IMG/VR virus record: IMGVR_UViG_3300045902_000324 | Location: 1 to 64,000 of that record | Length of the DNA: 64,000 nt | Reading direction: 5' to 3' (one strand) | Origin: a virus | Shown: piece after piece, positions 1 to 64,000 of the stretch | How positions within the stretch are numbered: position 1 is the stretch's first letter | Layout: every line of letters starts with the position of its first letter | Notes under the pieces: generated by a model | Told to the model about the DNA's origin: nothing | What the model saw: the letters and a program-made list of their open reading frames with translations, nothing else | The model's database searches: none | Position numbers and translations under genes: made by a program

Positions 1-344
1 TGAAGCGGCATTCCCACAAGTTCTGTGGCCAGTGGATGGTTGCGCTCCGCCAGGTACTTCACTAGTGTCAGCGCTGCGCCACACGTCACCATCATGGGCG
101 GCTTGCCCTTCTGGTATCCCGTCAACGGCTGAGCGTTGTCCAGGTACTCCTGCATCTTTGTAGCGTGCTCAGACTTGCCTGCTGCGATGTCTCTAAGTAT
201 GTGTCGCTCCTTGCCAAAGACATCGGCACAGTTAGCGGTCAGCACCCACATCCGCTTGTCTGCGTCGATGAACCCTTCTAGGTCTACCGGGGTCAGACCA
301 CCGAACCGGAATATCTTCTCTTCAAACTCGTCAATGTGTGGCAT
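1..344 (-). CDS. Partial ORF running off the left edge; possible antirepressor/Rha-like DNA-binding protein
   Basis: Not in the ORF track; manual translation from ATG 344 gives MPHIDEFEEKIFRFGGLTPVDLEGFIDADKRMWVLTANCADVFGKERH..., open to position 1. Confidence 0.5.
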   Translation of the reverse strand, partial: MPHIDEFEEKIFRFGGLTPVDLEGFIDADKRMWVLTANCADVFGKERHILRDIAAGKSEHATKMQEYLDNAQPLTGYQKGKPPMMVTCGAALTLVKYLAERNHPLATELVGMPL

Positions 345-515
345 TATCGTTTCTATTTTAGATGACGTTGTAAACCACTTTAACACCTATTTTTGAATTG
401 GGTGAAATAGCCAGAAATACCAGGTGAAAAATACGGGCTGAAACACCCATTCCCCAATTAACATAAAACGGCTAGAACATCCGCAGCGCATGGGGTTGAG
501 CCGTTTTTACCCGAA

Positions 516-1183
516 AATACCCAATTAAATTTCCCCCAAACTACCCCATGACACCACACTAGGCAATCGCTGAAACCCTTGATTTTCCGTTACTAATATT
601 CTCTGTCTAGAGAACGTGTCATGACCTGTCATGACCTGTCATGGCTATTCGAGACAGCCACAACCCTTGCCACACAATGCTTTCAGCGACCTGTCATGCT
701 GTCTCGCGGTTTTCAGATAAAAAAACACGTTTAATTGGGGGAAACGGTGTCTGAAAGGCGTTTATTGATACGTATGTACTATCTCAAAAAGGCGCATAGA
801 AGAACTGGCAGCGGCATAGAAAGATAGAAAGGGCTTTCCACATATATTTCTATATTTCTCTTAGACGCCTTTCAGCACTAGTACATTTGAACCTGTGCCA
901 GTTTTAGCGTTACTGTTAGTACAAGTGTTTGGCTCATGTCATTTCACCCAATTAAACATGATTTTTTTTATGGAAACGGCGAGACAGCATGACAGGTCAC
1001 TTACACCCCATACACACCAATGCTTACAGCCTGTCTGAGGCACCCATGACAGGTCATGACAGGTCATGACAGTATCTCTGGCTGTAGAATATTGATAACG
1101 TATTTTCAAGGGTTTTAGGCACCATCTGTGGTTTCTTCGGGGCGCCTTTTGATGGGGTAAAAGGGGTGTTTTTAATGGGTATT
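516..1183. repeat. Long imperfect palindrome A built from TGTCATGACC units
   Basis: Perfect reverse-complement blocks 617-644/1044-1071 (28 bp) and 688-707/979-998 (20 bp); outer AATACCCAATTAAA/TTTAATGGGTATT; no credible ORF. Confidence 0.9.
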
Positions 1184-1290
1184 GGGGGGCAACTCGTAGA
1201 CAGACCTTCCAGTAAGGGTTTCAGCGATCGCAGAAAAAAGTGCCTACACCCAATACTTTTACAGTGTGACAGTTGTCTATTTCAGGCATG

Positions 1291-1314
1291 AAAAAGCCGT
1301 TCGTGGGAGCGGCT
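1291..1314 (-). terminator. Intrinsic terminator after parB
   Basis: GC hairpin followed by a T-tract on the minus strand (AAAAAGCCGTTC-GTGG-GAGCGGCT on +). Confidence 0.65.
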
Positions 1315-1335
1315 GTGCGTCAACCAACCTGTGGG

Positions 1336-2445
1336 CTATTCTTCGAGCTGAGCAGCCTGGGCCGCCACCTCTAGGTGGTTAGCTCGAAAATCGTAGATAC
1401 CTTGACGAGCGCCGTACAACACCTCACCGATCACATGGGAGTCCGATGAACTAACCCCAACAAGCGATCGCCCTTCAGCGAACTTGTGGAGCGCTGCCAC
1501 CGCGTTCACTACAGCGTCAGCGAGTCTGCGTAGCTCTGGTGCATCGCTGTGGAACAGTGCCGTGTCCAACAAGTCCTGCTGCTGCCCGACCGACATAGCC
1601 TCGCGTTGCTGCATGGCGGTGAGGGCTGCTGTGAACTGGGTACCAGTGGACACCTTACCGGATTCCATTAGCGCCAGCATCTTAATCTGCTTGTCGTCGT
1701 CCAGCCTGGACATGAGCGACAGGCAGTAGGGCGAGATGCAGGAGGTCGTCTCGAACACCTGGCGGACATGGGCATGGACTCTAAACAAGTCCAGTCGTCC
1801 CGTCACCCACAGCACGCTCTTGCCGAGGGACGGCACGCCAAGTGCCTTGTCGCCCTTTGTTGCAGCTTTGATTGCTGTGGAGCGTGTTTCTTCGTCGTCT
1901 GAGAATGGCTCCAGACCGTAGGCTGTCATCCACCGCAGCAGTCCGTGAGCTTCTTCGGCAAACGTCATGTCCTTACGGCTAACGTTTTCAATGAACGCCA
2001 TAGTCTGCACGTCGCGGTCACTCAGCCCGGTGCGAACCTCAGCTCGGTACGTTGGCAGCTTGCCGAGCAAGCACGCTCTGAATCGCCGTTCGCCGTACAC
2101 CAGCATGTAGAGCGGCGTGGCGAGTTTCGTAGCGCGATCGCCCAGACCGTCGAGCGCTGCGGAGACAGTGGCAATCGATCGAACAAACAGCATGTCTGCG
2201 CCGACACCAGATTCGTTGTCTTGATCAACGCGCATTTGAAGGCGATCCAGCAAATCCCGTGCCTGCTCTACGGTCGTAACCTTTACCACAGCGCCGGGTG
2301 TATTCTGCCCGTTGCTGTTTATGTCATCAGCCAGTTCTTCTATCAGAGCTAAGTCAAAACTGCGACGGGGCTGGTTTGGGTTTGGGACGATAAACTCTGT
2401 GGGGATTGCGAGGACGGCGGAATCGGTTTTAATGCTGGTAGCCAT
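1336..2445 (-). CDS. parB: ParB/RepB/Spo0J family partition protein
   Basis: IVPNPNQPRRSF, LVYGERRFRA arginine patch, ENVSRKDMT, downstream HTH-like region. Confidence 0.9.
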   Translation of the reverse strand: MATSIKTDSAVLAIPTEFIVPNPNQPRRSFDLALIEELADDINSNGQNTPGAVVKVTTVEQARDLLDRLQMRVDQDNESGVGADMLFVRSIATVSAALDGLGDRATKLATPLYMLVYGERRFRACLLGKLPTYRAEVRTGLSDRDVQTMAFIENVSRKDMTFAEEAHGLLRWMTAYGLEPFSDDEETRSTAIKAATKGDKALGVPSLGKSVLWVTGRLDLFRVHAHVRQVFETTSCISPYCLSLMSRLDDDKQIKMLALMESGKVSTGTQFTAALTAMQQREAMSVGQQQDLLDTALFHSDAPELRRLADAVVNAVAALHKFAEGRSLVGVSSSDSHVIGEVLYGARQGIYDFRANHLEVAAQAAQLEE

Positions 2446-2474
2446 AGGGTTTAGAGGAATTGGTTGATATCTAT

Positions 2475-2504
2475 ATCGTCGTCTGTTTAACTTCTGTGTG
2501 TCAA
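2475..2504 (-). promoter_or_regulatory. Class I (sigma70-like, probably early) promoter for parB
   Basis: TTGACA-N18-GACGAT-ATAGA on the minus strand; one of 14 similar sites (see findings). Confidence 0.7.
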
Positions 2505-2517
2505 TAGTATGGACAAT

Positions 2518-2554
2518 AAAAAACCCGCCAAAGCCTTTGCTATGGCGGGTTTTG
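2518..2554. terminator. Intrinsic terminator, possibly bidirectional
   Basis: A-tract, CCCGCCA...TGGCGGG hairpin, T-tract. Confidence 0.65.
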
Positions 2555-2565
2555 GAGCTATCTGC

Positions 2566-2799
2566 TTACTTTACTTCACGGGTCAACTTGGATATCGGAA
2601 CTGCGCGTGTTGCGTTCAGTGCTGTGGACAGTTCTCCACTATTGAGAACCCGCGCAACGTGAGCGTAATCTTCTCCGTTTATTTGACCGTCTAGTACTTT
2701 GATCACCTGGTATACCCCGCTAAACGGAACGGTTCTACTTCTTTTCAAATAAAACCGCCCGCCAACTAGATCAGTCAATGTGCAACCCTCCAACGACAC
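2566..2799 (-). CDS. Hypothetical protein (likely start TTG 2778)
   Basis: GGAGG RBS then TTG inside the 28-bp repeat; ends just before a terminator. Confidence 0.5.
   Translation of the reverse strand: MSLEGCTLTDLVGGRFYLKRSRTVPFSGVYQVIKVLDGQINGEDYAHVARVLNSGELSTALNATRAVPISKLTREVK
2770..2797 (+). repeat. 28-bp direct repeat, copy 1
   Basis: ATCAGTCAATGTGCAACCCTCCAACGAC, identical to 3920-3947. Confidence 0.95.
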
Positions 2800-2837
2800 A
2801 GCGATACGATAGGACGTAGCGTTAATCTCAAACTATA

Positions 2838-3857
2838 TCAATCCGTGCAGGCACACTCATTGTTAAAGAGAGGCATAGACGAAACAGGCGCACCATCGAA
2901 AATTTCACGCATCGAGGCTTTTTTGTTAAAGGTTGCGCCTGTTTCTGCTTCTTTTCTCAAGCCCCATTCAGCTCGATCTGGGTACAGACGCTTTTGCTCT
3001 CTCATTTGTTCAGCCGTATGAAAAAAGCAGAAATCGCAGTTTGAGATCTCTGGAAAATTCCATCCTTTCTTTTCCCAATATTTGTTTACATGCGCCCTTG
3101 TGATTCGGTCTACAAACATAGGTGCCTGTCTAATTCGCCATTCGTAATTTTTAATCCATCGATGCTGCTTTTTGAACTTGCCTTCAATATCGCATTCCAG
3201 CGAAACTTTGAATTTCTCACATGCTCCAGCCGCAGACCAATCCCATTTGTTGTTAGTGCGTTCGGCTCCTAGCATTTTGTACACACGAGGAGCCTCATCG
3301 TACCTGAACCCGATGCTCATTTGAATGGGATCTGCAATGAATCTTTTTAGCGATTCTGAATACTCACCAGTTAGAATATTTGCAAACACTTCTGAAAATA
3401 TTGGCATTACTTTCATTTCTTTGGTACAAAAACGCATTGCTTGATTAGGGAGCATCTTGCGCTCCCTAATCAATTGATCGTAATTGACGCCATAGCACCA
3501 TCTGATTTCTTTTCCGAGTTCTTGTTCTAAACGAAGAACATTTAGGAGAGTCATGTCTAACTCTCGGCTTCCTTCAAATTCTGGACACTTTTGCCGAATG
3601 GCTGAAAGCAGTCCTTTATCCTGAATGCGACAGGCGGGATCTTCCGTCAGCACAAGAGCGAATACTAAATGGTCTGCTGGGTAGTGCATCGCCATATATG
3701 CAGAAGATCTGCCTCCCGATATTGAATGGACTGTCTTTCCGCCGATGTCTTTTGAAGCCGATAGCATAGATAACGCGATCTCTTCATCGTCAACTTTCAG
3801 ATCGGATAATTTTAATATTCCAAGCTGGGTTTTCAACAGTGTTACTCCTAGATGCAA
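2838..3857 (-). CDS. PAPS reductase-like (PP-loop, Cys-cluster) protein
   Basis: SISGGRSSAY PP-loop, RFCTKEMK, IGFRYDE, SNCDFCF. Confidence 0.8.
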   Translation of the reverse strand: MHLGVTLLKTQLGILKLSDLKVDDEEIALSMLSASKDIGGKTVHSISGGRSSAYMAMHYPADHLVFALVLTEDPACRIQDKGLLSAIRQKCPEFEGSRELDMTLLNVLRLEQELGKEIRWCYGVNYDQLIRERKMLPNQAMRFCTKEMKVMPIFSEVFANILTGEYSESLKRFIADPIQMSIGFRYDEAPRVYKMLGAERTNNKWDWSAAGACEKFKVSLECDIEGKFKKQHRWIKNYEWRIRQAPMFVDRITRAHVNKYWEKKGWNFPEISNCDFCFFHTAEQMREQKRLYPDRAEWGLRKEAETGATFNKKASMREIFDGAPVSSMPLFNNECACTD

Positions 3858-3919
3858 TCGAGGTTAAGATCGTTGGCACCCAGCCACGAAAATCAATATT
3901 ATGCGTGGCTGGGTTCCAA

Positions 3920-3947
3920 ATCAGTCAATGTGCAACCCTCCAACGAC
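3920..3947 (+). repeat. 28-bp direct repeat, copy 2
   Basis: Identical to 2770-2797. Confidence 0.95.
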
Positions 3948-4154
3948 GTTCGGCTGGATCTGCCTAACCCTGACATCGGCGTACTGCAACCGAAGGCGAT
4001 CGCGTTCTTCCTGTGCCTGGCTGTACAAGTGAAACTCACTATCCTTTCGCCATCCTTTTCCGTGCCCCATGTAGACTTCTACAATCCATGTCTTTTGATA
4101 GCGGGCGGCTTCGACTCGGTACATAGACCTTCTCCAATAACGTTGACTATTCAA
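3921..4154 (-). CDS. Hypothetical protein
   Basis: ORF track; stop codon lies inside repeat copy 2. Confidence 0.5.
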   Translation of the reverse strand: MNSQRYWRRSMYRVEAARYQKTWIVEVYMGHGKGWRKDSEFHLYSQAQEERDRLRLQYADVRVRQIQPNVVGGLHID

Positions 4155-4176
4155 AGCAACCTGTCAACAGATCAAC

Positions 4177-4326
4177 CTACGTTCTAGCACCACTCCCTCG
4201 GCTAGTGCTCGTCCCACCTTCTACAGGCGGCTCGTATTCAGAAACAAGCGTATGCGCGTCTGCAATCACGGATTCTGTGGGAACTGCAAAAACTAACAGC
4301 AACAGAGCAACAATCAGTGGAATCAT
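4177..4326 (-). CDS. 49-aa putative secreted peptide with PatX-like architecture
   Basis: Manual translation MIPLIVALLLLVFAVPTESVIADAHTLVSEYEPPVEGGTSTSRGSGART; hydrophobic N-terminus; class I promoter 30 nt upstream. Confidence 0.7.
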   Translation of the reverse strand: MIPLIVALLLLVFAVPTESVIADAHTLVSEYEPPVEGGTSTSRGSGART

Positions 4327-4355
4327 GAACGTGTTACCTGTGTTTACGTATCTGT

Positions 4356-4384
4356 ATCGTAAACTTTTTACTTAAGATTGTCCA
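4356..4384 (-). promoter_or_regulatory. Class I promoter for the 49-aa peptide
   Basis: TGGACA-N17-TACGAT-ACAGA. Confidence 0.65.
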
Positions 4385-4751
4385 TCGTTGGCGTCAATTT
4401 TTTGACGACAGAGAACATGTCTCGTAGCAACGTTAGATCGATCTGTGTCTCTTCGATTTGATCTTGCAGAGCGTCCACAGCGGACTGCCTTTCGATGAGC
4501 ATTGCGTCCGTCGTGGACGCTGCCAGCCGAGCGGCTTTGCGGGCAGCGTCATTCTTTAGCGTGGCATTGGCGGCGATCGCCATGTCAACTGCCGAAGCGT
4601 AGACGTTGAGTGCCGACAATGCTTCTCTAAGCTCACGCTTTAGGTCGAGCAGATTTAGCGACACCCTCGCTATCTCATGAGGAAACTCTTTTATGTCCAG
4701 TCCATCGATCCACATCTGTCGAAACGTTGGGACACGTAAGTCTGTTTGCAT
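4368..4751 (-). CDS. Hypothetical coiled-coil protein
   Basis: 127 aa helical ORF containing LKNDAARKA. Confidence 0.65.
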   Translation of the reverse strand: MQTDLRVPTFRQMWIDGLDIKEFPHEIARVSLNLLDLKRELREALSALNVYASAVDMAIAANATLKNDAARKAARLAASTTDAMLIERQSAVDALQDQIEETQIDLTLLRDMFSVVKKLTPTMDNLK

Positions 4752-4927
4752 GGGATTAACCTAATAACAACTGTGTACCGTCTGGAACCATCGACCAGGC
4801 AACCCAAGCAAAATGGCGCATGTGGTCGGGCGCTAGTATCTGCAACCGGGCTTGCCGTGCATCTCCACCGTCTAACCGGGCCACACATTCGGTGTCGGGT
4901 GCTTGCGGCAGGACGACCGGAAACGTA

Positions 4928-5467
4928 TCAGAACGGGATTGCGCTGACCGCTTGCCCGCTCCACTCGTGGTATTTCGATTCGCGTTCATACAGGGTTACA
5001 TCTCCAACCCGTGTGGACATTCCTTTCTCGAACAGGGTAGACTGCCCAGCCGCAGTTCGGCACCAGTCCCAGAAGTCTGACATCTGATCTTGGGTCAAAC
5101 CTTTGGCGATCGTAACGTGTGGATTAAAGCGCTTCGCAAGGCTTATTCCGAACGCCGATACGCTGGTCTGCGTGGTCTGAAACAGGTCAGTCAGCGGTTC
5201 ACTCTGAACTACCGGAAGGATAAGCGTTGAGGGTTTCCACACCTTCGGGAAACCGATATCAAGGTTGAACAGATCGAACCCGCTGTGCCCTTCAAGCACT
5301 TCGATCAACACATCTTTGTGATCATTGTCCAGGTTGAACGGAGGAACGATCGTGATGTGCGGCGCGGTGCTGGGCGTTTTCACCTCAATGGACTTCAGGT
5401 AGCGGCGCGTCTCGTTAACGGCTGCGCCAGCCTTTCCTCTGACTGAAACTCCGATGAAGTATTGCAT
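4928..5467 (-). CDS. 2H phosphoesterase (2'-5' RNA ligase superfamily)
   Basis: Two HxT motifs, APHITI and NPHVTI; likely start MQYFIGV at 5467. Confidence 0.85.
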   Translation of the reverse strand: MQYFIGVSVRGKAGAAVNETRRYLKSIEVKTPSTAPHITIVPPFNLDNDHKDVLIEVLEGHSGFDLFNLDIGFPKVWKPSTLILPVVQSEPLTDLFQTTQTSVSAFGISLAKRFNPHVTIAKGLTQDQMSDFWDWCRTAAGQSTLFEKGMSTRVGDVTLYERESKYHEWSGQAVSAIPF

Positions 5468-5531
5468 GTGTTTTATTTGGTGCAAAGCAGAGGGTTTAGC
5501 GCCCAAGTGAACCTGGGCGCTGCTAGTTGGG

Positions 5532-5792
5532 TTAGATGGACTGGAGCGCGTATGTCTCGTTGAAGTCCGGGGAATCGACTTGAGCGTTTGTGTAAATGGT
5601 TAGAACTTTGTTTCGGAATGAGCTTGAGAAACACCACAGGTAAGTAAACAGCCCGGATGAGGTGATGTACTGGATGTGGGAATTTGCGCGTAGGTTGTTT
5701 GCCCGAAACGCATTGCTGGAGGCTTGATCTAAGTACGGAACGAGGTTGGCTGGAATTTGGATGGAGTTCTGAATCTGTTGGGAGATAGACAT
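5532..5792 (-). CDS. Hypothetical protein
   Basis: Start MSISQQ at 5792, downstream of class I promoter 5826-5854. Confidence 0.55.
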   Translation of the reverse strand: MSISQQIQNSIQIPANLVPYLDQASSNAFRANNLRANSHIQYITSSGLFTYLWCFSSSFRNKVLTIYTNAQVDSPDFNETYALQSI

Positions 5793-5870
5793 GGTTTGGG
5801 AATGGGTGAATATGTGGATACCTGTATCGTAACAAGTTAACATCTAGTAGTCTATCGGTTTACTGTATGT

Positions 5871-6338
5871 TTACTGTAACCCGATCATCTCTACATGCTC
5901 TGCCTTCGGAGTCCACAAACCCTGCTTACCTTTTGCAAGAATCGGGTTGATCACCTGCACATCAAGCAACGGAATCGCCAGCCGCGCCAGCAACCAGTAT
6001 CCGACCATTTTTTCAAGCGGGGACACGCAACTCATATCGATCTCTCGACCCATCGTAGGGCGATCGCACATGGTAAGAGAACCGGACATCCTTGCGACTG
6101 CAACGAAAGCGCCGAGCGGGTAGTCTAAGGGAACGTCATAGCCAAGCCCCTCTAAATCTTCCAGCAACTCCCAACCAGACTCGGTCATCTTCTGCACCCC
6201 AACGTGGATTAACAGATCACCTGAGTAATTGCGCCAGGAGATCTTAGACGAGCGGGTTTCGTACTGTTTCAGTCCTGCTGCAATGAGGGTCGCCCACGGC
6301 TGGTGAAGCGTAACGGACTTGTACGTGCGTTCTGCCAT
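5871..6338 (-). CDS. ASCH domain protein
   Basis: TLHQPWATLIAAGLKQYETRS, LLIH, KGKQGLW. Confidence 0.9.
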   Translation of the reverse strand: MAERTYKSVTLHQPWATLIAAGLKQYETRSSKISWRNYSGDLLIHVGVQKMTESGWELLEDLEGLGYDVPLDYPLGAFVAVARMSGSLTMCDRPTMGREIDMSCVSPLEKMVGYWLLARLAIPLLDVQVINPILAKGKQGLWTPKAEHVEMIGLQ

Positions 6339-6339
6339 T

Positions 6340-6549
6340 CTAAATCTCCTCAAAGTCAAATCCATCGATTGAACCGACTCCCTTGGCATCTAGTACCGAG
6401 TAATCGGTGATGTCGTGGTTATGGCTAACTCGGCAGTTCCAATGCCCGTGCTCGAAAAACACGGCTATGTTCCGTTTCCCAAATTTCTTTTTAGCGGCAC
6501 GAAGAACGCGAATGCCCATTGTGGGCGTATCTCTTTCAGTTTTCAGCAT
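6340..6549 (-). CDS. Hypothetical protein
   Basis: Tightly packed in the operon. Confidence 0.6.
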   Translation of the reverse strand: MLKTERDTPTMGIRVLRAAKKKFGKRNIAVFFEHGHWNCRVSHNHDITDYSVLDAKGVGSIDGFDFEEI

Positions 6550-6785
6550 TTCAGTTTCAGCGTAATGGACTCGCCAGACTTAAGCACTTCCACACCTTTC
6601 GAAGTCGTCCAATAGTACGTGTGGACAAAGCGCCCGTCCTTTCGTACAGCAAACCCGACCAGACCGTACCTAACGAGCACTTTCATGCGCTGCCTGATAA
6701 CGCCTTGGGTCACTACATCGAGCAGCCGCGACTTGCTCACCGCGTACATAGATGGCACCCAGTCCAGCCCACGCTGCGTGGACAT
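6543..6785 (-). CDS. Winged-helix-like protein (true start may lie upstream)
   Basis: MKVLVRYGLV...YYWTTSKGVEVL wing pattern. Confidence 0.5.
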   Translation of the reverse strand: MSTQRGLDWVPSMYAVSKSRLLDVVTQGVIRQRMKVLVRYGLVGFAVRKDGRFVHTYYWTTSKGVEVLKSGESITLKLKC

Positions 6786-7039
6786 ATCTTCTATCGCCCG
6801 CAGCAGCGTTCGCCTAGACGCTTCACCCTGAGCTAGTATCGCTTTCCCCGGCCCATAACTAATGTGCGGCGTTTTGTTCTTCCTTCGGCTTAGCGATCGC
6901 CCTACATCGACCGCGATTCATACTCCGTGCAGGCAGAGGGCTGTCTTCAGCCACTTGCATTGATCTGTCCTCCTAAAAAACTCAGCACGTTTAGAAAAAT
7001 TGAACCTTTTCTGTGTCGTCTCGGATTAGTAGCAGTATG

Positions 7040-7304
7040 TCAAGTCTTTAGGAAAATACATTCAATGGCACTGTGGGCGCAGTAGTAGCACGTTTTACCT
7101 GGTATTTTCCACGATAAAACGTACATGCCAATCAGATGACAGCGTGAGCCTGCTGCCCGTGTAGCCCAGTGTGTCTGACAGTCTGCTGACTGCACTGCTA
7201 CCCACATTCTTTATGAATGTTCTGTACTGGATTTCCTTGGAGCTATCTTTTATTTCGTTGATATCGTCGCCATTCAGGTTAATGCAGCAGCCAATGTACC
7301 GCAT
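7040..7304 (-). pseudogene. Small phage protein with two apparent 1-nt deletions near the 3' end
   Basis: Adding one T and one G in homopolymers gives ...DWHVRFYRGKYQGKTCYYCAHSAIECIFLKT*. Confidence 0.5.
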
Positions 7305-7305
7305 A

Positions 7306-7788
7306 TCAGTGCTCCATGTCGTTCAAAATAATTACTCGATCACAAAACCGGGATACCAATGTCTCTCTAATTGATTCGCTTGGAAGCTTGTTGATCATTC
7401 GGTAGCACCCAGGCTCATCTTCTCCCTGAACAACAAACAGAGTTTTTTTGCTGAAGTGCTTAGTTATCTGAGCGGCATCCATCAAACAGTCAATAATCGA
7501 GTCTGCGTCTCGTCCTGCTACTGTGTACAACTCTGGGTATCGCTGCATGTGTGTTTCGTACACCCAATGACTGATTCGAGTCATTGGGCTAAACTCTCCA
7601 GCGCGTTCATCCTCTATTGCTTTGTAGAAAATGTTTCGATCTTCTGGAGTTTTGAAGTCGTATCGGTTGCAACCGCCTACACCAGCATTAGAAACTTCAC
7701 CAATTTTCTTTTTACCGAGATAGATACTAGCTGTGAACTGGGTGGTTTCTTGCCCGCCATTGACCTTTATATTTTTTAGAGAAAGCAT
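7306..7788 (-). CDS. Hypothetical protein
   Basis: 160 aa; class I promoter at 7820-7848. Confidence 0.7.
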   Translation of the reverse strand: MLSLKNIKVNGGQETTQFTASIYLGKKKIGEVSNAGVGGCNRYDFKTPEDRNIFYKAIEDERAGEFSPMTRISHWVYETHMQRYPELYTVAGRDADSIIDCLMDAAQITKHFSKKTLFVVQGEDEPGCYRMINKLPSESIRETLVSRFCDRVIILNDMEH

Positions 7789-7965
7789 CTTAGCAATTGG
7801 TTGATTGGGTGGTATCTATATCGTATGAAATTTGCGTCTATAGGTCAAGCGGTTAACGTTAAGTTTATAGTCGGCAACCGTTTCGGTGCAGCCGAAAAAC
7901 ATTGACCCATACGGCATTACTGCCTGTGGGCACTATCTGACACTGAGTACTAAAAAAGTGCAACA

Positions 7966-8412
7966 ATGCCGAGGAAATTTTCTGACATAGACCCAGGAGT
8001 GCTAACCACAATAACCACGGCGACTATGTTGGGACTAACAGACGAATCTCTGTTAGCGCTACTTCGAGCGCAGCATGGTTCCAGAATCGCGCCGAGAACG
8101 TGGGCATACTGGAAATCAAAACATCCGCAGGTCATGGACGCAATTCAGGACGGATTTGCCAACAGTGAACACATGGCCGCTCGGACGCTGTGGGGGTCTA
8201 TGACCCAGGAGCGAGATCCAGGGTTAGCGTTTAAGGCGGCTGTGCATTGGGAGCGATCGCGGCATGGCCGGCGAGACGTGCAGGAGCAGAAGATCGATAT
8301 CACCAGCAGTGATGGATCGGCTAACACCGTCCAGATCTACATCCCAGACAATAGCCGGGATTCGGTGCGGGCTACGGCGGCACCTCCAGACCTGGACGAT
8401 GACGAAGACTAG
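7966..8412 (+). CDS. Terminase small subunit (putative)
   Basis: HTH-like TWAYWKSKHP, AAVHWER, C-terminal QIYIPDNSRD typical of TerS; class II promoter at 7928. Confidence 0.75.
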   Translation: MPRKFSDIDPGVLTTITTATMLGLTDESLLALLRAQHGSRIAPRTWAYWKSKHPQVMDAIQDGFANSEHMAARTLWGSMTQERDPGLAFKAAVHWERSRHGRRDVQEQKIDITSSDGSANTVQIYIPDNSRDSVRATAAPPDLDDDED

Positions 8413-8897
8413 TCCATCGGCTTGAACTTGTGCTGCCACATCCACAGCGGGCGGCACCAGACATCATTGGGGTCGGCTGGGGCGTTGTCCGCCACACCCC
8501 GGTAGACGACCAGTGCCTCGCTCGTCTCCGTGTGGGTTCCGGCGTAACGGACTACATACAATTTGTTTGTCTTGATGTTGCGCCACAAACACCCTGTGGC
8601 TGGGTATGCCAGCGTGTTGATGTCCGTTACGTAGAACCCAGAGAACAACTGCTTGACGGAAATCCTGAGCGTGTTCGCGCCGCCAAACATTAGCGTCACA
8701 TAGTCATCGTTCGTGAATACGGTTTCGCCGTCTTTGCCTGCTTTTACAACACAAGCACCGATGTCTTCCGTGGTGCCATTACACTTCCTGGCAACAATGT
8801 ACAGGCGATCGCCAGTCTTTAGCGTGTACTGGCTGAAATCTAGAGATAGCATTTCGCCTGCGACTGTGCTGGTCACTTCGTTTTTTTCTACGTTCAT
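8409..8897 (-). CDS. Protein with C-terminal DUF1653-like domain
   Basis: WRNIKTNKLYVV...HTETSEALVVYR...VWCRPLWMW; likely start 8897. Confidence 0.7.
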   Translation of the reverse strand: MNVEKNEVTSTVAGEMLSLDFSQYTLKTGDRLYIVARKCNGTTEDIGACVVKAGKDGETVFTNDDYVTLMFGGANTLRISVKQLFSGFYVTDINTLAYPATGCLWRNIKTNKLYVVRYAGTHTETSEALVVYRGVADNAPADPNDVWCRPLWMWQHKFKPMD

Positions 8898-8982
8898 GAT
8901 GCGCGTCCTATTTCTATTTTTCAATCGATTTAAGCGGGGGCATTTTGTCGGTGACGCAGGGCGATCGCACCGCCCCAGGTAA

Positions 8983-9252
8983 TCAATACTTGCGGAACAC
9001 GTCGAACTCGGAGCGCAGCCGCTCAACTTCGTCACCAGGCGCGTAGCCGATTTGCTCACCACCTACGACCACAAGTTTCTGCACGGTGCCAGCTTCATCC
9101 GTCATCGGGACGATGCTCTCCACCTGCAATTCCAGCGCCCACGCAGGCTGGTGGAAAAGGGTTACGGGCGTGTTTTCTTCGAGTTCACCACTTTCCACTT
9201 GGTCGCGGAGTTCATCTGCCAGGTCGAGGAGGTCGGATACGGTGAATTTCAT
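8983..9252 (-). CDS. Hypothetical acidic protein
   Basis: Start MKFTVSDL at 9252; class I promoter 9280-9308. Confidence 0.65.
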   Translation of the reverse strand: MKFTVSDLLDLADELRDQVESGELEENTPVTLFHQPAWALELQVESIVPMTDEAGTVQKLVVVGGEQIGYAPGDEVERLRSEFDVFRKY

Positions 9253-9442
9253 TTTTATATCGATTAGGTTGATTTCTATATCGCAAGCTATGTGCGTCTT
9301 ATAGTCCAGTAAGTTACGGCGGTTCACTGGATGCTTAAAGACAGACGCACCCGCCTATGGCTGGCTGGGCATTGTCTAAGCGGCACATAGCAGGTATGGC
9401 GATGGAAGCAACTGACAAGCTTGGAACTGTGGAGAGAAGCCA

Positions 9443-10231
9443 ATGACCCGTCGGCGGCTATCCGCTCGGTGGCTCGACAAGGCTGGGCGCAACCACTACA
9501 ACATCAACGATTTCTTCCGACCCCCAACGGTAGGCGATTTCGGCATCCCACAGATGGAGCCATGCGCTTACGTACCAAAGCAACTCTTTCCATTCGACGA
9601 AAAGCACAAATGGCGCGAGGGACTGGGCGACTGCATCAGTTTTTTCTGCGACGACTGCGAGTTCGAGAACGTGTGGCTCCGCGCTAACAGAGATCCACAC
9701 ATGCCTGCGGTCATTGAGAAAATCGGATGCACCCTCACGCCCGACTTTAGTCTGTATCGAGACTGGGAGACGGCGGTACTAATCTGGCAAACGTACCGAA
9801 CTCGGTTTATAGGCAGCCTGTGGCAGTCGCTCGGCATTAATACTATCCCTACCGTGTCCTGGGCGACCCCTGGCAGCTACCGATACTGCTTCGACGGACT
9901 CCCTGTGGGGGGCAGTTTTGCGATCGCCACAGTCGAGCTGAACGATGCGAGGAGTGCAGGTATCTTCGTAGACGGCTACCGAGAGTTCCTGCATCGGTGC
10001 CAGCCGGATACAGTGCTGATCTATGGGCAGGGATTCAAGGGGCTGCTTGAGTCAGATGCCGAGCGGGTGGGTGCGCGTGTGGTTCGGTATCGTACTCGAC
10101 TCCACGAACTTCGCGTCAAGCAAGACCTGGCAAAAGCGAAGGCGGAAGAGAATGCGGATCAGCTAGGAGACAACAGCCGAAGCGTGAGGGTCGGGAGCAT
10201 GTCACGCTTTTTGGCGCAAACACAGAGGTGA
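9443..10231 (+). CDS. DUF4417 family protein
   Basis: FGIP, FFCDDCEFENVW, TPDFSLYRD, IPTVSW, CFDGLP, LIYG motifs. Confidence 0.85.
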   Translation: MTRRRLSARWLDKAGRNHYNINDFFRPPTVGDFGIPQMEPCAYVPKQLFPFDEKHKWREGLGDCISFFCDDCEFENVWLRANRDPHMPAVIEKIGCTLTPDFSLYRDWETAVLIWQTYRTRFIGSLWQSLGINTIPTVSWATPGSYRYCFDGLPVGGSFAIATVELNDARSAGIFVDGYREFLHRCQPDTVLIYGQGFKGLLESDAERVGARVVRYRTRLHELRVKQDLAKAKAEENADQLGDNSRSVRVGSMSRFLAQTQR

Positions 10232-10437
10232 AATCTATAACAAATTTTGAAAGATATGGTGCAGATATACAGGCTGGTTTCTTGGAGGCTGCAATCAACC
10301 AATTGGCACCAAGGGGCGATCGCGGTGCGTTAACCCGCAGGGCAAGTCGAGATATATTCACATTATTTCGGGCAGCGTCCCTGACGCCCGATCAATCCTG
10401 TCACGAACCAGCTTCAACGCTCCAACAAACCCAGTAG
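10228..10437 (+). CDS. Hypothetical protein
   Basis: GTGA overlap with the DUF4417 stop codon. Confidence 0.45.
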   Translation: MKSITNFERYGADIQAGFLEAAINQLAPRGDRGALTRRASRDIFTLFRAASLTPDQSCHEPASTLQQTQ

Positions 10438-10499
10438 TAAAAAGAATCATAAGGCAGTTATCAAGACTCACTTGATTTGGCAATTGGGCATAGTCCAGG

Positions 10500-11084
10500 A
10501 TGCGGCACCAAAAGATTCGGCATCACCACCCAGAGAAGCGCGGCGGTTCATCAACTGACGCAGGCGGCTCCGGTACGGGTGGCTCCACATCTCGCATCGC
10601 ACGGCTCAAGCAACTCGCCAAAGAACAGCTCTTGTCAGAGGACATGGCAGTAAACGTAGGCGGCATGGTGGGCAGCATTGTGGGTGGAGCGACTGCCGGC
10701 CCATTGGGATCGCTGGCTGGTGATATTGTTGGCGCGTTAACCGTTCGTCAAGCCGCCACACTTTCATCTGTGGGCATTGAGGCAGCAGACCGGATGCGGA
10801 ACCGACAAGACTTTCAACGCGCATCTCGCGTCAAAAAAGTACAGCTCATGGCGGCAGAGATCCGAAAGATTTACAAAGAGCGTGGGGAGAAGCTGGCGGA
10901 CGATGCCACAGGAGATATATCCGGCTGGGCGATCGGCAACCTGTCAGCGACCGTACTAGGTGCCCTGCCAGTGGTTGGCAAGATTCCGCTGACGGGTGCT
11001 GCCGTAGCGATGCTTACGGTTCCCAAGGTTGTCCAGGCACGGCGCAACTACTCAAATAGAAGACTTATAGCGGCAGGAGCCTAA
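10500..11084 (+). CDS. Glycine-zipper protein with PEKRGG leader
   Basis: MRHQKIRHHHPEKRGG; VGGMVGSIVGGATAGPLGSLAG glycine zipper; second hydrophobic segment. Confidence 0.75.
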   Translation: MRHQKIRHHHPEKRGGSSTDAGGSGTGGSTSRIARLKQLAKEQLLSEDMAVNVGGMVGSIVGGATAGPLGSLAGDIVGALTVRQAATLSSVGIEAADRMRNRQDFQRASRVKKVQLMAAEIRKIYKERGEKLADDATGDISGWAIGNLSATVLGALPVVGKIPLTGAAVAMLTVPKVVQARRNYSNRRLIAAGA

Positions 11085-11085
11085 C

Positions 11086-11616
11086 ATGCGTAACCAAAAA
11101 ATTAGACTGATGTATCCAGAGAAGCGTGGCGGTGGCTCTGGAACTAGAGGGGGTAGCTCAGGGGGCGGCGCTGCGGGTGGCAGTGGTGGGCGTCCTGCAT
11201 CCGCTGCGCCTGCGGCTGCGAGTCGGGCACCCGTCGGGGGTGGGACGGTATCGGCTCCTGCTGCTGCGAGTGCTGCTCCATCCACGAGGGCTACTCGATC
11301 GTCTAATGCGGAACGCATCTCAGGCATAATCAGGAGGCAGGTTACAGGATTCAAAGAGCGTCCTGTGGAAGCCCAGGTAGACGCCCTCAGAGCCGCCATT
11401 AATGATATGAGGGCTGTCCCTGGTAAAGGGCGTATTGGTAGCCCTGAGCGTGCAGCAGGGCAAGACCTGAACACCCTCTATCGGAACGCATCAATCAAGG
11501 CGCGAAACCAACTTGCCAGAACTGTCTCAAGCACTAAACACCCAAACGAAGCCGCGCAGGGTATCCTACGCGACTTAGCAGCTATTCGTAAGAAGGCGGC
11601 ACGCGGCAGGGGTTAG
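11086..11616 (+). CDS. Basic Gly/Ala/Arg-rich protein with PEKRGG leader
   Basis: MRNQKIRLMYPEKRGG; AGGAG RBS. Confidence 0.75.
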   Translation: MRNQKIRLMYPEKRGGGSGTRGGSSGGGAAGGSGGRPASAAPAAASRAPVGGGTVSAPAAASAAPSTRATRSSNAERISGIIRRQVTGFKERPVEAQVDALRAAINDMRAVPGKGRIGSPERAAGQDLNTLYRNASIKARNQLARTVSSTKHPNEAAQGILRDLAAIRKKAARGRG

Positions 11617-11717
11617 CAGGCAGCTTTAGGCACACCTAATGACTTGGTTTTCTTTTCGTACTTCTTTTTCTTGCTGGGCGACGTGGGCTTAGTGGCGGGC
11701 ATTTTTTTGGGGTTCAT
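11613..11717 (-). CDS. 34-aa lysine-rich peptide
   Basis: Manual translation MNPKKMPATKPTSPSKKKKYEKKTKSLGVPKAAC; GAGGA RBS and class II promoter at 11744-11752. Confidence 0.45.
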   Translation of the reverse strand: MNPKKMPATKPTSPSKKKKYEKKTKSLGVPKAAC

Positions 11718-11786
11718 AGAATCCTCGTCAGGTTTGTCGCCATACTATGCCCAGTGCTACGATCGAGCAAATCACGCGACGATCCA

Positions 11787-12212
11787 ATGAGCCAATCATC
11801 CAACACCACGCGCAGCCTGAAATCCTCCATACAGCGGTATTCGCCGTACCCGTCCGTTGATGTGGTCGATTGGCTCGGCTACCACATGCTTGGCAAAAAT
11901 CTGGTTGAAGTTTTCACCGTGGACGAGTTTCTAGAAGCAGGCATCAAGCCCACACTACTCGTCTACGACGGGGCCAAACGCATGGCTCAGGGGTTTCTAT
12001 ACCCAGATGTGTTTCTGGGCTTGGAGGGCGACAAGCTGGTGGGCTTTGACAAGTCAGCGAAGCAGTTTGTTGGACTGCTGAACGTGGAGGAAGACGCGAT
12101 CGCCGCAATCGATGAAGTTTTCTTTATCGGCACGTTCACAGCCGATGGCAAAAACTTTCAGTTCGTGCGAGGCGACCGAGACTTTGCGTGGGGTGAGGTG
12201 CTGGTCGCTTGA
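11787..12212 (+). CDS. Hypothetical protein
   Basis: ORF track; ATG at 11787. Confidence 0.6.
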   Translation: MSQSSNTTRSLKSSIQRYSPYPSVDVVDWLGYHMLGKNLVEVFTVDEFLEAGIKPTLLVYDGAKRMAQGFLYPDVFLGLEGDKLVGFDKSAKQFVGLLNVEEDAIAAIDEVFFIGTFTADGKNFQFVRGDRDFAWGEVLVA

Positions 12213-12403
12213 ATGAACAATGTTTCGACGGTATCAACAAGCCACCCAAAAACTTTTGCATCCAGTGTGGACAGGCAATCAAACCAAACCCTGTTTTGCA
12301 ATGGCGGGCGCACATCCCGACGGTCACGGCGGTCGGTTTGCAGATTGGGCAACGCGGCGGACTGATCGGATACGTCCACCGAGTCTGCCCGGTGCCTACG
12401 TAG
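12209..12403 (+). CDS. Small Cys-rich (Zn-ribbon-like) protein
   Basis: FCIQCG...HRVC; overlaps the upstream stop codon. Confidence 0.45.
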   Translation: MNEQCFDGINKPPKNFCIQCGQAIKPNPVLQWRAHIPTVTAVGLQIGQRGGLIGYVHRVCPVPT

Positions 12404-12432
12404 CTTGTCAGAATGTATCAAACAACTTTTTC

Positions 12433-12866
12433 TTATTTTTTGCCACTTCGCCAGCCCTCCCACTCTGCAATCCACCGCTGTTGCACACTGTCCGGTACAC
12501 CATGACTGCTGGGTGCAAGTTTTCCATCCTTGCGTATCACTGCCTCACAGTGAATTACATGCACCTGATACCCATAGTGCTGAGCCATTTCAATATATCT
12601 TTCTATAAATCCTGTGGAAGCAAACACATTGTGTACGGCAATCGTACGCATTCCGCGCTGCATCCAGTACTTTACAGTTTGTCGCACCCAAGAGTGCGCC
12701 ACACTGTGCGGTATGTCTGGGTTCAGAGTGCCATTTTTTAGGTAGCGCCCAGGATAATCATCAGCCGAAATATCGCGGCTCAACGGGTTCCACCAGGGGC
12801 ATATTTTTTCGCCAATGGTGTCTTTCCTGATCCAGAAACACCTCGAATAACATAAAGAGCTTTCAT
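12433..12866 (-). pseudogene. AAA_33-type P-loop kinase with a frameshift at an A6 run
   Basis: MKALYVIRGVSGSGKT from ATG 12866 (ATGA overlap with upstream gene) is out of frame with SADDY...HNVF...HGVP; the frames join at 12804-12809. Confidence 0.75.
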
Positions 12867-13174
12867 AGCAAGTGCCTTCGTTTCAACGACTTTCCCCTCC
12901 ACAGATGAGACTTTCGATCTAACTCGTACAACGCTCGACCTGTGGCATCTTTCGCCACACTCTCTGCAATGGCGATCGCCTGCGCCAGTTGAGCCGTGGA
13001 CAGGTTAGCCCAAGCGGGTGCCGGGACGCTCCGCCGCCAATCACCCTGAACCACGTTGTCCAGGATAATGCGACCGAAGCAGTGATTGAAGCGTATCTGC
13101 CAGCCGTGCTGCTGAGCCAGAGCAGGCAGTTCCACATCAATCCAATGACGGTACGTGGCGCGATCGTTCAGCAT
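12863..13174 (-). CDS. Hypothetical protein
   Basis: IRFNHCFGRIILD; class I promoter 13224-13253. Confidence 0.7.
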   Translation of the reverse strand: MLNDRATYRHWIDVELPALAQQHGWQIRFNHCFGRIILDNVVQGDWRRSVPAPAWANLSTAQLAQAIAIAESVAKDATGRALYELDRKSHLWRGKSLKRRHLL

Positions 13175-13298
13175 TATCCCATCTATGTCGTGGACAAATA
13201 GTCCTAAGTAATTCGATATCTGTATCGTATCCTTTTTAACTGCTAGTCGTCAATTGATACGAGATTGGGCAATATTTCTAACACTTCACGATTGCCCA

Positions 13299-14735
13299 GT
13301 GCCGACCAAACGGAAAATAATTGCTCCGCAGCGTGGCCCGCAGACGGAGTTTCTAACTTGTCCCGCAGACTGCGTATGGGCGGGCGGGTCTGCTGGCGGC
13401 GGCAAAACCTTCAGCACGTTGCTGGATGCGGTTCGCCACATCAACAATCCCAATTACGGCGCAACTATCTTTCGAGCGCAGCTCACTCAAATCACCGTTC
13501 AGGGTGGACTGAAGGACGCATCGCACCAGCTATACCCATACCTGGGCGGACGGTATGCGATCGGCAACTACCGTTGGACATTCCCACAGGGTAGCCGTGT
13601 GGACTTCCGCTATCTAGCCAGCTATGAGGACTGCTTGAAGTGGCAGGGGTCTGAACTACCGGCCATCTATTTCGAGGAACTGTCGCACTGGAAGCACGGC
13701 GACTCTTACTGGTACATGTTCTCGCGGAACCGATCAACCTGCGGCGTGCGCCCGATCATCCGCGCCACGATGAACCCTGCTGACCCCGACTCATGGATCA
13801 CCCAGTTCATCGACTGGTGGATCGGTGACGATGGCTTCATCATCCCGGAGCGCTCCGGCAAGATTCGCTGGTTCATTCGAGCTAACGATGAGTTTGTGTG
13901 GGCGAATGACCCGGACGATTTGCTGCGCTACAACATCCCGCCCAAGTCGTTTACCTTCATTCGCAGCAGTGTTCACTTCAACCAAAAATTGCTCAAGGTT
14001 GACCCAGGCTACCTGGCAAACCTACAAGCCTTGCCGCGCATTGACCGCTTGCGCCTACTGGAGGGCAACTGGAAGATCAAAGCAACTTCCGGTATGGTCT
14101 TCGACCAGACATGGTTCAAATACTGCGACTGGGAAGATCTGCCGTTCAACCCAGCCAAACCGGACAGGAACACTGCGATCGTTCGCTTCTGGGACTTTGC
14201 CGCCACGCAGCAGGACTATCGACCGCCGACCAAAGGAAGCAAGAAGGACGGGCCGTGCTACACCGCAGGCGTGTGGATGGCTTACCACATTCCCAACAAT
14301 ACGGTCTACATCCTGGACGTGAGTCGCAGTCGCCTGGGCCCGGCAAAGCTTGACCAGCATGTGGTGGATACTGCCAGCAATGACGGGTACTTGACCAAGA
14401 TCAGGACTGAGATGGAGCCGGGGTCGAGCGGCATTCGAGACGCCTATCACCTAACCGAGATGCTGCGCGGCTATGACCACGAAGCAGTGTCTCCGGCGGG
14501 TGACAAACTGGTGCGCTGCCGATTGCTGTCAGCGTGGACGGAACAGGGTAGGACGGTGTTGGTACACGCTAGCTGGAATAAACCGTTTGTGGACGAGCTG
14601 CACGGGGTGCCTGACGACAACCCGTACTGGGATCAAACCGACGCTGCCAACGGAGCGTTCGAGGCGCTGTACGACACCATCAGAATGCACTCGCCCACAC
14701 CTGTCTTCAAGACGGCGATCACCGCAGGCATGTAG
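13299..14735 (+). CDS. terL: Terminase large subunit
   Basis: PQRGPQ, Walker A GGSAGGGKT, Walker B IYFEEL, RATMNP, nuclease FWDFA and DQTDA; likely GTG start 13299. Confidence 0.95.
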   Translation: MPTKRKIIAPQRGPQTEFLTCPADCVWAGGSAGGGKTFSTLLDAVRHINNPNYGATIFRAQLTQITVQGGLKDASHQLYPYLGGRYAIGNYRWTFPQGSRVDFRYLASYEDCLKWQGSELPAIYFEELSHWKHGDSYWYMFSRNRSTCGVRPIIRATMNPADPDSWITQFIDWWIGDDGFIIPERSGKIRWFIRANDEFVWANDPDDLLRYNIPPKSFTFIRSSVHFNQKLLKVDPGYLANLQALPRIDRLRLLEGNWKIKATSGMVFDQTWFKYCDWEDLPFNPAKPDRNTAIVRFWDFAATQQDYRPPTKGSKKDGPCYTAGVWMAYHIPNNTVYILDVSRSRLGPAKLDQHVVDTASNDGYLTKIRTEMEPGSSGIRDAYHLTEMLRGYDHEAVSPAGDKLVRCRLLSAWTEQGRTVLVHASWNKPFVDELHGVPDDNPYWDQTDAANGAFEALYDTIRMHSPTPVFKTAITAGM

Positions 14736-14776
14736 CTACAGCGCCTTGCGATACACCCAGCCTCCACATTAATTTG

Positions 14777-15544
14777 TCAATCTATATAAGCAGCAATCTG
14801 ACCGACATTCAGCACGGTCGGCATCGCGCAGTCGCCAAACTTTTCACCAAATTCTCGCTCAAACCTGGTGCAAAACCCAGCACCATTGTGGATGGGCGGA
14901 AATCCAATAATTACATTATCTTGCGTGGGCCTGGCTGACTGTACCAGCGTAACGCCGTCCTGCTGGCGGAATAACCCAAGCGATTTCTGCTTTTCGACAA
15001 ACGTTTGAAGTTCCACATATGCGGCATCAGCAGCCTCTCTCGTCTCAGCCTGGCGAATCACCTTCCAGTGTGGCAAGTCATCGGTATTCAGCCAGAAGCT
15101 CATGCGGTTGCGCGGAATGCAGATAGGCAACCTGCCTAGAACGCGATAACGTCCATTCGAGTCGAACCCCTGAACCAGACGGAGCGGAGACATCTGGAAT
15201 CCGACAAACACGCCACAAACAAACTCGCCTGCTAGCCATAGATCGAGCATGGTCTTGAGCCACAGGGCTTGATTCGAGATCTGCGTGTGCCCATGCCTTT
15301 TGACGCCACCTGGCGGGTTGCATTGCACGACTGGAGTCGGGAACCCGTCAGGTGTTACCCAGGATTGGGACAAGCCGTTATCCGCTTCAGTAAAGAACCG
15401 GGCCGCTTCAACTAGCATGTTCGCTGCGTGGCAAGATGCTGGGTCAAGATCAATCGGGCCGCCACACACTGAGCGAGTGCAATCTGATACTGCGGGCGGA
15501 GTGTAAAACTCCACACTTTGTGAGCTGTGCTTTGCGCTGGTCAT
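14777..15544 (-). CDS. Phage DNA N6-adenine methyltransferase-like protein
   Basis: EFYTP, IDLDPAS, DNGLSQSW, CNPPGG (NPPY variant). Confidence 0.8.
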   Translation of the reverse strand: MTSAKHSSQSVEFYTPPAVSDCTRSVCGGPIDLDPASCHAANMLVEAARFFTEADNGLSQSWVTPDGFPTPVVQCNPPGGVKRHGHTQISNQALWLKTMLDLWLAGEFVCGVFVGFQMSPLRLVQGFDSNGRYRVLGRLPICIPRNRMSFWLNTDDLPHWKVIRQAETREAADAAYVELQTFVEKQKSLGLFRQQDGVTLVQSARPTQDNVIIGFPPIHNGAGFCTRFEREFGEKFGDCAMPTVLNVGQIAAYID

Positions 15545-15620
15545 GGGGCATTTTCTTTTTCTCGTAGTTCCATGTGAATGCTCTACGCTTCATGCTTCGC
15601 ATAGAAGCGTAGGATGCGCG

Positions 15621-15968
15621 TCACTCCTGGTCAATCGTGAGCTGATTTGCCCATCGCCTCTCCTCAGCCAGCCGTTTCCGCAGCGCGGCGATCGCGGCTT
15701 TGTGGCAGGGCGTGCAGAGTGTCCGCAGGTTGTCCAGCCCGCATTCGCCGCCGCCCTCCGCCACCGGGACAATGTGGTCAGCCTGCCACAAGCTCCCGCG
15801 CGGCGCTCCATACTGAACGATCGTCCAGCATGCCTGCTTCATTTGATCAGCAGACTTGAGTTTTCCATACCGACGAACCCGGTTTCCGTAAACATAGCGC
15901 TCTAACATGATCCGACCGGGTTTTGATGCAACAACGTGGCTCATAGAAAATAATTGAGTTTTATACAA
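15621..15968 (-). CDS. HNH endonuclease
   Basis: WQADHIVPVAEGGGECGLDNLRTLCTPCH. Confidence 0.9.
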   Translation of the reverse strand: MYKTQLFSMSHVVASKPGRIMLERYVYGNRVRRYGKLKSADQMKQACWTIVQYGAPRGSLWQADHIVPVAEGGGECGLDNLRTLCTPCHKAAIAALRKRLAEERRWANQLTIDQE

Positions 15969-16019
15969 GTTGGATGCCCGTTAGTAACGAAGTCAAACTC
16001 GACAGCAATTGAATCACAC

Positions 16020-16342
16020 TTACAAGCCCTTCCCGAAAATACATAGCCGGGTGCCTTCTCCTAAATCTGTAAAAGTGTGTAAAAACATTCCTCGACTTTT
16101 TTTGCAACACTTGGGGATGGCAAATTCTGTTGACTTTTTATGCTTCAATTTGAAACCTCCATCCAAATTTTTTAAGGCGATCCGGCGTTTCTTAATTCGA
16201 TACACATAACCTGGTTGCTCTGTCCGATAAACCTTTACGCAAACACGCGCCTCCTTGTGGACTGGCAATCGACAACCTCCCAGCCACAGTTGGTCAGCAT
16301 TTCGATATCAAACTCGTCGCAGGTCTTTCTGATATAACCCAT
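16020..16342 (-). pseudogene. Small early protein split by a frameshift near 16258
   Basis: MGYIRKTCDEFDIE...DCQST from ATG 16342 continues in another frame as KEARVCVKVYR...RIKKRRI; class I promoter 16370-16398. Confidence 0.55.
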
Positions 16343-16450
16343 ATTTGTGGTCTATTGATTCGTTTCTATATCGTAGCAATTATGCAAAATGTAGTCAATG
16401 AATTGATGTACTGAATTGCGGGTATATTTTCCTGAACGACGGAGACACCT

Positions 16451-18235
16451 GTGAAAAACAAGCGCGGCAAATTTCGGCTAAAGATCGGGGAAAACTACGG
16501 CGGCATCTACGGACGCAACCGACGCACCGAACAGATCGGCTGCAAGCAGGATGCCGCGTATCTAGACGAGACAAGCTGGGACTATTACACAGGAAAGACG
16601 GCCCCGTTCTACTCTGGCCCATTGCCTGCACCTGGCTCAGAAGACTACGCCGAAAAGTACGCAGAGCTTGAGCGAATATATCTGTCTGCCAATCTAATAG
16701 GAGAGTGCGTTCAGAGACACACATCCGCGCTGATTGGCAAGCCGTTCCACTTCACATTGAAGGGCAAGGATGGTCAGGAAATAGACGCTGGGAGGGTCGA
16801 TAAACCATACAGGCTGCTCCAGCAGTGGATCGAACACCAGCGCCAGCAAGTATCTTCCCAAGACTCAGACTGGGGCGACCCGTTTCGGGATGCAGTGATC
16901 CATGCGCTAGTCGATGGTCGTGGCTACCTACGCCTGTGGATGCCACGCCGCTTCCGGCGATCGCCCGACTTCTACAGGCGGATTGCTCTGCACAGCCCGT
17001 TACCTGGTTCCGTTCAGGTAGAGCGAGACAGCGACGGAATGCTTGAGCGCGTCAGCTACACTTTCGAGGGTGGAAGCCAGGAGCAATACTGGTTCGATCC
17101 TGATGAGGAAGGCGACGACCTAGAAGCAACCGACGGCGATGGCGAGTTCGGGGTGCCCAGCGCATCGTCCCCTGCCTACCACGACCTAGTAATCGAATCT
17201 TCCTACAATGCCAACGCAGATCCGTCTACGCCGGACACCACGCAAGTCGATATCTACCCACAGCTAAATGAGCGTTGGACAGTACAGGAGATACGCATCG
17301 ATCCTGTTGTGTGTGAGGATGTGAAGCGAGTGCAGAACTCCTGCAACTTAGCTTTGACCACGCTGAACATCAATATCCTGCTGGCAGGCTATCGCACCAA
17401 ATATTTCACTGGCACTCTTCCCCCAGGCGATTATGTGGACGACCCGGAGCGACCCAACCAGAAAATGTTCGTTCCGAATGGGGCACCATTTGTTACTGGG
17501 CCAAACAAGAACATCTTCCTAGCGGGCATCCCATACGGCGACCCTCGCCAGCCGTCGCTGACCACACCGGGCATGACAATTGAAGACCCTGTAAACGTGG
17601 ACACCTTCGAGCGAACCGTTCAGCTTTACCGCACTCTCATGTACGTGCTATTCGGTCAGGGCTTTTTGCTAAACGCGGGCGATGGGTCTATGTCTGGGGT
17701 CAGCCGCATCCACGTAAAGCAGGATTTTGTAATCTCGCTTGATCGTCACGTAAACATTGTGGAGGCAGCGATCACTGGTGTTCTAGAGTCCGTTATGCGT
17801 CTACTGGACGTAGACGGCGAGTTCGCAGACCTAACCCCTGTGGCACACCTCCGACCGTGGATCGGTAGCCTCCTGCCAGAGGAACGAGACATGATCATTG
17901 CCACGTACAAGGAGGGGTTGATGAGCCGCACAACGGCAATGGCACTACTCGGAGATGTGGATGACACACGGGCAGAATGGGAACTCATGCAAACGGAGCC
18001 ATCCGCGCAGTTCGATAAACTGATGGCTTTGCATGAGAAGGGTGTGATCAGCGACATGACGTTGCTGACCCGTTCCGGGTTATTCGATGAGAAAACCGCT
18101 GCTGATCAGTTGCAAGCCGCAGCAGCGGAGCGGACTGAGAGGATGGAACAGGCTCTATCTATGCAGCAGGCGGCATTACAACCCAGTCCGTTAGACGGCG
18201 ATACAGGCGACGTGTCTACACCCGAAAATGGATAG
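16451..18235 (+). CDS. Portal protein (putative)
   Basis: 594 aa after terL and before MuF; ALVDGRGYLRL, SGVSR, GLMSRTTAM patterns. Confidence 0.75.
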   Translation: MKNKRGKFRLKIGENYGGIYGRNRRTEQIGCKQDAAYLDETSWDYYTGKTAPFYSGPLPAPGSEDYAEKYAELERIYLSANLIGECVQRHTSALIGKPFHFTLKGKDGQEIDAGRVDKPYRLLQQWIEHQRQQVSSQDSDWGDPFRDAVIHALVDGRGYLRLWMPRRFRRSPDFYRRIALHSPLPGSVQVERDSDGMLERVSYTFEGGSQEQYWFDPDEEGDDLEATDGDGEFGVPSASSPAYHDLVIESSYNANADPSTPDTTQVDIYPQLNERWTVQEIRIDPVVCEDVKRVQNSCNLALTTLNINILLAGYRTKYFTGTLPPGDYVDDPERPNQKMFVPNGAPFVTGPNKNIFLAGIPYGDPRQPSLTTPGMTIEDPVNVDTFERTVQLYRTLMYVLFGQGFLLNAGDGSMSGVSRIHVKQDFVISLDRHVNIVEAAITGVLESVMRLLDVDGEFADLTPVAHLRPWIGSLLPEERDMIIATYKEGLMSRTTAMALLGDVDDTRAEWELMQTEPSAQFDKLMALHEKGVISDMTLLTRSGLFDEKTAADQLQAAAAERTERMEQALSMQQAALQPSPLDGDTGDVSTPENG

Positions 18236-19124
18236 GAAACGCACTCTCGCTCTCATTCAATCGCTAGACACCACCCTAGCTGCATTGGAAGCGCCCACAG
18301 TCGAGCGGCTTCAACGTATCTATTTGGCGGCTGGGCAACGGCTGGAAGAAGAACTGACCCGCTCTCGCAACCTATCTGCCACATTGTCCGAACTGGCGCT
18401 GTCAAATCGGCAACGGCAAGTCATCATTCTGGATCAGGTAAAGACGCTCCAAAACTTTTTGACGACACGCGACCGAGAAGCAATCGAGTCGTCATTGAAC
18501 CAAACCATTACAGCCGCTTACTCTAGTTCGGCAGAGTATGGAGTAGACATGCTGGGCGTTGCGGGGTTAAACGCTGTTGTAGCCGCGAGTGTTCCTGTAG
18601 AAGCGATCACTCTAGTTGCCCGCGACGCATCTGCTCGATTGTTCCGGCACACCGAAGATTTTGCCACAAACGCCGCAAATGCTGTGGGCGTAGGACTGGC
18701 TATGGGCAGCAGTATGCAAGGCATCGCCCGATCTATTCAAACTCTTGCAGGCAGCACCGCAGCCCAGGCTAGGGCGATCGCACAAACTGAGGTGATCAAC
18801 GCCAGTGTGGGCGCAGCGCTTGCAACATACGCCGCAGCAGACGTTGATATGTGGGCGCTCGTGGCGACGGCGGACACGAAAACCTGCAAATGGTGCCTGG
18901 GTCGCAACGGTCTGATCTATCGGCTAGGGGACAGTGCACCGCCACTCCATGTCGGTTGCCGATGTTTCACTTTACCCGTATTGGACATCGACGATGTGGC
19001 TTGGCTGCGTGACTTCCGAGAGGCGGCGATCGCCAAATCTTTGGTCAAGCCCACACTGGTGGCGACATACTGGGAGACGAAATCTGGAGCAGGATCACCT
19101 ACGCCCATCCACACCTGGGCATGA
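18228..19124 (+). CDS. MuF-like minor head protein
   Basis: AIAQTE, DTKTCKWC, PPLHVGCRC. Confidence 0.9.
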   Translation: MDRKRTLALIQSLDTTLAALEAPTVERLQRIYLAAGQRLEEELTRSRNLSATLSELALSNRQRQVIILDQVKTLQNFLTTRDREAIESSLNQTITAAYSSSAEYGVDMLGVAGLNAVVAASVPVEAITLVARDASARLFRHTEDFATNAANAVGVGLAMGSSMQGIARSIQTLAGSTAAQARAIAQTEVINASVGAALATYAAADVDMWALVATADTKTCKWCLGRNGLIYRLGDSAPPLHVGCRCFTLPVLDIDDVAWLRDFREAAIAKSLVKPTLVATYWETKSGAGSPTPIHTWA

Positions 19125-19150
19125 AAAAAGCCGCCCATGTGGACGGCGGG
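19124..19150 (-). terminator. Intrinsic terminator between the convergent MuF and HU genes
   Basis: AAAAAAGCCGCCCATGTGGACGGCGG. Confidence 0.55.
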
Positions 19151-19174
19151 AATCAACCAAATCGACTTGAAAAT

Positions 19175-19471
19175 CTAGGCGACCTCAGACGTTTCAGCTT
19201 CTACTGAACCGAGGACACCCTTCGCCTGCTTGAACACAAGATACTCTCTCGCAGAGATCTCAATTGTCTCGCCTGTGCGGATGTTCCGACCAATGCGAGG
19301 GGCTGAAACTTTCTTGGAAAACTTTCCGAACTTTGCCAGAGTTACGTCGCCATTGCGAGAAACTTCTTCGGTAACAACCATCGTAAAAGCATCCAGGAAA
19401 ACAGAAATATCTTTCCTTTTAGCACCGGGTGCTTTTTCTAGCATGGCTTCGATCACTTGTCCTCTGTTCAT
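19175..19471 (-). CDS. HU/IHF family DNA-binding protein
   Basis: VTLAKFGKF...PRIGRNIRTGETIEI. Confidence 0.92.
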   Translation of the reverse strand: MNRGQVIEAMLEKAPGAKRKDISVFLDAFTMVVTEEVSRNGDVTLAKFGKFSKKVSAPRIGRNIRTGETIEISAREYLVFKQAKGVLGSVEAETSEVA

Positions 19472-19527
19472 AATCGTTCTAAATCCTGTTAAAAGTGTCA
19501 ATCGAATACTACCACAGTTCAGCTATT

Positions 19528-19680
19528 TCAGTTGATTTCTAACGTGAAAACATCCATCCATTCGTCGGATACTCCCGCGTTCGTTTCACAGTGAGCCTTA
19601 GCTTCTGAAAAGCAAACTCCCGTTCTTAGAACCTGTGGAGCAGCATGGCACATGAACAATCGAACAATCTTATACGTCAT
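19528..19680 (-). CDS. 50-aa hypothetical protein
   Basis: Manual translation MTYKIVRLF...SEAKAHC...WMDVFTLEIN; ATGA overlap with the upstream ORF. Confidence 0.55.
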   Translation of the reverse strand: MTYKIVRLFMCHAAPQVLRTGVCFSEAKAHCETNAGVSDEWMDVFTLEIN

Positions 19681-19901
19681 ACAGAAGCCTCACGTTTTGA
19701 TTTCCAACTTGCAGCGATCGCCCTGCGCTGCTTTGCGAATTTCTTCTTCATCAGTTCATTTAAGGCGTCCTTCTCGGAGTTCAAACATGCCTGAGCCACA
19801 GCAATATGTCTCAGGTTGCCCGCTGCGAGAGCGAGGCAGTACGAATCAGTCAGGTCTGCGACAGATTTCTTTAGTTCGGAGATTTTAGCGTCGATGTCCA
19901 T
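19677..19901 (-). CDS. Hypothetical protein
   Basis: Start MDIDAKI; class I promoter 19931-19960. Confidence 0.6.
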   Translation of the reverse strand: MDIDAKISELKKSVADLTDSYCLALAAGNLRHIAVAQACLNSEKDALNELMKKKFAKQRRAIAASWKSKREASV

Positions 19902-20110
19902 AGGTGAAAAGGTTTTTGGTTTATAACCGTATCGTAATCTTTGACACTTCGGGTTGTCAATTAATTGGCAATGAGTATTTTGGCTTACAACTGTGGGCAA
20001 CCTTCAGCGCCTACCGAGTACGCTGCGGATCTTACAGGGCAGGATTCGGGCCGATGTGGAACCCCATATTGGAGCCGGGTCAGCCCTGTTGGGGACGCTA
20101 GGGATAAGAT

Positions 20111-20161
20111 TCGGGACTTACGGGGTAAAAGCCAGGACTTACCTGGAACCAGCATCTACCC
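20111..20161 (+). repeat. 51-bp dispersed repeat, copy 1
   Basis: 47/51 identical to 24497-24547. Confidence 0.9.
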
Positions 20162-20477
20162 ACGAAGTCCCGGTTTTTGCCCGAAAAACGGTGCTCTGAT
20201 GCCTCAAAAAAATACGGGAGGCTTGAATGAACGGTGGAATGCGGCTTCCAGCGATCGTACATGCCTCCCTCAGCCCGCTATCGAGTATCGCAGCCTTTCG
20301 ACAGTTTTATACTTCTACGAACTCTAGTCCCACACCCAAGGGTTCGTGCCCCATCCTTGATCCACTCCCCGGTCTGAAGAGACGAGGCTACCAAGCTTCC
20401 CAACTATCCTGGTGTCGTAAATCGAAAAATCGTGGTTCATGCGTGGGTACGGGTAAAGTGTTCTGCAATCAAAAGCC

Positions 20478-20717
20478 TTAGAAATCGCTAGGGCGTCCGT
20501 ATACCGTGTTTCCCCACTTCCCGTCTAAAACAACTTTACCGCTGCGGATCAACTGGTTGAGTGCATTATCCGTAGCACTGCGGGCGACTGAAACACTATC
20601 CATTCCGATAACCTGAGTGCGAACCTCGGAAAGAATCGATGTGTAGTCCTGCGGGCCTGATACGTCGATCAGGTCTAGGATTGCCTTTTGAACGGTCAGA
20701 GTTGGAGTTGGCGACAT
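20478..20717 (-). CDS. Small winged-helix-like protein
   Basis: AILDLI...ALNQLIRSGKV; class I promoter 20743-20772. Confidence 0.6.
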   Translation of the reverse strand: MSPTPTLTVQKAILDLIDVSGPQDYTSILSEVRTQVIGMDSVSVARSATDNALNQLIRSGKVVLDGKWGNTVYGRPSDF

Positions 20718-20832
20718 TTGGTTTGTTTGAGTTCGTTTCTATATCGTAGTCTTTTTGCTCTCTATGTGTCAATTGATAGCAGTAGGTTTGCAACGGCTGG
20801 GCAATATTGACTGACCCGTATCTGTTGGCAAT

Positions 20833-21576
20833 ATGTCCGATCCCCTTTTCAAGGTCGAAGTCCTCCAGCGCACCGAAAACCCACAGCAGCTTGTGTGGGC
20901 AGCGATGCACCAGGACTACTCAGAGCACTATGTTTATGACGAGGTTGGCTGGGATGGCGGCAATCCTGCACTGACTGAGGACTCGGCAGGAAAGTCTATA
21001 ATCACGCACCTCCTGGCCAGCGATCGCGGGCACTACGGGCCGCTGGAGCATCCACACATTACGCTGAACTGTGGCTATTTCCCACACTCTGTCATGCAGC
21101 AGATCAGGACACATCGTGTGGGGATTTCTTTCGATGTCCAGTCGGGGAGATATACGGGTCAGCGCATTCTAGACTTGGTGCAAGGTGAGCGGACGGTTGA
21201 AGAAGTCTTCTACATCCGTCCCCCAGGCACCTACACCGACCGCAGCGGAAAGAGTTATGAAGTCACACCGGGGCACCGGATTTCTATGCTCCAAAACTGT
21301 GTGACCACAGCGCACTGGTACGCAAACGACATCCGCCGTGGGCTATCCGAGGAGCACGCCCGGAGCACAATCGCATTTGATATCCGCCAGCACTGGGTTA
21401 TGACTGTCAATGCGCGATCGCTCATGCATCTTTTAGATCTGCGCTGGAAAGCAGATGCCCAACTCGAATGCCAATGGATGTGTGACCTAATAGCGCCACA
21501 CTTTCAAGCATGGATGCCAGATATCCACGACTGGTACATGACCAAACGAGCACACAAAGCGAGGCTTTCCCCATGA
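20833..21576 (+). CDS. thyX: FAD-dependent thymidylate synthase
   Basis: HYGPLEH, QIRTHR-x-SFDVQSGRY, LDLR...AQLE. Confidence 0.95.
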   Translation: MSDPLFKVEVLQRTENPQQLVWAAMHQDYSEHYVYDEVGWDGGNPALTEDSAGKSIITHLLASDRGHYGPLEHPHITLNCGYFPHSVMQQIRTHRVGISFDVQSGRYTGQRILDLVQGERTVEEVFYIRPPGTYTDRSGKSYEVTPGHRISMLQNCVTTAHWYANDIRRGLSEEHARSTIAFDIRQHWVMTVNARSLMHLLDLRWKADAQLECQWMCDLIAPHFQAWMPDIHDWYMTKRAHKARLSP

Positions 21577-21917
21577 CATATAGAGAGATCAAAGATCAAG
21601 CTCCACCCGTACTTAGTACATATCAGAGTGTTCATGACATTACAATCCTGGACATGCACCAGCGAAAGCAATTGGGTCTATCCCGCTACGGTGTTGCACT
21701 TCAGCCATTCAATGGGCGGTCGGCGCTAGTCGATGCATACCAGGAGCAGCTAGATCATGTGGTCTACCTGCGACAGGCTATTTACGAATTGGACATGCTG
21801 CTGCTGGCGATCGACCACGTTCTAGAGGACGGGTCACTGCCGGATACAGCATCAATCCGGGGCCTGCGAGAGCTGCGGGCACTTGTGGGCAATCCACAGG
21901 GTGGCGCACAATCGTAG
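21573..21917 (+). CDS. MazG-like all-alpha nucleotide pyrophosphohydrolase (putative)
   Basis: GLSRYG...DAYQEQLDHVVYL; ATGA overlap with thyX. Confidence 0.55.
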   Translation: MTYREIKDQAPPVLSTYQSVHDITILDMHQRKQLGLSRYGVALQPFNGRSALVDAYQEQLDHVVYLRQAIYELDMLLLAIDHVLEDGSLPDTASIRGLRELRALVGNPQGGAQS

Positions 21918-21954
21918 CAGTGCGGGCAATATCGACTACCACTAAAAACGAAAC

Positions 21955-22863
21955 ATGGAACCAACTCTCACGCAGATTCTAGATCTACTGCAATCCCTCA
22001 AACCCGGAGAACCCGTACCCTCAACGTTCACCAGCGGCAGCAGCGTGTTTACTGTCGATGGTGCAAAGCTGCGTGAGGCAATTAGCAGGGAAGTCTCATC
22101 TCGAAACGAAGAGGCCAAGAAGTGGCGGCAAACTGCCCAAGAGTCTCGCACCGCTCTGTCTGAGTATGAGGATCAAGTCAAGCGTCTAGCTGAGCTTGTC
22201 GAAGCTGGCGACGGCGACACCAAAGCAGCCCTAACAAAGGCGCTGGAGATCACCAGAAGTGCCCAGGATAAGGAAGCCAGGTTGACCAAATTGCAGACCG
22301 ACCTGGATGCGGTTGCGAACGCTAAAACGTTGCTGGAAGAAGAACTCGCCAAAACCAAAACGGCTGCGGAAAAGTACCAGGCGGATTACACGTCAGCTAC
22401 CACGGAGCTTTCCACACTGCGAGGCAAATCAGCAGAACTTCAGGAAGCTTCCATGCTAAACGAAGTCATAGCTAGGACGGGTGTCCGCCCAACCGTACTT
22501 AAGACCATTTGGCAAGACCTCAAAGCTAAGGCAGGTGATAGCAAAGCACTGCTGTCTGTGGAGCCTGTAACGGTGGGCGAGGGCGACGCGGCTAAGACGG
22601 AGCAGCGGCTTATGCTGGTGCTGGGCGAGGGCGACACCGCTAAGCGGGAGGCGATCGCTGACGTGGCAAAACGCGACTATGCAGACCTGGCAGACCTATT
22701 GTTCGCGCCGACCGAATCTGCCCCGTCTGCCACACCAAAAACTGGCCCGACACTTCCAGCAGGCGGCATTGCCCAGACGAAACCCGGAGATCCTATCGAC
22801 AACGCCCTGGATGCAGCATTGGGCAACTCGCTACGAATGGCTGGCATCAAAGCAAAGCAGTGA
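21955..22863 (+). CDS. Head scaffolding protein (putative)
   Basis: Long coiled coil, RNEEAKKWR, Pro/Gly-rich C-terminus; class II promoter 21924. Confidence 0.65.
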   Translation: MEPTLTQILDLLQSLKPGEPVPSTFTSGSSVFTVDGAKLREAISREVSSRNEEAKKWRQTAQESRTALSEYEDQVKRLAELVEAGDGDTKAALTKALEITRSAQDKEARLTKLQTDLDAVANAKTLLEEELAKTKTAAEKYQADYTSATTELSTLRGKSAELQEASMLNEVIARTGVRPTVLKTIWQDLKAKAGDSKALLSVEPVTVGEGDAAKTEQRLMLVLGEGDTAKREAIADVAKRDYADLADLLFAPTESAPSATPKTGPTLPAGGIAQTKPGDPIDNALDAALGNSLRMAGIKAKQ

Positions 22864-22938
22864 ACGGCAAAAGCCCCACCTTTCGGCAGGGCTTAGATCT
22901 CTATACCAGCATAATCGTATTCTAGCAAAATCGCCAGT

Positions 22939-23793
22939 TCAATCGGTACTGCGCCGTGCCTTCTTAACGAGATACATCCTTTTATCGGATTCATGTAGCG
23001 CTTCCTCGGCACTGGATGGCGGCACTTCAAAGGACACCCATCCAATCGAGTGTCCTACGGGCAGTTTCAGGTCAAACCCGGCAACCATTTCGTCCAGGTT
23101 GCGCTGGATTCTATCGATTGCCGCCTTCGCCTGCCGCTCAGTCGTGTTGCTGAGCAGTATTGCGAACGCATCACCTCCAATCCTCGCAACGGTGTCTGTA
23201 CGCCTCACGCACGCTACAGTCTGCCGCAGAAACTCGTCACCCATCGAATGTCCACAGTAGTCATTGATCAGCTTGAATCGATCAACGTCAATGTAGGCGA
23301 TCGTGAACGGCGACCCGTACATCATTGACTTATCTATCTCTGCATTCAACTGCTCCATAAAGTGCAGTCGGTTTAGCGCTCCCGTGAGCTGGTCAGTTCG
23401 AGCAAGTAATCTCTCTCTTTCATGCGCCTCCTTCAGGCTAGAAACCAGGCGCACTACGGAAAGCAAAATTATCAGTCTTGACACAACATTCCAGATAGGG
23501 ATGAGCGCACTGCCGTACTCTCGTGTCGTCAGATCGCATATTTTCCACAGGGTGAGAGACACAACTGTGGACACCACGCCGGACTTAAAACCTAGCCTAC
23601 TGGCAATTACAGCGATAGGGATGACGTAGAAAAATGCGATCACTATATTCTGATAGTCAACCGCGTAATCTACGGCGGCGATCGCCACAATAGTTATGTA
23701 TGCGGCGATCACAACTCTGCGTTTTGATTGCGTCTCCAACCAATAGATTGCGCGATCGCCATAGCCCGTGATGCTACATTGCGAGGTCTTCAC
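22939..23793 (-). CDS. Membrane-anchored GGDEF-domain protein with variant GGDAF A-site
   Basis: About 4 TM helices, TDQLTGALNR, IDVDRFKLINDYCGHSMGD, RRTD I-site, ARIGGDAF. Confidence 0.92.
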   Translation of the reverse strand: MKTSQCSITGYGDRAIYWLETQSKRRVVIAAYITIVAIAAVDYAVDYQNIVIAFFYVIPIAVIASRLGFKSGVVSTVVSLTLWKICDLTTREYGSALIPIWNVVSRLIILLSVVRLVSSLKEAHERERLLARTDQLTGALNRLHFMEQLNAEIDKSMMYGSPFTIAYIDVDRFKLINDYCGHSMGDEFLRQTVACVRRTDTVARIGGDAFAILLSNTTERQAKAAIDRIQRNLDEMVAGFDLKLPVGHSIGWVSFEVPPSSAEEALHESDKRMYLVKKARRSTD

Positions 23794-23849
23794 CGTTCCA
23801 TCTCCTATGGTGGAAACCGGACAGTGCCCACCTGTATAAGACTCGGTTC

Positions 23850-23980
23850 TTCCCGACGCTCCCCCGAAGCGGGTAGAGCGCGGGGCTGCTGCTGCCTTAG
23901 CTCATTTGTAGTTCAGATTGCGATCTCCCCTTCACAGCGATCGCATTTACAAAGCCCGGTGAAGGCGGGTTAGGGCATAC
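23850..23980. ncRNA. Candidate structured non-coding element upstream of the GGDEF gene
   Basis: Several nested helices identified by eye; no convincing ORF. Confidence 0.3.
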
Positions 23981-24085
23981 GCGCCTTTTAACAGTACGCT
24001 TTTAATCGTAGACTCCTGACTATCCAGAGTCAAGTAATCCAACCACTCAAACTGTGGCAAAATCAAGCTATCTACGCGAGGCATT

Positions 24086-24310
24086 ATGGCAACCTTCACA
24101 TATTTAGTGCGCGACCTAGACACTGCTAACCTACTCGCCCACCCGTTTATGCTTGCGGGCGCGAAAACTGTGGATACAGGGATCGAAAACGACAAGGGCT
24201 GGGTAAGAGCGGTGATGCCCAGATGTGGCAATACTGGCGACCTCCCAAAGGTTCTAAGGAATGAGCTGAAACGACGAGGAGCAACCCTAGTTGCTGCGGA
24301 TTACGGCTAG
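24086..24310 (+). CDS. Hypothetical protein
   Basis: GAGG RBS; followed by terminator 24338-24369. Confidence 0.55.
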   Translation: MATFTYLVRDLDTANLLAHPFMLAGAKTVDTGIENDKGWVRAVMPRCGNTGDLPKVLRNELKRRGATLVAADYG

Positions 24311-24337
24311 GGCACTGTCTACTGCAACAGATGACTT

Positions 24338-24369
24338 GAGCGCTACTTGACCCAGTAGCGCTCTTTTTT
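24338..24369 (+). terminator. Intrinsic terminator
   Basis: GAGCGCTAC-TTGACCCA-GTAGCGCTC followed by a T-tract. Confidence 0.75.
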
Positions 24370-24496
24370 AAGCATAAATACTTAAAATGCTGGTTCCATT
24401 ATCTACCCACAAGGTTCCGATTCTTACCCTGCGGGAGCCGCCGTATACACTATCGGGTCTGGAACCCGCAGGGCAAAAACGAGTTCCAACCGAAAA

Positions 24497-24547
24497 TCGG
24501 GACTCACGGGGTAAAAGTCGGGACTTAGCTGGAACCAGCATCTACCC
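24497..24547 (+). repeat. 51-bp dispersed repeat, copy 2, inside a motif-rich non-coding tract (24385-24720)
   Basis: Matches 20111-20161; repeated ATCTACCC, GGTTCC/GGAACC and GGGAC. Confidence 0.9.
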
Positions 24548-24792
24548 TTTGAGTTCCACCATCTACCCAAAAGGTTCCGTTTCGGGACTTGCTGTGTAGA
24601 TCTGGGAGCCGCAGTCTACACACGAAGCCCCAATTTTTACCCAATTTTTGGCTGTTTTTGGGGTCAGATTTTCTGGCTGGGCGGGGGGAGACGATGGAAT
24701 GCGGGTTTCAGCCGTTTCACACGCCCTCCCAGGAGACACACACGAAAAAGCCGCCGTCCGATACCTGGACGGCGGCTGCGTGTGGTGCGTGC

Positions 24793-25590
24793 TTATCGCT
24801 TGAGACTCGCCAGCTTTACGGGCAGCGTCTCAAGCAAGTGTGCGATTAGCGCGTTGTTGCAGGGTACGGGGTGCCCGCGCCGCTCCGACTCTATCTCTGC
24901 AAGCCTGTGGATCATGTCCACGACACGAGGGTTCGTGATTCTGAATCGAGCCAGCGTCTTGGTGGAGGTGGTTTCGACCGTCTTCACGGCAGTCTGGTTG
25001 AACAAGTCCAGCAAATCGAGCGAATCTTGCAACTCAGGACTAGGTTCTGGCTCCAACTCGTCTTCCACAACCGGATCAGTCCACGCTTCTAGTGCTGGTT
25101 GACCATCTGTATACCCTTCCAGTGCTGCGATACGTTGCTCCAGACGTGCGATCGCCTCCACAACCTGTGGAAACTCCTGTTGCGGTTCGTGCCAGCCAAG
25201 CGCCTGCTGGATAAACACGCGGGCACCAACGGATGCGAACAGACGGAACCACCGCTGCGCCTGTTCTGTACGATAGCGTCCTGCGTCGAATGCATAGTAT
25301 TCCAAGATGAGCATGACTGCCTTATCAGGAATGCCAGATCCGCAAAATGCACCCCCCTCAAACCCATGCTCTGCAAGAGTTTTAGACAGGCTCGACTCAC
25401 TTAGCGCAACACCCTGAATATGCCGAAGAACGGATGAAGGTTCGACCCCTGCCAGCCGAGCAGCACCGCGAATTGATGCATACGCAACGCCGTCATCTGA
25501 AATACGGAACTCCGAACGATACTGGTCGAACATGTTTGCTACATTGGAATCAATCACTGTGTTTTTCCTTGTGAAACTGCAAGCCTCCAT
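24793..25590 (-). CDS. Antirepressor-like DNA-binding protein
   Basis: AYASIRGAARLAGV, ILEYYAFDAG, GARVFIQQALGW; class I promoter 25608-25636. Confidence 0.6.
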   Translation of the reverse strand: MEACSFTRKNTVIDSNVANMFDQYRSEFRISDDGVAYASIRGAARLAGVEPSSVLRHIQGVALSESSLSKTLAEHGFEGGAFCGSGIPDKAVMLILEYYAFDAGRYRTEQAQRWFRLFASVGARVFIQQALGWHEPQQEFPQVVEAIARLEQRIAALEGYTDGQPALEAWTDPVVEDELEPEPSPELQDSLDLLDLFNQTAVKTVETTSTKTLARFRITNPRVVDMIHRLAEIESERRGHPVPCNNALIAHLLETLPVKLASLKR

Positions 25591-25827
25591 TTTTTGGAGG
25601 CGTTTTTATCGTAACCATTAGCCGTTACGTTGTCATCCATATCTGAGCCAGACCATCGAGTATGTGGACGGGTGCGATCGTCTCCACAGAAGGCTCTTGA
25701 TATCGTCCATATTCGCGGTGGGCAGTATCCACTACAGAATTTTTTACTTCAATCCGCCTCCTGTGGGGGGCACGGGGCGCACAGCCTGACACCAGTGGGT
25801 AGTTCAAACAACTCTCTGGTGATCCTC

Positions 25828-26469
25828 ATGGTCAAAAAAGTCACGTTTTTCACGCCGGAGCTGACGACTCCCCGATGGATGGGCGACCCCGGCGAACGCC
25901 GCACCCTTCTTCCAGGTGGCGGTCTTGTCAACGATCTTCAGTGGACAGCGGACATTTACAACCGCAAACCGATCGTATCTGGCACGCTGCTGGCCCGTCG
26001 AGCAGGCGCATACCTGTGGGAGAAGCCCGTCAACGCGCTAACCACAAATCTATCCGTCCCGTTCAAGGCGAACGCAGCGATCGCAGCTACCGTACTTTCC
26101 CTGCGCCACGTCTCAGGGTTCGCTGTGGGTGACGCAATCACGATTGCTCAGGGCGCAACTACGGAAACGAAGACGATTACCGCGATCAATCGTGAGCTAG
26201 GCACCATCACGGTAAACACTGGTCTGACCAATGCTTTCACTTCAGCCGGGGGCACTGCCACGGTGAGGCTGACTACGGCTGTGGCGCAGACCGAGTTCTA
26301 CCTACTGGCTTACGACATCGTAGACGCAGTTATCAACGCAGAGACTCCAGCGCTATACCGACCCGGCGCTCTTGTGCGAGAGAACTTCTTGCCCGCCTGG
26401 CCGTTCACTGGCGAATCTGCAATCCTCGCAAAAATCCGATCGCTGTACGAGTGCGTGACAGCAATTTAA
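25828..26469 (+). CDS. Head decoration / capsid-associated protein
   Basis: Directly upstream of the major capsid gene; start MVKKVTFF; IVSGTLL...ENFLP. Confidence 0.65.
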   Translation: MVKKVTFFTPELTTPRWMGDPGERRTLLPGGGLVNDLQWTADIYNRKPIVSGTLLARRAGAYLWEKPVNALTTNLSVPFKANAAIAATVLSLRHVSGFAVGDAITIAQGATTETKTITAINRELGTITVNTGLTNAFTSAGGTATVRLTTAVAQTEFYLLAYDIVDAVINAETPALYRPGALVRENFLPAWPFTGESAILAKIRSLYECVTAI

Positions 26470-26521
26470 CGGTTGCGTCCGTTTACTATCCACAGCACCT
26501 CTCCCACCATTGAGATAACCT

Positions 26522-27694
26522 ATGTCAAGCGCTGTCAGTTCTTTACTTGAAAACTTGCGGGCAAGAGACGCTTTCTATCGCGTCACCAACATGCCTGCTC
26601 TCCAGTTCGGTCGCCGGAACCGGACATTTCTCATGTCTCGCTTCTTGCCAGAGCGTCCTATTGAGGATCGCGTCATTCGTGAGGAGCGTCTGCAAATCCG
26701 ATCGATCATCGCCCGTGATGCACCCCGCAACGCCCCTGTTACTTTGCGCGGACAAGCGAAAGTTGGTCGCATGACGGCAGAAATGATTGACTCAAACACG
26801 GGGGCCGAGTTCAACGGCGAAATGTTTGAGGGTCTTCAGAAAATGCTGGGGCGCACTGACTCTATGGAGTCTGCTGCGCGATCGCTGCTCGACTTCACCG
26901 AAACGCAAGTGTCGGTGCCGCTGGCAACGCTGCGAGAGAAGTATCGCTGCGATGCCATTGTCAAAGCGCGTATCGTGCGTCGTGGTGACGGTGACTTCTA
27001 CGAAGTTGTGGACTACGACAACCCGGCAGGTACTCGCTTCTCGGTGCCATCTGGTACTGTGGCTGCGCCTGCGGGCTGGCATGACACTGGGTATGACCTA
27101 TACCAAGACATCGTAGGGCTGCGCGATCGCATCAAGGAGGATGAAGGACTGGAGATCTCCGCCATCATCACCACGCAGCGGATGCTGTCGCTCATGAACC
27201 GCAATGACTACACCCAGCTATACGGCGCGGGGGCGACGGTCGAAGCGGGCAAGATCACCAAGGTGGACGTGACGCGGCAAGGGCAGGCATTGTTTGGGGC
27301 GCTTGCATACCATGACTTGCCTGCTGTCCGTGGTGAAAATTTCTTCACCTATGACGGCCGGTACGATGTTGAGGTTCCGGGCGGCACGAGCAGCCTGGTC
27401 GCATCCACAGAGCGATTCATCCCCAACAACGTGTTCATCATGTTGTGTCAGACCGGACGAGACGCTGAGATCGACCTGGGCGATGATGTGGAACCGTTTC
27501 CACTATTCGACACGTTGGGGTACACGGGAATCGGCAAGGTGCTTGGCGAAAATCGTCCCGGTGTGAAAGTTCAGGACTTTCTGGAGGAGCGCCACCCGCC
27601 CCACATTGACTTTGAGGGGGTACAGTGCTGCCTGCCTGTGATCCTGGATGCTAAATACATCTACGTGATCACGATTCCTGATCCGACCCCCTAA
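26522..27694 (+). CDS. Major capsid protein
   Basis: 390 aa; position in the head module; ERFIP and LPVI motifs of gpE-like capsids. Confidence 0.8.
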   Translation: MSSAVSSLLENLRARDAFYRVTNMPALQFGRRNRTFLMSRFLPERPIEDRVIREERLQIRSIIARDAPRNAPVTLRGQAKVGRMTAEMIDSNTGAEFNGEMFEGLQKMLGRTDSMESAARSLLDFTETQVSVPLATLREKYRCDAIVKARIVRRGDGDFYEVVDYDNPAGTRFSVPSGTVAAPAGWHDTGYDLYQDIVGLRDRIKEDEGLEISAIITTQRMLSLMNRNDYTQLYGAGATVEAGKITKVDVTRQGQALFGALAYHDLPAVRGENFFTYDGRYDVEVPGGTSSLVASTERFIPNNVFIMLCQTGRDAEIDLGDDVEPFPLFDTLGYTGIGKVLGENRPGVKVQDFLEERHPPHIDFEGVQCCLPVILDAKYIYVITIPDPTP

Positions 27695-27737
27695 CGCCAA
27701 TTGGTGATTTCAAGATCGCGTCCTTATAGAGAGAAAC

Positions 27738-28187
27738 ATGGCAAACATCTATTTACATGAAACGGTCAGTTGGAAGGGTGAGCGGTACGACATTGGCCCT
27801 GCTGAAGTACCTGACGAGCTGGCCCGCGCTCTGGGGGTTTTGGTAGCACCAAAGCCAGATGCCGAGGTGGAAGCCTCACCCGATGTTGACCCGCCTACGC
27901 AACCGAAGCCGAAAGAAACGCTTGCCACATCGCTGCTTGAGCCAGATCCAATTCTTACCGACGAGGTGATGATTGACGGGCAGCTCAATCTAGATGCGGC
28001 AGGGCTGACTGCCGCGCAACTGGCGAAACTGCCGTCTATCGGAACGGCTGGAGCAACAGAACTACTCTTGGCGCGTCCAGCTAACGGGTTCAACACGTTC
28101 GAGGCATTTGAAGCGATCGCCCGCCAAATCGGTTTAGGCACTCGCATCAAGTTTGACCAGATCCGTAACAAAGTCACTTTTGCCTGA
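27738..28187 (+). CDS. Helix-hairpin-helix-containing protein
   Basis: LNLDAA...QLAKLPSIGTAGA...RPANGF. Confidence 0.7.
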   Translation: MANIYLHETVSWKGERYDIGPAEVPDELARALGVLVAPKPDAEVEASPDVDPPTQPKPKETLATSLLEPDPILTDEVMIDGQLNLDAAGLTAAQLAKLPSIGTAGATELLLARPANGFNTFEAFEAIARQIGLGTRIKFDQIRNKVTFA

Positions 28188-28594
28188 TGTTCTCAAATCT
28201 GGCTGAACAAATATCGGTTGCCCTCCAACTCGCGGAAGCATCTGCGACGTGGAGGACTCATGCCGAGGTTATGCTCCGCCAGTCGGCCGCTGTGGACAAC
28301 ACATCGACTATCCAATACCGCCCGTACCTCGTTGCAGCCATGTTGCTAGAGCAGCAGCCCTCTCAACAGAAAATCTCATCTGCCGACGGCGCGGCATTCA
28401 CGAACATGGTCACGCCAATTCAATCGCTCTATCGGCTCCAGTGGCGAATCGACAGAGCGAACCCGGATTGGGTCATACCGCCTGGCTTCATCGCGCCAAC
28501 CATGCCTGTCGAGGGGTCACTTGACGACCCTGACAATGCGGGAACTATCCCGTACTTTGTCACTCAGGCGATCGCTGTAGAACGTAGAGCATGA
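28187..28594 (+). CDS. Head-tail connector (putative)
   Basis: Size and synteny only. Confidence 0.5.
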   Translation: MFSNLAEQISVALQLAEASATWRTHAEVMLRQSAAVDNTSTIQYRPYLVAAMLLEQQPSQQKISSADGAAFTNMVTPIQSLYRLQWRIDRANPDWVIPPGFIAPTMPVEGSLDDPDNAGTIPYFVTQAIAVERRA

Positions 28595-28968
28595 GCAGTC
28601 CATTCGGCATCGGGAACGCCGTACTCCGGCTAACGGCGCGGACTCAATCACCCACAGTGGTTAACCCAATCACGGGAAACCCGGCAACTGTGGACAACGT
28701 GACAGAGTATCGGGCCAAGATCACGGCATCAAGCAGCAGCAGCGTGCCGCCGCCCGGTGAAGGAATACCCAAAGAAGCGTTCCCGATTACGGGCAGGCTG
28801 ACAGAACCACTCCAGTGGAACGTTCCCGTTAATCGACTGCCTCAAGAAATTGAGGCGATCGTCGATGACATCCCTGGAAAGCTCTACCTATCTATTTCAA
28901 TGCGCTCCTACTGGGGCGTTGACGAAATAATCGGGGCGAAAATCAGCGGATATTTCTACCCGATTTAG
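28591..28968 (+). CDS. Head closure protein (putative)
   Basis: NPITGNP; synteny. Confidence 0.5.
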   Translation: MSSPFGIGNAVLRLTARTQSPTVVNPITGNPATVDNVTEYRAKITASSSSSVPPPGEGIPKEAFPITGRLTEPLQWNVPVNRLPQEIEAIVDDIPGKLYLSISMRSYWGVDEIIGAKISGYFYPI

Positions 28969-29023
28969 GGCTGGTTCCATTACGGCCCGAACTGACCCGA
29001 CTCGGTTCCACACTCTAGGTCAA

Positions 29024-29398
29024 ATGAACAAATCCCGTTTCACCGTAGACATAGACAGAAAAGCGATCGACCAGATGGTCGAGCGAAAGTTTTTGCGGGC
29101 GTGCGTCAGGCTTGGTGCCGAGTTCACTCGTCAAATATCAGAGCCGAAGTGGGACTATCCCACAGGTGAATCGCCCAGAGACATTGTGGACACCGGTCGG
29201 TTGAGAGCATCCCAGCAGGGGCGGCTCATCGGCAGACTTGAGTACGAGTTTGTCTGGCCTGTCAGGTATTCACTTTTCGTCTTGGTCGGGGGGACTATTC
29301 GCGTTCCTGGCGGCGGCGTTCGAGTCGTGCCTGGGCGTGACTGGATTTCGGCTGGACTTGAGGCGTTCGATTTCCCAGAGGCGATGAAGCGCGGCTGA
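29024..29398 (+). CDS. HK97 gp10-like neck protein
   Basis: RDIVDTGRLRAS, PGRDW. Confidence 0.75.
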   Translation: MNKSRFTVDIDRKAIDQMVERKFLRACVRLGAEFTRQISEPKWDYPTGESPRDIVDTGRLRASQQGRLIGRLEYEFVWPVRYSLFVLVGGTIRVPGGGVRVVPGRDWISAGLEAFDFPEAMKRG

Positions 29399-29399
29399 T

Positions 29400-29768
29400 A
29401 TGCTACTACCCGCAGACATCAAAGCAAAGATCATCTCATTAATTCACAGCGGCGATCGCCTCTACCTTGGCAACTACACTAAGCCCGACGGTACGACATC
29501 GCCATCTATCCACATCTCTCCGCCTGATCGTCCGCGTGAGTGGAATCCATCAGGGCTGGAGTGTATTATTCAACGGACTCCAAAAAGATCATCCTCAGTG
29601 GAGCAATGGTCGCTTTACCTGATCCAGAGAGACGGCATTGAGACGATCGACTACGCAACGAAGCGGCTTGTGGACAACCTACCAAAAGCTCAAGCGTTTC
29701 CGATCGGAGAGAGCGGTCAAATCCTGGCCCAGGTCGCAGTAACTTTCAACCAGTACGTTTCCACTTGA
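29400..29768 (+). CDS. Tail terminator (putative)
   Basis: Synteny directly before the tail tube gene. Confidence 0.5.
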   Translation: MLLPADIKAKIISLIHSGDRLYLGNYTKPDGTTSPSIHISPPDRPREWNPSGLECIIQRTPKRSSSVEQWSLYLIQRDGIETIDYATKRLVDNLPKAQAFPIGESGQILAQVAVTFNQYVST

Positions 29769-29778
29769 GGTCTAGATC

Positions 29779-30501
29779 ATGGCACTTCCTTCAGATACCG
29801 TCTTAACCAACAATACTTACTGCCGTGTTGGGGCACTGGCACCGGGGACGCGAATCCCACCCCTGATCACGCTGACCACAAGTGCGGCTGTCGTGGCGGG
29901 TGACACCAGCATTCCGATCACCGCAGCTCCCGCTCGGACGCTACAGCCGCTTATTCAAGAAGGCGACATCATTACGTTTGGCTCCGGGGGCACGGCTGTC
30001 ACTGTCACCGTCACCGCAAACGTTGCCAGTGCTGCGACCGCTATTCCTATTCAGCCATGCTCTGGTGCGATCGCCAGTGGTGTAGTGGGCACCACCTACG
30101 GACTGCTGCGAGTGTTGGGCGGTGAATCCGCCTCGTTCAGCCTATCCAACCAGAAAGTGCCCACACGCTCATTTGAGTCTGGGCGCTGGGACGACCAACG
30201 CAAAGTCTCAGTCTCAGGTTCCATCCCGTGGCAGGGGCATTACAAGCTCGGAGATCCGGCTATCAACTTGATCATCGAACCTGCGGGCTATGACGAGCGC
30301 GAGGTTTTTGTTGAGCTGACCCGTGTGGACGGCGCACGCCGATTCGGTGCGGCGACGGTGGACAACTTCAGCGAGGAAACGGCGCTAGACAACATCATCC
30401 GCCTGTCGTGGACATTTATGTTTGTGGGCACCGTCTATCGCCAAATTGTACCTAACTGGAAACCTTACACGGTGCCGGAGATTGCAACACTGATCGTGTA
30501 G
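29779..30501 (+). CDS. Major tail tube protein
   Basis: Beta-rich; GAATVDNFSEE...WTFMFVG; synteny. Confidence 0.75.
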   Translation: MALPSDTVLTNNTYCRVGALAPGTRIPPLITLTTSAAVVAGDTSIPITAAPARTLQPLIQEGDIITFGSGGTAVTVTVTANVASAATAIPIQPCSGAIASGVVGTTYGLLRVLGGESASFSLSNQKVPTRSFESGRWDDQRKVSVSGSIPWQGHYKLGDPAINLIIEPAGYDEREVFVELTRVDGARRFGAATVDNFSEETALDNIIRLSWTFMFVGTVYRQIVPNWKPYTVPEIATLIV

Positions 30502-30514
30502 GGCATAGTCCCAC

Positions 30515-30748
30515 ATGGAACGGTACTCACTTCTCAAAACTGAATCCGGCTCTGCCTATTTAATCGATGCATCGATCGAAGCCGATTCGATGTTTCCGGT
30601 GCTGCTGGCAGGGCTGGTTTTTTTCGAGCCAGGTCAGCCTGACAAGATCACCCTCTACCCCGGCGGGAACACCGTTCTGGTGCCGCAGCGCTTTCAAAAG
30701 CTTTCCACAGAAATACTTGCCCTAAATCAACAGCTAACACTCCTATGA
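30515..30748 (+). CDS. Hypothetical protein
   Basis: Class II promoter at 30501; ATGA overlap with the tail chaperone gene. Confidence 0.55.
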   Translation: MERYSLLKTESGSAYLIDASIEADSMFPVLLAGLVFFEPGQPDKITLYPGGNTVLVPQRFQKLSTEILALNQQLTLL

Positions 30749-31697
30749 CAAACCCGTTCGGCGCTCCTCAATACAAAACTGTTCGCGGGTTCCGCCTGCG
30801 AGTCTACGGCAGTACGCTTCAAGTTGAGGAGGCATTCATGGAAACAGTGCGCCTCAACCGAATCAACGCGGCGGTGCCTTACCTGAAACTCGCAGAGCGC
30901 ATCGCAAAAAAGCATGGCGTTGAAGACATCCGAGCGCTTAACGCCGTACAAAACTTTGCGAGTGGCGCAGACATTTCACTGGTAAGCGACTGCATCGATG
31001 AACTACAAAAGCTTGAGGCGGATACACCCAACTATGACAAGCTGCTGCCCGCGCTGCTGGCAACGCTAGTCATTCAAACTCGGTGCGATCGCAAGTGGTT
31101 AGGCGAGAATGCATCGCTGCTTGAAGAAGCGTTCGGAGTAATCTTAGACGACACAGGTTGGCAGGACTACCACACTGATCAGCTGCCGCTAGACGTTCGT
31201 ATCGACCTAGCAGACTTCATGACTCAGGAAATGAGCGGGCTGCGAGACGAAGACATCGAACCTGCTGAGGCAGAATCATTGGGAAAGCAATTGAACGGCT
31301 CACAGCGGCCAGCAAAGCGGCAAAAACGGACTGGAAACAAATCTACGACATTATCCAACTCGCAGGATATTCCGATACCTGCTGGCATCGAGACAACTTC
31401 GGAAATCTCCCTGTTGGCTTCATCCTCAGCACCGTAGAAGCCGCCCAAAACCATCTAAGGCTGACCTCCAACACATTGTCTTTCGCTGCCGCTCGGATTG
31501 GCGAGAGCCTATGTAAAGACGCCAAGTATACCGACTTTCTGCCATACCCAAATGTGGACAAGGCGGCCAAGGCGAGAGTCACTAAGCGAACGGCAAAAAC
31601 GTTTATCGCCCTGGCCGAAGCTGGTCAGTTACCGGGCAAAGTCATTTCTGCTTGCAGCCCATTGTTTGATGAAATCAAGGCACTGTCCAAGGACTGA
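30745..31697 (+). CDS. Tail assembly chaperone G (30745-31437) and GT fusion made by -1 frameshift
   Basis: G GGA AAG at 31281-31287 is in frame with G; the -1 frame is open to 31697. Confidence 0.85.
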
Positions 31698-31700
31698 CCC

Positions 31701-34700
31701 GTGGAGAGCATCGGAAAAGCGAGACTTGTAATCGGGGGCGATACCTCAGAGCTTGAGGCAGCACTCGAAAAAATCGAGCAGGTTGGGCGGGCACTTGGCA
31801 GACAAATTGGCGAGGAAATAGCCGCTGGGCTTTCCACAGCCAAGACGCAGGCCGGGCGGGCTGGGGCTGAGGGTGCGGCTGCGGCTGCGGCAGGAATCAA
31901 GTCGAACAGTGATCTAAAAAACGCATTCTCTGGCATGAGTCAGGGTGCGCGGGCTGCGTTTGAGGGTGTTCGCAAGGAAGCCTCGACCACAGCGGCGTCT
32001 GTGGTACGCATGTTCTCTGGATCAAACAGTGCGGCGATCGCCCTGGCAAAAAACTTAAATACGACATTCAGTGGAGCTAAAGGCTTTGCGAAAGACCTGG
32101 GGCTGAGTGCTCAAGCTGCGTCATCCGCAATAGATCGCCTAAAACAGTTGGAGGCGGTCGGCGCGACCACGGCTGACAAATATCGAGTGCTTCGGGACGA
32201 GTTCGGGCTGACTGCTATTCAAATGGGGGCAATCAGCAAGGCGTCGAAGGGCGTTGAGGCAGCTTTAGCGGCTCAAGCTAAGGCGGCGGAATCAGCGGCA
32301 GAGCGAATGGCGGCAGCGCAGGCCCAGGCAGCAGCGGCTCAAGCTACCCGGCAGCAAAACAGCAGCGGCAACGTGGTACAACTCGCCGCAAATACGGGCA
32401 CCAGCTATGGCGGCGCTCAGAAAATGGCAGCAGACTTAGGGCTGACAGCGCAGGCGGCGGCGATCGCCGTCGTTCGTATACAACAGCTTAACGCTGTGGG
32501 AGCGACCACAGAACAGCAGTTCGATGCATTGTCTGACGAGTTAGGGTTGACCCGTACGCAGTTTGATGCGTTGTCTAAGCAGGCGGACAGAACGGGCAAA
32601 ACCATAGTCCAGGCTTTTGCTGCGGCAATTAAGGGCACGGGTTCACTTAAAGACGCGCTGAAGCTATCTGTCTCATCTGCCATGTCCGGCATGAAAGGCG
32701 CACTTCAGTCTGGTATGCAGGGCATCTTTCAAGGGTTCGGGCAAAGCCTGTTTGGTACAATCTCGTCGGTCATCTTGGCTCCATTCAAGATGCTTCAGTC
32801 GGAGATCGGCAACCTCATCTCAGTTGGTTCTATGGCAGAATCCGCTGAGATTGCGTTTGCCACAATGCTCGGCAGTGCTGAGGCAGGTAAGGCGGCACTG
32901 GAAGATCTGATCGACTTCGCTGCATCCACACCGTTCGAGTTGCCCGAAGTCAGAAGTTCCGGCCAGATGCTACTGGCATTCGGCATCGAAGCCGAAAACA
33001 TGATCGAGACTCTGCGCGTTTTGGGCGACGTATCGGCAGGCGTCTCACAGCCGATGGGCGAGATTGCCGAAATCTATGGCAAGGCGAAAGTCCAGGGGCG
33101 ACTGTTTTCCGATGACATCGCGCGGCTAACGGGTCGAGGCATCCCGGTCACTGAGGAACTGGCCAAGCAGTTCGGCGTTGGTACAGATAAAGTCAAGGAG
33201 CTTGTTCAGGCTGGCAAAATCGGGTTTCCTCAGATCGAGAAAGCGTTCGCTTCGATGGCAGGAGAAAGCGGTCAGTTTAATAATCTGATGGCTAAACAAG
33301 CCCAGACGATCGGCGGCAAACTATCGAACCTGGCAGATAACTTCACGAAAATCAGAATCGAGGCATACGATGCGCTCCAACCTGCATTCACGGCGGGACT
33401 TGACTTCATTGCGGAGCTAGTCAGCAGTGTTCAGGGCGTTAACATTTTCAAGCCACTGGCGGCACAAGCTAAGAAGTTTTCAGACCTGCTTGAGAAAAAT
33501 CCGCAGTACGTCAAGGCACTATCGGCTCAGCTAAAGTCTGGGATTTCCACAGTGCTTGAAAACATTGCAAACCTGGCAGAGCAACTGCTGAATTACCTGA
33601 TCGAGAATCCAGATGCAATCTCTGACATGATCGATCGGATCGGGGAACTCGGAAAAGCGCTCGGCACTATCCTTAAGATGGCGGCAGACTTAACGATCGC
33701 GTTCGCCAACGCCGCCAACGCAGTGAGCGGAATAGGAGACAATGCAATCGCTAAGGCAGCGCTGTCCATGACAGGGGTTGGACAGGGCGCCGGGATGATA
33801 GGCGCACTGACCAGCGGATACCAGACAGTGCGGGGCTGGTTCGGGGGTAACCAACAATCTGCTGCAACACCCGTGGGAGCGATTGACCCGACTCAGACTG
33901 ACGGCAGCGACAAAGAGGGGTTGAACAAAGCTCCTGTTCAAGCCAGAGCGGGCGCAACCAAAGCGGCGGCGGCACAAGTCACCGCTGTGGACGAGGCATT
34001 GGCTGAAAAACTACGAGACATCTCCACCAACATATCTGAGTTCTACAACACGCTAAAACGTAATGCCGAAGAACTCGCGCTCACCATCAAGCAAACAGAT
34101 CTGAATAACTCACTGCTGAAAGCTAAGACAGAGCTGACCAAAGCGCTGAGTGGATTTGGGGAGTCATTCTTTGACGATTTCGTGGGTAGGCTGAGCGGGC
34201 TGATTGACAAGTTATTCGAGCCTCTTGAGAATTTTCTGACAGCGCAAGAGAAACTACTGTCTGTCAACACACAGCTCCAAGACTCGCTAAACCGTGGCGC
34301 TGGACTTGCAGCAGGACTCAATGGCGCGATGCTACCGAGCGGTGCGCCGGGTGCGCCTGGTAGCAGCGGCGGCTTTTACTCACCCCTGCAAGGGCGCTCC
34401 GTTCAAGACCTGGTGAACTACCAGGAATCCGCTGGGCAATCCTTCCGAGCAACCAGAAACCGTAGGTCTGGACGTGGACTACACAACGGGATTGACTTTG
34501 ATAGCCGAGTTGGAGGCGGACGCGGCGCACAGGTTGTGGCCATGGAGGGCGGGACTGCATCGATCCGGGCTATCGGCACCAACCAAGCTGGTGAACAGTC
34601 AATGCAGGTAAAAATCCAGTTCACCGACGAAAATGGCAGACCAATCGAGTACCAATACAACCATCTCTCTGAGGCTGCGGTTCAACAAGCTCTCGGACAG

Positions 34701-37568
34701 ACTTCAGGCACAACGCAGGTTAGAGCTGGGCAGCTTATCGGTACGGTCGGCGCGACCGACAACCTATCGTCAGGCGCACACCTCGATGTCAAAATAAAAG
34801 TCGGAGACAACTACGTAGATCCACAGCAGTACATGGCGGCCCGGTCGGGCAGCGGGGGTTACGCCGAAACAGCTGATCGCCGCAGAATCAACATTGGCGC
34901 GGCTTCCAGGGATGCTAGTCCCGCATCAGTCCCGACTGGTTCCAGTCCGGCACCCGCAGCTAGACCGACTGATACGCCTGCTCCTGCGGCATCCAGAGGT
35001 CGATATGTGCCACGAGGCGGAACGCTAAGTAGAGCGGAGCGTGTGCAGTCTGACCCGGATGGCGCTGCGGCAATAACGGCGACAGCCAACAGGCTAGGAT
35101 TACCTGTGGATCAGTTCGCGGCGTTGATGTCGTGGGAGTCAGGCGGATCATTCAACCCAAACGTGATGGGTGGCGACAACAACCAGTACCAAGGACTCAT
35201 CCAGTTCAGCAGGGACAACCAAAACACCTATGGTATCCGGCAGGGGCAAACTATTTCTGAGCAGATGCCCGCGATCGAACGCTACCTGCAAGATAGAGGG
35301 TTCCAGCCGGGACAGCACGACATCCGCCACGCATATTCGGCGGTGCTGGCTGGCAACGCAGACGAGCGGTACTGGAACAGACGAGATAGCAACGGCACGT
35401 CAGTTCGCAATGCTGCGCCAAAATTTCAGCAGGGCGATCACTACGAACGGGCGCAGCAGTTTCTACGAGATAGCGGTGTTCCAGTTGGTTCTGTGACGCA
35501 GGGCGGTGCTGCTCCAGTCATGACAGGTTCATCTGTCGATACCGGGGCCGCGCAGCTTCAGCTCAATTCTGCGATGGATCTAAGTACTCAAAACGCAGCA
35601 CAGATGGCTGGGTCAGTTCGCTCAGAACTAGAGGCACAAAACCTCCTATCTTCTGCTGAGTTCGACGCGCTCATCTCAGATCAGCAGCGGGCACTTAATC
35701 GTGGCGTGGAGTCTGCCCAAGATTCAGCCAGGGGGATTGCGCGATCGCAGGAAGATATTCGGCTTGAGCTACTAGGGAACTCTCCATACGCCGAGTACGT
35801 TCGCCAAACCACACAGCAAAACAGGGCGTTCGAGGATGCCAATCGAGACACGCTCAAAGCTGTGGAGCGTGGTGAGAACAGCATTGGAGTTCTGACTCGT
35901 TCGAGGGAAGTCTTGCAAACGCAGATTCAGCGGGCGCGAGACATGGGAGTAGACTCTGGCAGTATTGCTCGACTGGAATCACTACTGCCTAACATTGATG
36001 AGGCGATCGCCGCCACACAGACAGAGCTGGATCGGATGCGTTCACAGCTTGACGAAGCAGAAGACTTATTCAAGCAGCGCAACGAAATGTTGGAGCGCGA
36101 ATACAAAGCGGAAATGGATGCACGCCGCGCGGCCTCCCGGCAACGAACCGAAAATCTTCAACTCACAATGCGGGCGGCTGAGCTATCGGATGCTGGCAAT
36201 GATGTAGGTGCAGGATTCATCTCTCAGCAGATCAGAGAACGCGACCTGAATCAAAACTACGAAGAGTCCATGCGTCCTCTGCGCGAGGAACTGGAGGTCG
36301 TCAACGCTGAGATCGAAAAGATGCGCGAAGCTGGACTAGCTGTGGACAGCACGGCTGTGACGGTTGCCACAGAGCGGGCAGCGTACTTGGAAGAAATGCT
36401 CGACGGACTTGGCACACAGCGGTCGATCGAGATCGAGTTGAACTATCGAGAGATGGACAACAATTTCAGATCGATGCAGGAGCGTCTATCTAGCGAACGA
36501 GACGAAGCTGCTGCTAACCTGCTCGAAAGTCAGGGTGACGTATTCGGCGCTGCGTCAATCCGCGAGCGTTCCGCCACAACTGCGGAAAATCAGCGATTCT
36601 CTGAACAGATTGCTCAGATCAACTCGTTCGCTGCGTCAGGACGTTATGCGCCAGAAGACATCATGCGTATGCGGACTGAGGCAGAACAGCTTAATTCCAT
36701 CAACCTCCAATCGATTGACGGGCAGTTCAAGGATCTTGGCGAGACAATCGGGGGTATCGCTCAGGGATCGCTAAACAATTTCTTCACATCCATCCTGAAC
36801 GGCAGCAAGTCGGCGGGCGAGGCTTTCAAAGACCTCATCGGCAGTATGCTTTCCCAACTGGCCCAACTGGCAATCAACTCAGCGTTCGCAGACATTTTCG
36901 GCGGGGGGCTGGGCGGCGGCGCGGCTGGCGGTAGCAAAGGTAGCGGCATCTCTGGCATCCTTGGCGCAGTCATGGGCGGACTGGGCGGCGGTGGCGGCGG
37001 CAAAGACTTTGGCGGTACTGTCGCCAGTGTCGCGGCGGGTGGGGGCGGTGGAAAAGGCTGGGGCAGCTTGATCGGTACTGTCGCATCCGCTTTCCTTGGC
37101 GGCATGAAGGACGGCGGTTCTGTGGCAGACACCAGCAGCGCATTTTCCGAGGCACGTAAAAGCCGAGGCGCAATCGGTGACGCACTGCGGCGGGAAGGGC
37201 CGAACTCGATACTGTCAGCGCTCACCCCAGGCGAGGAAGTGCTGGACACAACAGAGGCCGGTATCTATCGACGGATGTTCCCACGGGGTATCCAAGACAC
37301 GCTGGCATCTGGTTTCAACGGTCGCGTAGCCAACTTCAAGCTTGGTGGCACGGTGGGCGGCGGTGGCAAGATGGCGTTAGCTCCATCGATCGCAGGCGGA
37401 GGCGGTGGGGTATCAATCAGCGCCCCAATCAACATGACGCTTGCAGACCGGGGTAAGGGGGACGTTGACCCGGCTGAGTTTCAGCGGGCTGTGGACGCTC
37501 GCTTCCACCAGCTTGTGCAGCAAGAGTCTCGCCCAAATGGTTCACTCAATAAACTAGGACGCCGTTAA
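31701..37568 (+). CDS. Tape measure protein with M23-like peptidase and lysozyme-like domains
   Basis: 1955 aa, Ala-rich; TMLGSAE...FAASTPFEL; HNGID...YNHL...AHLD; LMSWESGGSFNP...GLIQF. Confidence 0.92.
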   Translation: MESIGKARLVIGGDTSELEAALEKIEQVGRALGRQIGEEIAAGLSTAKTQAGRAGAEGAAAAAAGIKSNSDLKNAFSGMSQGARAAFEGVRKEASTTAASVVRMFSGSNSAAIALAKNLNTTFSGAKGFAKDLGLSAQAASSAIDRLKQLEAVGATTADKYRVLRDEFGLTAIQMGAISKASKGVEAALAAQAKAAESAAERMAAAQAQAAAAQATRQQNSSGNVVQLAANTGTSYGGAQKMAADLGLTAQAAAIAVVRIQQLNAVGATTEQQFDALSDELGLTRTQFDALSKQADRTGKTIVQAFAAAIKGTGSLKDALKLSVSSAMSGMKGALQSGMQGIFQGFGQSLFGTISSVILAPFKMLQSEIGNLISVGSMAESAEIAFATMLGSAEAGKAALEDLIDFAASTPFELPEVRSSGQMLLAFGIEAENMIETLRVLGDVSAGVSQPMGEIAEIYGKAKVQGRLFSDDIARLTGRGIPVTEELAKQFGVGTDKVKELVQAGKIGFPQIEKAFASMAGESGQFNNLMAKQAQTIGGKLSNLADNFTKIRIEAYDALQPAFTAGLDFIAELVSSVQGVNIFKPLAAQAKKFSDLLEKNPQYVKALSAQLKSGISTVLENIANLAEQLLNYLIENPDAISDMIDRIGELGKALGTILKMAADLTIAFANAANAVSGIGDNAIAKAALSMTGVGQGAGMIGALTSGYQTVRGWFGGNQQSAATPVGAIDPTQTDGSDKEGLNKAPVQARAGATKAAAAQVTAVDEALAEKLRDISTNISEFYNTLKRNAEELALTIKQTDLNNSLLKAKTELTKALSGFGESFFDDFVGRLSGLIDKLFEPLENFLTAQEKLLSVNTQLQDSLNRGAGLAAGLNGAMLPSGAPGAPGSSGGFYSPLQGRSVQDLVNYQESAGQSFRATRNRRSGRGLHNGIDFDSRVGGGRGAQVVAMEGGTASIRAIGTNQAGEQSMQVKIQFTDENGRPIEYQYNHLSEAAVQQALGQTSGTTQVRAGQLIGTVGATDNLSSGAHLDVKIKVGDNYVDPQQYMAARSGSGGYAETADRRRINIGAASRDASPASVPTGSSPAPAARPTDTPAPAASRGRYVPRGGTLSRAERVQSDPDGAAAITATANRLGLPVDQFAALMSWESGGSFNPNVMGGDNNQYQGLIQFSRDNQNTYGIRQGQTISEQMPAIERYLQDRGFQPGQHDIRHAYSAVLAGNADERYWNRRDSNGTSVRNAAPKFQQGDHYERAQQFLRDSGVPVGSVTQGGAAPVMTGSSVDTGAAQLQLNSAMDLSTQNAAQMAGSVRSELEAQNLLSSAEFDALISDQQRALNRGVESAQDSARGIARSQEDIRLELLGNSPYAEYVRQTTQQNRAFEDANRDTLKAVERGENSIGVLTRSREVLQTQIQRARDMGVDSGSIARLESLLPNIDEAIAATQTELDRMRSQLDEAEDLFKQRNEMLEREYKAEMDARRAASRQRTENLQLTMRAAELSDAGNDVGAGFISQQIRERDLNQNYEESMRPLREELEVVNAEIEKMREAGLAVDSTAVTVATERAAYLEEMLDGLGTQRSIEIELNYREMDNNFRSMQERLSSERDEAAANLLESQGDVFGAASIRERSATTAENQRFSEQIAQINSFAASGRYAPEDIMRMRTEAEQLNSINLQSIDGQFKDLGETIGGIAQGSLNNFFTSILNGSKSAGEAFKDLIGSMLSQLAQLAINSAFADIFGGGLGGGAAGGSKGSGISGILGAVMGGLGGGGGGKDFGGTVASVAAGGGGGKGWGSLIGTVASAFLGGMKDGGSVADTSSAFSEARKSRGAIGDALRREGPNSILSALTPGEEVLDTTEAGIYRRMFPRGIQDTLASGFNGRVANFKLGGTVGGGGKMALAPSIAGGGGGVSISAPINMTLADRGKGDVDPAEFQRAVDARFHQLVQQESRPNGSLNKLGRR

Positions 37569-37570
37569 AA

Positions 37571-40500
37571 ATGCCAATCCCTATTTTGGAACTTGACCCG
37601 GATTGGGAGATTCAAGAAGTCTCCACAATCGACCAGTACAAGTCTGAGCTAAATGACGGGTACAAGCAGACGGCAACCAAAAATCTACCGTCGAGCATTC
37701 TGTCATGGGAAGTCCGAAAGACGGGGCTGTCTCAGGCAAATCTAAATCTGCTACTTGGCCAGCTAGAGACATTCGCAGGTAGCACCCCGTTTTCGTGGCG
37801 TCCCACGGAAACCGTCTCCTATCGAGCCTACTTCTGCGACGAGTGGACGGTGATTTCATACGACACGGATTGCTGGCAAATATCCGGCAAGTTCGTTCAA
37901 GACGTTGGCGGCGAGTGTGTAGAGCTGCTTGATCTGATCGACACCGTGGAGATCACAAACTGGCTGGCGGCAAGCGATGTCTGGCTAACCACATACACCC
38001 GAAACACCCTCCCACTTATCATGAACTCTGTGGCAGGGAAACCCTATCTGCTGGTCAACTCTTTTCACGATGTGCTGGGTCGCGGCGGATACTTTCCCGG
38101 CAGCGCCGGGACGACCGAAGGGCAGTTCCTCATGATCCGAGCCTGTATGGATGTGTTCAACCAGACAGGCATTGCATCATGGCGGCAGCGGGCGATCGAC
38201 ATGGCTGTCGCGCTAGAACCATCTCTGTACCGAGGGCAGACCGTACCTGCCGATCCAAACACGCTTTGGCTCCCACACTGGGTGTTTAACGTCAAGGCTC
38301 CGTTCACATCAAAAGGACTAAACACAGCCCCCAACCCGCTCAACTATGGTTACTTCGATCTCCCTGTAACATTCACGGCAGGCGTAGGTCAGATCTCGGC
38401 TGGAGCACCTAACCAAGGCGACAAGCTATCTGATGTCTACAGCGTCTATGCGACCGGAGCAAAGCTGCTGTGGCAAAACGTATTCGCGCCAGTCGTGTTC
38501 GGCACCCAGTACCAAGTCGAATACTGGGTGGTCAACTTCATGCTGGGTGGACAAAACTTCAGGATCTACCCGTCCTCAGCTTCGAGCAACGGAGCACCAC
38601 CACTCGCTACGACTGAGCCTGCGGGACGGATCAAGCTGACCACAGCGTTTACCGGGAGTCTCAAAGTTACCTACGCTGCTTACACTGGGAGCGTTATCGT
38701 TGCGAATCAGGTCTTTGACCCGTATCCGTTCTGGCGCACGTTGTTGCCAGGTGAAATCAACTCTGCGTTTGACGTTCACTGGTGGGCTTACGATGCGTAC
38801 GTGAAGCTGGCGGCAACTACAGGTCTTCTCAAGTGGACGCAGGCGGCTGAGGCGACTCGTGTCAACACGATCAACACAGCAGTCGTCCAAAACCCAACAA
38901 ACTGGTACAAAACAGAGGACAACCCAAATCCATTCGGCTACCCCGGCTCTCAGGCTATTCAGGTAGACAACCCAAACGGCTACACCGCCAGCAGGGAGAC
39001 AGCGATCGCGGGGCTACTCAATACCCTAAAGCTGGTCGTTGCGGCGGCACCGGGCGGCACGTTTCCTAGCATCGAGGTTCAGAACTTCGCGGTTCAAGCG
39101 CAGATTAACGCGGCTGTAACGATCGAGGTGGCGATCGCGCAGACTACCACAGCGACGGTTCGCATTGCGCTGTCGCTATCGCCAAACGCATTTGACTTCA
39201 GCCAAACCTATTACGTTAACTGGCACGTCGAGGCGAACACAACGGCGCTTACATCAACATCGTTCATCCCAGAAAACTTCTTCCGCTGGGATAACAACCT
39301 GGTGTGGCATTTGTCGATTGCTGAAACGCCTATCTACGTGTTCTCTGGCGGCGGCGGCAGCGCAACAACAGGGACGTTCCAGGCTACGAACATCCCATAC
39401 CTGGGGAAAACACTCAAGCAGGCTGTGGGCGAAATTCAGATGAACGCAGCAGCAGGCTTTGCTGGTGCAGGGTTAGTGCTCATCGGCAGACAAGTTAGAC
39501 GCCCTCCACAACTCGCGTTCAGGACAGACAAGACCATCATCCTTCGGCTTACCGACGGCGAGGGGTACAAGTGGGACAAGGAGATCGCCAATACAGGCGG
39601 GTGGGTCTTTGTTCGGTATCCGTGGAGCGCCTTCGAGTTTTCACCTAATAACATCGGGGAGGAACCGCAGGCACCGGACACACAGAACGACATCCAAAAT
39701 ATCGAGTTCATTGCGGTCGCTGGAGAAGGGTTGACCACAGTGCGGATCTGGTGGGCATCCGAGGGAACCACCAACCCACCCGCCCAGCTTCCTATTCCGG
39801 CTCAAACATACAAAGCCGCCGTGGTGTCTAGAAACCGGAATGCTCATACTTTTTGGGTCGGAAACTTCCGCCCGGCAAACAGTCCGAGTGATCAACTAAA
39901 GTACAACCCCGGCGTCGTTCCTTTTACAGTAAACATCGTCAACGGGGTTGTGGATGCTTGGCGGGGACTGCCTTACATGGGCTATCAAGACCCAGAACTT
40001 TGGTTCAAATGGGGGCTTACGGATCGCTGCCAGCAAGTGCTTGACTGTCTCGATGCCGCTCAAGATGCATACGCGGCATCCACAGGGGTTGTAGGGGCGT
40101 TTGCTCCAGTTTTCAAATGGGGCTACTGGGACGGCGGCGACTACCTGGGCGGACTGAACACGTTTAGCTGGTCTGGGGCTGACCCGAATACAAGCTGGGG
40201 ACAATACTTCTATCGTCCGTTAGAAGCGACTGCCAAATACTGGAGCCAGAACCCAGGCGATCGCAAAGCAGATCAAATCGTCATGCGAGGGCTTGCGATG
40301 CTGGACGCGCACTACCTAAAAAACAATACCAGCGTACCGTTTACTGATTTCCCACAGGGTGCTCCGCCATTCGCTGGCTACAACGATCCTGCTGCGTCAG
40401 CTCTGATTGGCCGAGCAGCCGTCTATGCAAATCTAGCTGGCGGCAGTCCGTCTATCACGCTGCGTGTCATCAACCGGACAATAAAACACCTCCAGAGCCA

Positions 40501-40681
40501 GTATGTCTCAACAGGTATCATGGCGGGCACCTGGAGCGCCGGGCAGCCAACCTTCGTCAGTGGAGGAACAATCTATCGTGAATTCTTTGGGTTTTGGCTG
40601 GCCGAGATCTATCTATACTTAGCACTCTTGCTCGAAAAGAAGAACGCCCTAGTGATGCCCCCTTGTGGCACACGAATCTAG
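37571..40681 (+). CDS. gpM-like distal tail domain fused to a large glycanase/carbohydrate-binding-like region
   Basis: N-terminal DGYKQ...PFSWRP...CDEW...GKFVQ; then TTEGQ (GH8-like TSEGQ) and an aromatic-rich body. Confidence 0.65.
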   Translation: MPIPILELDPDWEIQEVSTIDQYKSELNDGYKQTATKNLPSSILSWEVRKTGLSQANLNLLLGQLETFAGSTPFSWRPTETVSYRAYFCDEWTVISYDTDCWQISGKFVQDVGGECVELLDLIDTVEITNWLAASDVWLTTYTRNTLPLIMNSVAGKPYLLVNSFHDVLGRGGYFPGSAGTTEGQFLMIRACMDVFNQTGIASWRQRAIDMAVALEPSLYRGQTVPADPNTLWLPHWVFNVKAPFTSKGLNTAPNPLNYGYFDLPVTFTAGVGQISAGAPNQGDKLSDVYSVYATGAKLLWQNVFAPVVFGTQYQVEYWVVNFMLGGQNFRIYPSSASSNGAPPLATTEPAGRIKLTTAFTGSLKVTYAAYTGSVIVANQVFDPYPFWRTLLPGEINSAFDVHWWAYDAYVKLAATTGLLKWTQAAEATRVNTINTAVVQNPTNWYKTEDNPNPFGYPGSQAIQVDNPNGYTASRETAIAGLLNTLKLVVAAAPGGTFPSIEVQNFAVQAQINAAVTIEVAIAQTTTATVRIALSLSPNAFDFSQTYYVNWHVEANTTALTSTSFIPENFFRWDNNLVWHLSIAETPIYVFSGGGGSATTGTFQATNIPYLGKTLKQAVGEIQMNAAAGFAGAGLVLIGRQVRRPPQLAFRTDKTIILRLTDGEGYKWDKEIANTGGWVFVRYPWSAFEFSPNNIGEEPQAPDTQNDIQNIEFIAVAGEGLTTVRIWWASEGTTNPPAQLPIPAQTYKAAVVSRNRNAHTFWVGNFRPANSPSDQLKYNPGVVPFTVNIVNGVVDAWRGLPYMGYQDPELWFKWGLTDRCQQVLDCLDAAQDAYAASTGVVGAFAPVFKWGYWDGGDYLGGLNTFSWSGADPNTSWGQYFYRPLEATAKYWSQNPGDRKADQIVMRGLAMLDAHYLKNNTSVPFTDFPQGAPPFAGYNDPAASALIGRAAVYANLAGGSPSITLRVINRTIKHLQSQYVSTGIMAGTWSAGQPTFVSGGTIYREFFGFWLAEIYLYLALLLEKKNALVMPPCGTRI

Positions 40682-41133
40682 CGAATCGGGCCGTTTCTAT
40701 CACACACATATCGCACAATAGGGATCACGACATCATCTCCTGCTGCGATAGAACTACCGGGCACTGTGTCTCTATCTGCGTTCAATCCGAAGAACGTGAA
40801 CTGTGCAACACAAACACCATTGCTGCCGTGGTGGTCATAGTCGAGATCTGCTCCAAACGGCATGTCGAGTCTGTCCACCCACACCGCCTCAAGTCCGGCT
40901 GGCGGCACGTTGCGATCTCGGTCGAGTGGGGGCTGACCCGTATCGGACTGGATCTCCAACACCAGCGGTACCATATTTCTTGCTATCGACTGCGCCTCGG
41001 CATACAGAGCTTTGTTGCGCTGGTTCAAGTACGAGGGCAGCGCGATCGCAGACAGCACGCCGACAATCGCAATTGTCACTAACAGTTCGATTAGCGTGAA
41101 TCCTGGTTGACCATAATCAGTTCGTTCGTCCAT
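40678..41133 (-). CDS. Type IV pilin-like protein
   Basis: Class III signal peptide G|FTLIELLVTIAIVGVLSAIALPSYL; two C-terminal Cys. Confidence 0.9.
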   Translation of the reverse strand: MDERTDYGQPGFTLIELLVTIAIVGVLSAIALPSYLNQRNKALYAEAQSIARNMVPLVLEIQSDTGQPPLDRDRNVPPAGLEAVWVDRLDMPFGADLDYDHHGSNGVCVAQFTFFGLNADRDTVPGSSIAAGDDVVIPIVRYVCDRNGPIR

Positions 41134-41181
41134 ATCAGAATAAATACTAGCGATCGGACTCCAAGAGGCGATCGCGGTTAA

Positions 41182-41844
41182 TTAGGTGAAGAACCGAATA
41201 CCAGCGAGAGTAACTTGCTGAGGGTTCGCAGGAGAGCCAAGGGCGTTAAAGTTTATGGCTCCGTCCGTGCCGCATCCAAGAACGACGTTAGCATTTGTGC
41301 CAAAATTCTCGACCGGATATCGCATCGTACTGGATGGCCTGAACCCAACTGGCAGCGTGCAGATTGCGCCAGCGGCAAAAGCTAGTGGTCTACTAGCATA
41401 GCCCCGCATCAGGACTTCTCCGCGAATTTTTGTATACTGACACGCCTGAAAGCCAGCAGCGTTAACCCAGCTATTCTGGAACGAAACCGCTGCCCAAACG
41501 GGTGCGCCATTGGTATCTGCAAGCTGCCAAAAGCCGCTGGCGTGAATAAACTCAGCCCACTGGGTTGATCCCAGTGCCAGAGTGCCGTTCAAACTGATGC
41601 CATTCGTGTCTTGGAACGCGATGACATTTGCGCCTGCATTGTGGACGCGAACTCGCTGTCCATTGCTGCCACTGGCAATCTGAGGGTTAGAGGTCAGCGT
41701 GATGTTCGCTGTCGAGGTGACAGGACACACCTGAAACGCCACGCCTGACGTGATGGCGATCGTGGTTCCGGCGACCAGCGCTTGACTGGAGTTGAGGATC
41801 GGAGTGGCAGTGTCGCCGACAGCAGCTCTAATTGCTCCAAGCAT
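41182..41844 (-). CDS. Tail fibre / receptor-binding-like protein
   Basis: C-terminal WVN...QYTKIRGEVLMRG...ICTLPVGFRPS head domain. Confidence 0.7.
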   Translation of the reverse strand: MLGAIRAAVGDTATPILNSSQALVAGTTIAITSGVAFQVCPVTSTANITLTSNPQIASGSNGQRVRVHNAGANVIAFQDTNGISLNGTLALGSTQWAEFIHASGFWQLADTNGAPVWAAVSFQNSWVNAAGFQACQYTKIRGEVLMRGYASRPLAFAAGAICTLPVGFRPSSTMRYPVENFGTNANVVLGCGTDGAINFNALGSPANPQQVTLAGIRFFT

Positions 41845-41947
41845 TAATCCTTCCTTTTGCCAATCGCAATAATTTCAGCAACGCGCTCGATGATTGGCGT
41901 TATTTTCTTGAGCGCTTTACCCAGCCGCTTAAACAGTTTCTTCAAGG

Positions 41948-42553
41948 CTACAGCCCTCCCCAATAGAATTGCAAGGTTGTATTGGACGCAGCAGACGCCC
42001 GAATCCTAATCGTCTGCACAAAGAAGTCCCTGAAGTCGAATGCCAGAATCACCTTACCCGTTGTCGCATTTAGGGTGGTCGGATCAACACTCGCGCCCAG
42101 CGTGTCACCAGACAGCCGCAAGATTGAGTCTGACGGGGGAGCAGTGAAATGAGCGCCAGTGTTCAGATGGATCTGCATATCTGCACTGGCATTGCAGCGA
42201 GTTGATATCTCAAAACCGTTCAGGTTGGCTGCACCAATGTTATTCACCTGAAGCCGAAAGCGGGTCAGGGTGGGGATTTCGATAAAAGTGCCAGTGGATG
42301 CAGTGAGGGCGGTGCCGCCGACGACAGCAAGGTTCGTCGGGTTGCCGAACGATGCGCCTACGGCTGCTCCTGTGTCCACCTTGAAACGATCGCCTACTAG
42401 AGCCGTGGGAAGTAATGCCTGAATAGCAGCGGCGATCGCCGTCAGCGCCGGATCTCTGCGAATCAAGTCATCCCCAGCCCCTCCGTTATCTTCCACCCGC
42501 ATGGTGCGCGGGGTGTTCGTCCCGTCAATGTAAGTGCGTCCTACAATTGTCAT
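41948..42553 (-). CDS. Hypothetical virion-associated protein
   Basis: Beta-rich; class II promoter 42577-42585. Confidence 0.55.
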   Translation of the reverse strand: MTIVGRTYIDGTNTPRTMRVEDNGGAGDDLIRRDPALTAIAAAIQALLPTALVGDRFKVDTGAAVGASFGNPTNLAVVGGTALTASTGTFIEIPTLTRFRLQVNNIGAANLNGFEISTRCNASADMQIHLNTGAHFTAPPSDSILRLSGDTLGASVDPTTLNATTGKVILAFDFRDFFVQTIRIRASAASNTTLQFYWGGL

Positions 42554-42555
42554 AG

Positions 42556-43350
42556 CTATCCGTTAGGGTCTACTTGACAATGCCCAATGTGCTCAGACAG
42601 TGGCGCAGGCATACCCACAGCGAAGCCCTGCAACAAAAGGTCGCACTGTGGGTATGGACGCACCATCTCGTTCAACTCAGATATCAACGAGTCTGATTCG
42701 ACCCACTCGGCAATACACAACAATCTAAGATCGTGACAAATGCTGAACAACCCTCGGATAACAGCCCGATGTTTTGAGCTGTCCAGAACTCTAATCACAA
42801 ACCCGCCGTTTATCTTTAGTCCGTCAATCTCTAGATTCACGATTGAGTCTAGATTTGAGTAACCTATCCCAATATCGTCAAGCAAAATGGGAGACAATAG
42901 CGCCATACGCATCACGCTATCCCCAATTACTCGATAGTCGAGAGGCTGAGACTCAAGTACTTCTAGAATCAAACACGGCTCGATTAAACCGGACAGTACA
43001 TCACCAACCCGGTCAGGTAAATCTTTATCGTGCAGTGATGCCGCCGTTAGATTAACTGTAATTCTAATGTGCAGGTATCCACACGCTCTGAGCATCCGTA
43101 AATCATCGACAACTTGCCGCAACACCCAGGCATCAAGTGCGATCGCCAGCGTGTCAATTTCAAGAACGTCTGGAACGAACTGAGCCGCTTCAATGACACT
43201 CCCATCAGACCGGGACATCCGAATCAGAGCCTCAAACATTTTTGCAGGCTGCCCCAGTTCTGACGGACGTTTTACTGGCTGATAGTAGACTCGCAAATCG
43301 CCACCGCCAGCCCGCAGTGCGTCCCACACTTTTTGTTGTATCTGGTTCAT
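42556..43350 (-). CDS. Stand-alone EAL-domain c-di-GMP phosphodiesterase
   Basis: YYQP, FEALIR, TVNL, ILEVLE, DDIGIGYS, LKI, IAEWVE, LQGF; ATG 43350 overlaps the J stop (TGATG). Confidence 0.92.
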   Translation of the reverse strand: MNQIQQKVWDALRAGGGDLRVYYQPVKRPSELGQPAKMFEALIRMSRSDGSVIEAAQFVPDVLEIDTLAIALDAWVLRQVVDDLRMLRACGYLHIRITVNLTAASLHDKDLPDRVGDVLSGLIEPCLILEVLESQPLDYRVIGDSVMRMALLSPILLDDIGIGYSNLDSIVNLEIDGLKINGGFVIRVLDSSKHRAVIRGLFSICHDLRLLCIAEWVESDSLISELNEMVRPYPQCDLLLQGFAVGMPAPLSEHIGHCQVDPNG

Positions 43351-46064
43351 CAAACGAAAACTAGATTCTGGGATCTGGACATATCCAAACCACCTGTGAT
43401 TGCTGCAATCACAGGCTGGCTGTTTACCCACAGCGAGGTGCGATTGTTAACATCAAGCACGGCGGCGCGACAGTAGTATGTTCCCCTGGTCAGATTCTCG
43501 AAACGACACTCATTGGTGCCTGCGGGCACTAGTCGAGTGTCCTGCCATACAATCCCATCGCGGGAATATTCAACATACACGCCGCGCAGGACGGACGCAC
43601 TGGCTCCAACAACCCATCGGATGATCAACGTGTACTGCGGAGAAACAGACGGGTCAATCGCCTGTACAGCGATCGCCTGCCCCAAAACAGATTGAAGTGG
43701 TTCTACAACAGGTGGAATCGTAAACCGAGTTGGGGTCGGATCAATGGCTATATCATTCTCAATGGCAAGCCATTTGTTCGCATCGTACTGGATGCAGTTG
43801 ATGTCGATTTTTGTCGGGTCTTGCTGCGGGCGGACTGAGAGCACTCTAAACAGTTGAGCTTTCACCGAAGGCGACTGAATTACCCAATTCGATTCAGCCT
43901 GTGGGAGCTGCGAGAACGGCGGCCACACCTGTACCACATTTGACGTGACATTAACGCCGATCGTCCGGGTTTCGAGCAATCCGTTTGGCAACATGACAGA
44001 AAGCGTCATGCTCGTATTTACGGTGACTGTCGCGTCTAATCGAATCGTGTTAGAGTTAATAACTTGTCCGATCAACCCGCCATAGCGAACGTTGGCAAAG
44101 TTTGAGTCTGCGACTTGAATCACTTCACCGGGTCGGCAGTATGCAGCGTAGCTTCGAGCGGTGAAACTTAGCGATCGCGTTTCATTCTTCGAGCTGTACA
44201 GAATCCATCTACTATTTCTAATCGCTAGAGATCTTGAGGTGCACCCAAAAAAAGCAACCTCAACATCGCGGACACCATAGCGGTTGATCGCCTCAATATC
44301 CTCGACTACTTCCACAGCCCGTTGGTAATAGTCATTCGGGTCATTCCAGACACCTCTAACAATCGTATGCCGAGTGCGGACAGCCGTTGAGGAATAAACG
44401 AAATCCCCTACCACATCAGCCTGTGTGAACTGATGATGACTCACCGGAGTTGGACGATCTTGCCAGAACTTTACGGTACCCTCCGCCCAGTATGCCCGCA
44501 TGTGGCACGCCGAGCAAAAGGCGTTGATTACATCCCACGCTTTTTCAGCGGAGGCGATTTGAGTGTTGCAGGAATATCGGCGCTCAGATCCGCCGAATCC
44601 CGTAGGTACATACCCATTGTTATAAACAGACGCATCATACAGATCCCACTTGTCGATTAAAGAGTCATCCAAGTATCGACCCAGCCCATAGCGCCGATTT
44701 GTCAAAATGTCGAACAGTTGCCAAACCGGGTCACTGGTGGCTGTTGCAGGTGTATAGAAATTGCCGTCCCACACGCCTGAGAAGTTCAGCCCGCGATCGC
44801 CTGCGACAATAGCATTCGTGGGAATCCGAACACGCCGTCCACCAACTCGATACTGACGAGACGGGATCGAGCTGAACTGGTCTGGGCTAAACTGAAGCCC
44901 GATATACGCTGTATACGGATAATTCAACTTATTGGTCGTGACCTCGGTATAGCTAATCCACCGAACCACCTGAATTGTGCGAGACGAGTTGGAATCACTT
45001 GAAATACGCCTCAGTCGGATCTGAAAATTGCCGACCGTACCAGACTGGTTGTTTACCTTGAAAGCGTGCTCAAACTCAGTCAGTCCACTAAACTTAGCTT
45101 TCAGATTTTTTCTGTAGCGAACTGTCCAGGGCGCGATGCCCTGCTTTATTTCGATCTGGTACTCTACGTTCGTCCCCTTTACATCTCCATCCTCCTCATA
45201 CTTCACGAGTTGGATGCCCAGGCGAACACGTATGACATCACACTCCGTGTTCACAAATGCGCGAGTCGCTGGGCCGGACGCATTCTTGATTTCAATATTT
45301 ACAAAAGTCTCATTGCTGATCTCAACTCCTTCGTCTGAGATAATCTGCTGCGTTGCGTTCCCGCGCCGGAACTTATACCGGAAGCCCACAAAGTTGAGTG
45401 AGTTATTTGGGTTCTGGACAGGCGTCTCAGATAGATAAATCCCTTTACGAGCACCAATCAGCCCTTCAATCGGGCCCTCTGAAACAGCCTCCAAGACGTA
45501 CGCTCTTGAGGTCGATCGCCCGTCGTCATCGGCCTCCTTTGGGCTGGACGCATTTTTTCCGCCGCCTCCGTTGTGAACACGCAGCCCATGTTCGCCAACC
45601 AGGAAGCTGTGGTAGTTCTCAACTCGCAGATTCCATACGGGTGCCACGCCACGCAGTCTAGATCGCTCCAGAGGTCTAACCAGGTTTTCTCTATCAAATA
45701 GCGCAGCGTCTCGGCCAAGCTTGCCTATCTCCTGAAACGCCCCGCCATCGGTCAGAAACCAGTGGATCGGAGTTGCTGCTATGGTGCCGCCCCAGTAATC
45801 GTACTCCCACACCTCGTGGTTTCCGTGGAACTCTAGCGTTGCTTTGGCTACATGCAAATCGCCTTTTGAGTCAAACGCTGATACCCATGTACCCTCCGCC
45901 ACATCCTGGATTTCTACAGTGCCATCTAGCGTGTGGATTAGCGTGCCGGACGGGAAACACCCCCCGCCTGATCCAAAAACAAGCCCGTCCACATGGCTTG
46001 ACGGGATGGATGCAACAGCCTTAGTGCGGCGACGCCTAACCTTCGTCATCGGAATCATCCTCAA
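43350..46064 (-). CDS. Lambda gpJ-like tail tip / central fibre protein with an N-terminal Hint domain
   Basis: VSEGPIEGL, LNYPYTA, WDGNF, DPVW, YGLG, PGEVIQVAD; probable start at M6 (46049). Confidence 0.93.
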   Translation of the reverse strand: MRMIPMTKVRRRRTKAVASIPSSHVDGLVFGSGGGCFPSGTLIHTLDGTVEIQDVAEGTWVSAFDSKGDLHVAKATLEFHGNHEVWEYDYWGGTIAATPIHWFLTDGGAFQEIGKLGRDAALFDRENLVRPLERSRLRGVAPVWNLRVENYHSFLVGEHGLRVHNGGGGKNASSPKEADDDGRSTSRAYVLEAVSEGPIEGLIGARKGIYLSETPVQNPNNSLNFVGFRYKFRRGNATQQIISDEGVEISNETFVNIEIKNASGPATRAFVNTECDVIRVRLGIQLVKYEEDGDVKGTNVEYQIEIKQGIAPWTVRYRKNLKAKFSGLTEFEHAFKVNNQSGTVGNFQIRLRRISSDSNSSRTIQVVRWISYTEVTTNKLNYPYTAYIGLQFSPDQFSSIPSRQYRVGGRRVRIPTNAIVAGDRGLNFSGVWDGNFYTPATATSDPVWQLFDILTNRRYGLGRYLDDSLIDKWDLYDASVYNNGYVPTGFGGSERRYSCNTQIASAEKAWDVINAFCSACHMRAYWAEGTVKFWQDRPTPVSHHQFTQADVVGDFVYSSTAVRTRHTIVRGVWNDPNDYYQRAVEVVEDIEAINRYGVRDVEVAFFGCTSRSLAIRNSRWILYSSKNETRSLSFTARSYAAYCRPGEVIQVADSNFANVRYGGLIGQVINSNTIRLDATVTVNTSMTLSVMLPNGLLETRTIGVNVTSNVVQVWPPFSQLPQAESNWVIQSPSVKAQLFRVLSVRPQQDPTKIDINCIQYDANKWLAIENDIAIDPTPTRFTIPPVVEPLQSVLGQAIAVQAIDPSVSPQYTLIIRWVVGASASVLRGVYVEYSRDGIVWQDTRLVPAGTNECRFENLTRGTYYCRAAVLDVNNRTSLWVNSQPVIAAITGGLDMSRSQNLVFV
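45570..45959 (-). other. Hint (intein/BIL-type) domain, 130 aa, no endonuclease
   Basis: CFPSGT (Cys1), ATPIH block B, VWNLRV block F, terminal VHN, followed by Gly. Confidence 0.9.
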
Positions 46065-46629
46065 TCATGTACGACCGGATCGAGGCACTGAGCACCTGAC
46101 TACCAACGAGCAGTTCTCCATACACGACTGGCAGACGACCCCCTTGAGTCGTCGTATTGACCCCGCCATTAAAAATTAACGATGGTTTGTTTTTTGCATC
46201 ATTCGGGTCAGGTGCTTTGGGCTGGTTAAACAGTTCCATGATGCCGGACAGTGCCAGACTACCCCCGATCAGTGCGACGGATGCCGCCGACAACCCCAGG
46301 AAGCCCACGCCAGTCGCACCCAAAACAACCAGACCGATTCCAAGCAAAATTTTGCCGAATGCCCCACCTCCACCCAATGGCGTTGGCGCTATCGTAATTG
46401 TCTGTTTTCCAGTCGGCATCGAGACGTGCTGTTGCTCAATAGCCCAATCCCCGACAGTAATCTGGAAACCTACCCCACGCTCATGCGCGACGACCATGTA
46501 GTTGCGAAATGTCGGGAACGCTGACTCAAGGGCCCTGATCGCTTCTTTCACCGATCCAACGTTTAATCGGATCTCAGAAATGAACCGATCTGCCAACTCA
46601 TCTTTCAACACAACAGTCACCATCGGCAT
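46036..46629 (-). CDS. Lambda gpI-like (ubiquitin-like) tail assembly protein
   Basis: SVKEAIRAL...IAPTPLGGGG, TM segment, FNGGVNTTTQG.LPVVYGE. Confidence 0.9.
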   Translation of the reverse strand: MPMVTVVLKDELADRFISEIRLNVGSVKEAIRALESAFPTFRNYMVVAHERGVGFQITVGDWAIEQQHVSMPTGKQTITIAPTPLGGGGAFGKILLGIGLVVLGATGVGFLGLSAASVALIGGSLALSGIMELFNQPKAPDPNDAKNKPSLIFNGGVNTTTQGGRLPVVYGELLVGSQVLSASIRSYMIEDDSDDEG

Positions 46630-47429
46630 TACAAAAACGCCTCATGTCGAAAGGTAAACCGTGCAACCTCCTGCCAGTGCCCGCCGTACACTCTGGTTTC
46701 TGACAGGCGATCGCCGTTCAGCAAGTGCAGCAGCACCGGACGATCACCGACTTCCACAATCACGCCGCAGTGGTGCGGAATCTCTGACTCGATAGCCATG
46801 ATCGGTACGTCATACAGCCGCAACGGTTCAGTCGGATCGATTTCCACAAATCCGATCTGCGGCATATACTCTGTGAACGTGGCCCAGGCACCGCCACGTA
46901 GCTGGATAGCTGGCTCCGGTGCCCTATCAAAATCAGGCAGTTCAATATTTAAGAATCCACGGTAGAAATTCCGCAACAGCGTGTAGCAGTCCGCCCTCGC
47001 CCACACCCAGCGCCAGCCCAGGTAGAACTCTAAATCTGTTGGCTGCCCAATTCGGGGTTGCAGAGGAAACGGATTTAGCCCAGCAGGATCGTAAAAATCC
47101 CAAACCCTGTCCAACCTGTGGAACATGGCAATCGGATTCATCAACGCTCGTCCAGTGTTGATGTCCATGTAAGACAATTCAGCAGGCTGCGTTTCAAGCA
47201 CATGGCTGTGGTAAACCGATTGAACAGACATGCCGTTGTCAGACAATGCATCGTACGCCTTTCGGTCAAACGCAAAATAGTTGGCTGTGTCGCCAGCAAC
47301 GTTTTGGAGCGGCGCGACCGTAAGCATTCCAGACGGGTCAACGCAGACAGCACCACAGATTTCCTCATCTGGGTTTTCGTCAGCGAGTGCTTCAATCTGC
47401 AATCGGATTTCGGATGAGTAGGGCAACAT
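46629..47429 (-). CDS. Lambda gpK-like JAB + NlpC/P60 tail assembly protein
   Basis: EEICG, YHSH...LSYMD; DCYTL...HCG...LLH; probable start 47429. Confidence 0.9.
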   Translation of the reverse strand: MLPYSSEIRLQIEALADENPDEEICGAVCVDPSGMLTVAPLQNVAGDTANYFAFDRKAYDALSDNGMSVQSVYHSHVLETQPAELSYMDINTGRALMNPIAMFHRLDRVWDFYDPAGLNPFPLQPRIGQPTDLEFYLGWRWVWARADCYTLLRNFYRGFLNIELPDFDRAPEPAIQLRGGAWATFTEYMPQIGFVEIDPTEPLRLYDVPIMAIESEIPHHCGVIVEVGDRPVLLHLLNGDRLSETRVYGGHWQEVARFTFRHEAFL

Positions 47430-47469
47430 CTGTGATGGGCGAAACACCCTAGACATTACCCAGCGGGCG

Positions 47470-48135
47470 CTAAAAACGTCTCAGTCCTGGGAAGCCGCCG
47501 AAAGGCAAAACTGAGTTTTTACCGAATCGTCTGGTGCAGGCTGTCACAGACTTTGAACAGTCATCCAGCGACGGGTCTAAGGTTCGCTTATTGTCCAAAG
47601 TGAAATACGTGGTGCCGACATAACTGCACTCAGCGGAGCGATACACCCACGGGCACTTTGTACCGCATGGTCGTCCCGGCACGGACTCGTCTACAAAGTC
47701 AATTGGTGCAGACAGCTCAAACTCCAGCATCTTTCCAGGGATCTCCTGAATACGCTGGCTGATTACATACAGTCCGTCCAGCCTCAATGCTGCGGGATCT
47801 GCGGTTGTCTCTGAGTCGAGATATCGTTTCAGCGTCCGATAGACAGCTAGTCTGGCACCCTCAAGCCCGTCATAGTAATAGACCAGGTTGGAAATACCTT
47901 TCGTCGTGTCATCCACACGCAGCTTTGGTCTGGCTAACGACCCTTCAGATGACATCTCTTCACCGGACAGTTCGCAATTTACTGGCGTGTATTGGACGCC
48001 GCCCATAACCACACCAACGCCAGCCGTAAAGTACGCCGTTTCTGCCAAGTTACGACGGTTGAAGTTTGTCATGCGAAACAGCGTCAGTACGGCATCATGT
48101 TCAAGCTGCTGAAGCGATGGGAAAAAAACTGTCAT
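47470..48135 (-). CDS. Lambda gpL-like minor tail protein
   Basis: CPWVYRSAECSYVG, DDCSKSVTACTRRF, PFGGFPG. Confidence 0.93.
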   Translation of the reverse strand: MTVFFPSLQQLEHDAVLTLFRMTNFNRRNLAETAYFTAGVGVVMGGVQYTPVNCELSGEEMSSEGSLARPKLRVDDTTKGISNLVYYYDGLEGARLAVYRTLKRYLDSETTADPAALRLDGLYVISQRIQEIPGKMLEFELSAPIDFVDESVPGRPCGTKCPWVYRSAECSYVGTTYFTLDNKRTLDPSLDDCSKSVTACTRRFGKNSVLPFGGFPGLRRF

Positions 48136-48449
48136 GGTGCGGGGGACCTTTCAAATTCTGCGGAGAACCCCCACAGCCCGACGGTTCCGTACCACTGCCA
48201 GCGCCATTGCGTGCAGGTATATTGAGCGTTCTGAAAAACAAACCGTCTTCCGTCACGCTCGATTAGGAACGCCTGCACTTCCGTATATCGCGTCGTGTTG
48301 ATTTGCACGAACCAGGTACGATCCGTCCGGTTCACGTCATACAAAACCGGGCGCTGCTGGATTCCCTGAACTCGCGCCGATGGCGATCGCACTTTGGTGC
48401 GATAGCTGGACTCTCGTGCTATCGATATTGGGAATGTCGGGGGTGGCAT
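48132..48449 (-). CDS. Second gpM-like minor tail protein
   Basis: AFLIERDGRRFVF...YTCTQW...AEFE; ATGA overlap with L. Confidence 0.7.
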   Translation of the reverse strand: MPPPTFPISIARESSYRTKVRSPSARVQGIQQRPVLYDVNRTDRTWFVQINTTRYTEVQAFLIERDGRRFVFQNAQYTCTQWRWQWYGTVGLWGFSAEFERSPAP

Positions 48450-48455
48450 TGCGTC

Positions 48456-48480
48456 GGGTATGGTCTTTTGAACCATACCC
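48456..48480. promoter_or_regulatory. Palindromic pair of class II (late) promoter elements
   Basis: GGGTATGGT-cttttga-ACCATACCC in the 39-bp gap between the divergent gpM2 and endolysin genes. Confidence 0.7.
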
Positions 48481-48488
48481 ACACACAC

Positions 48489-49220
48489 ATGGAACCCTTC
48501 AACCTTCAGTCGGCAAAGCCATTAGCGTTTCTCTCACCGGAACAAATCACATGGGTTCAGCACCAACTAAAGCGAGGTGCATACCTGGAAAAAGTGGACG
48601 GCATCGTGGGGCCTGCCACACTGAACGCTCTAAAGTCGTTCAAATCTGATTTCTACCTTGAGCATCCAGAGTTGATCGGCAACACAACTCTCAAGGCTCT
48701 GTCTGAACTCGACCCACCGGATAAAGTCACTGAGCAAGCAACCGAGATTATTCTGACGGTGAACGCAGCCGCCGGATCTAGAACAGGTCGATCCGCCACA
48801 CTGCCGGGAGCTGGGCTGGTCTACGCAAACCAGTGGATCAGACCCGGCATCCCACTTACGTGGGGCGAAATGACTAAAGATATGACACGTCTCCCAACCG
48901 ACAAAACAGTAGTCGCCAACATTGTCAACTTTGCCGCCGCATTTGGACAGATTCGAGCCAAGTTTGGTTCTCCTATTGCAATCACGTCTGGGTATCGCCC
49001 AAAGGCAGTAAACGATGCGATCGGCGGAGCATCCAAATCTCAGCACGTACCTGGCAAGGCTGCGGACATCCGCCCAGCTAACGGCGAATTCGACAAGCTC
49101 TTAGCAGTTCTCAAATCAATTGATGCGGTCGGAGGCATTGGGCTAGGCGAGAAAGCTGGCGGGTTTCTCCACGCAGATACCAGGGAGAAGCGAGTCATTT
49201 TTCCATACGGTAGCCGCTGA
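48489..49220 (+). CDS. Endolysin: peptidoglycan-binding domain + M15A peptidase
   Basis: VDGIVGPATLNALKSF; TSGYR...SQH...AADI...FLHAD; start 48489. Confidence 0.9.
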   Translation: MEPFNLQSAKPLAFLSPEQITWVQHQLKRGAYLEKVDGIVGPATLNALKSFKSDFYLEHPELIGNTTLKALSELDPPDKVTEQATEIILTVNAAAGSRTGRSATLPGAGLVYANQWIRPGIPLTWGEMTKDMTRLPTDKTVVANIVNFAAAFGQIRAKFGSPIAITSGYRPKAVNDAIGGASKSQHVPGKAADIRPANGEFDKLLAVLKSIDAVGGIGLGEKAGGFLHADTREKRVIFPYGSR

Positions 49221-49435
49221 TGCACAAGACAATCACCGTCGAATGGATTTTTCACGGACTGGCGATCGCCATGCTGCTGCGCGGGTTCTTCTCTGGAGCC
49301 GACATGATGCAGGAGGCTACCACAGCAGGGGTCATCATCGCGCTAGGTCGAGGATTGCCAACCGAAAAGGTTGACCATGTACTCGACAAGTACGACCGTC
49401 CAATCTTTCCTAGCGACCCACCGGATGACGCCTGA
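49220..49435 (+). CDS. Holin-like small membrane protein
   Basis: Two hydrophobic segments; TGATG coupling to the endolysin. Confidence 0.55.
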   Translation: MHKTITVEWIFHGLAIAMLLRGFFSGADMMQEATTAGVIIALGRGLPTEKVDHVLDKYDRPIFPSDPPDDA

Positions 49436-49437
49436 AT

Positions 49438-50163
49438 CCAATTGGGAGAAATCCATTTTTAATTGGGAGAAATGCCAATAGCCAGGCATGACAGACCACA
49501 CTGTCAGCACGAATGACACACCCAATGACAGCCTAAAACCCTTGCCCACCAAGGGTTGTTTTTTATCTGTCGAGAGTATCTGTCATGACCTGTCATGGTG
49601 CTGTCAGAGCGTGTCAGACAGGCTGGAAGTATTGATATATATAGCGTTTGGCGACCTGTCATGACTGTCTCGCAGTTTCACAATAAAGAAACGTGTAAAA
49701 AACGGCTGAAACAGGAGGAAAAGGGTTCAAATGTACTATCGCTGAGAGGGTCTGAGGTGCTGGCGGAAGCATCGGGAAACATAGAGGTGTCCACAGTCAA
49801 AAGAAAAGTGGAATGGAAAAGCCTTTCATATATTTCTCTAATTCTCTAGACCCATTTTTGAGTAGTACATTTGTATTTTTTATCCCTCTTTTAGCCCTCT
49901 CAGACACTATTTTTTTATTGCAAATGGGCGAGACAGTCATGACATGTGTCTCAACCCCTTGTGTGGTAACGGTTGTAGCCTGTCTGACTAGCTCGGACAC
50001 ACCCATGACAGGTCATGACAGATACTTTTTTGGAATAAAAAAGAACCCTTGTATATCAAGGGTTCTAGCTGTCTCGCTCGTATGATGCGTGGTCTGACGG
50101 GTCTGCCTGTCACGCCTCTGTCAGGGCATTTCTCCCAATTAAAATCATATTTCTCCCAATTGG
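49438..50163. repeat. Long imperfect palindrome B, homologous to palindrome A
   Basis: Terminal arms CCAATTGGGAGAAAT.../...ATTTCTCCCAATTGG; perfect 24-bp block 49575-49598/50003-50026. Confidence 0.92.
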
Positions 50164-50165
50164 TT

Positions 50166-50864
50166 TTACTTGTTCCACAGATCTGCCTTTTCCTGTCTGA
50201 AGCTGTAAAACGTGTTTGCGCCAACTACGATGTGATCGAGCACTGGCAGATGCATTACCTTTGCTGCATCTAACATACGTTTTGTCAGTTCCACATCCTG
50301 TGGAGACGGGTCAGGGTTGCCAGAAGGGTGATTGTGCGCGATAACGCAGGACGCGCCGTTAGCCGATATAACAGCCTTAAACACTTGCTGGGGCGTGACA
50401 ATGCACTCATCAACCGATCCTTGGCTGACTGTTTTTATCGAGATCACGTCGTATTTTGTAGTCAATACGATAACCACGAGTTTTTCTGTGGTTGCGTGCG
50501 CCAGATCGTATTTGAGTAGCGCGTAAATCGATTCTGGGTTGTTGATCCTGATTTTTCCGGGGCTTGCAAGAAAAACCCGTTTTCCAAATTCTGTAGCAGC
50601 AAGTAGCCTAGTGGCCTGAGCGCCCGTTAAGCCCGCTGTGGTCAGCTCGTAGTGGGATGAGTTGCGGAAGCGTGCCCACGCCTGTTCCTGGTCGAATAAC
50701 CCAACGTTCAAGCAGATATTTTCGACGACAGAGGTTGCCGTTTCCACAGTGCAGCCAACAACGGCTGAAATTAGCTCTGCGATCGCCGTAGCCTGCGGTT
50801 CATGTTGGACACGCAAGGTCGTCCACTGGGACTGCGATGAATCTGCGACTCTCCAAAATGACAT
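50166..50864 (-). CDS. radC: RadC-like JAB domain protein
   Basis: HNHPSGNPDPSPQD, VLDHIVV; start 50864 with AGGAG RBS. Confidence 0.9.
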   Translation of the reverse strand: MSFWRVADSSQSQWTTLRVQHEPQATAIAELISAVVGCTVETATSVVENICLNVGLFDQEQAWARFRNSSHYELTTAGLTGAQATRLLAATEFGKRVFLASPGKIRINNPESIYALLKYDLAHATTEKLVVIVLTTKYDVISIKTVSQGSVDECIVTPQQVFKAVISANGASCVIAHNHPSGNPDPSPQDVELTKRMLDAAKVMHLPVLDHIVVGANTFYSFRQEKADLWNK

Positions 50865-50895
50865 GACTGAACTCCTGAGTGACGAAATGGCTATC

Positions 50896-50920
50896 AAAAA
50901 GCCGCCCTTCGGAGGGCGGC
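50896..50920 (-). terminator. Intrinsic terminator
   Basis: GCCGCCC-TCCGAA-GGGCGGC-TTTTT on the minus strand. Confidence 0.75.
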
Positions 50921-50937
50921 GTGGTGAGCGGAGCGGA

Positions 50938-51159
50938 CTACGGCAGATAATCCTCGATAATCTCCAGCAACTCCTCATAAAGCCCTGGTTGCCGGATCAA
51001 ATTGACCAACACGCAGAAGTGTCTAACGTCCAGTGGACCTCGTTCAAAAGCGTTTTGAATGCGTCCCTGCCACTGGTTGGGGTACTCAAACATGCAACGA
51101 GCCGCCGCCGTAAAGGTGTCAAGTGCAGACGGGTCGTTGACGAGAGATTGAATAGACAA
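50938..51159 (-). CDS. Hypothetical; probably the C-terminal part of the IS-interrupted ruvC ORF
   Basis: Joins RuvC in frame when the IS is removed at plausible ends. Confidence 0.45.
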   Translation of the reverse strand: MSIQSLVNDPSALDTFTAAARCMFEYPNQWQGRIQNAFERGPLDVRHFCVLVNLIRQPGLYEELLEIIEDYLP

Positions 51160-51238
51160 CGAAGTCGCGTGTGTCCCTACCCTCAGCGAAGCGGGGTAGG
51201 GCTGTAAGCGAGGCTGTGTAGCGGAGCGGAGCAGCCAA

Positions 51239-51646
51239 TCAAGCTATAGGCGAGTCTTGAGCCTTAATGTATTCCTTAAGTTTCTCAATTGGCGCTCCAC
51301 CTGTTGAAGCCACATAGTAAGAGCCTGACCAGAAAGACTGTTTTGTGTACCACTTTGAGAACTCTTCAGAAAACTCTTTTTTGACCATGCGGCTAGTTGC
51401 CGCCTTGAGAGAACCTGCAACAGCGGCAATCGACTGTTTGGGATGAAAATCGACTAGCAGGTGAATATGATCCGCTTCTCCAGAACATTCCAACAATTCA
51501 CAGTCCATCGTTCTACAGACTTGCCAGCACATTTCTCTAATCCGTTCCAGCATTGCAGCAGTAATTGCTTTGCGCCTGTAATGGGTAACGAATACGAAGT
51601 GTAACCGCACACTAAAAACACTGTGTGAACCCTTCCTAGCCTTCAT
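51239..51646 (-). CDS. tnpA: IS200-family Y1 transposase
   Basis: HFVFVTHYRR, HUH DHIHLL, FWSGSY, catalytic Tyr in EYIKAQ. Confidence 0.95.
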   Translation of the reverse strand: MKARKGSHSVFSVRLHFVFVTHYRRKAITAAMLERIREMCWQVCRTMDCELLECSGEADHIHLLVDFHPKQSIAAVAGSLKAATSRMVKKEFSEEFSKWYTKQSFWSGSYYVASTGGAPIEKLKEYIKAQDSPIA

Positions 51647-51680
51647 TGCAAATACCCCACCTGCAAGATATAATGCTCTT

Positions 51681-52934
51681 ATGATGACACGCAGAGTTAC
51701 CTTTAGGCTGTATCCATCTGAAGCGCAAACGGCAAAGCTGTTTGAGGCTCGGAGGCTTCACGCCTATCTCTATAACGCTTGCGTTGAGCATCGTAAAACG
51801 AGCTATCAGAAGTTTGGCAAGTCCATCAGCTATTTTGATCAGCAAGCCGCGCTTGTACCGTTTAAGGCTGATTGGCAGGAGTATAGAGCGCTCAATCATG
51901 GCTCATTGCAAGCCACAGTGAAGCGGGTTGATTTTGCCTTCCAGCGCTTTTTCAAAGGACTGGGTGGGTATCCCAAGTTTCAAGCGATTCGCCGTTACTC
52001 TGGCTGGACATACCCTGATGCCCGTCAAGGCTTTAAGGTGCATTCAGACGGCAAGAATGGATACTTGGAATTGCGGGATCTAGGGCTAAAGCTCCAGATG
52101 CGAGGGCAAGCGCGAACTTGGGGCGCTCCCACGACTTGCACAATTGTCTATCGTAACGGGCTATGGTTTGCCAGCATCACGGTAAATTGCGAGGTTGCGC
52201 GCAAAACCGGCAATGGCGCGGTAGGAATCGATTTTGGCGTACTGACGGCTGCGGCATTGTCAAATGGAACCAAGATCGAAAACCCGCGCTTCATTGCCAA
52301 AACGCAAGCCAAGGTTCGCAAAGCAAGCAAGGCAAAGCGTCGCAAGCGCTCACCCAATCTCAAGCAAAAAGTTAAAGCGTCAAAACGATGGAGGAAAGCG
52401 TCTAAGCGGGTATCAAAGCTGCAACGCAAAGTTGCAAATCAGCGGCAGAACTGGGTACATCAAGTCTCTACACAGATAGTCAGCAGTAATAGCTTGGTAG
52501 CGACTGAAAAGTTAAACCTCAAAGGGATGACTCGCAAGGCGAGGAAAGGAAAACGCAAGGCGCAAAAGTCAGGGCTAAACCGCTCCATTCTGGATGTTGG
52601 GATGGGGATGTTGCGCGCTGCGATTGCGTATAAGTTGGCGGAAGCAGGGGGTTTCTTTGTGGAGGTGCCGACGCTCACGGTTAAGCCTTCTCAGACTTGC
52701 CCCAGTTGTGGTCATCAGGAGAAAAAACCACTTGAGCAGCGAGTGCATCATTGCCAGCAATGCGGTTATGTGGAGGATAGAGATGTGGCGGCTGCTCAAG
52801 TCATGCTCAATTGGGCACGGGGTAAGGAACTTGCCTCGTCAAACGTGGATGGGTCTGGCTCTACTGACTGCGGAAGCATGAAGCAACTAGCCCAAACGAA
52901 GCGTCAGAAACTCCTAGCTCAGCGAAGCGGCTAG
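51681..52934 (+). CDS. tnpB: TnpB RNA-guided endonuclease
   Basis: FRLYP, GIDFG, TEKL, CPSCG...CQQCG, DRDVAAA. Confidence 0.95.
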   Translation: MMTRRVTFRLYPSEAQTAKLFEARRLHAYLYNACVEHRKTSYQKFGKSISYFDQQAALVPFKADWQEYRALNHGSLQATVKRVDFAFQRFFKGLGGYPKFQAIRRYSGWTYPDARQGFKVHSDGKNGYLELRDLGLKLQMRGQARTWGAPTTCTIVYRNGLWFASITVNCEVARKTGNGAVGIDFGVLTAAALSNGTKIENPRFIAKTQAKVRKASKAKRRKRSPNLKQKVKASKRWRKASKRVSKLQRKVANQRQNWVHQVSTQIVSSNSLVATEKLNLKGMTRKARKGKRKAQKSGLNRSILDVGMGMLRAAIAYKLAEAGGFFVEVPTLTVKPSQTCPSCGHQEKKPLEQRVHHCQQCGYVEDRDVAAAQVMLNWARGKELASSNVDGSGSTDCGSMKQLAQTKRQKLLAQRSG

Positions 52935-53428
52935 GAGTAGTTCATGCCTGTCTTTATTTTATCACTATCACCAATCGTAACTGCGATCGCCAATCCATCC
53001 CAAGCGTCGTCTGTAGGATGCATGGTAGCCAAGTCAAACCGAGCCTTCATCACGTCGCGCATTGCTGGCTTGGGCGTGTTGCCTTTTCCAGTAATTATCT
53101 TTTTTACCTCGCCAGGAGTCACCCACAGAGGGATTGCGCCAAATTCATACAGGGCGAGTGATACGGCTCCGAATGCCGAAACAACCTCAAACCCGCAGCG
53201 TGTGGTGCGGAGGTCTGGTTTTTCAATGGCGATCTGGTCTGGTTTCCATGCTTCTACCAGGTTCGTCACTTCATTTCCGAGCTGTTTCAGTCGCTCGACG
53301 TAGTGATCTTTTGGAGACGTGGTGATGATGCCGTGGGCCAGGTGCTCACATGACCCGTCTTTATTTCTTTTTACAACGCCCCAGCCGAGCGTTGCATATC
53401 CAATATCGATTCCAACGTGAATAGCCAT
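52931..53428 (-). CDS. ruvC: Holliday junction resolvase
   Basis: GIDIGYATLGWG, IAIE, VKKIITGKG, DDAWDGLAIA. Confidence 0.92.
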   Translation of the reverse strand: MAIHVGIDIGYATLGWGVVKRNKDGSCEHLAHGIITTSPKDHYVERLKQLGNEVTNLVEAWKPDQIAIEKPDLRTTRCGFEVVSAFGAVSLALYEFGAIPLWVTPGEVKKIITGKGNTPKPAMRDVMKARFDLATMHPTDDAWDGLAIAVTIGDSDKIKTGMNYS

Positions 53429-55443
53429 TATTTCTCATCCCAGGATTTGCAACAGGTTGACACCGGATCGATGTCCATCTCATCCGGTTGAATCGAGCTA
53501 ACGAACAGTGACATCGCCGCCCGCATCTGCGTCTGGACGAACGTAGCGACCTCTTTCTTAAACTCTTCCTTACACACCACGTCAAGCTCGTCGTGTGCCA
53601 TGTTTGCCATGTACGCACCCCACTCAGGGTGTGCCAGGAACCCCAGGTATAGCCCAGCCATCGACAGTTTCACCACATCCGCCTCTGTGGATGTCCAGAC
53701 GAACGAAACTGCGTCTGTCGCCTTTACTGAGGGCGGATCATTGGGGCGGTAGTCCGAAATCATTTTCTGCATCCACAACCGCCGACCGCTCAACCCTCTG
53801 TTCTCACCGTAGACAACGCCGCCGAACTCGATTTCGATCTCATTGATGTCGTCAACGATAGCGTCCTGCTCCTCACTAAGATCCGCGTATGTTTCATGCC
53901 ACGCCTTGGCTGCGTCTTTTGCAGCATCATCCGCAAGCTCAAAGCCTGCGTCAGTTAGAACGGTCGCCTGTAGCGTTTTCCAGCCCTGCTTATTCAGCGA
54001 CCCGTAGTAGACGGGTTTAGCAGCGTTCCGCAGCTTTCCAGCCATTCGGAAGTTCTCATGGCTCTTGTCTTTACGCCACTTGGCGATATCGTCTACCGTC
54101 CAGTGTAGTCCCTGCGACTGGGCCAGCCGTGCTGCGATAATACAGTGGTTGTCATATCCGTCCAGATATGATTTCAGAATCACCTTGTCGGCACTGACCT
54201 GCGCCGCAATTCTGCTGTGGGCCTGGCTTAGGTCAGCAATGATGAGCACATACCCATCAGGTACTCGAAAGATCGATCGAACCTGCGACAGTCCTAGCGC
54301 CCGTATCTCTGCGGGCATTTTCATTGGATTCGGCGGGTTCTGTAGGTTCACGTTCGGGAAATTCTGCCGCTTGGGGTCTTTATCCCCACACAGCGATCGC
54401 CCAAATCCCTTTGGTCCAAGCTGACGAAACGCACCGCGCACGGCCCCGTCAAAGTATGCCTGCTTACATCCGCGCAAATAGTCGATGTATGTGGTCATCG
54501 ACCGCCACAGCGAGAGCGCTTTTAGAGCGGGAATACCCCAGTGGGGAGCCAGCCCGTCCTGGTCGCTGCTGGTCAGGTGTAGACTGTACTTCTGATTAAT
54601 AGCCGAGATCAGTTGCTTCGGACTGTCTGGGTTCACATGAGGAAAATCAGATTTGAACGGCGCGATAATGCCTTCGCATTCTGCCTGGTAGCGAACTATC
54701 AAATCGTCCAGCCTCGCCTCATCGACCGGAAACCCTCGGTATTCCATCTGCACGAATGCAGGCAGAGCAAGACACTCAGCATTAGCTGGGCCTGTTAGCA
54801 GATCACGCTCCAACATTTCGGTCAAACGGCTTTCAATCGTCAGCACGTCAAGGCAATCGGCGGCTGCGTAGTTCAACTGAGAGATCCGCAAATCCCAGCC
54901 CCAATCTGACTTTTGCGCCTGCTTGTCCATTTCAATCCCGCATCGGGCGGCGATCGCTTCTAGCCCGTGTCTAACCTGAACCAGCCCAGCCCACATCACC
55001 TGGGACAGAAGCATCACGTCGCGTACGTTCTGCGCTTGAATGCCGTACTTTACGAGCAGATAGAGGAGGTCGAATTTTAGGTTTTGCCCAACTTTTTGCA
55101 CCTGTGGACTTTCCACAAGCTTTTTCAGGATCGAAAAGAACCCTGCGGTTTCTAGTGTCTTTGCGATCGCCTTTTTATCATCGTTGTGTCCGCCGAGATC
55201 TGCGATTATGCACCGTCCTTCCGGCAGTCCGATTTGGATGAGTCGAATGTGCCCCTTCCAGGGATTCAGCGCATCCTGAGCATTGTCGGAGGTACTGAAC
55301 GTCTCAATGTCCAGACCGAAGCGATCGGACTGCTCCCAAGCTGTCAGTGCGGCATTCCAGCCTGCGTCACCGAATCGGACGATGCGGGGGTCTATTTCTA
55401 CGTCTTCGGCAAAGAACAAAGATTGCTGGTTACTGAGCATCAA
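53428..55443 (-). CDS. polA: Family A DNA polymerase with 3'-5' exonuclease
   Basis: LDIET, GQNLKFD, YAAAD; motif A DLSQAHSR, motif B RNAAKPVYYG, motif C HDE. Confidence 0.92.
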   Translation of the reverse strand: MMLSNQQSLFFAEDVEIDPRIVRFGDAGWNAALTAWEQSDRFGLDIETFSTSDNAQDALNPWKGHIRLIQIGLPEGRCIIADLGGHNDDKKAIAKTLETAGFFSILKKLVESPQVQKVGQNLKFDLLYLLVKYGIQAQNVRDVMLLSQVMWAGLVQVRHGLEAIAARCGIEMDKQAQKSDWGWDLRISQLNYAAADCLDVLTIESRLTEMLERDLLTGPANAECLALPAFVQMEYRGFPVDEARLDDLIVRYQAECEGIIAPFKSDFPHVNPDSPKQLISAINQKYSLHLTSSDQDGLAPHWGIPALKALSLWRSMTTYIDYLRGCKQAYFDGAVRGAFRQLGPKGFGRSLCGDKDPKRQNFPNVNLQNPPNPMKMPAEIRALGLSQVRSIFRVPDGYVLIIADLSQAHSRIAAQVSADKVILKSYLDGYDNHCIIAARLAQSQGLHWTVDDIAKWRKDKSHENFRMAGKLRNAAKPVYYGSLNKQGWKTLQATVLTDAGFELADDAAKDAAKAWHETYADLSEEQDAIVDDINEIEIEFGGVVYGENRGLSGRRLWMQKMISDYRPNDPPSVKATDAVSFVWTSTEADVVKLSMAGLYLGFLAHPEWGAYMANMAHDELDVVCKEEFKKEVATFVQTQMRAAMSLFVSSIQPDEMDIDPVSTCCKSWDEK

Positions 55444-56368
55444 TCTTCTCCGTAGTTGCCAGCGCCAGTGTGGACGGGTCAGTAATCCACGGCATCCAGC
55501 CGAAGATTCTCACCCAACCCAAACGGTTGATGCTTATGATATATGGGCGTTTCGAGTTCACCGCTTGAGCTGACGGGCTGGCGTGCGTCCAGATCACGGG
55601 ATCTCCTAATCTCAGCAACACGCCATCTTTCCCGACGACCGAATTTGTCCACATCGGGGTCAACTTGCGCTGATCCTCTGTGGGTACAAACGGAGCCTTG
55701 CGCCGCCTGGGTTTGCGCCGCGTAGATTTTTTGAACCCTGCGCCATGTACTGCTAGTTCGGCACCGCTCGGTAGCGTGCCTACCTGTACGCCTGCAACAC
55801 AGTTTTTCTCTACGGTGCCGTAGTAGTAATCAACACCTGAGTCACTCAGGACTACTCGGTTTTCAGGCGTGTAGGCGTCCCTGCCTACCAGAATCCACAC
55901 CGGGGTGTTTCCATCTTTTCTAGCTTTAGTGGTGCGCTCTATCACATGGGTTGTGTCGATTGGCGAGTCCTGGATGATAAACAATGTTCTCGACCCGTTA
56001 GCCAGCTCCAGTAGCACGTTGTTTTTTCTATCCCTGGAGTCAAGTCCTACATTCAGTGATTTCAGTCCTACGAGGTCAGAAAACATCTCCTGTAGACACT
56101 GCTTGAAAAGCAACACAGTGTCATCTGTATCTACACAAAATCGATTGTCGCCTGCGTGCTCAAAATGCGGAATAGCGCATCCATCGCCTGTCTTCCGGTA
56201 ATTCACATTCACCCATGCGTTCGCCTGAGACAGACAGTGTGGGCAGAATAGGGCATTGCTGCGGGCGAGTGACCGCATCTGGGCCCCAACCTTCAGGCTA
56301 GGCACACCTATCGCTACCTTCTTTGAGGGTGTGAACAGGATATGCTCACGAGTTACTGCTACCAGCAT
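55430..56368 (-). CDS. CoiA-like (Zn-ribbon/nuclease-like) protein
   Basis: FCPHC...PHFEH...C; IQDSPI...ERT...WIL. Confidence 0.5.
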   Translation of the reverse strand: MLVAVTREHILFTPSKKVAIGVPSLKVGAQMRSLARSNALFCPHCLSQANAWVNVNYRKTGDGCAIPHFEHAGDNRFCVDTDDTVLLFKQCLQEMFSDLVGLKSLNVGLDSRDRKNNVLLELANGSRTLFIIQDSPIDTTHVIERTTKARKDGNTPVWILVGRDAYTPENRVVLSDSGVDYYYGTVEKNCVAGVQVGTLPSGAELAVHGAGFKKSTRRKPRRRKAPFVPTEDQRKLTPMWTNSVVGKDGVLLRLGDPVIWTHASPSAQAVNSKRPYIISINRLGWVRIFGWMPWITDPSTLALATTEKIDAQ

Positions 56369-59300
56369 ATTTTTTGAGGATCAGAGGTTCGAGTTCTAGG
56401 ACTGGAGCACCCACAATGTCCGGCTGAAAGAGAATCGCGTTGAGTCCATCCTGGAACCCTACGATTACACCTGTCATGCCGACAGATGCGGAGAAACCCG
56501 TTTCAGCAATCTCATCCAGTATTTCTTTGGCTTCGTCTAGGTGCAACGCAGAGATATCAATCGCAGCGCGATCGCCAACGGTGAAACCATAGCCGGACTC
56601 GGATGTTTGGGTGCCCGTTCCTATATCGTCTTCTGTTTGATTCTGTATGTCAATGGTTTCATCGCACAAAGGCGATTCTTCTACGGGCGAAACGTCCTCC
56701 ACAGGTTCGGGCGGTGGTGCATCGGGTGGAGCGGGAACGTCTGTAGCGTTCTGGGCAAAATAGGTCACGATGCCGCGATCATTCTCTTCAATACGCCCGC
56801 GTCCAGACTCCTGAAGCTGTTTCAAGATGCTTAACGTCAAATCACCAACGGATACACCACTCTCCTTGGCCATGCGCTGGAGCGTGGATATCTTGCGGTA
56901 AATTTCCCGCATCGTTACGCCGCCAGCAAAACTCTCTGCGTACTCCTGGATTCGGAACGCCAGCGATGTCGGTTCACCGCTCTCGTCAGCCCGTGCCTGC
57001 ATTAGCAGGTTTTGGCGCAGGTAATACTTGCACAGCAAAATCGATCGCTCTAGCGTGGGAAGCTGGAGCAGCAGGTTGTCCTTAGACGGGTCAGCCGCGC
57101 ACTCCATGCAGTGCAGAACCAAAGCTAAGCGGCAGACGTATGCCTTCAACTTTGCGATGAAATTTCTGATAGCTTGCCTCTTCTCACGGAACCTGAGTTC
57201 GGCAAGGACGTTGTGGAACTGCACCAGCCTTCTATCGCTCTCATCCGTCAGCCGTACATCCTGCTGTGGAAAGGATTCCAGACCGTTGAAAATTCTATTC
57301 AATACCTCGTGTAGTGCATCCTTCTTGTCCTGCCGATTCTCTTTGTAGTCACGGTATGCGACCTCTGATTTTGGCGCAGCAATCAAAAATCGGGCCCGCT
57401 TACCATTGTCATCGTCGGGATCTTCAAATACCTTTTTGGCTACACCGGGCTGAAGCCCACCTGCCATCGACAGACGCGGGTTATGGATGGCGAACGTGCG
57501 ATCTTCGTCCATCCGGTTGACGCTGATCTGATTCGCGTCCCACAGCCCCAGCATGACCTCTACGTCATCCCCGCCGCGAGACTTGTACTGGCCAAGACCT
57601 CGGATAATTCCGGCGAACTCGTCCTTTGCCCACAAGGTGCCCGCGTTCTTTGGTTGCTGGGATAGCCCTTTTAGGACGGATTCAATTTGAGCGATGTCAA
57701 ACTTGTAATTCCTGCGCCTCGGCGCTGTGGGCACATCCCCGTCACCGTCCCCGTCTTCACCTTTCTTACGTTTGCGAGACGTTGCCTGGGCATACTCTTC
57801 ACGCGCTCTTTCATATCTCTCGTCAGCGAGTTTCTGTCTATCCTTAATCGGCTGAAGCATCGCGGATTCTGCGCGGGACTTACCGCCGCCAGACTCCTCA
57901 ATGATCAAAGCCCAGATTACGGCTGGCTCTTTCCAGTGGTTGTTGTCCGTTGCACCTTCCTGCACAATCAGGTTCGTTCTGCCACCGATCATGGATGCCG
58001 CCGATGGCAATAAATACTGAAGCAGCATTACTGGGCTTATGCCCATGCGCTTTGCACGGAAATCCATCGACTCCGCCAAGTCGCTAGGAAGCACGTCCTT
58101 TAACTCAACGTGCTGGTCTGCATACTGATACAGCTTGGCGATCTCCGAGCTGTCCACGAACATATCGCGGTCAACCTCTCGGAGGTCGCATCGCACCCGG
58201 TACATTTGCAAAAGCGTCTGCGGGTTTCTCGCAGAGCGTTCTGCGATATCCAGGACTTCCTTAATCGCCTGTCCCTCATTCAGGTGCCGTTTTACCAGCG
58301 CGTCAATGCACTGGCTAACTTCTTCGAGCGTGTGGATGCGGCGATCGCCCCCGCCATTCCCGTTACCGCCATTTCCGTTATCCCCGCCTCCGCTGCCGTT
58401 GCTCCCACCGCTACCGTTCCCATTGCCGTTTCCTCCGGCTACTGGAGTACCGTTGCGGCTGGGCGGATCATACGGCACTGTGGACGGCGCACTTAGCGAC
58501 GTTCTTATGTCCGCCGGGCACTTTTCCTGAAATAATTCTGGAACGAGGTGTTTCACTTTTTTCCACGCGGCTTCTTCGCCGCCCCCAAAGGTACAGGCAG
58601 GGCTGGCGGAGTTCCACCTAGCCGATTTAGCAATTCTCGTGGCGCGACCTGCGTCCACACCCATCCGCTCTCCAGCCGTCACCGTCAGTACAATCGGGTC
58701 GCCCGTTGTGGGTATCCCGTTCGCGCTACACCAGTTCATCCAAGAAATCCACTCGTTGGCGGCAGCCGTTAGCGTGGCGCTGCGGTCTGACTCTGTATCG
58801 ACCCCATTCAAAATGTCCTTAGACTTCTGACTACCTAGCCGTTCCAGAGCGATCGCATTTGGTGCATCGGACTGTGTGACCACTCCGTCAAACACGGCTG
58901 CTGATTTATTTTCAGAACGCCTAGCGTATAGCCCAATACTATCAAGCGTCGGTACTTCAATCAGAACCCCGAAGTTCTGAACAGTTTCGTACGCTCGTCC
59001 GCTGGGTCCCATAGTCGGGGACATGGCGCAGAAGCGTCCAACGGGCATCGCTTCGCCAATATGCTTGCCACCTGGCTCAAACGCAAAATTTGTGAACGCG
59101 GGCTTTTCTACCACAGCGACATAGACATGCCATCCGCCGCCCTGCGTCCGCTCTAACCACGCGCTTTTCAGGACGGGATACTTCTCAAGCCACTCACCGA
59201 AAACGCGATCGCTTTCTTCCTGACTATCAAAATTCTTTGCGTCCCAGTCAATCGGGACAAAGTGCCTGCCATCCGGCAGAACAAAACCCAGCGTGCCTAC

Positions 59301-59591
59301 ACCATTCTTCGAGTTAGCAAACCAGCGCTGGACTTCTCCTGCGGTAGGCACTTTGTTCTGGTACTTCGTGTGATAAAGCGGCTGCGGCACGCCCTTTGAG
59401 TCCAGCCAGCTTGGATTCTTGCCTGTGTAGCGAGGTAGCGCCTTTCCGTCCAATCCGACGACTACCTTACCATCCTTTTTCAGCGGGTACTTCGTAGCGC
59501 TCTGTACGGGTGCAATTGGGAGAGCAGGTAGTCCAGCCGCCTGTAGCCACCTAACGGTTTCTTTTAACGCGGGTTGTTTTGTCAGAAGCAT
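56346..59591 (-). CDS. Bifunctional primase-polymerase fused to a DUF3987-like helicase domain
   Basis: TGKNPS, IDWD, TQGGGWH; SGGGKS, DEFAG, GGLQP, RARFL. Confidence 0.85.
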   Translation of the reverse strand: MLLTKQPALKETVRWLQAAGLPALPIAPVQSATKYPLKKDGKVVVGLDGKALPRYTGKNPSWLDSKGVPQPLYHTKYQNKVPTAGEVQRWFANSKNGVGTLGFVLPDGRHFVPIDWDAKNFDSQEESDRVFGEWLEKYPVLKSAWLERTQGGGWHVYVAVVEKPAFTNFAFEPGGKHIGEAMPVGRFCAMSPTMGPSGRAYETVQNFGVLIEVPTLDSIGLYARRSENKSAAVFDGVVTQSDAPNAIALERLGSQKSKDILNGVDTESDRSATLTAAANEWISWMNWCSANGIPTTGDPIVLTVTAGERMGVDAGRATRIAKSARWNSASPACTFGGGEEAAWKKVKHLVPELFQEKCPADIRTSLSAPSTVPYDPPSRNGTPVAGGNGNGNGSGGSNGSGGGDNGNGGNGNGGGDRRIHTLEEVSQCIDALVKRHLNEGQAIKEVLDIAERSARNPQTLLQMYRVRCDLREVDRDMFVDSSEIAKLYQYADQHVELKDVLPSDLAESMDFRAKRMGISPVMLLQYLLPSAASMIGGRTNLIVQEGATDNNHWKEPAVIWALIIEESGGGKSRAESAMLQPIKDRQKLADERYERAREEYAQATSRKRKKGEDGDGDGDVPTAPRRRNYKFDIAQIESVLKGLSQQPKNAGTLWAKDEFAGIIRGLGQYKSRGGDDVEVMLGLWDANQISVNRMDEDRTFAIHNPRLSMAGGLQPGVAKKVFEDPDDDNGKRARFLIAAPKSEVAYRDYKENRQDKKDALHEVLNRIFNGLESFPQQDVRLTDESDRRLVQFHNVLAELRFREKRQAIRNFIAKLKAYVCRLALVLHCMECAADPSKDNLLLQLPTLERSILLCKYYLRQNLLMQARADESGEPTSLAFRIQEYAESFAGGVTMREIYRKISTLQRMAKESGVSVGDLTLSILKQLQESGRGRIEENDRGIVTYFAQNATDVPAPPDAPPPEPVEDVSPVEESPLCDETIDIQNQTEDDIGTGTQTSESGYGFTVGDRAAIDISALHLDEAKEILDEIAETGFSASVGMTGVIVGFQDGLNAILFQPDIVGAPVLELEPLILKKYAGSSNS

Positions 59592-59676
59592 GGTATAATT
59601 TAATTATTGATTATTGTTTTTTGAGTCCCGCCCAACCAGGCGGGATTTTTTTGTCCCCCTGGCGGGACACTTTCTA

Positions 59677-60240
59677 CTAGGGTACACTCAACGGAACCTT
59701 CCGGTATGTCTTCACAGGATCACCACACTTCTTTTCCTTCCGCTGTGGAGGAAGCCTGCGGATCACCTCAAAATCTTCTACAACAAAGCGATCGCCTTCC
59801 AACGCGCATGTGAACTGGGTGATTGTTCCAGCGATACTTTGAGGGATCTGTTCGCCTGTCAATGTCAAGCTGAAATACTTCACACCTCCTTTCCGCTGAT
59901 ACAGAATCTTAACGGTGGCGCTAGATCTGCCAACGCGAGTCACCATTCCCTGCACCGTAAACAAGTCTCTCTCGACTGGGGTGTGCCGATCTGGAGTACG
60001 AAGCGTGATCAACATCAGGGATAGCCCGTCTCGCCCCTGCCGTGGATAAGCCTTGAACTGCTGAGACTGTGTGGGAATACCGTCTCTTTCCAGCACTCGC
60101 ACCAGCAGCTTGCCTAATCGGACGGGTCGCTTGTCTAGCAGCCACCCACAGCGTTCGTGTCTGGACAACACCCCGGTTACAAGTCCTGCGGCGCAGAAAA
60201 GCGAATCTCTGTCTTTTTTTGGAATTTCAAAAATCTGCAT
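59677..60240 (-). CDS. Hypothetical protein
   Basis: 187 aa; class I promoter 60271-60299. Confidence 0.65.
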   Translation of the reverse strand: MQIFEIPKKDRDSLFCAAGLVTGVLSRHERCGWLLDKRPVRLGKLLVRVLERDGIPTQSQQFKAYPRQGRDGLSLMLITLRTPDRHTPVERDLFTVQGMVTRVGRSSATVKILYQRKGGVKYFSLTLTGEQIPQSIAGTITQFTCALEGDRFVVEDFEVIRRLPPQRKEKKCGDPVKTYRKVPLSVP

Positions 60241-60304
60241 ACGGATCCGAGATCTGACTGCCTGTTCTGTATCGTAACAAATGACTCAAATATAGTCAAT
60301 TGAA

Positions 60305-63226
60305 TCATTTCAAATTTTTTGAAACCAAGTCGGTGAGGGACATTCCGACAATCTTGTTTAGACCCTTGTTCCCCTGTGGGCAGGTTGGGTCAATTAGGCA
60401 GGATGGGCACCCGAAATTACAGGCGCAGCTATGTGACAAGTCCAGCGATCGCTCACAGAACGTGACCATCTCCTCAAAGATGGATTGAACAGCACCGCTG
60501 CCGCCGGAACTGGTGTCATACAGCCGCACCTTGAAGGCGCTCCATCCGTTCGAGTCATAAAGCGGTGTCTCCGGTTCATCTACTCTTGCTTTTTTGGGTT
60601 GCTCAACCATAGCGTTTAGGTCATAACGGCTGAACAACGTCACCAGTGGCGTCGCAAACTTCATGCCGTGGGCGAACGAATGCAACCCTAAAAACACTGG
60701 GTCAGCGTCCCACAGAGGGTCTGCCCCATCCGCCAAGGCAACGTTGAGATCACCATTGAATATGTCAAGCGCTTTCGCTTTGGCAACCTCAACCTGCCGA
60801 ATGATTTCCGAGCACATGTCCATGTCAAACTCGACCGACAAAACGGGTGCATCGAACCCGCTATGATAGGGCGCTTCAAACGTTTCCATGTTCACTACAG
60901 TCTTTTTCTTGTGAGCTTTCATTTTCATCCGGCATGACGCACACGTATCTCGTTCCGTGCTTTGGTCTTTGTTGTGCAATCCGCAGTTGGAGCGCCCACA
61001 GCGATGCGTCGTGACTTCCTCGACTTCGTTATAGCCGAACGTGGTTCTCACCACTCGCCCCCAGTCAAGGCTGATCCGGATTCTCCCGGTCACATCCTCC
61101 AAAATCTTAGGCTCCATTAAACCTTTCAACGGAGTGACGTTGAGCGAACCCAAAGCTTGAGTTGAGTATTCAGGCTGATCGATTTTCTTCAGCCTGGCCA
61201 CGCGCTTTTTCATATCCAACTCTTCGCTGACGAACCAATCGAGTCCATCATCTGAACCGAGCGAACTGGCTTTGTAAATTGCGCCTGGATACACCTCGCT
61301 GATAGCCAGGGCATCATCCATCTGCTCGATTTCATCACCTGTGGCGGCATCTTTTACCGATACAGTGAACCCCCCCGTGCCGCGCATGTTCACCTCACCG
61401 TGAGGGTTAGTCTCCTTGCTGCTGACCATCCCTTGATCCACCGCCAGCGCTCCGCGAGTCACCATTTTTTCTAGAACAGCACTGCCGATCCAGCCGAACG
61501 TTTCGGACACATGGCTTGCGGGCAGATACCCCTCTCTACCAGCGCAGGACAAGTGGCGTCCCACTGTGATCGGGTAGTCAGGGTTCGACTCGGCAAACTC
61601 CGCAGCGCCGTGCAGCAGCAATTCAGGCTGTTTTGAGTAGTACGAGTCTAGGTAGTCGTTCGCTGAGGGGACGAAGATCACCAACCCCGGTGCCGTTCGC
61701 CCACATCGCCCCATGCGTTGCCGTGTGGACATGATCGAGCCACCATAGCCAGCCAGGATTACAAACCGCAGATCGGGTAGATCGATCCCTGCTTCCAGCG
61801 CAGACGTGCTAATCACACAGCTTTTGTCCTTGGTAGACAGCGCCCTAATGATTTCGGCCCGGTCTTCAGTTTTGAGACTGCCGTAATAACCCATTACCTG
61901 CTGTCCGATATCTCGCCGCCCTTGCTTTGCAGACATTTCCTTGATCTGCGACACAAGAGATTTTGTACGATCTCGGCTGTTCGTGAACACGATGCCGCTC
62001 AGGTTCGCAGCGATCGCAGAAATTGCAGCACTGACAACCGTGGCATTTAGACTTTTCTGGGGCTTAAGTGCGAGGAACACTCGCCCTTTACTGCCTGCGG
62101 TAGACTTCTCCACAGAATGCAACCGACCTGGGCACTTATCCCAGCCCGCCAGCTTACAAGCAAGTTTTTGTGGGTTCCCGACTGTGGCAGACGCCACAAT
62201 CCATTGAACTTTGCGCTCTGCGACCATTGTGGTCGGCAACGCAGATAGATACTCCCGCTCGTCAGCAGGCAACGGTGGCAATGCGTCTTCTAGTGCAAGA
62301 ACGTCAACATTTCCTCGCATCATGCTCACCGTGTTCACAGCGCCACGGATGCGCCGACACAGGTTAATCATGTTTCCGCCGAACACGCCTCGGTACGTAT
62401 GCCCTTCATCAATTACGATAAATTTCAAGTTCAAGAAGAATCGTCGCAATCCCTCCCACGCCTCTCCCTTAGTGACGTTGTTGAGCATCCAGTGGAGCAC
62501 GTCTGGACTCATACAGAGGATGCGGCACGTATCAAGCAGCGCGGGCCGCCTGGCGCTAGGTATATCGCCTGTGATGAGCGCGATGGGAACAGGTGTAGGT
62601 AACCTATTGTTAATCTCCGCCATTTTCGCGGATTGATCATTGGCAAGTGCCTTGATTGGATAGACGAACAGCGCTGTCTTGGTCGGGTCACGCAACAGCG
62701 CATCGAATATACCTGGAAGAAAACAACCTGTCTTTCCCGATGCGGTCGGTGTGAACAATCCCAATCCTTTTCCACAGCGGAGCGCCTCAAAGCTCTCAGC
62801 CTGGTGACGATAAAGCCGTGGAAAGGGCAATGCTCCTGCGACATCTGGATGAAGGTCTTCTGGAATCGGCACGTACTCTGCTGGCTGGGGCTGCTCTACT
62901 TCGACGTAATTAAGATCGCCTGACTCGACAAGTGCCCACGCAATATTCCGAAACGTCACCTCTTGAATTTTCTGAACGATTTCTTGGATACTCCGTTCTG
63001 TTGCGTCGAACCGAGGCTGGGAAATCACACCGTCAGCGATCGCATTTTCCCAATCCAGGACAATACCGTTCTCGAAATACGCAAATCTTCCAACGATTGC
63101 TTGGCAGGTCTGGTTTCTGCCAACAGCGCCAATGAAAGCTGGTTTTTCGGGCGTCAGCCAGTCTGGGGGGTCACCTATCTCAGGTTCAGCCGTTGCTACG
63201 TTGATTAATTCGAGATCTAGATCCAT
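60305..63226 (-). CDS. DEAD/DEAH-box helicase with C-terminal DUF1998 (MrfA-like)
   Basis: TPTASGKT, DEGH, SAT, STSALEAGID, QRMGRCGR, CACNFGCPSC...C; class I promoter 63253-63281. Confidence 0.92.
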   Translation of the reverse strand: MDLDLELINVATAEPEIGDPPDWLTPEKPAFIGAVGRNQTCQAIVGRFAYFENGIVLDWENAIADGVISQPRFDATERSIQEIVQKIQEVTFRNIAWALVESGDLNYVEVEQPQPAEYVPIPEDLHPDVAGALPFPRLYRHQAESFEALRCGKGLGLFTPTASGKTGCFLPGIFDALLRDPTKTALFVYPIKALANDQSAKMAEINNRLPTPVPIALITGDIPSARRPALLDTCRILCMSPDVLHWMLNNVTKGEAWEGLRRFFLNLKFIVIDEGHTYRGVFGGNMINLCRRIRGAVNTVSMMRGNVDVLALEDALPPLPADEREYLSALPTTMVAERKVQWIVASATVGNPQKLACKLAGWDKCPGRLHSVEKSTAGSKGRVFLALKPQKSLNATVVSAAISAIAANLSGIVFTNSRDRTKSLVSQIKEMSAKQGRRDIGQQVMGYYGSLKTEDRAEIIRALSTKDKSCVISTSALEAGIDLPDLRFVILAGYGGSIMSTRQRMGRCGRTAPGLVIFVPSANDYLDSYYSKQPELLLHGAAEFAESNPDYPITVGRHLSCAGREGYLPASHVSETFGWIGSAVLEKMVTRGALAVDQGMVSSKETNPHGEVNMRGTGGFTVSVKDAATGDEIEQMDDALAISEVYPGAIYKASSLGSDDGLDWFVSEELDMKKRVARLKKIDQPEYSTQALGSLNVTPLKGLMEPKILEDVTGRIRISLDWGRVVRTTFGYNEVEEVTTHRCGRSNCGLHNKDQSTERDTCASCRMKMKAHKKKTVVNMETFEAPYHSGFDAPVLSVEFDMDMCSEIIRQVEVAKAKALDIFNGDLNVALADGADPLWDADPVFLGLHSFAHGMKFATPLVTLFSRYDLNAMVEQPKKARVDEPETPLYDSNGWSAFKVRLYDTSSGGSGAVQSIFEEMVTFCERSLDLSHSCACNFGCPSCLIDPTCPQGNKGLNKIVGMSLTDLVSKNLK

Positions 63227-63360
63227 AGCCAGTTCCGATTGGGTTCTCTAATATCGTAACAACTTGCAGTTTTTGTGTCAATATGTTTTAATTTATTGAG
63301 CGGAATCCGCCATTTTATTGATCTTTGTGGTTTATATAAGATATATAACTAGTGTAGTAT

Positions 63361-63996
63361 GTGCTTCTAGGAGTTCCCTTGTTAGAAAACCTTATTAAAA
63401 AGCTGTCCGATCATGTGGGCGGAGAGAGAGCTTTATCAAGATTGTCTGGAATATCGAAGTCCAGTTTGTCCAAGATAGCAACCGGGGAGTCCGATAAGCT
63501 CTCCCCGGAAAACCTGATAAGACTTGCTGAGACTACTCAACACTTGCTGGCAGACGGAAACCCTTTGCGAGATGAGATGGGACGAGATGTAGTCTACAGC
63601 GAGATCGAATTGATAGGGTTGGCATTTGGACTAGCGACGCCTCCCACACCAGTGGACTTATCCCCTGTAGCCGCATTCATTCGTGGAATACTTGCAGCAC
63701 ACGGGTACAATCCCTTTCAAAAATCTACTCTCGGTGCCGGAATTGACTGGTTCTTGGGACATTGTGCATTGTCAAAACTAACACCGGAAGTTAAAGAACA
63801 AAGAACGCAAACAATCCGGCTGTTGATTCGAGGCGATATCCGTATCGAACCGACCGACCCGATCTTGACTACTATCTCCAGAGCGATTAGCAAAATCGAC
63901 GGAGTGCCGTCAATTACCCCACTCATGCTACGGTCGATGCTGACGGACTCGCCCACAGAGGTCGAGCATGTGGACGAGCCTTGCCTAACACATTAA
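63361..63996 (+). CDS. XRE-like HTH regulator (candidate repressor)
   Basis: ERALSRLSGISKSSLSKIATG; divergent from the replication operon. Confidence 0.75.
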   Translation: MLLGVPLLENLIKKLSDHVGGERALSRLSGISKSSLSKIATGESDKLSPENLIRLAETTQHLLADGNPLRDEMGRDVVYSEIELIGLAFGLATPPTPVDLSPVAAFIRGILAAHGYNPFQKSTLGAGIDWFLGHCALSKLTPEVKEQRTQTIRLLIRGDIRIEPTDPILTTISRAISKIDGVPSITPLMLRSMLTDSPTEVEHVDEPCLTH

Positions 63997-64000
63997 GCGC

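Follow-up and report, generated by a model that had tools for sequence, protein, structure and literature searches.

The locus described here raises the question of what a short N-terminal peptide does when it is shared by two otherwise unrelated phage proteins, and whether a neighbouring gene for a DUF4417 protein, close to the DNA packaging genes, is concerned with it. The window, i.e., the whole stretch of DNA analysed, consists of positions 1 to 64,000 (64,000 nt) of IMG/VR record IMGVR_UViG_3300045902_000324. The record is 97,462 bp long and 84% complete, shows no DNA similarity to known phages, and derives from an uncultured, probably cyanobacterial phage. The reading examined below is that the peptide (the leader) is an address, which is read by DUF4417 on cargo delivered by the virion. 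We regard this reading as an even call, and the evidence on its two sides is given together with the alternatives.

The locus and its neighbouring genes

The coordinates of the features are listed in Table 1. The two genes with the leader (the tagged genes) are arranged in tandem on the same strand, 1 nt apart, and the gene for the large terminase (TerL) lies 1.6 kb beyond them. An earlier note on this DNA had placed the locus between terS and terL; the terL assignment is borne out by its domain and family matches, but the terS call (7966-8412) has no match in Pfam or PHROG. Class II promoters, which the same note had located at 9367 and 10486, could not be upheld, the sites in a promoter scan being no more numerous than expected by chance. 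One weak sigma-70-like site (10330-10358) in the spacer is also within chance. Codon usage supports the frames of DUF4417 and both tagged proteins; the small ORF 10228-10437 finds no such support, and the frame of tagged protein 2 scores best of the six. Farther downstream, the MuF-like minor head protein could be the one on which head cargo docks. No prohead protease is recognised in the head module of the window.

Table 1. Features of the DUF4417 locus and of the downstream packaging, head and tail genes in the window
Feature	Position	Strand	Description
DUF4417 protein, 262 aa	9443..10231	+	PF14386, E 3.4e-40; phrog_940
Spacer, DUF4417 to first tagged gene, 268 nt	10232..10499	.	
Tagged protein 1, 194 aa, pI 10.8	10500..11084	+	leader, Gly/Ser linker, helical Gly-zipper body
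Leader of tagged protein 1, residues 1-16	10500..10547	+	MRHQKIRHHHPEKRGG; Gly/Ser linker then to ~residue 31
Tagged protein 2, 176 aa, pI 11.9	11086..11616	+	leader, Gly/Ala/Ser linker to ~residue 65, helical basic body
Leader of tagged protein 2, residues 1-16	11086..11133	+	MRNQKIRLMYPEKRGG
Large terminase (TerL)	13254..14735	+	Terminase_6N; phrog_979, E 1.4e-120
MuF-like minor head protein	18228..19124	+	PF04233; phrog_241/595
Tape measure protein	31701..37568	+	TMP_3 + M23

The leader shared by the two tagged proteins

ORFs 10500-11084 and 11086-11616 start with MRHQKIRHHHPEKRGGSS and MRNQKIRLMYPEKRGGGS, respectively. The 16-residue leader reported for them in the earlier note is thus present in both; 12 of its 16 residues are identical, and it ends in Arg-Gly-Gly. 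The note's further description, a Gly/Ser linker leading to different bodies, also agrees with the BLASTP comparison of the two proteins, in which no similarity is found outside the first 16 residues, the bodies being unrelated. The leader of tagged protein 1 is predicted to be disordered, and tagged protein 2 has another RGGSS at residues 21-25.

Between the two genes, 13 of the 48 leader nucleotides differ, with four codons changed synonymously and four non-synonymously, and the amino-acid replacements are confined to positions 3 and 8-10. When 13 random substitutions were placed in the leader, 12 or more residues were retained in only 0.1% of 200,000 trials (p ~0.001). This pattern fits selection at the peptide level, as had been proposed from the synonymous differences, and it counts in favour of an address. 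An RNA-level explanation of the leader is ruled out because of the synonymous changes and because the two genes have no similarity 5' of their start codons.

The same data bear on the explanation that the shared leader is a functionless by-product of local recombination, or of a 5'-end duplication on gene insertion. Such an origin would suit two adjacent genes with 1 nt between them, a match of just 16 residues, and the presence of two copies only. It is opposed by the four synonymous differences within the 12 conserved codons, by the restricted positions and the low probability of the replacement pattern, by the lack of upstream similarity, and by the recurrence of the same tag-linker-body design in hundreds of DUF4417 loci, and we consider it very improbable.

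In the six frames of the 97,462-bp record, PEKRGG or [KR]RGG[GS] occurs only in the two leaders. The exact leader pattern has no match in IMG/VR, and KIRxxxPEKRGG gives 10 chance matches in metagenomes, every one of which lies within an ORF and away from DUF4417. That the leader has no further example in the IMG/VR and metagenome scans counts against its being an address.

DUF4417 and tagged genes in other genomes

According to the earlier note, proteins starting MGGRG follow DUF4417 in other phages. This pairing is confirmed and is very strong. Two sets of 80 loci were picked by DUF4417 homology only, and an adjacent same-strand gene whose product starts with M-G-G/S-R-G is found in 73 of the 80 viral-contig loci and 70 of the 80 bacterial-genome loci, versus 1 and 0, respectively, in the opposite-strand controls. 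The search of DUF4417 neighbourhoods for a conserved N-terminal motif, which the note had proposed, therefore finds the canonical tag in 143 of 160 loci. Of the IMG/VR loci found only by the MGGRG[AG]SSG DNA pattern, 96 of 115 contain DUF4417. The usual tag is M-G-G-R-G-A/G/S-S-S-G, continued by a Gly/Ser tether, and it is carried by one to three genes after DUF4417, whose products have unrelated, interchangeable bodies. The 329 tagged proteins belong to 68 body families, one of which is a Gln-deamidase toxin domain (Gln_amidase, in a tagged protein of locus L178). In phages A1, Javan258, Jekyll, IPP14, and Rosalind, too, DUF4417 lies just upstream of the packaging genes. The cassettes also occur in bacterial chromosomes, where some copies are decayed. 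A literature search returned no functional description of MGGRG, DUF4417, or RDxxGRF (see below), and no description of the DUF4417/MGGRG pairing.

The window has the architecture of this module: DUF4417 is followed by two genes on the same strand, arranged in tandem, whose products start with a common leader and continue through a Gly/Ser linker into unrelated bodies. The canonical M-G-G/S-R-G at the very N-terminus is absent from both proteins. In their tags, R-G-G-(S/G)-S comes after a basic extension of 13 residues; both proteins start M-R-x-Q-K, with no alternative start codon beside the RGG core. The enzyme-plus-tagged-cargo picture drawn in the earlier note is sustained by this layout; the tag itself is not canonical MGGRG. 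Two observations at other DUF4417 loci argue for an address here as well: the core RGGSS is that of GGRGGSS variants, and extended tags (LQxF-GGRGG) are found in Jekyll and locus L186. As judged from its sequence, the locus is a derived, unusual version of a widespread phage module of DUF4417 and tagged proteins. The closest relatives of its DUF4417 are cyanobacterial (Nostoc, Komarekiella, and Synechococcales) and all use canonical MGGRG, yet the canonical tag is absent here, so that the leader could be a separate invention; this counts against the proposed address.

The bodies of the tagged proteins and the link of one of them to the virion

The body of tagged protein 1 (approximately residues 35-187) contains two hydrophobic Gly-rich segments, in agreement with its earlier description as a glycine-zipper, membrane-type protein. 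The product of ORF 11086 is, as had also been noted, very basic (Table 1). Tagged protein 2 retrieved only itself in two word-indexed searches for homologues and had no Pfam match and no usable Atlas match. A word-indexed search with tagged protein 1 likewise retrieved only itself, and its predicted model is poor (pLDDT 66). A full HMMER search with its body found at least 150 matching proteins.

Homologues of this body are fused to portal (P0005), MuF (P0007), and LRAT (P0016) proteins, the fusion to MuF and portal proteins being C-terminal, and the body also occurs inside giant tape-measure proteins (P0009, P0028, and L204). In IMG/VR, the family is represented by one locus, within a giant tape-measure protein. 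The fusions to portal, MuF, and tape-measure proteins support a cargo role and are the clearest link to the virion in this analysis. MuF, portal, and tape-measure domains are found only in the homologues, not in the tagged ORFs of the window, and the tape measure of the window lacks the Gly-zipper module that P0009-type tape measures carry.

MuF polymorphic toxins and phage polyvalent proteins provide a known case in which swappable effector bodies are attached to the virion and so delivered along with the DNA (Iyer et al. 2017, PMC5512222); that paper mentions neither DUF4417 nor the Gly-zipper module. In those systems the bodies are covalently fused in one polypeptide, whereas the window has separate genes, a short tag, and a dedicated neighbour gene.

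The fusions also count against the explanation that the tagged proteins are unpackaged intracellular effectors of a toxin-like kind, which DUF4417 would activate, neutralise, or localise in host takeover or counter-defence. So does the consistent location of the module at the packaging genes. On the other side are the toxin domains among the canonical tagged bodies, the DUF4417 cassettes (decayed copies included) in bacterial chromosomes, and the virion mass spectrometry of Str01, in which the 12 proteins listed include neither a tagged protein nor DUF4417. The last result also counts against an address on virion cargo. Overall, we consider intracellular effectors of this type quite unlikely.

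The closest stand-alone homologues of the tagged protein 1 body have the motif RDxxGRFA where the window has the leader. The same motif is carried by a scaffolding protein, by a MuF protein, at the C-terminus of a portal protein, and in an N-terminal extension of a capsid protein. The genome of the window has no RDxxGRF motif. These observations on the motif, together with the lack of the Gly-zipper module in the tape measure of the window, are counted for a cargo role. A link between RDxxGRFA and DUF4417 is ruled out, DUF4417 being present at 0 of 120 RDxxGRFA loci. The Gly-zipper body is in turn found at 0 of 282 DUF4417 loci, with or without a canonical tag, which counts against a role as an address.

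A well-known parallel for such an arrangement is phage T4, in which the internal proteins IPI, IPII, IPIII, and Alt, which are unrelated and mostly basic, bear an N-terminal capsid-targeting sequence, enter the head, and are later ejected. The scaffolding core recognises this sequence, and the prohead protease gp21 cleaves it off. The T4 proteins and those of the window are alike in that a short N-terminal peptide is common to unrelated basic proteins. They differ in the partner, which in the window is DUF4417, a barrel protein encoded close to the packaging genes, and in the Arg-Gly core of the tag; no protease or cleavage is known for the window proteins.

By analogy with T4, the leader could be a capsid-targeting propeptide that is independent of DUF4417, docks the basic proteins on scaffold, portal, or MuF in the prohead, and is perhaps cut (e.g., after Pro-Glu), while DUF4417 has some other role near the packaging genes. 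This would agree with the common leader on unrelated basic proteins, with the replacement of the leader by a head-protein motif, RDxxGRFA, at loci where DUF4417 is absent, and with the lack of canonical MGGRG in the window tag. However, approximately 90% of DUF4417 genes adjoin Arg-Gly-tagged genes, and therefore a chance pairing of DUF4417 with the downstream RGGSS pair is unlikely; moreover, none of the genes of the window was recognised as a prohead protease. We consider such a propeptide possible, but unlikely.

The DUF4417 protein

The PF14386 match (137.9 bits versus a gathering cut-off of 28.9, residues 30-199), together with the PHROG match, confirms the earlier identification of ORF 9443 as DUF4417. 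ParB-N/DUF4417 fusions occur in IPP14 and many other loci of this analysis, and in a study of the ParB-CTPase fold DUF4417 is a phage-enriched ParB-N fusion partner, with no function assigned and tagged neighbours not mentioned (bioRxiv 10.1101/2025.10.10.680097). In contrast to these fusions, the DUF4417 of the window has no ParB-N domain and stands alone.

The AF2 model (pLDDT 86.5, pTM 0.80) is a beta/alpha barrel with a long C-terminal helix. Among solved structures it is closest to archaeosine TGT (Z 10.2), QTRT2 (9.7), DpdA (9.1), and TGT (8.3). These top four of 48,161 chains are all of the TGT family, with 160-188 residues aligned at an rmsd of 3.4-6.2 A, which is counted in favour of an address; unrelated TIM barrels come next at Z 7-8. 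A Foldseek search gave no match at E <= 1e-3. A comparison of 49 DUF4417 sequences with 4 bacterial TGTs by hhalign gave a probability of 0.3%, no PDB sequence was retrieved with the DUF4417 profile, and PF01702 has no match in the genome. The resemblance to TGT, as predicted from the model, would therefore be at the level of the fold only, and this counts against the address. A meaningful alignment of 'FxCVLTPDFS' with TGT 'FDCVLPTR' was considered and rejected, because the profile-profile comparison of DUF4417 and TGT is null.

The invariant residues D71, D101, F102, S103, R119, and W140 are kept in the DUF4417 of the window, but it differs from the family at 13 near-invariant columns (H66S and Y72C among them). 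With the loss of His66, itself near-invariant, and of 12 further conserved residues, the protein might be inactive, which again counts against the proposed address. It has no close relatives in IMG/VR.

Proposed role of the leader and comparison with type IV CBASS

If the leader is an address, the steps may be as follows. DUF4417 would be a compact barrel like that in which transglycosylases bind a guanine-like base, and would recognise the exposed Arg-Gly peptide of the leader. Recognition, by binding or modification of the tag, would mark or load the tagged proteins as cargo around DNA packaging; both proteins would be packaged, and the cargo would leave the virion together with the DNA.

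In type IV CBASS, the TGT-like Cap10 and the QueC-like Cap9 act on the N-terminus of the CD-NTase, M(G/S)G(G/S)GG, which sits in what was the base pocket of Cap10 (Wassarman et al., bioRxiv 10.1101/2025.04.06.647259). The likeness would be the pairing of a TGT-fold protein, for DUF4417 a possible one judged from its model, with a partner protein that bears a conserved Gly-rich N-terminal tag. Unlike type IV CBASS, which is a bacterial defence, the DUF4417 module belongs to phages, and the present phage has no CD-NTase or sequence-detectable TGT. A QueC-like gene (PF06508) has no match in the 97-kb record (84% complete). The substrates also differ: in the CBASS peptide Gly2 is exposed after removal of Met, whereas the DUF4417 tag has an invariant Arg, and the window tags have no free N-terminal Gly.

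A more specific proposal makes DUF4417 an enzyme descended from transglycosylases: it would link the Arg-Gly tag covalently to a nucleobase or to phage DNA, and the terminase would package the conjugates, which would be injected first. We regard this as improbable. If it is true, the window tags, having no free N-terminal Gly, would show that the recognised or reactive group is the Arg of the tag, a mimic of the guanine edge, and not the alpha-amine as in CBASS deazaguanylation.

Should the address reading hold, phages of at least five bacterial phyla would have in common a simple and portable code for proteins that travel with the DNA, consisting of a five-residue tag and one reader gene. This would account for a large number of hypothetical genes next to terminases, a handle on injected effectors and toxins would be gained, and the tag might be used to load foreign proteins into capsids. 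The parallel with Cap10 suggests that barrels of the transglycosylase type may be used by phage and host alike on Gly-rich N-termini. The window contributes a tagged body that in other phages is part of portal, MuF, and tape-measure fusion proteins. It also contributes a natural variant of the tag, which lacks an N-terminal glycine and goes with a co-diverged DUF4417; this limits the features that the reader can be recognising.

Gene layout

The full virus record runs to 97,462 bp and the window covers its first 64 kb; the phage looks like a siphovirus. The annotated frames of the DUF4417 gene and of both tagged genes are favoured by codon usage, and that of a small ORF in the spacer is not. 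The terS gene and the promoters that the earlier note had called here were not confirmed.

Positions of the features of the window
Feature	Position	Strand	Remarks
DUF4417 gene	9443-10231		PF14386, E 3.4e-40
Spacer	between DUF4417 gene and tagged gene 1		268 nt
Tagged gene 1	10500-11084		
Tagged gene 2	11086-11616		1 nt after tagged gene 1
ATPase/kinase-like ORF	12433-12783	-	small; phrog_2071
Large terminase	13254-14735		
DNA-methyltransferase-like ORF	14777-15544	-	phrog_111
MuF-like head protein	18228-19124		
Thymidylate-synthase-like gene	20833-21576		
BstA-like gene	24793-25590	-	abortive-infection-type
Major head protein	26522-27694		
Tape measure	31701-37568		1955 aa; TMP_3 and M23 layout

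The shared leader

The tagged proteins begin with MRHQKIRHHHPEKRGGSS and MRNQKIRLMYPEKRGGGS, respectively, and BLASTP finds no similarity between them beyond this 16-residue leader, so that the shared leader on two unrelated proteins is confirmed. The 48-nt leaders differ at 13 bases; among the 12 codons with a conserved residue, 4 carry synonymous differences. When 13 substitutions are placed at random, 12 or more residues are kept in only 0.1% of the trials. Therefore, it is the peptide and not the DNA that is conserved, in support of the selection on the peptide proposed earlier. Set beside these figures, a functionless duplication scar is a highly improbable account of the leader.

The window tag consists of a 13-residue basic extension followed by E-K-R-G-G-(S/G)-S, and T-R-G-G-S-S recurs a few residues after the leader in tagged protein 2. 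The leader motif has no further copy in the six frames of the whole genome, and no second example was found in IMG/VR or the metagenome collection.

DUF4417 and MGGRG in other genomes

The link between DUF4417 and MGGRG, which the earlier note had brought up, is real. The gene following DUF4417 starts with MGGRGGASG in Mycobacterium phage Alma (gp2) and with MGGRGASSG in Streptococcus phage A1 and, from an unannotated upstream start, in Javan258, while two genes downstream of DUF4417 in Roseburia phage Jekyll carry FFGGRGGSSG and MGGRGASSG. A DNA pattern for MGGRG[AG]SSG retrieved at least 115 IMG/VR loci; by a purpose-built HMM, DUF4417 is present in 96 of 115 among the matches listed, and in those 96 pattern-selected loci the tagged gene is its immediate downstream or upstream neighbour. 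Conversely, among loci selected by DUF4417 homology only, 73 of 80 viral and 70 of 80 bacterial-genome loci have a directly neighbouring gene on the same strand whose start codon is followed by G-G/S-R-G, against one and zero matches, respectively, on the opposite strand of the same loci. The conserved N-terminal motif on which the earlier idea depended is thus found beside DUF4417 elsewhere.

The module is regularly found just 5' of terS and terL; in cluster A mycobacteriophages it occupies the left end of the genome. Among its hosts are Actinomycetota, Bacillota, Cyanobacteria, Chloroflexota, and Bacteroidota. At many DUF4417 loci, two or three tagged genes stand in tandem. In all, 68 body families are represented among the 329 tagged proteins, and one of these families has a member with a glutamine-deamidase toxin domain. 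The tagged proteins might, as such a domain would allow, be intracellular effectors under DUF4417 control, but this is distinctly unlikely beside the virion settings of the tagged protein 1 body described below. [quoted passage not shown]

In the Alma annotation, the last 109 nt of the DUF4417 gene gp1 (1051-1159) also belong to the tagged gp2, and overlaps of 8-118 nt occur in several IMG/VR loci; the overlaps may reflect coupled translation of the two genes or wrongly placed stops and starts. In three IMG/VR loci (L193, L201, and L202), representing a minority of DUF4417 genes, DUF4417 is followed by a conserved family of about 255-270 aa without the Arg-Gly tag, which may be an alternative partner.

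Departure of the window from the canonical module

The nearest relatives of the window DUF4417 are from Nostoc CHAB 5824, Komarekiella, and a Synechococcales MAG (36-39% identity, full length), and this sequence kinship suggests a cyanobacterial host. In all of them the gene after DUF4417 has the canonical MGGRGS(S/A)(S/L)G, whereas the window matches the canonical tag only in R-G-G-S-S, specifically in the GGRGGSS variants. The window DUF4417 keeps every invariant column (D71, F74, W78, P100-D101-F102-S103, R119, W140, and others) and deviates at 13 near-invariant ones, among them His66 to Ser and Tyr72 to Cys. Tags with an N-terminal extension (LQxF-GGRGG in Jekyll and at locus L186) provide a precedent for a tag away from the extreme N-terminus. 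The window is therefore read as a derived variant in which the tag and its DUF4417 partner diverged together, although an independent origin of the leader is conceivable. The module is widespread and was not found in print; this variant of it is new and so far unique.

The chromosomal DUF4417 copies of Nostoc sp. CHAB 5824 (3498-4184 of locus L326) and Komarekiella (3498-3881 of L327) are apparently split into at least two ORFs, each followed by an intact MGGRG gene, and may be decaying prophage remnants.

Fold of DUF4417

A confident model (pLDDT 86.5, pTM 0.80), for which 49 diverse sequences were used, is a compact beta/alpha barrel with a long helix after it. Foldseek against the PDB gave no match at E ≤ 1e-3 and weak TIM barrels only. 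In an exhaustive structural comparison the top four were all transglycosylase-family chains, namely archaeosine TGT (Z 10.2), QTRT2 (9.7), the DNA preQ0 insertase DpdA (9.1), and bacterial TGT (8.3), followed by unrelated barrels (Z 7-8). PDB sequence searches were empty, and profile-profile comparison with bacterial TGTs gave 0.3% probability. Since no relation is seen at the sequence level, the likeness of the model to TGT is a fold-level lead and not family membership. That DUF4417 covalently links the tag to a base or DNA is very unlikely.

In type IV CBASS, the TGT-like Cap10 holds the CD-NTase N-terminus M(G/S)G(G/S)GG, and the QueC-like Cap9 attaches deazaguanine to Gly2 (bioRxiv 10.1101/2025.04.06.647259). 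The window phage has neither a QueC-like gene nor a TGT detectable by sequence, and its tags, unlike the CBASS substrate, lack an N-terminal glycine; therefore, the window is not a type IV CBASS. The nearest published analogues are the T4 capsid-targeting sequences, the MuF/polyvalent cargo fusions, and the Cap10-CD-NTase pair.

Virion linkage and the proposed role of the leader

The body of tagged protein 2 is very basic and helical, with no detectable relatives. That of tagged protein 1 spans approximately residues 35-187; its hydrophobic helices are Gly-zipper-like, and at least 150 relatives came up in a full HMMER search. Modules of its type form the C-terminus of a portal protein (P0005) and of a MuF protein (P0007), follow an LRAT-type domain (P0016), and are embedded in the giant tape-measure proteins P0009 (which has TMP_3 and M23), P0028, and L204. 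The window tape measure shares the layout of P0009 (TMP_3 and M23 peptidase) but lacks the module that its giant homologues P0009 and L204 carry; this phage thus encodes the module as a separate, tagged gene.

In the closest stand-alone homologues, Q-P-R-D-x-x-G-R-F-A precedes the module exactly at the position of the window's leader, and in fusions RDxxGRFA likewise stands directly N-terminal of it. RDxxGRFA is abundant in IMG/VR (at least 120 loci, L205-L324), often with a poly-Gly or Ala/Pro/Glu-rich linker after it, and is placed in a scaffolding protein, at a portal C-terminus and in a MuF protein (in both cases behind the portal or MuF domain), and in an N-terminal extension of a major head protein. 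It looks like a head-interior address or processing motif, for which no paper was found. It is absent from the window phage genome and co-occurs with DUF4417 in 0 of 120 loci among the matches listed. By analogy, the leader could be a T4-type capsid-targeting propeptide independent of DUF4417, possibly cut after the conserved Pro-Glu; this is unlikely, and DUF4417 adjoins the leader in the window. RDxxGRFA was also seen near the N-terminus of proteins of about 300 aa, one scoring as a scaffolding protein (examples of RDxxGRFA proteins are P0003, P0005, P0013, P0021, and P0069).

Across phages, one body thus appears in three virion-linked settings: by fusion, with RDxxGRFA, or, here, with a leader beside DUF4417. 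It is mainly for this reason that the leader is called a virion address. With about an even chance, DUF4417 would read the leader as an address, and the two tagged proteins would be handled as cargo at packaging and exit together with the DNA. Against address reading count the canonical tag, missing here and kept in all the closest relatives; the 13 altered positions of DUF4417; the lack of any Gly-zipper body with a canonical tag in 282 loci; and the Str01 virion proteome, in which only 12 proteins are reported, without a tagged protein or DUF4417. The enzyme-plus-tagged-cargo system of the earlier note is therefore supported in part, by the MGGRG pairing and the virion linkage of the tagged protein 1 body, and weakened by the non-canonical tag of the window.

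As for the neighbouring genes, the terminase gene is flanked on the opposite strand by the ATPase/kinase-like and DNA-methyltransferase-like ORFs, and the thymidylate-synthase-like and BstA-like genes lie in the head module between the MuF and major head protein genes.

Follow-up and report, generated by a model that had tools for sequence, protein, structure and literature searches.

A stand-alone EAL gene lies inside the tail-tip operon of an uncultivated virus, which is known from a metagenome assembly and not as an isolated phage. The window analysed here is the first 64 kb (64,000 nucleotides) of a single 97,462-bp IMG/VR virus record, IMGVR_UViG_3300045902_000324. CheckV puts the linear record at about 84% completeness. 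The genes of the operon are:

46036..48488, minus strand: orf118, gpL, gpK-like and gpI genes (Phage_tail_L 1.1e-36, Lambda_tail_I 3.2e-6, weak Prok-JAB in the gpK-like protein)
43350..46064, minus strand: tail-tip protein J, 904 aa, with a Hint-like insert near the N-terminus (Pfam FNIII-A_GpJ 1.2e-23, Phage-tail_3 2.4e-16, weak Hint/PT-HINT)
42556..43350, minus strand: stand-alone EAL protein, putative c-di-GMP phosphodiesterase, 264 aa (Pfam, alignment to MorA, AF2 model, Foldseek)
41948..42553, minus strand: orf201, starting 2 nt past the EAL stop, with no Pfam or PHROG match
41844..41945, minus strand: possible ORF for a 33-aa cationic peptide between orf201 and orf220, read from the sequence; TAATG overlap with orf220
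41182..41844, minus strand: orf220, resembling the C-terminal part of tail-fibre or minor tail proteins (phrog_3285 'minor tail protein', E 8.7e-7, residues 46-208)
40678..41133, minus strand: type IVa prepilin-like protein, 151 aa, last gene of the operon, 48 nt past orf220 (N_methyl 2.6e-8; phrog_3433 'pilin' 5e-11; TIGR02532 3e-9)

The tail-tip operon and its virus

The genes form a contiguous minus-strand unit, orf118-L-K-I-J-EAL-orf201-(pep33)-orf220-pilin, in which gpL, gpK, gpI and gpJ of the lambda-type tail-tip module are present in order. The predicted TGATG overlap is there: one base of the junction GTT-TGA-TG-AAC serves both the stop of J and the start codon of the EAL gene. Homologues start at the position equivalent to the ATG at 43350, which is therefore the likely start, and not an in-frame GTG upstream. 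A consensus scan of 40.6-43.4 kb found no promoter or terminator beyond chance. Morons are defined by their own promoter and terminator; the EAL gene has neither and is bordered by the J overlap upstream and a 2-nt gap downstream. It is an intact gene that genuinely belongs to the phage and to its densely packed tail-tip operon.

The tail-tip block is convergent to the tape-measure block. It was considered as an invertible segment and this was rejected, as inverted repeats are missing at its boundaries. Searches with orf201 in the ESM Atlas gave viral hypothetical proteins, XepA and F5/8-type-C-like folds at TM 0.4-0.5, which are leads only. The protein is possibly a beta-sandwich of the carbohydrate-binding or receptor-binding type.

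The gene content of the record is that of a tailed phage. Packaging and head genes include a T4-type large terminase, a portal protein and a Mu-F-like protein. The tail genes comprise a 1,955-aa tape-measure protein, a gpM-like protein fused to a large tail domain and the lambda-type L-K-I-J set. An M15 endolysin, a family A DNA polymerase, a DUF3987 primase/helicase-type protein, RuvC, RadC and TnpB are also encoded. The genome lacks a PilZ domain, and neither a tRNA nor a c-di-GMP riboswitch or other Rfam family was found in the window. No DNA match to the record was present in the cultured-phage collection. There, TerL and the tail proteins have distant relatives only, and the record is therefore without a named relative. 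Single-protein pattern scans of IMG/VR with the EAL protein, gpL, TerL and the capsid protein gave no match; the scan with J gave distant relatives only (33%), all without an EAL.

The host is very probably a cyanobacterium, because the HIP1 palindrome (GCGATCGC), a mark of cyanobacteria, occurs 93 times in the 97-kb record against 1.8 expected copies. The copies are evenly spread and some fall within the EAL and pilin genes. The cyanobacterial setting of the original prediction is borne out by this enrichment and by that of the related contigs described below.

A virus-restricted EAL clade and its pilin neighbour

The EAL protein matches PF00563 with an E-value of 1.4e-36 and 126.5 bits (curated cut-off 31.3). 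It is little more than one EAL domain, with 264 aa for a 236-position domain and no extra domain. In the alignment with the active MorA (PDB 4rni), it retains Q24, E40-A-L-x-R44, N100, E130-x-x-E133, D158-D159, K179, E215 and Q241-G242. A stand-alone EAL gene with its catalytic positions kept was thus correctly foreseen. An AF2 model from a 12-sequence alignment (pLDDT 86.5, pTM 0.85) has the EAL TIM barrel. The top Foldseek matches of the model are all EAL domains with TM 0.76-0.81, and the EAL domains of BifA, MucR and MorA reach 0.81. Residues and modelled fold suggest that the protein looks like a catalytically competent phosphodiesterase.

Some positions depart from the textbook enzymes. 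KID is changed to KIN and EGVE to EWVE. Loop 6 reads DDIGIGYSN versus the canonical DDFGTGYSS; the canonical loop (DFG[TA]GYSS) is associated with activity and dimerisation. With these three variants, activity or specificity could differ from that of textbook enzymes.

A word-indexed protein search with the EAL protein had a best match of 31% identity and missed the true clade. An exhaustive HMMER search of 1.84 billion cluster representatives revealed three close clusters (P0144, P0145 and P0146; 243-264 aa, 39-41% identity, E 1e-36 to 1e-45), with the next best score at 1e-27. The clade came to light through this search and through the alignment of the pilin. Scanning JGI metagenomes with the clade alignment yielded 17 loci of 36-40% identity, all on HIP1-rich contigs with 48-65 HIP1 sites per 16-21 kb. 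The same alignment found one further record in IMG/VR. Among 185,579 reference prokaryote genomes, no clade member was present; the best match had 31% identity and none was cyanobacterial. In a maximum-likelihood tree, the clade is monophyletic versus other stand-alone EALs with 100/100 support and divides into five deep lineages. The clade of stand-alone EALs is seen only on HIP1-rich viral or metagenomic contigs.

In 16 clade sequences of about 36-40% identity, none of the catalytic residues (Q, E, R, N, E, E, D, D, K, E and Q) varies. Asn-181, Trp-216 and loop-6 positions vary across the clade. Its loop 6 has the form DDVG(E/T/M)(E/G)(F/W)SN, in which DD, the first G and S are constant and the remainder varies. 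Purifying selection on catalysis would produce such a pattern of invariant catalytic and variable other positions.

Cellular EAL proteins offer a comparison. The protein shares a single TIM barrel of about 250 aa without a sensor domain with the EALs of PdeH (YhjH of E. coli), MorA, MucR, BifA and PA3825. Like PdeH and the solved EAL relatives, it has every metal-binding and catalytic residue, and the folds match at TM about 0.8. In contrast, its identity to any cellular EAL is only 25-31%, and it belongs to its own clade on virus-like contigs, has the loop 6 and EGVE variants and is encoded inside a tail operon.

The type IV pilin predicted at the end of the operon was confirmed by the N_methyl and PHROG 'pilin' matches and by its prepilin leader. 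The leader MDERTDYGQPG is followed by FTLIELLVTIAIVGVLSAIALP, with the cleavage site G/FTLIE and glutamate at E+5, and is a class III signal peptide. A search of 5.8 billion clustered proteins revealed only two full-length relatives, P0053 (57%) and P0054 (47%); the remaining matches cover the N-terminal helix only. The cysteine pair C108 and C144 is invariant in the three full-length pilins. All three known full-length clusters of this family are linked to an EAL gene, and P0053 and P0054 adjoin EAL genes of the clade.

The gene order around the pair differs between viruses. In the 74.8-kb viral record IMGVR_UViG_3300032431_000004 (L089), the order is M15 endolysin, DUF3307, orf180, pilin and EAL, with the EAL ATG directly after the pilin stop. 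This contig also carries two podophage-type Gp80 fibre genes. Near-copies of the locus are L184, L181 and L182, and in this group the pilin precedes the EAL gene with a gap of 0-45 nt. In L173, the EAL gene precedes the pilin at a distance of about 45-80 nt. In the window, the EAL gene is followed by three short ORFs and then the pilin. A pilin homologue thus adjoins the EAL gene or lies within 1.5 kb of it in three of the five deep lineages and in three gene orders, so that the link is conserved. Contexts of the P0144-P0146 clusters enter this count where a JGI contig matched; that of P0146 is not included. The P0145 lineage (L174-L183, including L174 and L176) has no pilin within 10 kb of the EAL gene, which lies behind a GIY-YIG-like ORF in a neighbourhood of DNA methylases and a phage-type DHH phosphoesterase; the enzyme can therefore work alone. 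The simplest history would be an ancestral EAL-pilin pair with one loss.

The pilin-linked genomes otherwise share almost nothing. That the two genes have stayed close while their order changed is the best evidence obtained here that they share a function, and the EAL protein and the pilin probably act together on host pili. For these two genes, the co-occurrence in relatives that was named as a check has been found, on other viral and metagenomic contigs and in different orders.

The GGDEF gene and other viral c-di-GMP genes

The original prediction included a third gene, which is outside the tail-tip operon:

22939..23793, minus strand: membrane-anchored GGDEF-domain protein, 284-aa ORF (257 aa in the database; Pfam GGDEF 1.3e-33, weak DUF4118)

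The domain is located behind a membrane region. Its presence agrees with the prediction of a GGDEF-type gene; an intact motif is lacking. The signature is degenerate, with GGDAF in place of GG(D/E)EF, which departs from an intact active site. The RxxD I-site is intact five residues upstream (RRTD-TVARI-GGDAF), and neither its R170 nor its D173 varies across the aligned family. The family consists of small membrane-anchored proteins with 34-40% identity; most have GGDEF, and GGDAF is found in two of ten relatives. Mutagenesis of PleD and WspR reportedly showed that the second acidic residue is needed and that its loss abolishes cyclase activity. Since the window protein has GGDAF, it is more likely to bind c-di-GMP than to make it.

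The GGDEF gene belongs to a leftward island that also holds a BstA-like gene and a terminator and is enclosed by the rightward head module. The late promoter motif that it was thought to share with the tail operon was not found: the regions upstream of both have no common motif but HIP1. The 9-mer AGTATTTAT precedes the pilin and recurs about 590 nt ahead of the GGDEF start. Its chance probability is estimated at a few per cent, and it was rejected as a shared promoter because it could be chance. For TTGAC-N17-21-TACGATA, a strong motif found across the genome, 14 strict copies were counted, all leftward. None of the 14-20 leftward TTGAC-N18-TACGATA promoters is located in 40-49 kb, and the motif is also missing upstream of the GGDEF gene. 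Two repeats, GGAAC..GGGTAGAT and AGTCCCGA, were rejected as shared promoters, as they are local to 24.4-24.6 kb and 20.1 kb. The GGDEF gene is also missing from the other viral record of about 75 kb with an EAL-pilin pair (G001, 78% complete). With the GGDAF site, the separate island, the absence from G001 and no demonstrable common promoter, the proposed trio of EAL, GGDEF and pilin is therefore not supported.

Genes for c-di-GMP turnover are found on other viral genomes. Two peptide patterns alone detected 158 EAL stretches in IMG/VR. Among the best 80 of these 158, nearly all are host-like multidomain proteins of at least 400 aa, many at contig ends. One viral contig of 250 kb has a stand-alone EAL gene followed by a PAS-GGDEF gene. 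A DNA fragment of cyanophage AS-1 that contains an EAL (DQ115821, 29% identity) was set aside, as an unannotated 1.7-kb clone is not interpretable. In Citrobacter phage Chris1, a 519-aa gene annotated as PAS-GGDEF-EAL adjoins the integrase, and a recurrent layout of enterobacterial prophages is J, fibres and a 519-aa EAL protein near the prophage end. In E. coli, dgcX is found beside lambdoid prophages (PMC4287979).

Like the EAL gene of the window, these temperate-phage genes of the Chris1 and dgcX type are c-di-GMP turnover genes on a phage genome, downstream of J and fibres. They encode large, multidomain, host-like sensors, have their own intergenic regions and lie at the prophage end by the integrase: they are classic morons. 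The EAL protein of the window, in contrast, has a catalytic domain and nothing more; its gene is translationally coupled to J, precedes fibre-like genes and has a pilin as partner. Viral diguanylate cyclase and yhjH-type genes have been reported from viromes (PMC7785012, PMC11295528). These reports also concern c-di-GMP enzymes of uncultivated viruses with a proposed effect on biofilm or aggregation; they differ in being survey-level annotations without a conserved partner, clade analysis, cyanobacterial link or EAL-pilin pair.

The claim of novelty in the original prediction is therefore to be narrowed. Phage and virome genes for c-di-GMP turnover are on record with the examples above, and the EAL-pilin pair was not found described. 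In the open-access literature searched, no description was found of a phage EAL acting in the lytic cycle, of a cyanophage EAL or of an EAL-pilin pair. New here is the conserved EAL-pilin pair in cyanophage-like genomes, not a trio of EAL, GGDEF and pilin or a virion enzyme.

Proposed role in infection and alternatives

Bacteria change between a motile and a sessile life mainly in response to c-di-GMP, which in cyanobacteria governs pilus-driven phototaxis, flocculation and DNA uptake. Two preprints place pilus-dependent motility, competence, flocculation and the selection of minor pilins in cyanobacteria under the control of c-di-GMP and its receptor CdgR (bioRxiv 10.64898/2026.03.27.713163; 10.1101/2020.12.15.422378). 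Control of type IV pilus functions and of minor pilin expression by c-di-GMP in cyanobacteria is reported in these preprints and in a review (PMC10124867). In marine cyanobacteria, pili are reported to make encounters with phages more frequent (bioRxiv 10.1101/2025.09.20.677514).

The EAL protein would be a cytoplasmic, stand-alone enzyme without its own transcription signals. It may be read with the late genes, by the stop/start overlap with J in this virus and behind lysis genes and the pilin in the other. Because EAL and pilin are packed in late operons, of the tail tip or of lysis, without their own signals, a late cytoplasmic enzyme is the most economical reading. Late in infection, it would hydrolyse host c-di-GMP to pGpG. 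It would act jointly with the phage-specific type IVa prepilin, which the host prepilin peptidase may process and thus feed into the host type IV pilus machinery. The combined effect would be that the pili and the aggregation state of the infected cell are remodelled or shut down; this is the most likely effect, since c-di-GMP controls pili and flocculation in cyanobacteria. One outcome may be a removed or masked pilus receptor, so that progeny and rival phages would not adsorb to the doomed cell. Another may be the loosening of cells from flocs and mats, with a spread of the progeny. We consider it reasonably probable that a competent late EAL phosphodiesterase and the phage prepilin jointly remodel or shut down host pili or aggregation.

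Phages with PilB- or PilZ-directed inhibitors block type IV pili and exclude superinfection (PMC11656802; PlzR, PMC11461919). The proposed outcome would be alike, namely a change in the type IV pili of the host, which phages commonly use as receptors. The likeness would be a functional analogy only: those inhibitors are small proteins binding a motor or a cofactor, and second-messenger depletion together with a phage-made pilin would be at work here.

The same genes can be read as conversion genes (morons) of a carrier state. A plasmid-like prophage would express EAL and pilin constantly and change motility or aggregation, or exclude pilus-dependent phages. This explanation draws on the ParB-N gene in the window, on the BstA-like gene as an abortive-infection homologue and on the temperate enterobacterial phages with GGDEF/EAL genes just after J and fibres (Chris1, L026, L056, L068, L075); the 48-nt gap upstream of the pilin could hold a promoter. 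It is nevertheless unlikely. The EAL gene, with its 1-nt J overlap, has no room for its own promoter and no terminator, and the 14-20 leftward promoters are all outside 40-49 kb. A tyrosine integrase was not found in the genome with PF00589, the only family searched, and the pair of the other virus lies behind the endolysin.

Two further explanations concern the EAL protein itself. FimX-type EAL domains regulate type IV pili by binding, not by hydrolysis, and FimX structures are among the fold matches of the model. The protein might thus be not mainly an enzyme and serve as a c-di-GMP-binding adaptor of the FimX or trigger type on pilus or tail-assembly proteins, or as a virion passenger injected with the DNA. 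The position of the gene between J and fibre-like genes and the variation of loop 6 would fit. FimX-type receptors, however, have lost catalytic residues, which are all invariant in this divergent clade. An extra docking domain is missing (264 aa for a 236-position domain), and in other viruses the EAL gene is away from tail genes. A role as adaptor or passenger is accordingly given little credence. For the delivery of a phosphodiesterase from the virion, which the original prediction had suggested, no supporting observation was made. The target might also be a cyclic-dinucleotide alarm signal of a CBASS-like defence and not housekeeping c-di-GMP. Immune cyclic nucleotides are a known target that phages degrade or sequester (PMC10680739), and the unusual loop-6 and EGVE variants of the clade could alter specificity. 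The substrate-binding residues typical of c-di-GMP-specific EALs, however, are all conserved. The gene is located in late tail or lysis operons and not among early genes, and the pilin conserved as its partner has no obvious part in evading immunity. An anti-defence nuclease is improbable on this evidence.

Host DNA joined to the contig by misassembly was a concern, because the record is a metagenome assembly and most EAL matches in viral collections are multidomain, host-like and near contig ends. This EAL gene is in the middle of its contig, with phage tail genes on both flanks at overlapping or 2-nt junctions. Its clade is absent from the 185,579 reference genomes scanned and recurs on other viral contigs. 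A misassembly is extremely improbable.

The joint action of a late EAL phosphodiesterase and a phage prepilin on host pili or aggregation is the preferred reading. A more specific form of it is tentative and rather doubtful: a two-gene cyanophage cassette, made of a minimal c-di-GMP phosphodiesterase and a dedicated decoy or capping pilin, might strip or disable host type IV pili at the end of infection and serve receptor removal, superinfection exclusion or dispersal. To our knowledge, the known phage interference with c-di-GMP is indirect, by small peptides that bind a host cyclase or by host-like sensor genes on prophages. If the pilus-stripping cassette is true, it would be the first phage enzyme of the lytic cycle that targets c-di-GMP signalling.

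The virus-restricted minimal phosphodiesterase, apparently under purifying selection, and the virus-specific pilin are a concrete two-gene system that is clonable in model cyanobacteria. With the EAL protein, a compact tool would be at hand to lower c-di-GMP levels in cyanobacteria. The pair could explain how cyanophages of mat- and floc-forming hosts handle pilus receptors, aggregation and release.

Surroundings of the tail-tip block

The leftward block of L-K-I-J, EAL and pilin genes is convergent with the rightward tape-measure and gpM-fusion genes (window 37571-48500), and the two sets meet in a 4-nt overlap (40678-40681). At the other end, the first start codon of the block and the divergent endolysin ATG (48489) are no more than about 12-40 nt apart, which leaves no promoter space between the genes. 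Inverted repeats were not found at the boundaries of the block.

Window 37571-40681, (+): gpM-like/tail fusion protein, 1,036 aa

The N-terminus of this protein is gpM-like (Phage_min_tail, 2.6e-6) and is fused to a large tail domain (phrog_2871, 3e-136). Its phage relatives carry a glycosidase-like annotation.

The Gly-rich N-terminus of the tail-tip protein J contains a Hint/intein-like segment (45570-45959, (-)), which starts with ...GGGCFPSGT... and ends with ...VHN. The VHN end runs into GGGG, thus the +1 Cys/Ser/Thr is missing. Pfam Hint and PT-HINT matches were weak (E about 5e-3).

Two further genes are located in the head and replication modules, respectively:

Window 24793-25590, (-): homologue of the abortive-infection protein BstA (phrog_6287, 1.3e-7)
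Window 51681-52934, (+): TnpB/IS605 OrfB-type gene (OrfB_IS605, 2e-17; Cas12f1-like TNB)

The BstA-like gene is inserted in the head module and has a strong hairpin terminator behind it. Its presence is a hint that the phage may be temperate or live in a carrier state.

Leftward promoters, clustered repeats and a phage sigma factor

Across the whole genome, 14 copies of a sigma-70-like promoter family, TTGAC-N17-21-TACGATA, were counted with strict and 20 with relaxed criteria, all leftward and none rightward (e.g., window 7848, 13253, 16398, 20772, 60299 and 63281). Several serve small leftward genes set among rightward structural genes.

Clustered repeats, GGAAC(C/T)-N4-5-GGGTAGAT and CTTTTACCCCGT(A/G)AGTCCCGA, occupy a non-coding stretch at 24380-24640, with the BstA-like gene on one side and the orf94-GGDEF pair on the other. 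A second copy is present near 20.1 kb (about 20100-20170). The repeats may act as operators or as group-3 sigma -10-like boxes, or may represent a small RNA.

Whole record (G000) 87326-87961, (-), outside the window: phage-encoded sigma factor

SigF and SigB/F/G group-3 models match this protein best, under their family cut-offs. In Synechocystis, SigF drives pilA1 and motility genes. A tie between the phage sigma factor and the phage pilin would be conceivable.

DUF3307 and c-di-GMP genes in other contigs

DUF3307 genes and a look-alike were recorded at three places:

L089 (locus of another viral record) 9144-9479: DUF3307 membrane protein gene near the pilin-EAL pair
L173 (clade locus with EAL, then pilin) 2221-2655, (-): 144-aa ORF adjoining the pair, DUF3307-like by sequence appearance alone; blast gave no match
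G000 66464-66853: DUF3307 homologue of the window phage, about 23 kb from the EAL/pilin genes

The jumbo-size viral contig IMGVR_UViG_3300033143_001962 (250 kb; locus L052) encodes a 248-aa stand-alone EAL protein, directly followed by a 319-aa PAS-GGDEF protein; a further EAL protein (669 aa) is encoded at a separate place. This is one more virus with its own make-and-break c-di-GMP pair.

L176 (7624-10711) is a clade locus of the pilin-less lineage. A GIY-YIG-like ORF overlaps the start of its EAL gene, and a DHH/DHHA1 phosphoesterase of a phage family (phrog_4771, 4e-67) is encoded 1.5 kb from the EAL gene. As DHH enzymes can degrade pGpG, the product of EAL enzymes, both together might form a full degradation route.

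What the first reader, a model, noticed from the sequence alone, without database searches (positions are those of the whole stretch)
45570..45959. Hint/BIL domain lacking a +1 nucleophile inserted in the Gly-rich N-terminus of tail-tip protein J
Seen: VFGSGGG-[CFPSG...TPIH...VHN]-GGGGK. The domain is 130 aa, has no homing endonuclease, and the +1 residue is Gly, not Cys/Ser/Thr. Established: canonical intein splicing needs a +1 nucleophile, whereas bacterial intein-like domains without one auto-cleave or splice by aminolysis. The neighbours gpI (ubiquitin-like, ...PLGGGG) and gpK (JAB protease) form a Ubl/JAB pair. Inference: J matures by self-processing to expose an N-terminal GGGGK. The Arg-rich leader ending in Gly-Gly would form a thioester resembling an activated Ubl C-terminus, giving a self-processing or ligation step in tail assembly.
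Basis: partly seen in the sequence, partly recalled or inferred. Interest (0 to 1): 0.82.

Follow-up and report, generated by a model that had tools for sequence, protein, structure and literature searches.

The report
Self-cutting intein-like domain on tail-tip J
The tail-tip protein of this hot-spring phage carries a small, apparently active intein-like self-cutting domain inside the glycine run at its very start; the same layout recurs in many uncultured phages, I found no paper describing it, and it gives a natural system for asking what such domains are for.

Summary
Window 45570-45959 (- strand) encodes a 130-aa HINT mini-domain (Cys1, TPIH, VHN) between ...LVFGSGGG and GGGGK... at the start of a lambda-J-like tail-tip protein. 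It has no endonuclease, and the +1 residue is Gly.

By sequence and predicted fold, its closest solved relative is the type-A bacterial intein-like (BIL) domain of C. thermocellum (2LWY).

It is not a one-off. At least 76 protein clusters (50% identity), from uncultured phages and from prophage-like loci in several bacterial phyla, have the same layout. The +1 residue is G/A/K/Q in all 75 representatives where it could be read; one further locus has Thr. J proteins without the Hint start M-x-x-LIIGAGGGGK, so the Hint sits inside J's own N-terminal motif.

The Hint has diverged along with J under strong purifying selection. Self-excision is the most likely reading: a thioester forms at Gly-1 and Asn cyclises. 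This yields J starting at GGGGK, or J re-joined to its leader by aminolysis.

The Arg-rich leader is not conserved. The Ubl/JAB neighbours are generic to lambda-like tails, so the ubiquitin-like ligation idea stays speculative.

One new, unexplained finding: in many relatives the motif before the Hint is kept identical, at protein level only, to a second copy after it.

The scan had already noted related glycine-Hint-lysine modules at the C-termini of phage tail proteins on other DNA.

The parts
43350..46049 (-). Gene for the lambda-J-like tail-tip protein precursor (899 aa from ATG 46049; stop at 43352-43350)
   Evidence: ORF. The database protein P0003 is 899 aa. Pfam FNIII-A_GpJ (E 1.2e-23) and Phage-tail_3 (E 2.4e-16) are above threshold. 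NCBIfam lambda_TipJ aligns residues 166-865 to profile positions 2-689, E 6.8e-108.
46058..46062 (-). GAGGA Shine-Dalgarno-like site 8 nt upstream of ATG 46049. The J start overlaps the last 14 nt of gene I.
   Evidence: Read directly from the sequence.
45960..46049 (-). N-extein, 30 aa: MTKVRRRRTKAVASIPSSHVDGLVFGSGGG, ending in the canonical J N-terminal motif h-h-h-G-x-G-G-G
45570..45959 (-). 130-aa type-A BIL-like HINT mini-domain. Cys1 is at 45959-45957, block B T-P-I-H at 45773-45762, and terminal H-N at 45575-45570.
   Evidence: Invariant columns are listed.
45555..45569 (-). Start of the C-extein, GGGGK: +1 Gly and the conserved Lys at +5. The NCBIfam lambda_TipJ model aligns from +1 onward (its position 2).
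46036..46629 (-). gpI-like tail assembly protein: an N-terminal Ubl-type domain ending ...ITIAPTPLGGGG, then a hydrophobic Gly-rich part and a C-terminal domain
   Evidence: Pfam Lambda_tail_I residues 6-87, E 3.2e-6. phrog_32, E 1.1e-39. Sequence.
46629..47456 (-). gpK-like protein: a JAB/MPN-like N-terminal half (EEICG...HSHVLETQPAELSYMD) and a C-terminal half with NlpC/P60-like motifs (ADCY...HHCG)
   Evidence: Pfam Prok-JAB, only E 0.008 and below threshold. phrog_30 minor tail protein, E 7.5e-34. Motifs read by eye. No PDB sequence hit.
47470..48135 (-). gpL-like minor tail protein
   Evidence: Pfam Phage_tail_L, E 1.1e-36. phrog_18, E 3.1e-55.

Best explanation
The segment is a catalytically intact type-A bacterial intein-like (BIL/HINT) mini-domain. 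It lies inside the glycine run of the canonical N-terminal motif of a lambda-J-like tail-tip protein (M-x(n)-h-h-x-G-x-G-G-G | Hint | G-G-G-G-K...).

The most likely mechanism is post-translational self-excision from the J precursor:
- Cys1 attacks the Gly(-1) carbonyl in an N-S acyl shift, assisted by the block-B Thr/His. This gives a thioester.
- The terminal Asn, assisted by the penultimate His, cyclises and breaks the Asn-Gly(+1) bond.
- Because +1 is Gly, no branched intermediate can form. Either the thioester is hydrolysed and mature J begins at GGGGK, or the freed alpha-amine of Gly+1 attacks the thioester and re-joins the 30-aa leader to J. The second outcome would restore an h-h-h-G-x-G(n)-K N-terminus like that of Hint-less J proteins.

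Shown here: the domain's identity, its intact catalytic residues, its exact position, its wide recurrence, its divergence along with J, and strong purifying selection.

Inferred: that processing happens at all, and which product forms. My rough split is cleavage only 45%, aminolysis splicing 30%, other 25%.

Whether the step serves assembly (a pro-domain or timing role) or the domain is a tolerated intein-like passenger is not resolved.
For: Domain identity: PDB sequence hit 2LWY (C. thermocellum BIL), E 1.9e-7 for the single sequence and 3.2e-21 for the profile. The predicted fold matches 2LWY at TM 0.88, followed by the Tetrahymena BIL2 structure 6Y75 and mini-inteins.

Catalytic residues: Cys1, the block-B Thr and His, and the terminal Asn are invariant in 13 relatives that are 30-56% identical. 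His-Asn is present in 73 of 75 cluster representatives, -1 is Gly in 70 of 76, and Cys1 is present in 72 of 76.

+1 residue: G 67, A 5, K 2, Q 1, and never C, S or T among those representatives.

Position: the NCBIfam lambda_TipJ model aligns from residue +1, at profile position 2. Hint-less relatives start M..LIIGAGGGGK.

Selection: Hint dN/dS is 0.07-0.13, equal to or lower than the J body, and dS is similar, so the Hint has diverged along with J. Hint-bearing J proteins form two clusters on the J-body tree.

Structure context: the flanks are predicted disordered (pLDDT below 50), as expected for flexible junctions.

Published chemistry: type-A BILs have His-Asn and lack a +1 nucleophile. 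They mostly cleave, but can splice through attack of the freed amino group on the thioester (PMC4031507).
Against: There is no experimental datum for this protein or any family member: no product masses and no virion N-terminus.

If only cleavage occurred, the leader would be discarded. Yet its last ~8 residues keep the J-type motif across relatives under 50% identical. In 'type II' relatives those residues are under protein-level selection to match a second copy downstream. Simple cleavage does not explain this.

A subclade (L004-L009) has Ser-Ser-Asn instead of Val-His-Asn, so C-terminal chemistry may differ there.

The lambda structure papers I read (PMC10721106, PMC11101478) place gpJ's N-terminal region next to the surface-exposed Fe-S domain of gpL. 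Steric exclusion of a retained Hint therefore cannot be assumed.
Confidence: 0.7

Rival explanations
1. Ubiquitin-like or BUBL-like ligation. The Hint thioester-activates the Gly-Gly end of a Ubl-tail-like leader. The leader is then transferred to an amine other than the alpha-amine of Gly+1, for example the conserved Lys just after the Gly run (giving an isopeptide or branched N-terminus) or a Lys on another tail-tip protein. This would make a covalent step in tail-tip assembly.
For: The second-closest structure is Tetrahymena BIL2, which is reported to form a Lys isopeptide and to conjugate the preceding Ubl without E1/E2/E3 (PMC8616854).

A Lys follows the junction at +1 or at +5 to +7 in type I proteins, including this one.

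The N-extein end (h-h-x-G-x-G-G-G) resembles the tail of the gpI Ubl domain (h-x-h-x-P-h-h-x-G-[AS]-G) in the same loci.

The type II C-extein (R-x-R-[FY]-P-V-V-x-G-[AS]-G-G) resembles gpI's I-R-F-V-P-V-V-x-G-[AS]-G.

The N-extein motif is under purifying selection.
Against: The N-extein is a 7-33-aa peptide, not a Ubl domain.

In type II proteins the first Lys lies 17-22 residues from the junction.

Lineage-specific co-variation between the gpI tail and the J motif is weak (p about 0.014, uncorrected for relatedness).

The Ubl/JAB neighbourhood is generic to lambdoid tails and gpI-like genes also precede J in most Hint-less loci (PMC1779556).

No acceptor has been identified.
Confidence: 0.12
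2. The Hint is a purely selfish or neutral intein-like passenger. It sits in a site where excision is tolerated and contributes nothing to tail assembly. Selection acts only to keep excision efficient.
For: It sits in a conserved motif of an essential structural protein, as inteins do.

It is present in only a subset of J lineages.

Some J proteins carry two tandem copies in the same Gly run (P0012, P0020, P0068), which looks like local propagation.

Closely related Hints occur in unrelated contexts: Tim44-like exported proteins and RHS toxins.
Against: It has no homing endonuclease.

dS of the Hint equals that of the J body, and the J tree needs only about 2 gains or losses, so there is no sign of recent spread.

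The Hint is more conserved than the J body in group B.

The flanking motif pair is under selection, which a passenger does not obviously require.
Confidence: 0.3
3. The Hint is retained in mature J as a non-processing structural or adhesive domain.
For: In the lambda structure papers I read (PMC10721106, PMC11101478), gpJ's N-terminal region lies beside the surface-exposed Fe-S domain of gpL, so a small extra domain might be accommodated there.
Against: All residues needed for both cleavage reactions are invariant or nearly so across relatives only 30-56% identical to the window's domain. A purely structural domain would not need them.
Confidence: 0.06
4. It is a canonical class-1 intein that splices through a +1 nucleophile, and the +1 Gly is a sequencing or assembly error.
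For: One relative (L089, an Aquiluna MAG) has Thr at +1.
Against: The +1 codon is GGA, followed by three more Gly codons. Contigs from other runs are identical. None of the 75 cluster representatives read has C, S or T at +1.
Confidence: 0.01

Closest known systems
Type-A bacterial intein-like (BIL) domains (Amitai 2003; Dassa 2004; C. thermocellum BIL structure 2LWY, Aranko 2013; reviewed in PMC4031507 and PMC7765530)
   Same: - It is the best sequence and fold match.
- Size is about 130-138 aa, with no endonuclease.
- It has Cys1, block-B TxxH and C-terminal His-Asn.
- In block F it has Asn where the DnaE intein aligned has Asp (V-[WY]-N-L/F; compare 2LWY VYNFKV).
- It has no +1 nucleophile.
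   Different: - Described BILs lie in variable regions of non-conserved bacterial proteins such as adhesins and polymorphic toxins.
- This one lies at one fixed site inside a conserved motif at the extreme N-terminus of a conserved phage structural protein.
- The N-extein is only 7-33 aa.
- Often a copy of the flanking motif is repeated after the domain.
Canonical mini-inteins (e.g. Mtu RecA, Npu DnaE, cyanophage-like gp41-1)
   Same: - HINT fold and the same blocks A, B, F and G.
- Insertion in a conserved site of an essential protein.
- Common in phage genes.
   Different: - +1 is Gly (or Ala/Lys/Gln in relatives), so the transesterification step is impossible.
- It sits at the very start of the host protein rather than in an active-site motif.
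BUBL loci of ciliates: ubiquitin-like domains flanked by BIL domains (Dassa 2004; Chiarini 2021; PDB 6Y75/6TMM; PMC8616854)
   Same: - Second-best structural match.
- The BIL follows a Gly-Gly-ending segment.
- A Lys lies near the C-junction.
- A Ubl protein (gpI) is encoded next door.
   Different: - The N-extein is a short peptide, not a Ubl domain.
- gpI is a separate polypeptide with no Hint.
- No conjugation has been shown.
Pretoxin-HINT (Pfam PF07591) of polymorphic toxins
   Same: It is the best Pfam family for all 13 aligned relatives. It is thought to release the downstream module by autoproteolysis.
   Different: The window's domain scores below the Pfam threshold. The downstream module is a tail-tip protein, not a toxin. 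The upstream part is a tiny leader rather than a large delivery protein.
Glycine-Hint-lysine end modules on phage tail fibres and tail-tip proteins, noted earlier in this scan (e1-3482894, e1-5319644, e1-5865214)
   Same: The same BIL-A-like domain type, behind a poly-Gly run, on phage tail proteins, and apparently undescribed in the literature.
   Different: Those sit at the C-terminal end of the host protein with only a few residues after them. This one sits at the N-terminal end with the whole protein after it.

Membership tests
HINT superfamily | Horseshoe-like all-beta HINT fold | tested here: met
   In the AF2 model, residues 31-160 have pLDDT above 90. Foldseek gives 61 PDB hits at E<=1e-3; the hits listed are BIL and intein structures, with the top TM at 0.88.
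HINT superfamily | Block A nucleophile (Cys/Ser) at position 1 and block B T-x-x-H | tested here: met
   C1 and T63-P-I-H66 of the domain are present and invariant in alignment A2.
Type-A BIL | C-terminal His-Asn | tested here: met
   The window has VHN. His-Asn is present in 73 of 75 representatives, and 2 have Ser-Asn.
Type-A BIL | No nucleophilic residue at +1 | tested here: met
   +1 is Gly (GGA) here. Relatives have G 67, A 5, K 2, Q 1. One exception with Thr was found among 10 genome loci (L089).
Type-A BIL | Closer to known BIL-A than to inteins or Hog domains | tested here: met
   2LWY is the top hit in the phmmer, profile and Foldseek searches.
Type-A BIL | Located in variable regions of non-conserved bacterial proteins | tested here: not met
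   It sits at a fixed site in the conserved N-terminal Gly motif of phage J proteins.
Type-A BIL | Autocatalytic N- and C-terminal cleavage (with or without splicing) | not testable with these tools
   This needs expression and mass spectrometry.
Canonical (class 1) intein | Cys/Ser/Thr at +1 for transesterification | tested here: not met
Pfam PT-HINT (PF07591) | Score at or above the gathering threshold (27.7 bits) | tested here: not met
   The domain alone scores 23.0 bits, E 1e-4. Within the whole protein it scores 17.3 bits. Relatives score better, with a best E of 4.3e-10.
Lambda J / TipJ tail-tip protein family | FNIII-A_GpJ and Phage-tail_3 domains, colinear alignment with lambda J, and an L-K-I-J gene order | tested here: met
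   Pfam hits are above threshold. lambda_TipJ aligns 166-865 to 2-689, E 6.8e-108, though below the model's curated cut-off of 1950 bits. gpL-, gpK- and gpI-like genes lie directly upstream.
BUBL-type Ubl-BIL conjugation unit | A ubiquitin-like domain directly N-terminal to the BIL | tested here: not met
   The N-extein is 30 aa and predicted disordered.

The most novel reading that the evidence does not exclude
The leader is not a throw-away peptide. Its end is a Ubl-tail-like motif (h-h-x-G-x-G-G-G) that is kept identical, by selection on the protein, to J's own N-terminal motif. It also resembles the C-terminal tail of the neighbouring gpI Ubl domain. The Hint would thioester-activate this motif and either hand it over or ligate it (to Gly+1, to the conserved Lys, or to a partner) when J docks into the tail tip. 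That would be a phage-encoded, E1-independent, BUBL-like covalent assembly step or checkpoint.
Probability: 0.12. Interest if true: 0.85.

Novelty: new variant of a known kind. Interest (0 to 1): 0.6.

Why it matters
The biological role of bacterial intein-like domains has been unclear since they were described in 2003. Here a type-A BIL recurs at one precise site of one well-understood machine, the lambda-type tail tip, whose structure and assembly order are known. It does so in dozens of diverged lineages, under strong purifying selection, with Gly at both junctions.

That makes the question directly testable: does a BIL without a +1 nucleophile cleave, splice by aminolysis or conjugate in nature, and does the step gate assembly?

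A naturally efficient Gly/Gly-junction self-processing module would also interest protein engineers, for traceless N-terminal Gly exposure or ligation without Cys.

If it proves to be only a tolerated passenger, it still extends the known range of intein-like elements to phage tail-tip genes.

Tried and rejected
Tools that gave nothing:
- Single-protein search for related loci in viral and genome contigs found nothing. Alignment queries did work.

Hypotheses rejected:
- An I-J fusion by frameshift, with the Hint separating I from J. J has its own GAGGA-N8-ATG start, and in relatives an in-frame stop lies 1-6 codons upstream of the Met.
- Recent horizontal spread or homing. The J-body tree needs only 2 changes, and the Hint's dS is about equal to the J body's.
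- A DNA-level direct repeat (target-site duplication or gene conversion) as the cause of the identical flanking motifs. 51 of 103 codons with identical amino acids differ synonymously, against 17 amino-acid differences.

Checks that were uninformative:
- AlphaFold of type I and type II N-termini predicts no structure or pairing for the flanks; pLDDT is below 50.
- GC content of the Hint (0.56-0.57) is only slightly above its neighbours and is explained by the Gly codons.
- gpK against PDB by sequence gave no hit.
- No RNA holder was listed for the stretch.
- Runs X4 and X5 hold only a 151-base piece.

Other searches:
- tblastn against 50,697 GenBank phage records found no Hint-bearing J. It found only an RHS/PT-HINT protein in a faecal contig and helicase inteins in Vibrio phages.
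- Literature searches found no paper on a Hint in J or in tail-tip proteins. One search, on 'aminolysis', was uninformative, and the Dassa 2004 paper is not held.
Full report

The - strand ORF 43350-46064 translates to ...HVDGLVFGSGGG|CFPSGTLIHTLDG...AATPIHWF...HSFLVGEHGLRVHN|GGGGKNASSPKEADDDGRSTSRAYVLEAVSEGPIEG.... The Cys codon is 45959-45957 and the Asn codon is 45572-45570. The finding's coordinates are therefore exactly a 130-aa unit, too short to contain a homing endonuclease. The +1 codon is GGA, read.

The likely start is ATG 46049. A GAGGA lies 8 nt upstream, and the start overlaps the last 14 nt of gene I. This gives a 30-aa N-extein and an 899-aa precursor, identical to database protein P0003.

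**The domain is a HINT domain of the type-A BIL kind**

Pfam alone is weak. Within the whole protein, Hint and PT-HINT score E about 5e-3. The isolated domain scores 23 bits against PT-HINT, below the 27.7-bit threshold.

Other evidence is strong:
- The single sequence matches PDB 2LWY, 'bacterial intein-like domain' of C. thermocellum, end to end at E 1.9e-7.
- A profile of 13 relatives gives E 3.2e-21 to 2LWY, then to Mtu RecA, gp41-1 and DnaE mini-inteins and to the Tetrahymena BIL2.
- An AlphaFold model built on 13 sequences has pLDDT above 90 for residues 31-160 and below 50 for both flanks.
- Foldseek ranks 2LWY first (TM 0.88, rmsd 1.6 A), then 6Y75, the BIL2 of the ciliate BUBL locus.
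- Block F reads V-W-N-L as in 2LWY (V-Y-N-F), where the DnaE intein aligned beside it has Asp.

**The host protein and its neighbourhood**

The host protein is a lambda-J-type tail-tip protein:
- Pfam FNIII-A_GpJ and Phage-tail_3 are above threshold.
- NCBIfam lambda_TipJ aligns residues 166-865 to profile positions 2-689. J proper therefore begins exactly at the +1 Gly.

Upstream on the same strand lie gpL-, gpK- and gpI-like genes. The window is part of a 97-kb IMG/VR virus record. Its sequence is held by hot-spring and microbial-mat metagenome runs, whose contigs are identical across this region.

TerL, the major head protein, a 1955-aa tape measure protein and a 1036-aa tail protein lie on the + strand. 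They converge on the L-K-I-J operon.

**The arrangement is a large family, not a one-off**

- A word-indexed search with residues 1-175 found seven other J-length proteins with the same N-terminal Hint. One is from Leptolyngbya sp. PCC 7375.
- A scan of viral contigs returned 80 J loci, of which 16-17 carry the Hint.
- An exhaustive profile search of 1.84 billion cluster representatives gave 204 hits at E<=1e-30. Among the 155 proteins analysed (the best 150 hits plus the seven found earlier), 76 have one Hint starting at residue 8-34 of a long protein. At least 53 of 74 of these show the J motif EGxIxG soon after it. Three more J-like proteins carry two tandem Hints.
- In these representatives -1 is Gly in 70 of 76. 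The last two residues are His-Asn in 73 of 75 and Ser-Asn in 2. The +1 residue is G 67, A 5, K 2, Q 1, and never Cys, Ser or Thr.
- One of ten further genome loci has Thr at +1 (L089).
- Carriers include MAGs or genomes labelled Castellaniella, Oxalobacter, Micrococcales, Pseudomonadales, Chloroflexi, Cyanobacteria, Aquiluna and Desulfovibrionaceae.
- None of 50,697 GenBank phage records has it.
- I found no paper describing it.

**'Inserted in the Gly-rich N-terminus' is the right description**

Hint-less relatives begin M-x(2-8)-L-I-I-G-A-G-G-G-G-K-G-G-G-G.... Hint-bearing proteins have M-x(n)-h-h-x-G-x-G-G-G before the Cys.

After the Asn there are two forms:
- Type I, as in this window: GGGGK follows at once.
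- Type II: a spacer G-G-[HY]-R-x-R-[FY]-P follows, then a second full copy of h-h-x-G-x-G-G-G-G-K.

The Arg-rich stretch of the window's leader is not conserved. Leader length ranges from 7 to 33 aa, with a median of 13.5.

**Evolutionary behaviour**

On a tree of the J body with the Hint excluded, Hint-bearing proteins form two clusters. Two changes suffice to explain this, and a single origin is not excluded.

Pairwise dN/dS of the Hint is 0.07-0.13. That is equal to or below the J body's 0.06-0.27, and dS is similar. The Hint has therefore diverged along with J under strong purifying selection, and nothing indicates recent transfer.

**A new observation that needs explaining**

In type II proteins, the last 8 residues before the Hint and the motif after the spacer match each other within each protein. 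The match includes lineage-specific oddities: GHGGG with GHGGG, GSKGG with GSKGG, GAKG with GAKG, VKGSKG with VKGSKG.

- Own pairs share 5.83 of 8 residues. Shuffled pairings share 4.94 +/- 0.11, with a maximum of 5.29 in 2000 shuffles.
- In 15 loci with DNA, 51 of the 103 codons that encode identical residues differ synonymously, for example Arg AGG against CGG in L089. Only 17 positions differ in amino acid.

The similarity is therefore maintained on the protein. It is not left over from a recent duplication or gene conversion. It follows that the N-extein end is functionally constrained and is not a disposable leader.

AlphaFold predicts no structure for either copy.

**How it most likely works**

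Published work on type-A BILs (reviewed in PMC4031507) describes three features:
- thioester formation at the N-junction;
- Asn cyclisation at the C-junction;
- because there is no +1 nucleophile, mostly cleavage products, with some splicing through attack of the freed alpha-amine on the thioester.

Every residue needed for this is conserved here, and both junction residues are unhindered glycines in flexible runs. I therefore infer self-excision, with confidence 0.7. The product is either J starting at GGGGK or leader-J re-joined. Lambda J, from my own memory of its sequence and not checked here, would begin with Gly-Lys-Gly after Met removal.

The conserved N-extein motif argues that the leader matters, which favours re-ligation or a docking role before cleavage. 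The complete second motif in type II proteins argues that C-terminal cleavage alone can yield a functional N-terminus. I cannot decide between these.

**The Ubl/JAB idea**

gpI here has the Lambda_tail_I Ubl-type domain ending ...ITIAPTPLGGGG. gpK has a JAMM-like motif and an NlpC/P60-like half, but only a sub-threshold Pfam JAB hit.

This trio (TAPI Ubl, TAPK JAB/NlpC, TAPJ) was described as the standard lambdoid/T1 neighbourhood in 2006, with JAB predicted to cut gpI after the Ubl glycine (PMC1779556). gpI-like genes likewise precede J in the Hint-less loci I examined. Their presence is therefore not evidence for a Hint-linked process.

Two things keep the idea alive at low probability:
- The structurally second-closest domain, ciliate BIL2, is reported to conjugate the preceding Ubl to a lysine (PMC8616854).
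- The J N-terminal motif resembles the gpI Ubl tail (h-x-h-x-P-h-h-x-G-[AS]-G) across loci, and the type II spacer plus motif (R-x-R-F/Y-P-V-V-x-G-A-G-G) looks like I-R-F-V-P-V-V-x-G-A-G of gpI.

Lineage-specific co-variation between the two is weak, at 3.21 against 2.92 of 7, p about 0.014, uncorrected for relatedness.

[quoted passage not shown] They also show that only the C-terminal part of gpI is resolved in the tip (PMC10721106, PMC11101478). The J N-terminus is thus at a junction of the tip proteins, but no published structure shows what the Gly motif does.

**Verdict**

This is a real, apparently active type-A BIL-like domain at a new, fixed and widespread location, the N-terminal Gly motif of phage tail-tip protein J. 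It is a new variant of a known kind, and the mechanism is inferred rather than shown.

Its Arg-leader and Ubl/JAB elaboration is not supported by the comparative data, apart from a weak motif resemblance.

Earlier agents of this scan reported related glycine-Hint-lysine modules at the C-termini of phage tail proteins (e1-3482894, e1-5319644, e1-5865214). They also reported the Tim44-like tandem-Hint family (e1-5021705), which I saw independently.

Noticed in passing
Relatives P0008-P0010, P0024-P0151 and loci L012-L091 (type II Hint-J proteins); not in the window itself: The ~8 residues before the Hint and a motif ~8 residues after it are kept identical within each protein, including lineage-specific variants. 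The codons differ synonymously, so this is protein-level selection. The cause is unknown.
   Followed up: partly
window 46036-46629 (gpI) against 45960-46049 (J leader); loci: The C-terminal tail of the gpI Ubl domain (h-x-h-x-P-h-h-x-G-[AS]-G) resembles the N-terminal motif of J proteins, both with and without a Hint. Lineage-specific co-variation is weak (p about 0.014). This raises the possibility that the gpK JAB peptidase also processes J leaders.
   Followed up: partly
P0012, P0020, P0068 (database proteins): These J-like proteins carry two tandem Hint domains in the N-terminal Gly run (GGGG|Hint|GGGGGKG|Hint|GGGGGK...).
   Followed up: no
P0011, P0013, P0014, P0018, P0026 and about 60 more (database proteins): The closest non-J relatives of this Hint are exported proteins. 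They have a signal peptide ending ARGGGG, then 3-5 directly abutting Hint domains separated only by KG/KGG/KGGG, then a Gly/Ser-rich stretch and a Tim44-like domain. This was already noted by the scan (e1-5021705) and was confirmed here with Pfam.
   Followed up: partly
L004-L009 and P0082 (viral contigs): A subclade of Hint-J proteins has Cys-Leu at the start and Ser-Ser-Asn instead of Val-His-Asn at the end of the Hint. It lacks the penultimate His but keeps the Asn and GGGGK.
   Followed up: no
L089:4947-5600 (uncultured Aquiluna MAG): This is the only Hint-J seen with a potential nucleophile at +1 (VHN|TGSGEGRLNAKIRGAGGGGGK). It might splice canonically.
   Followed up: no
window 42556-43431 (-), 40678-41133 (-): A stand-alone EAL-domain gene (Pfam E 1.7e-36) follows J directly. 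The operon ends with a pilin-like gene (phrog_3433). The first-stage reader also noted both.
   Followed up: no
window 31701-40681 (+) against 43350-48488 (-); 51681-52934 (+): The tape measure gene (1955 aa, with a metallopeptidase-like segment) and a 1036-aa tail protein are on the + strand. They converge on the L-K-I-J operon on the - strand, which is an inverted arrangement relative to lambda. A transposase-like gene lies nearby.
   Followed up: no
L001:3001-6702 (MT836326, human faecal phage-labelled contig): The only GenBank 'phage' record with a similar Hint is a 1233-aa RHS-repeat protein with a C-terminal PT-HINT. It is a polymorphic-toxin architecture, not a tail protein.
   Followed up: yes
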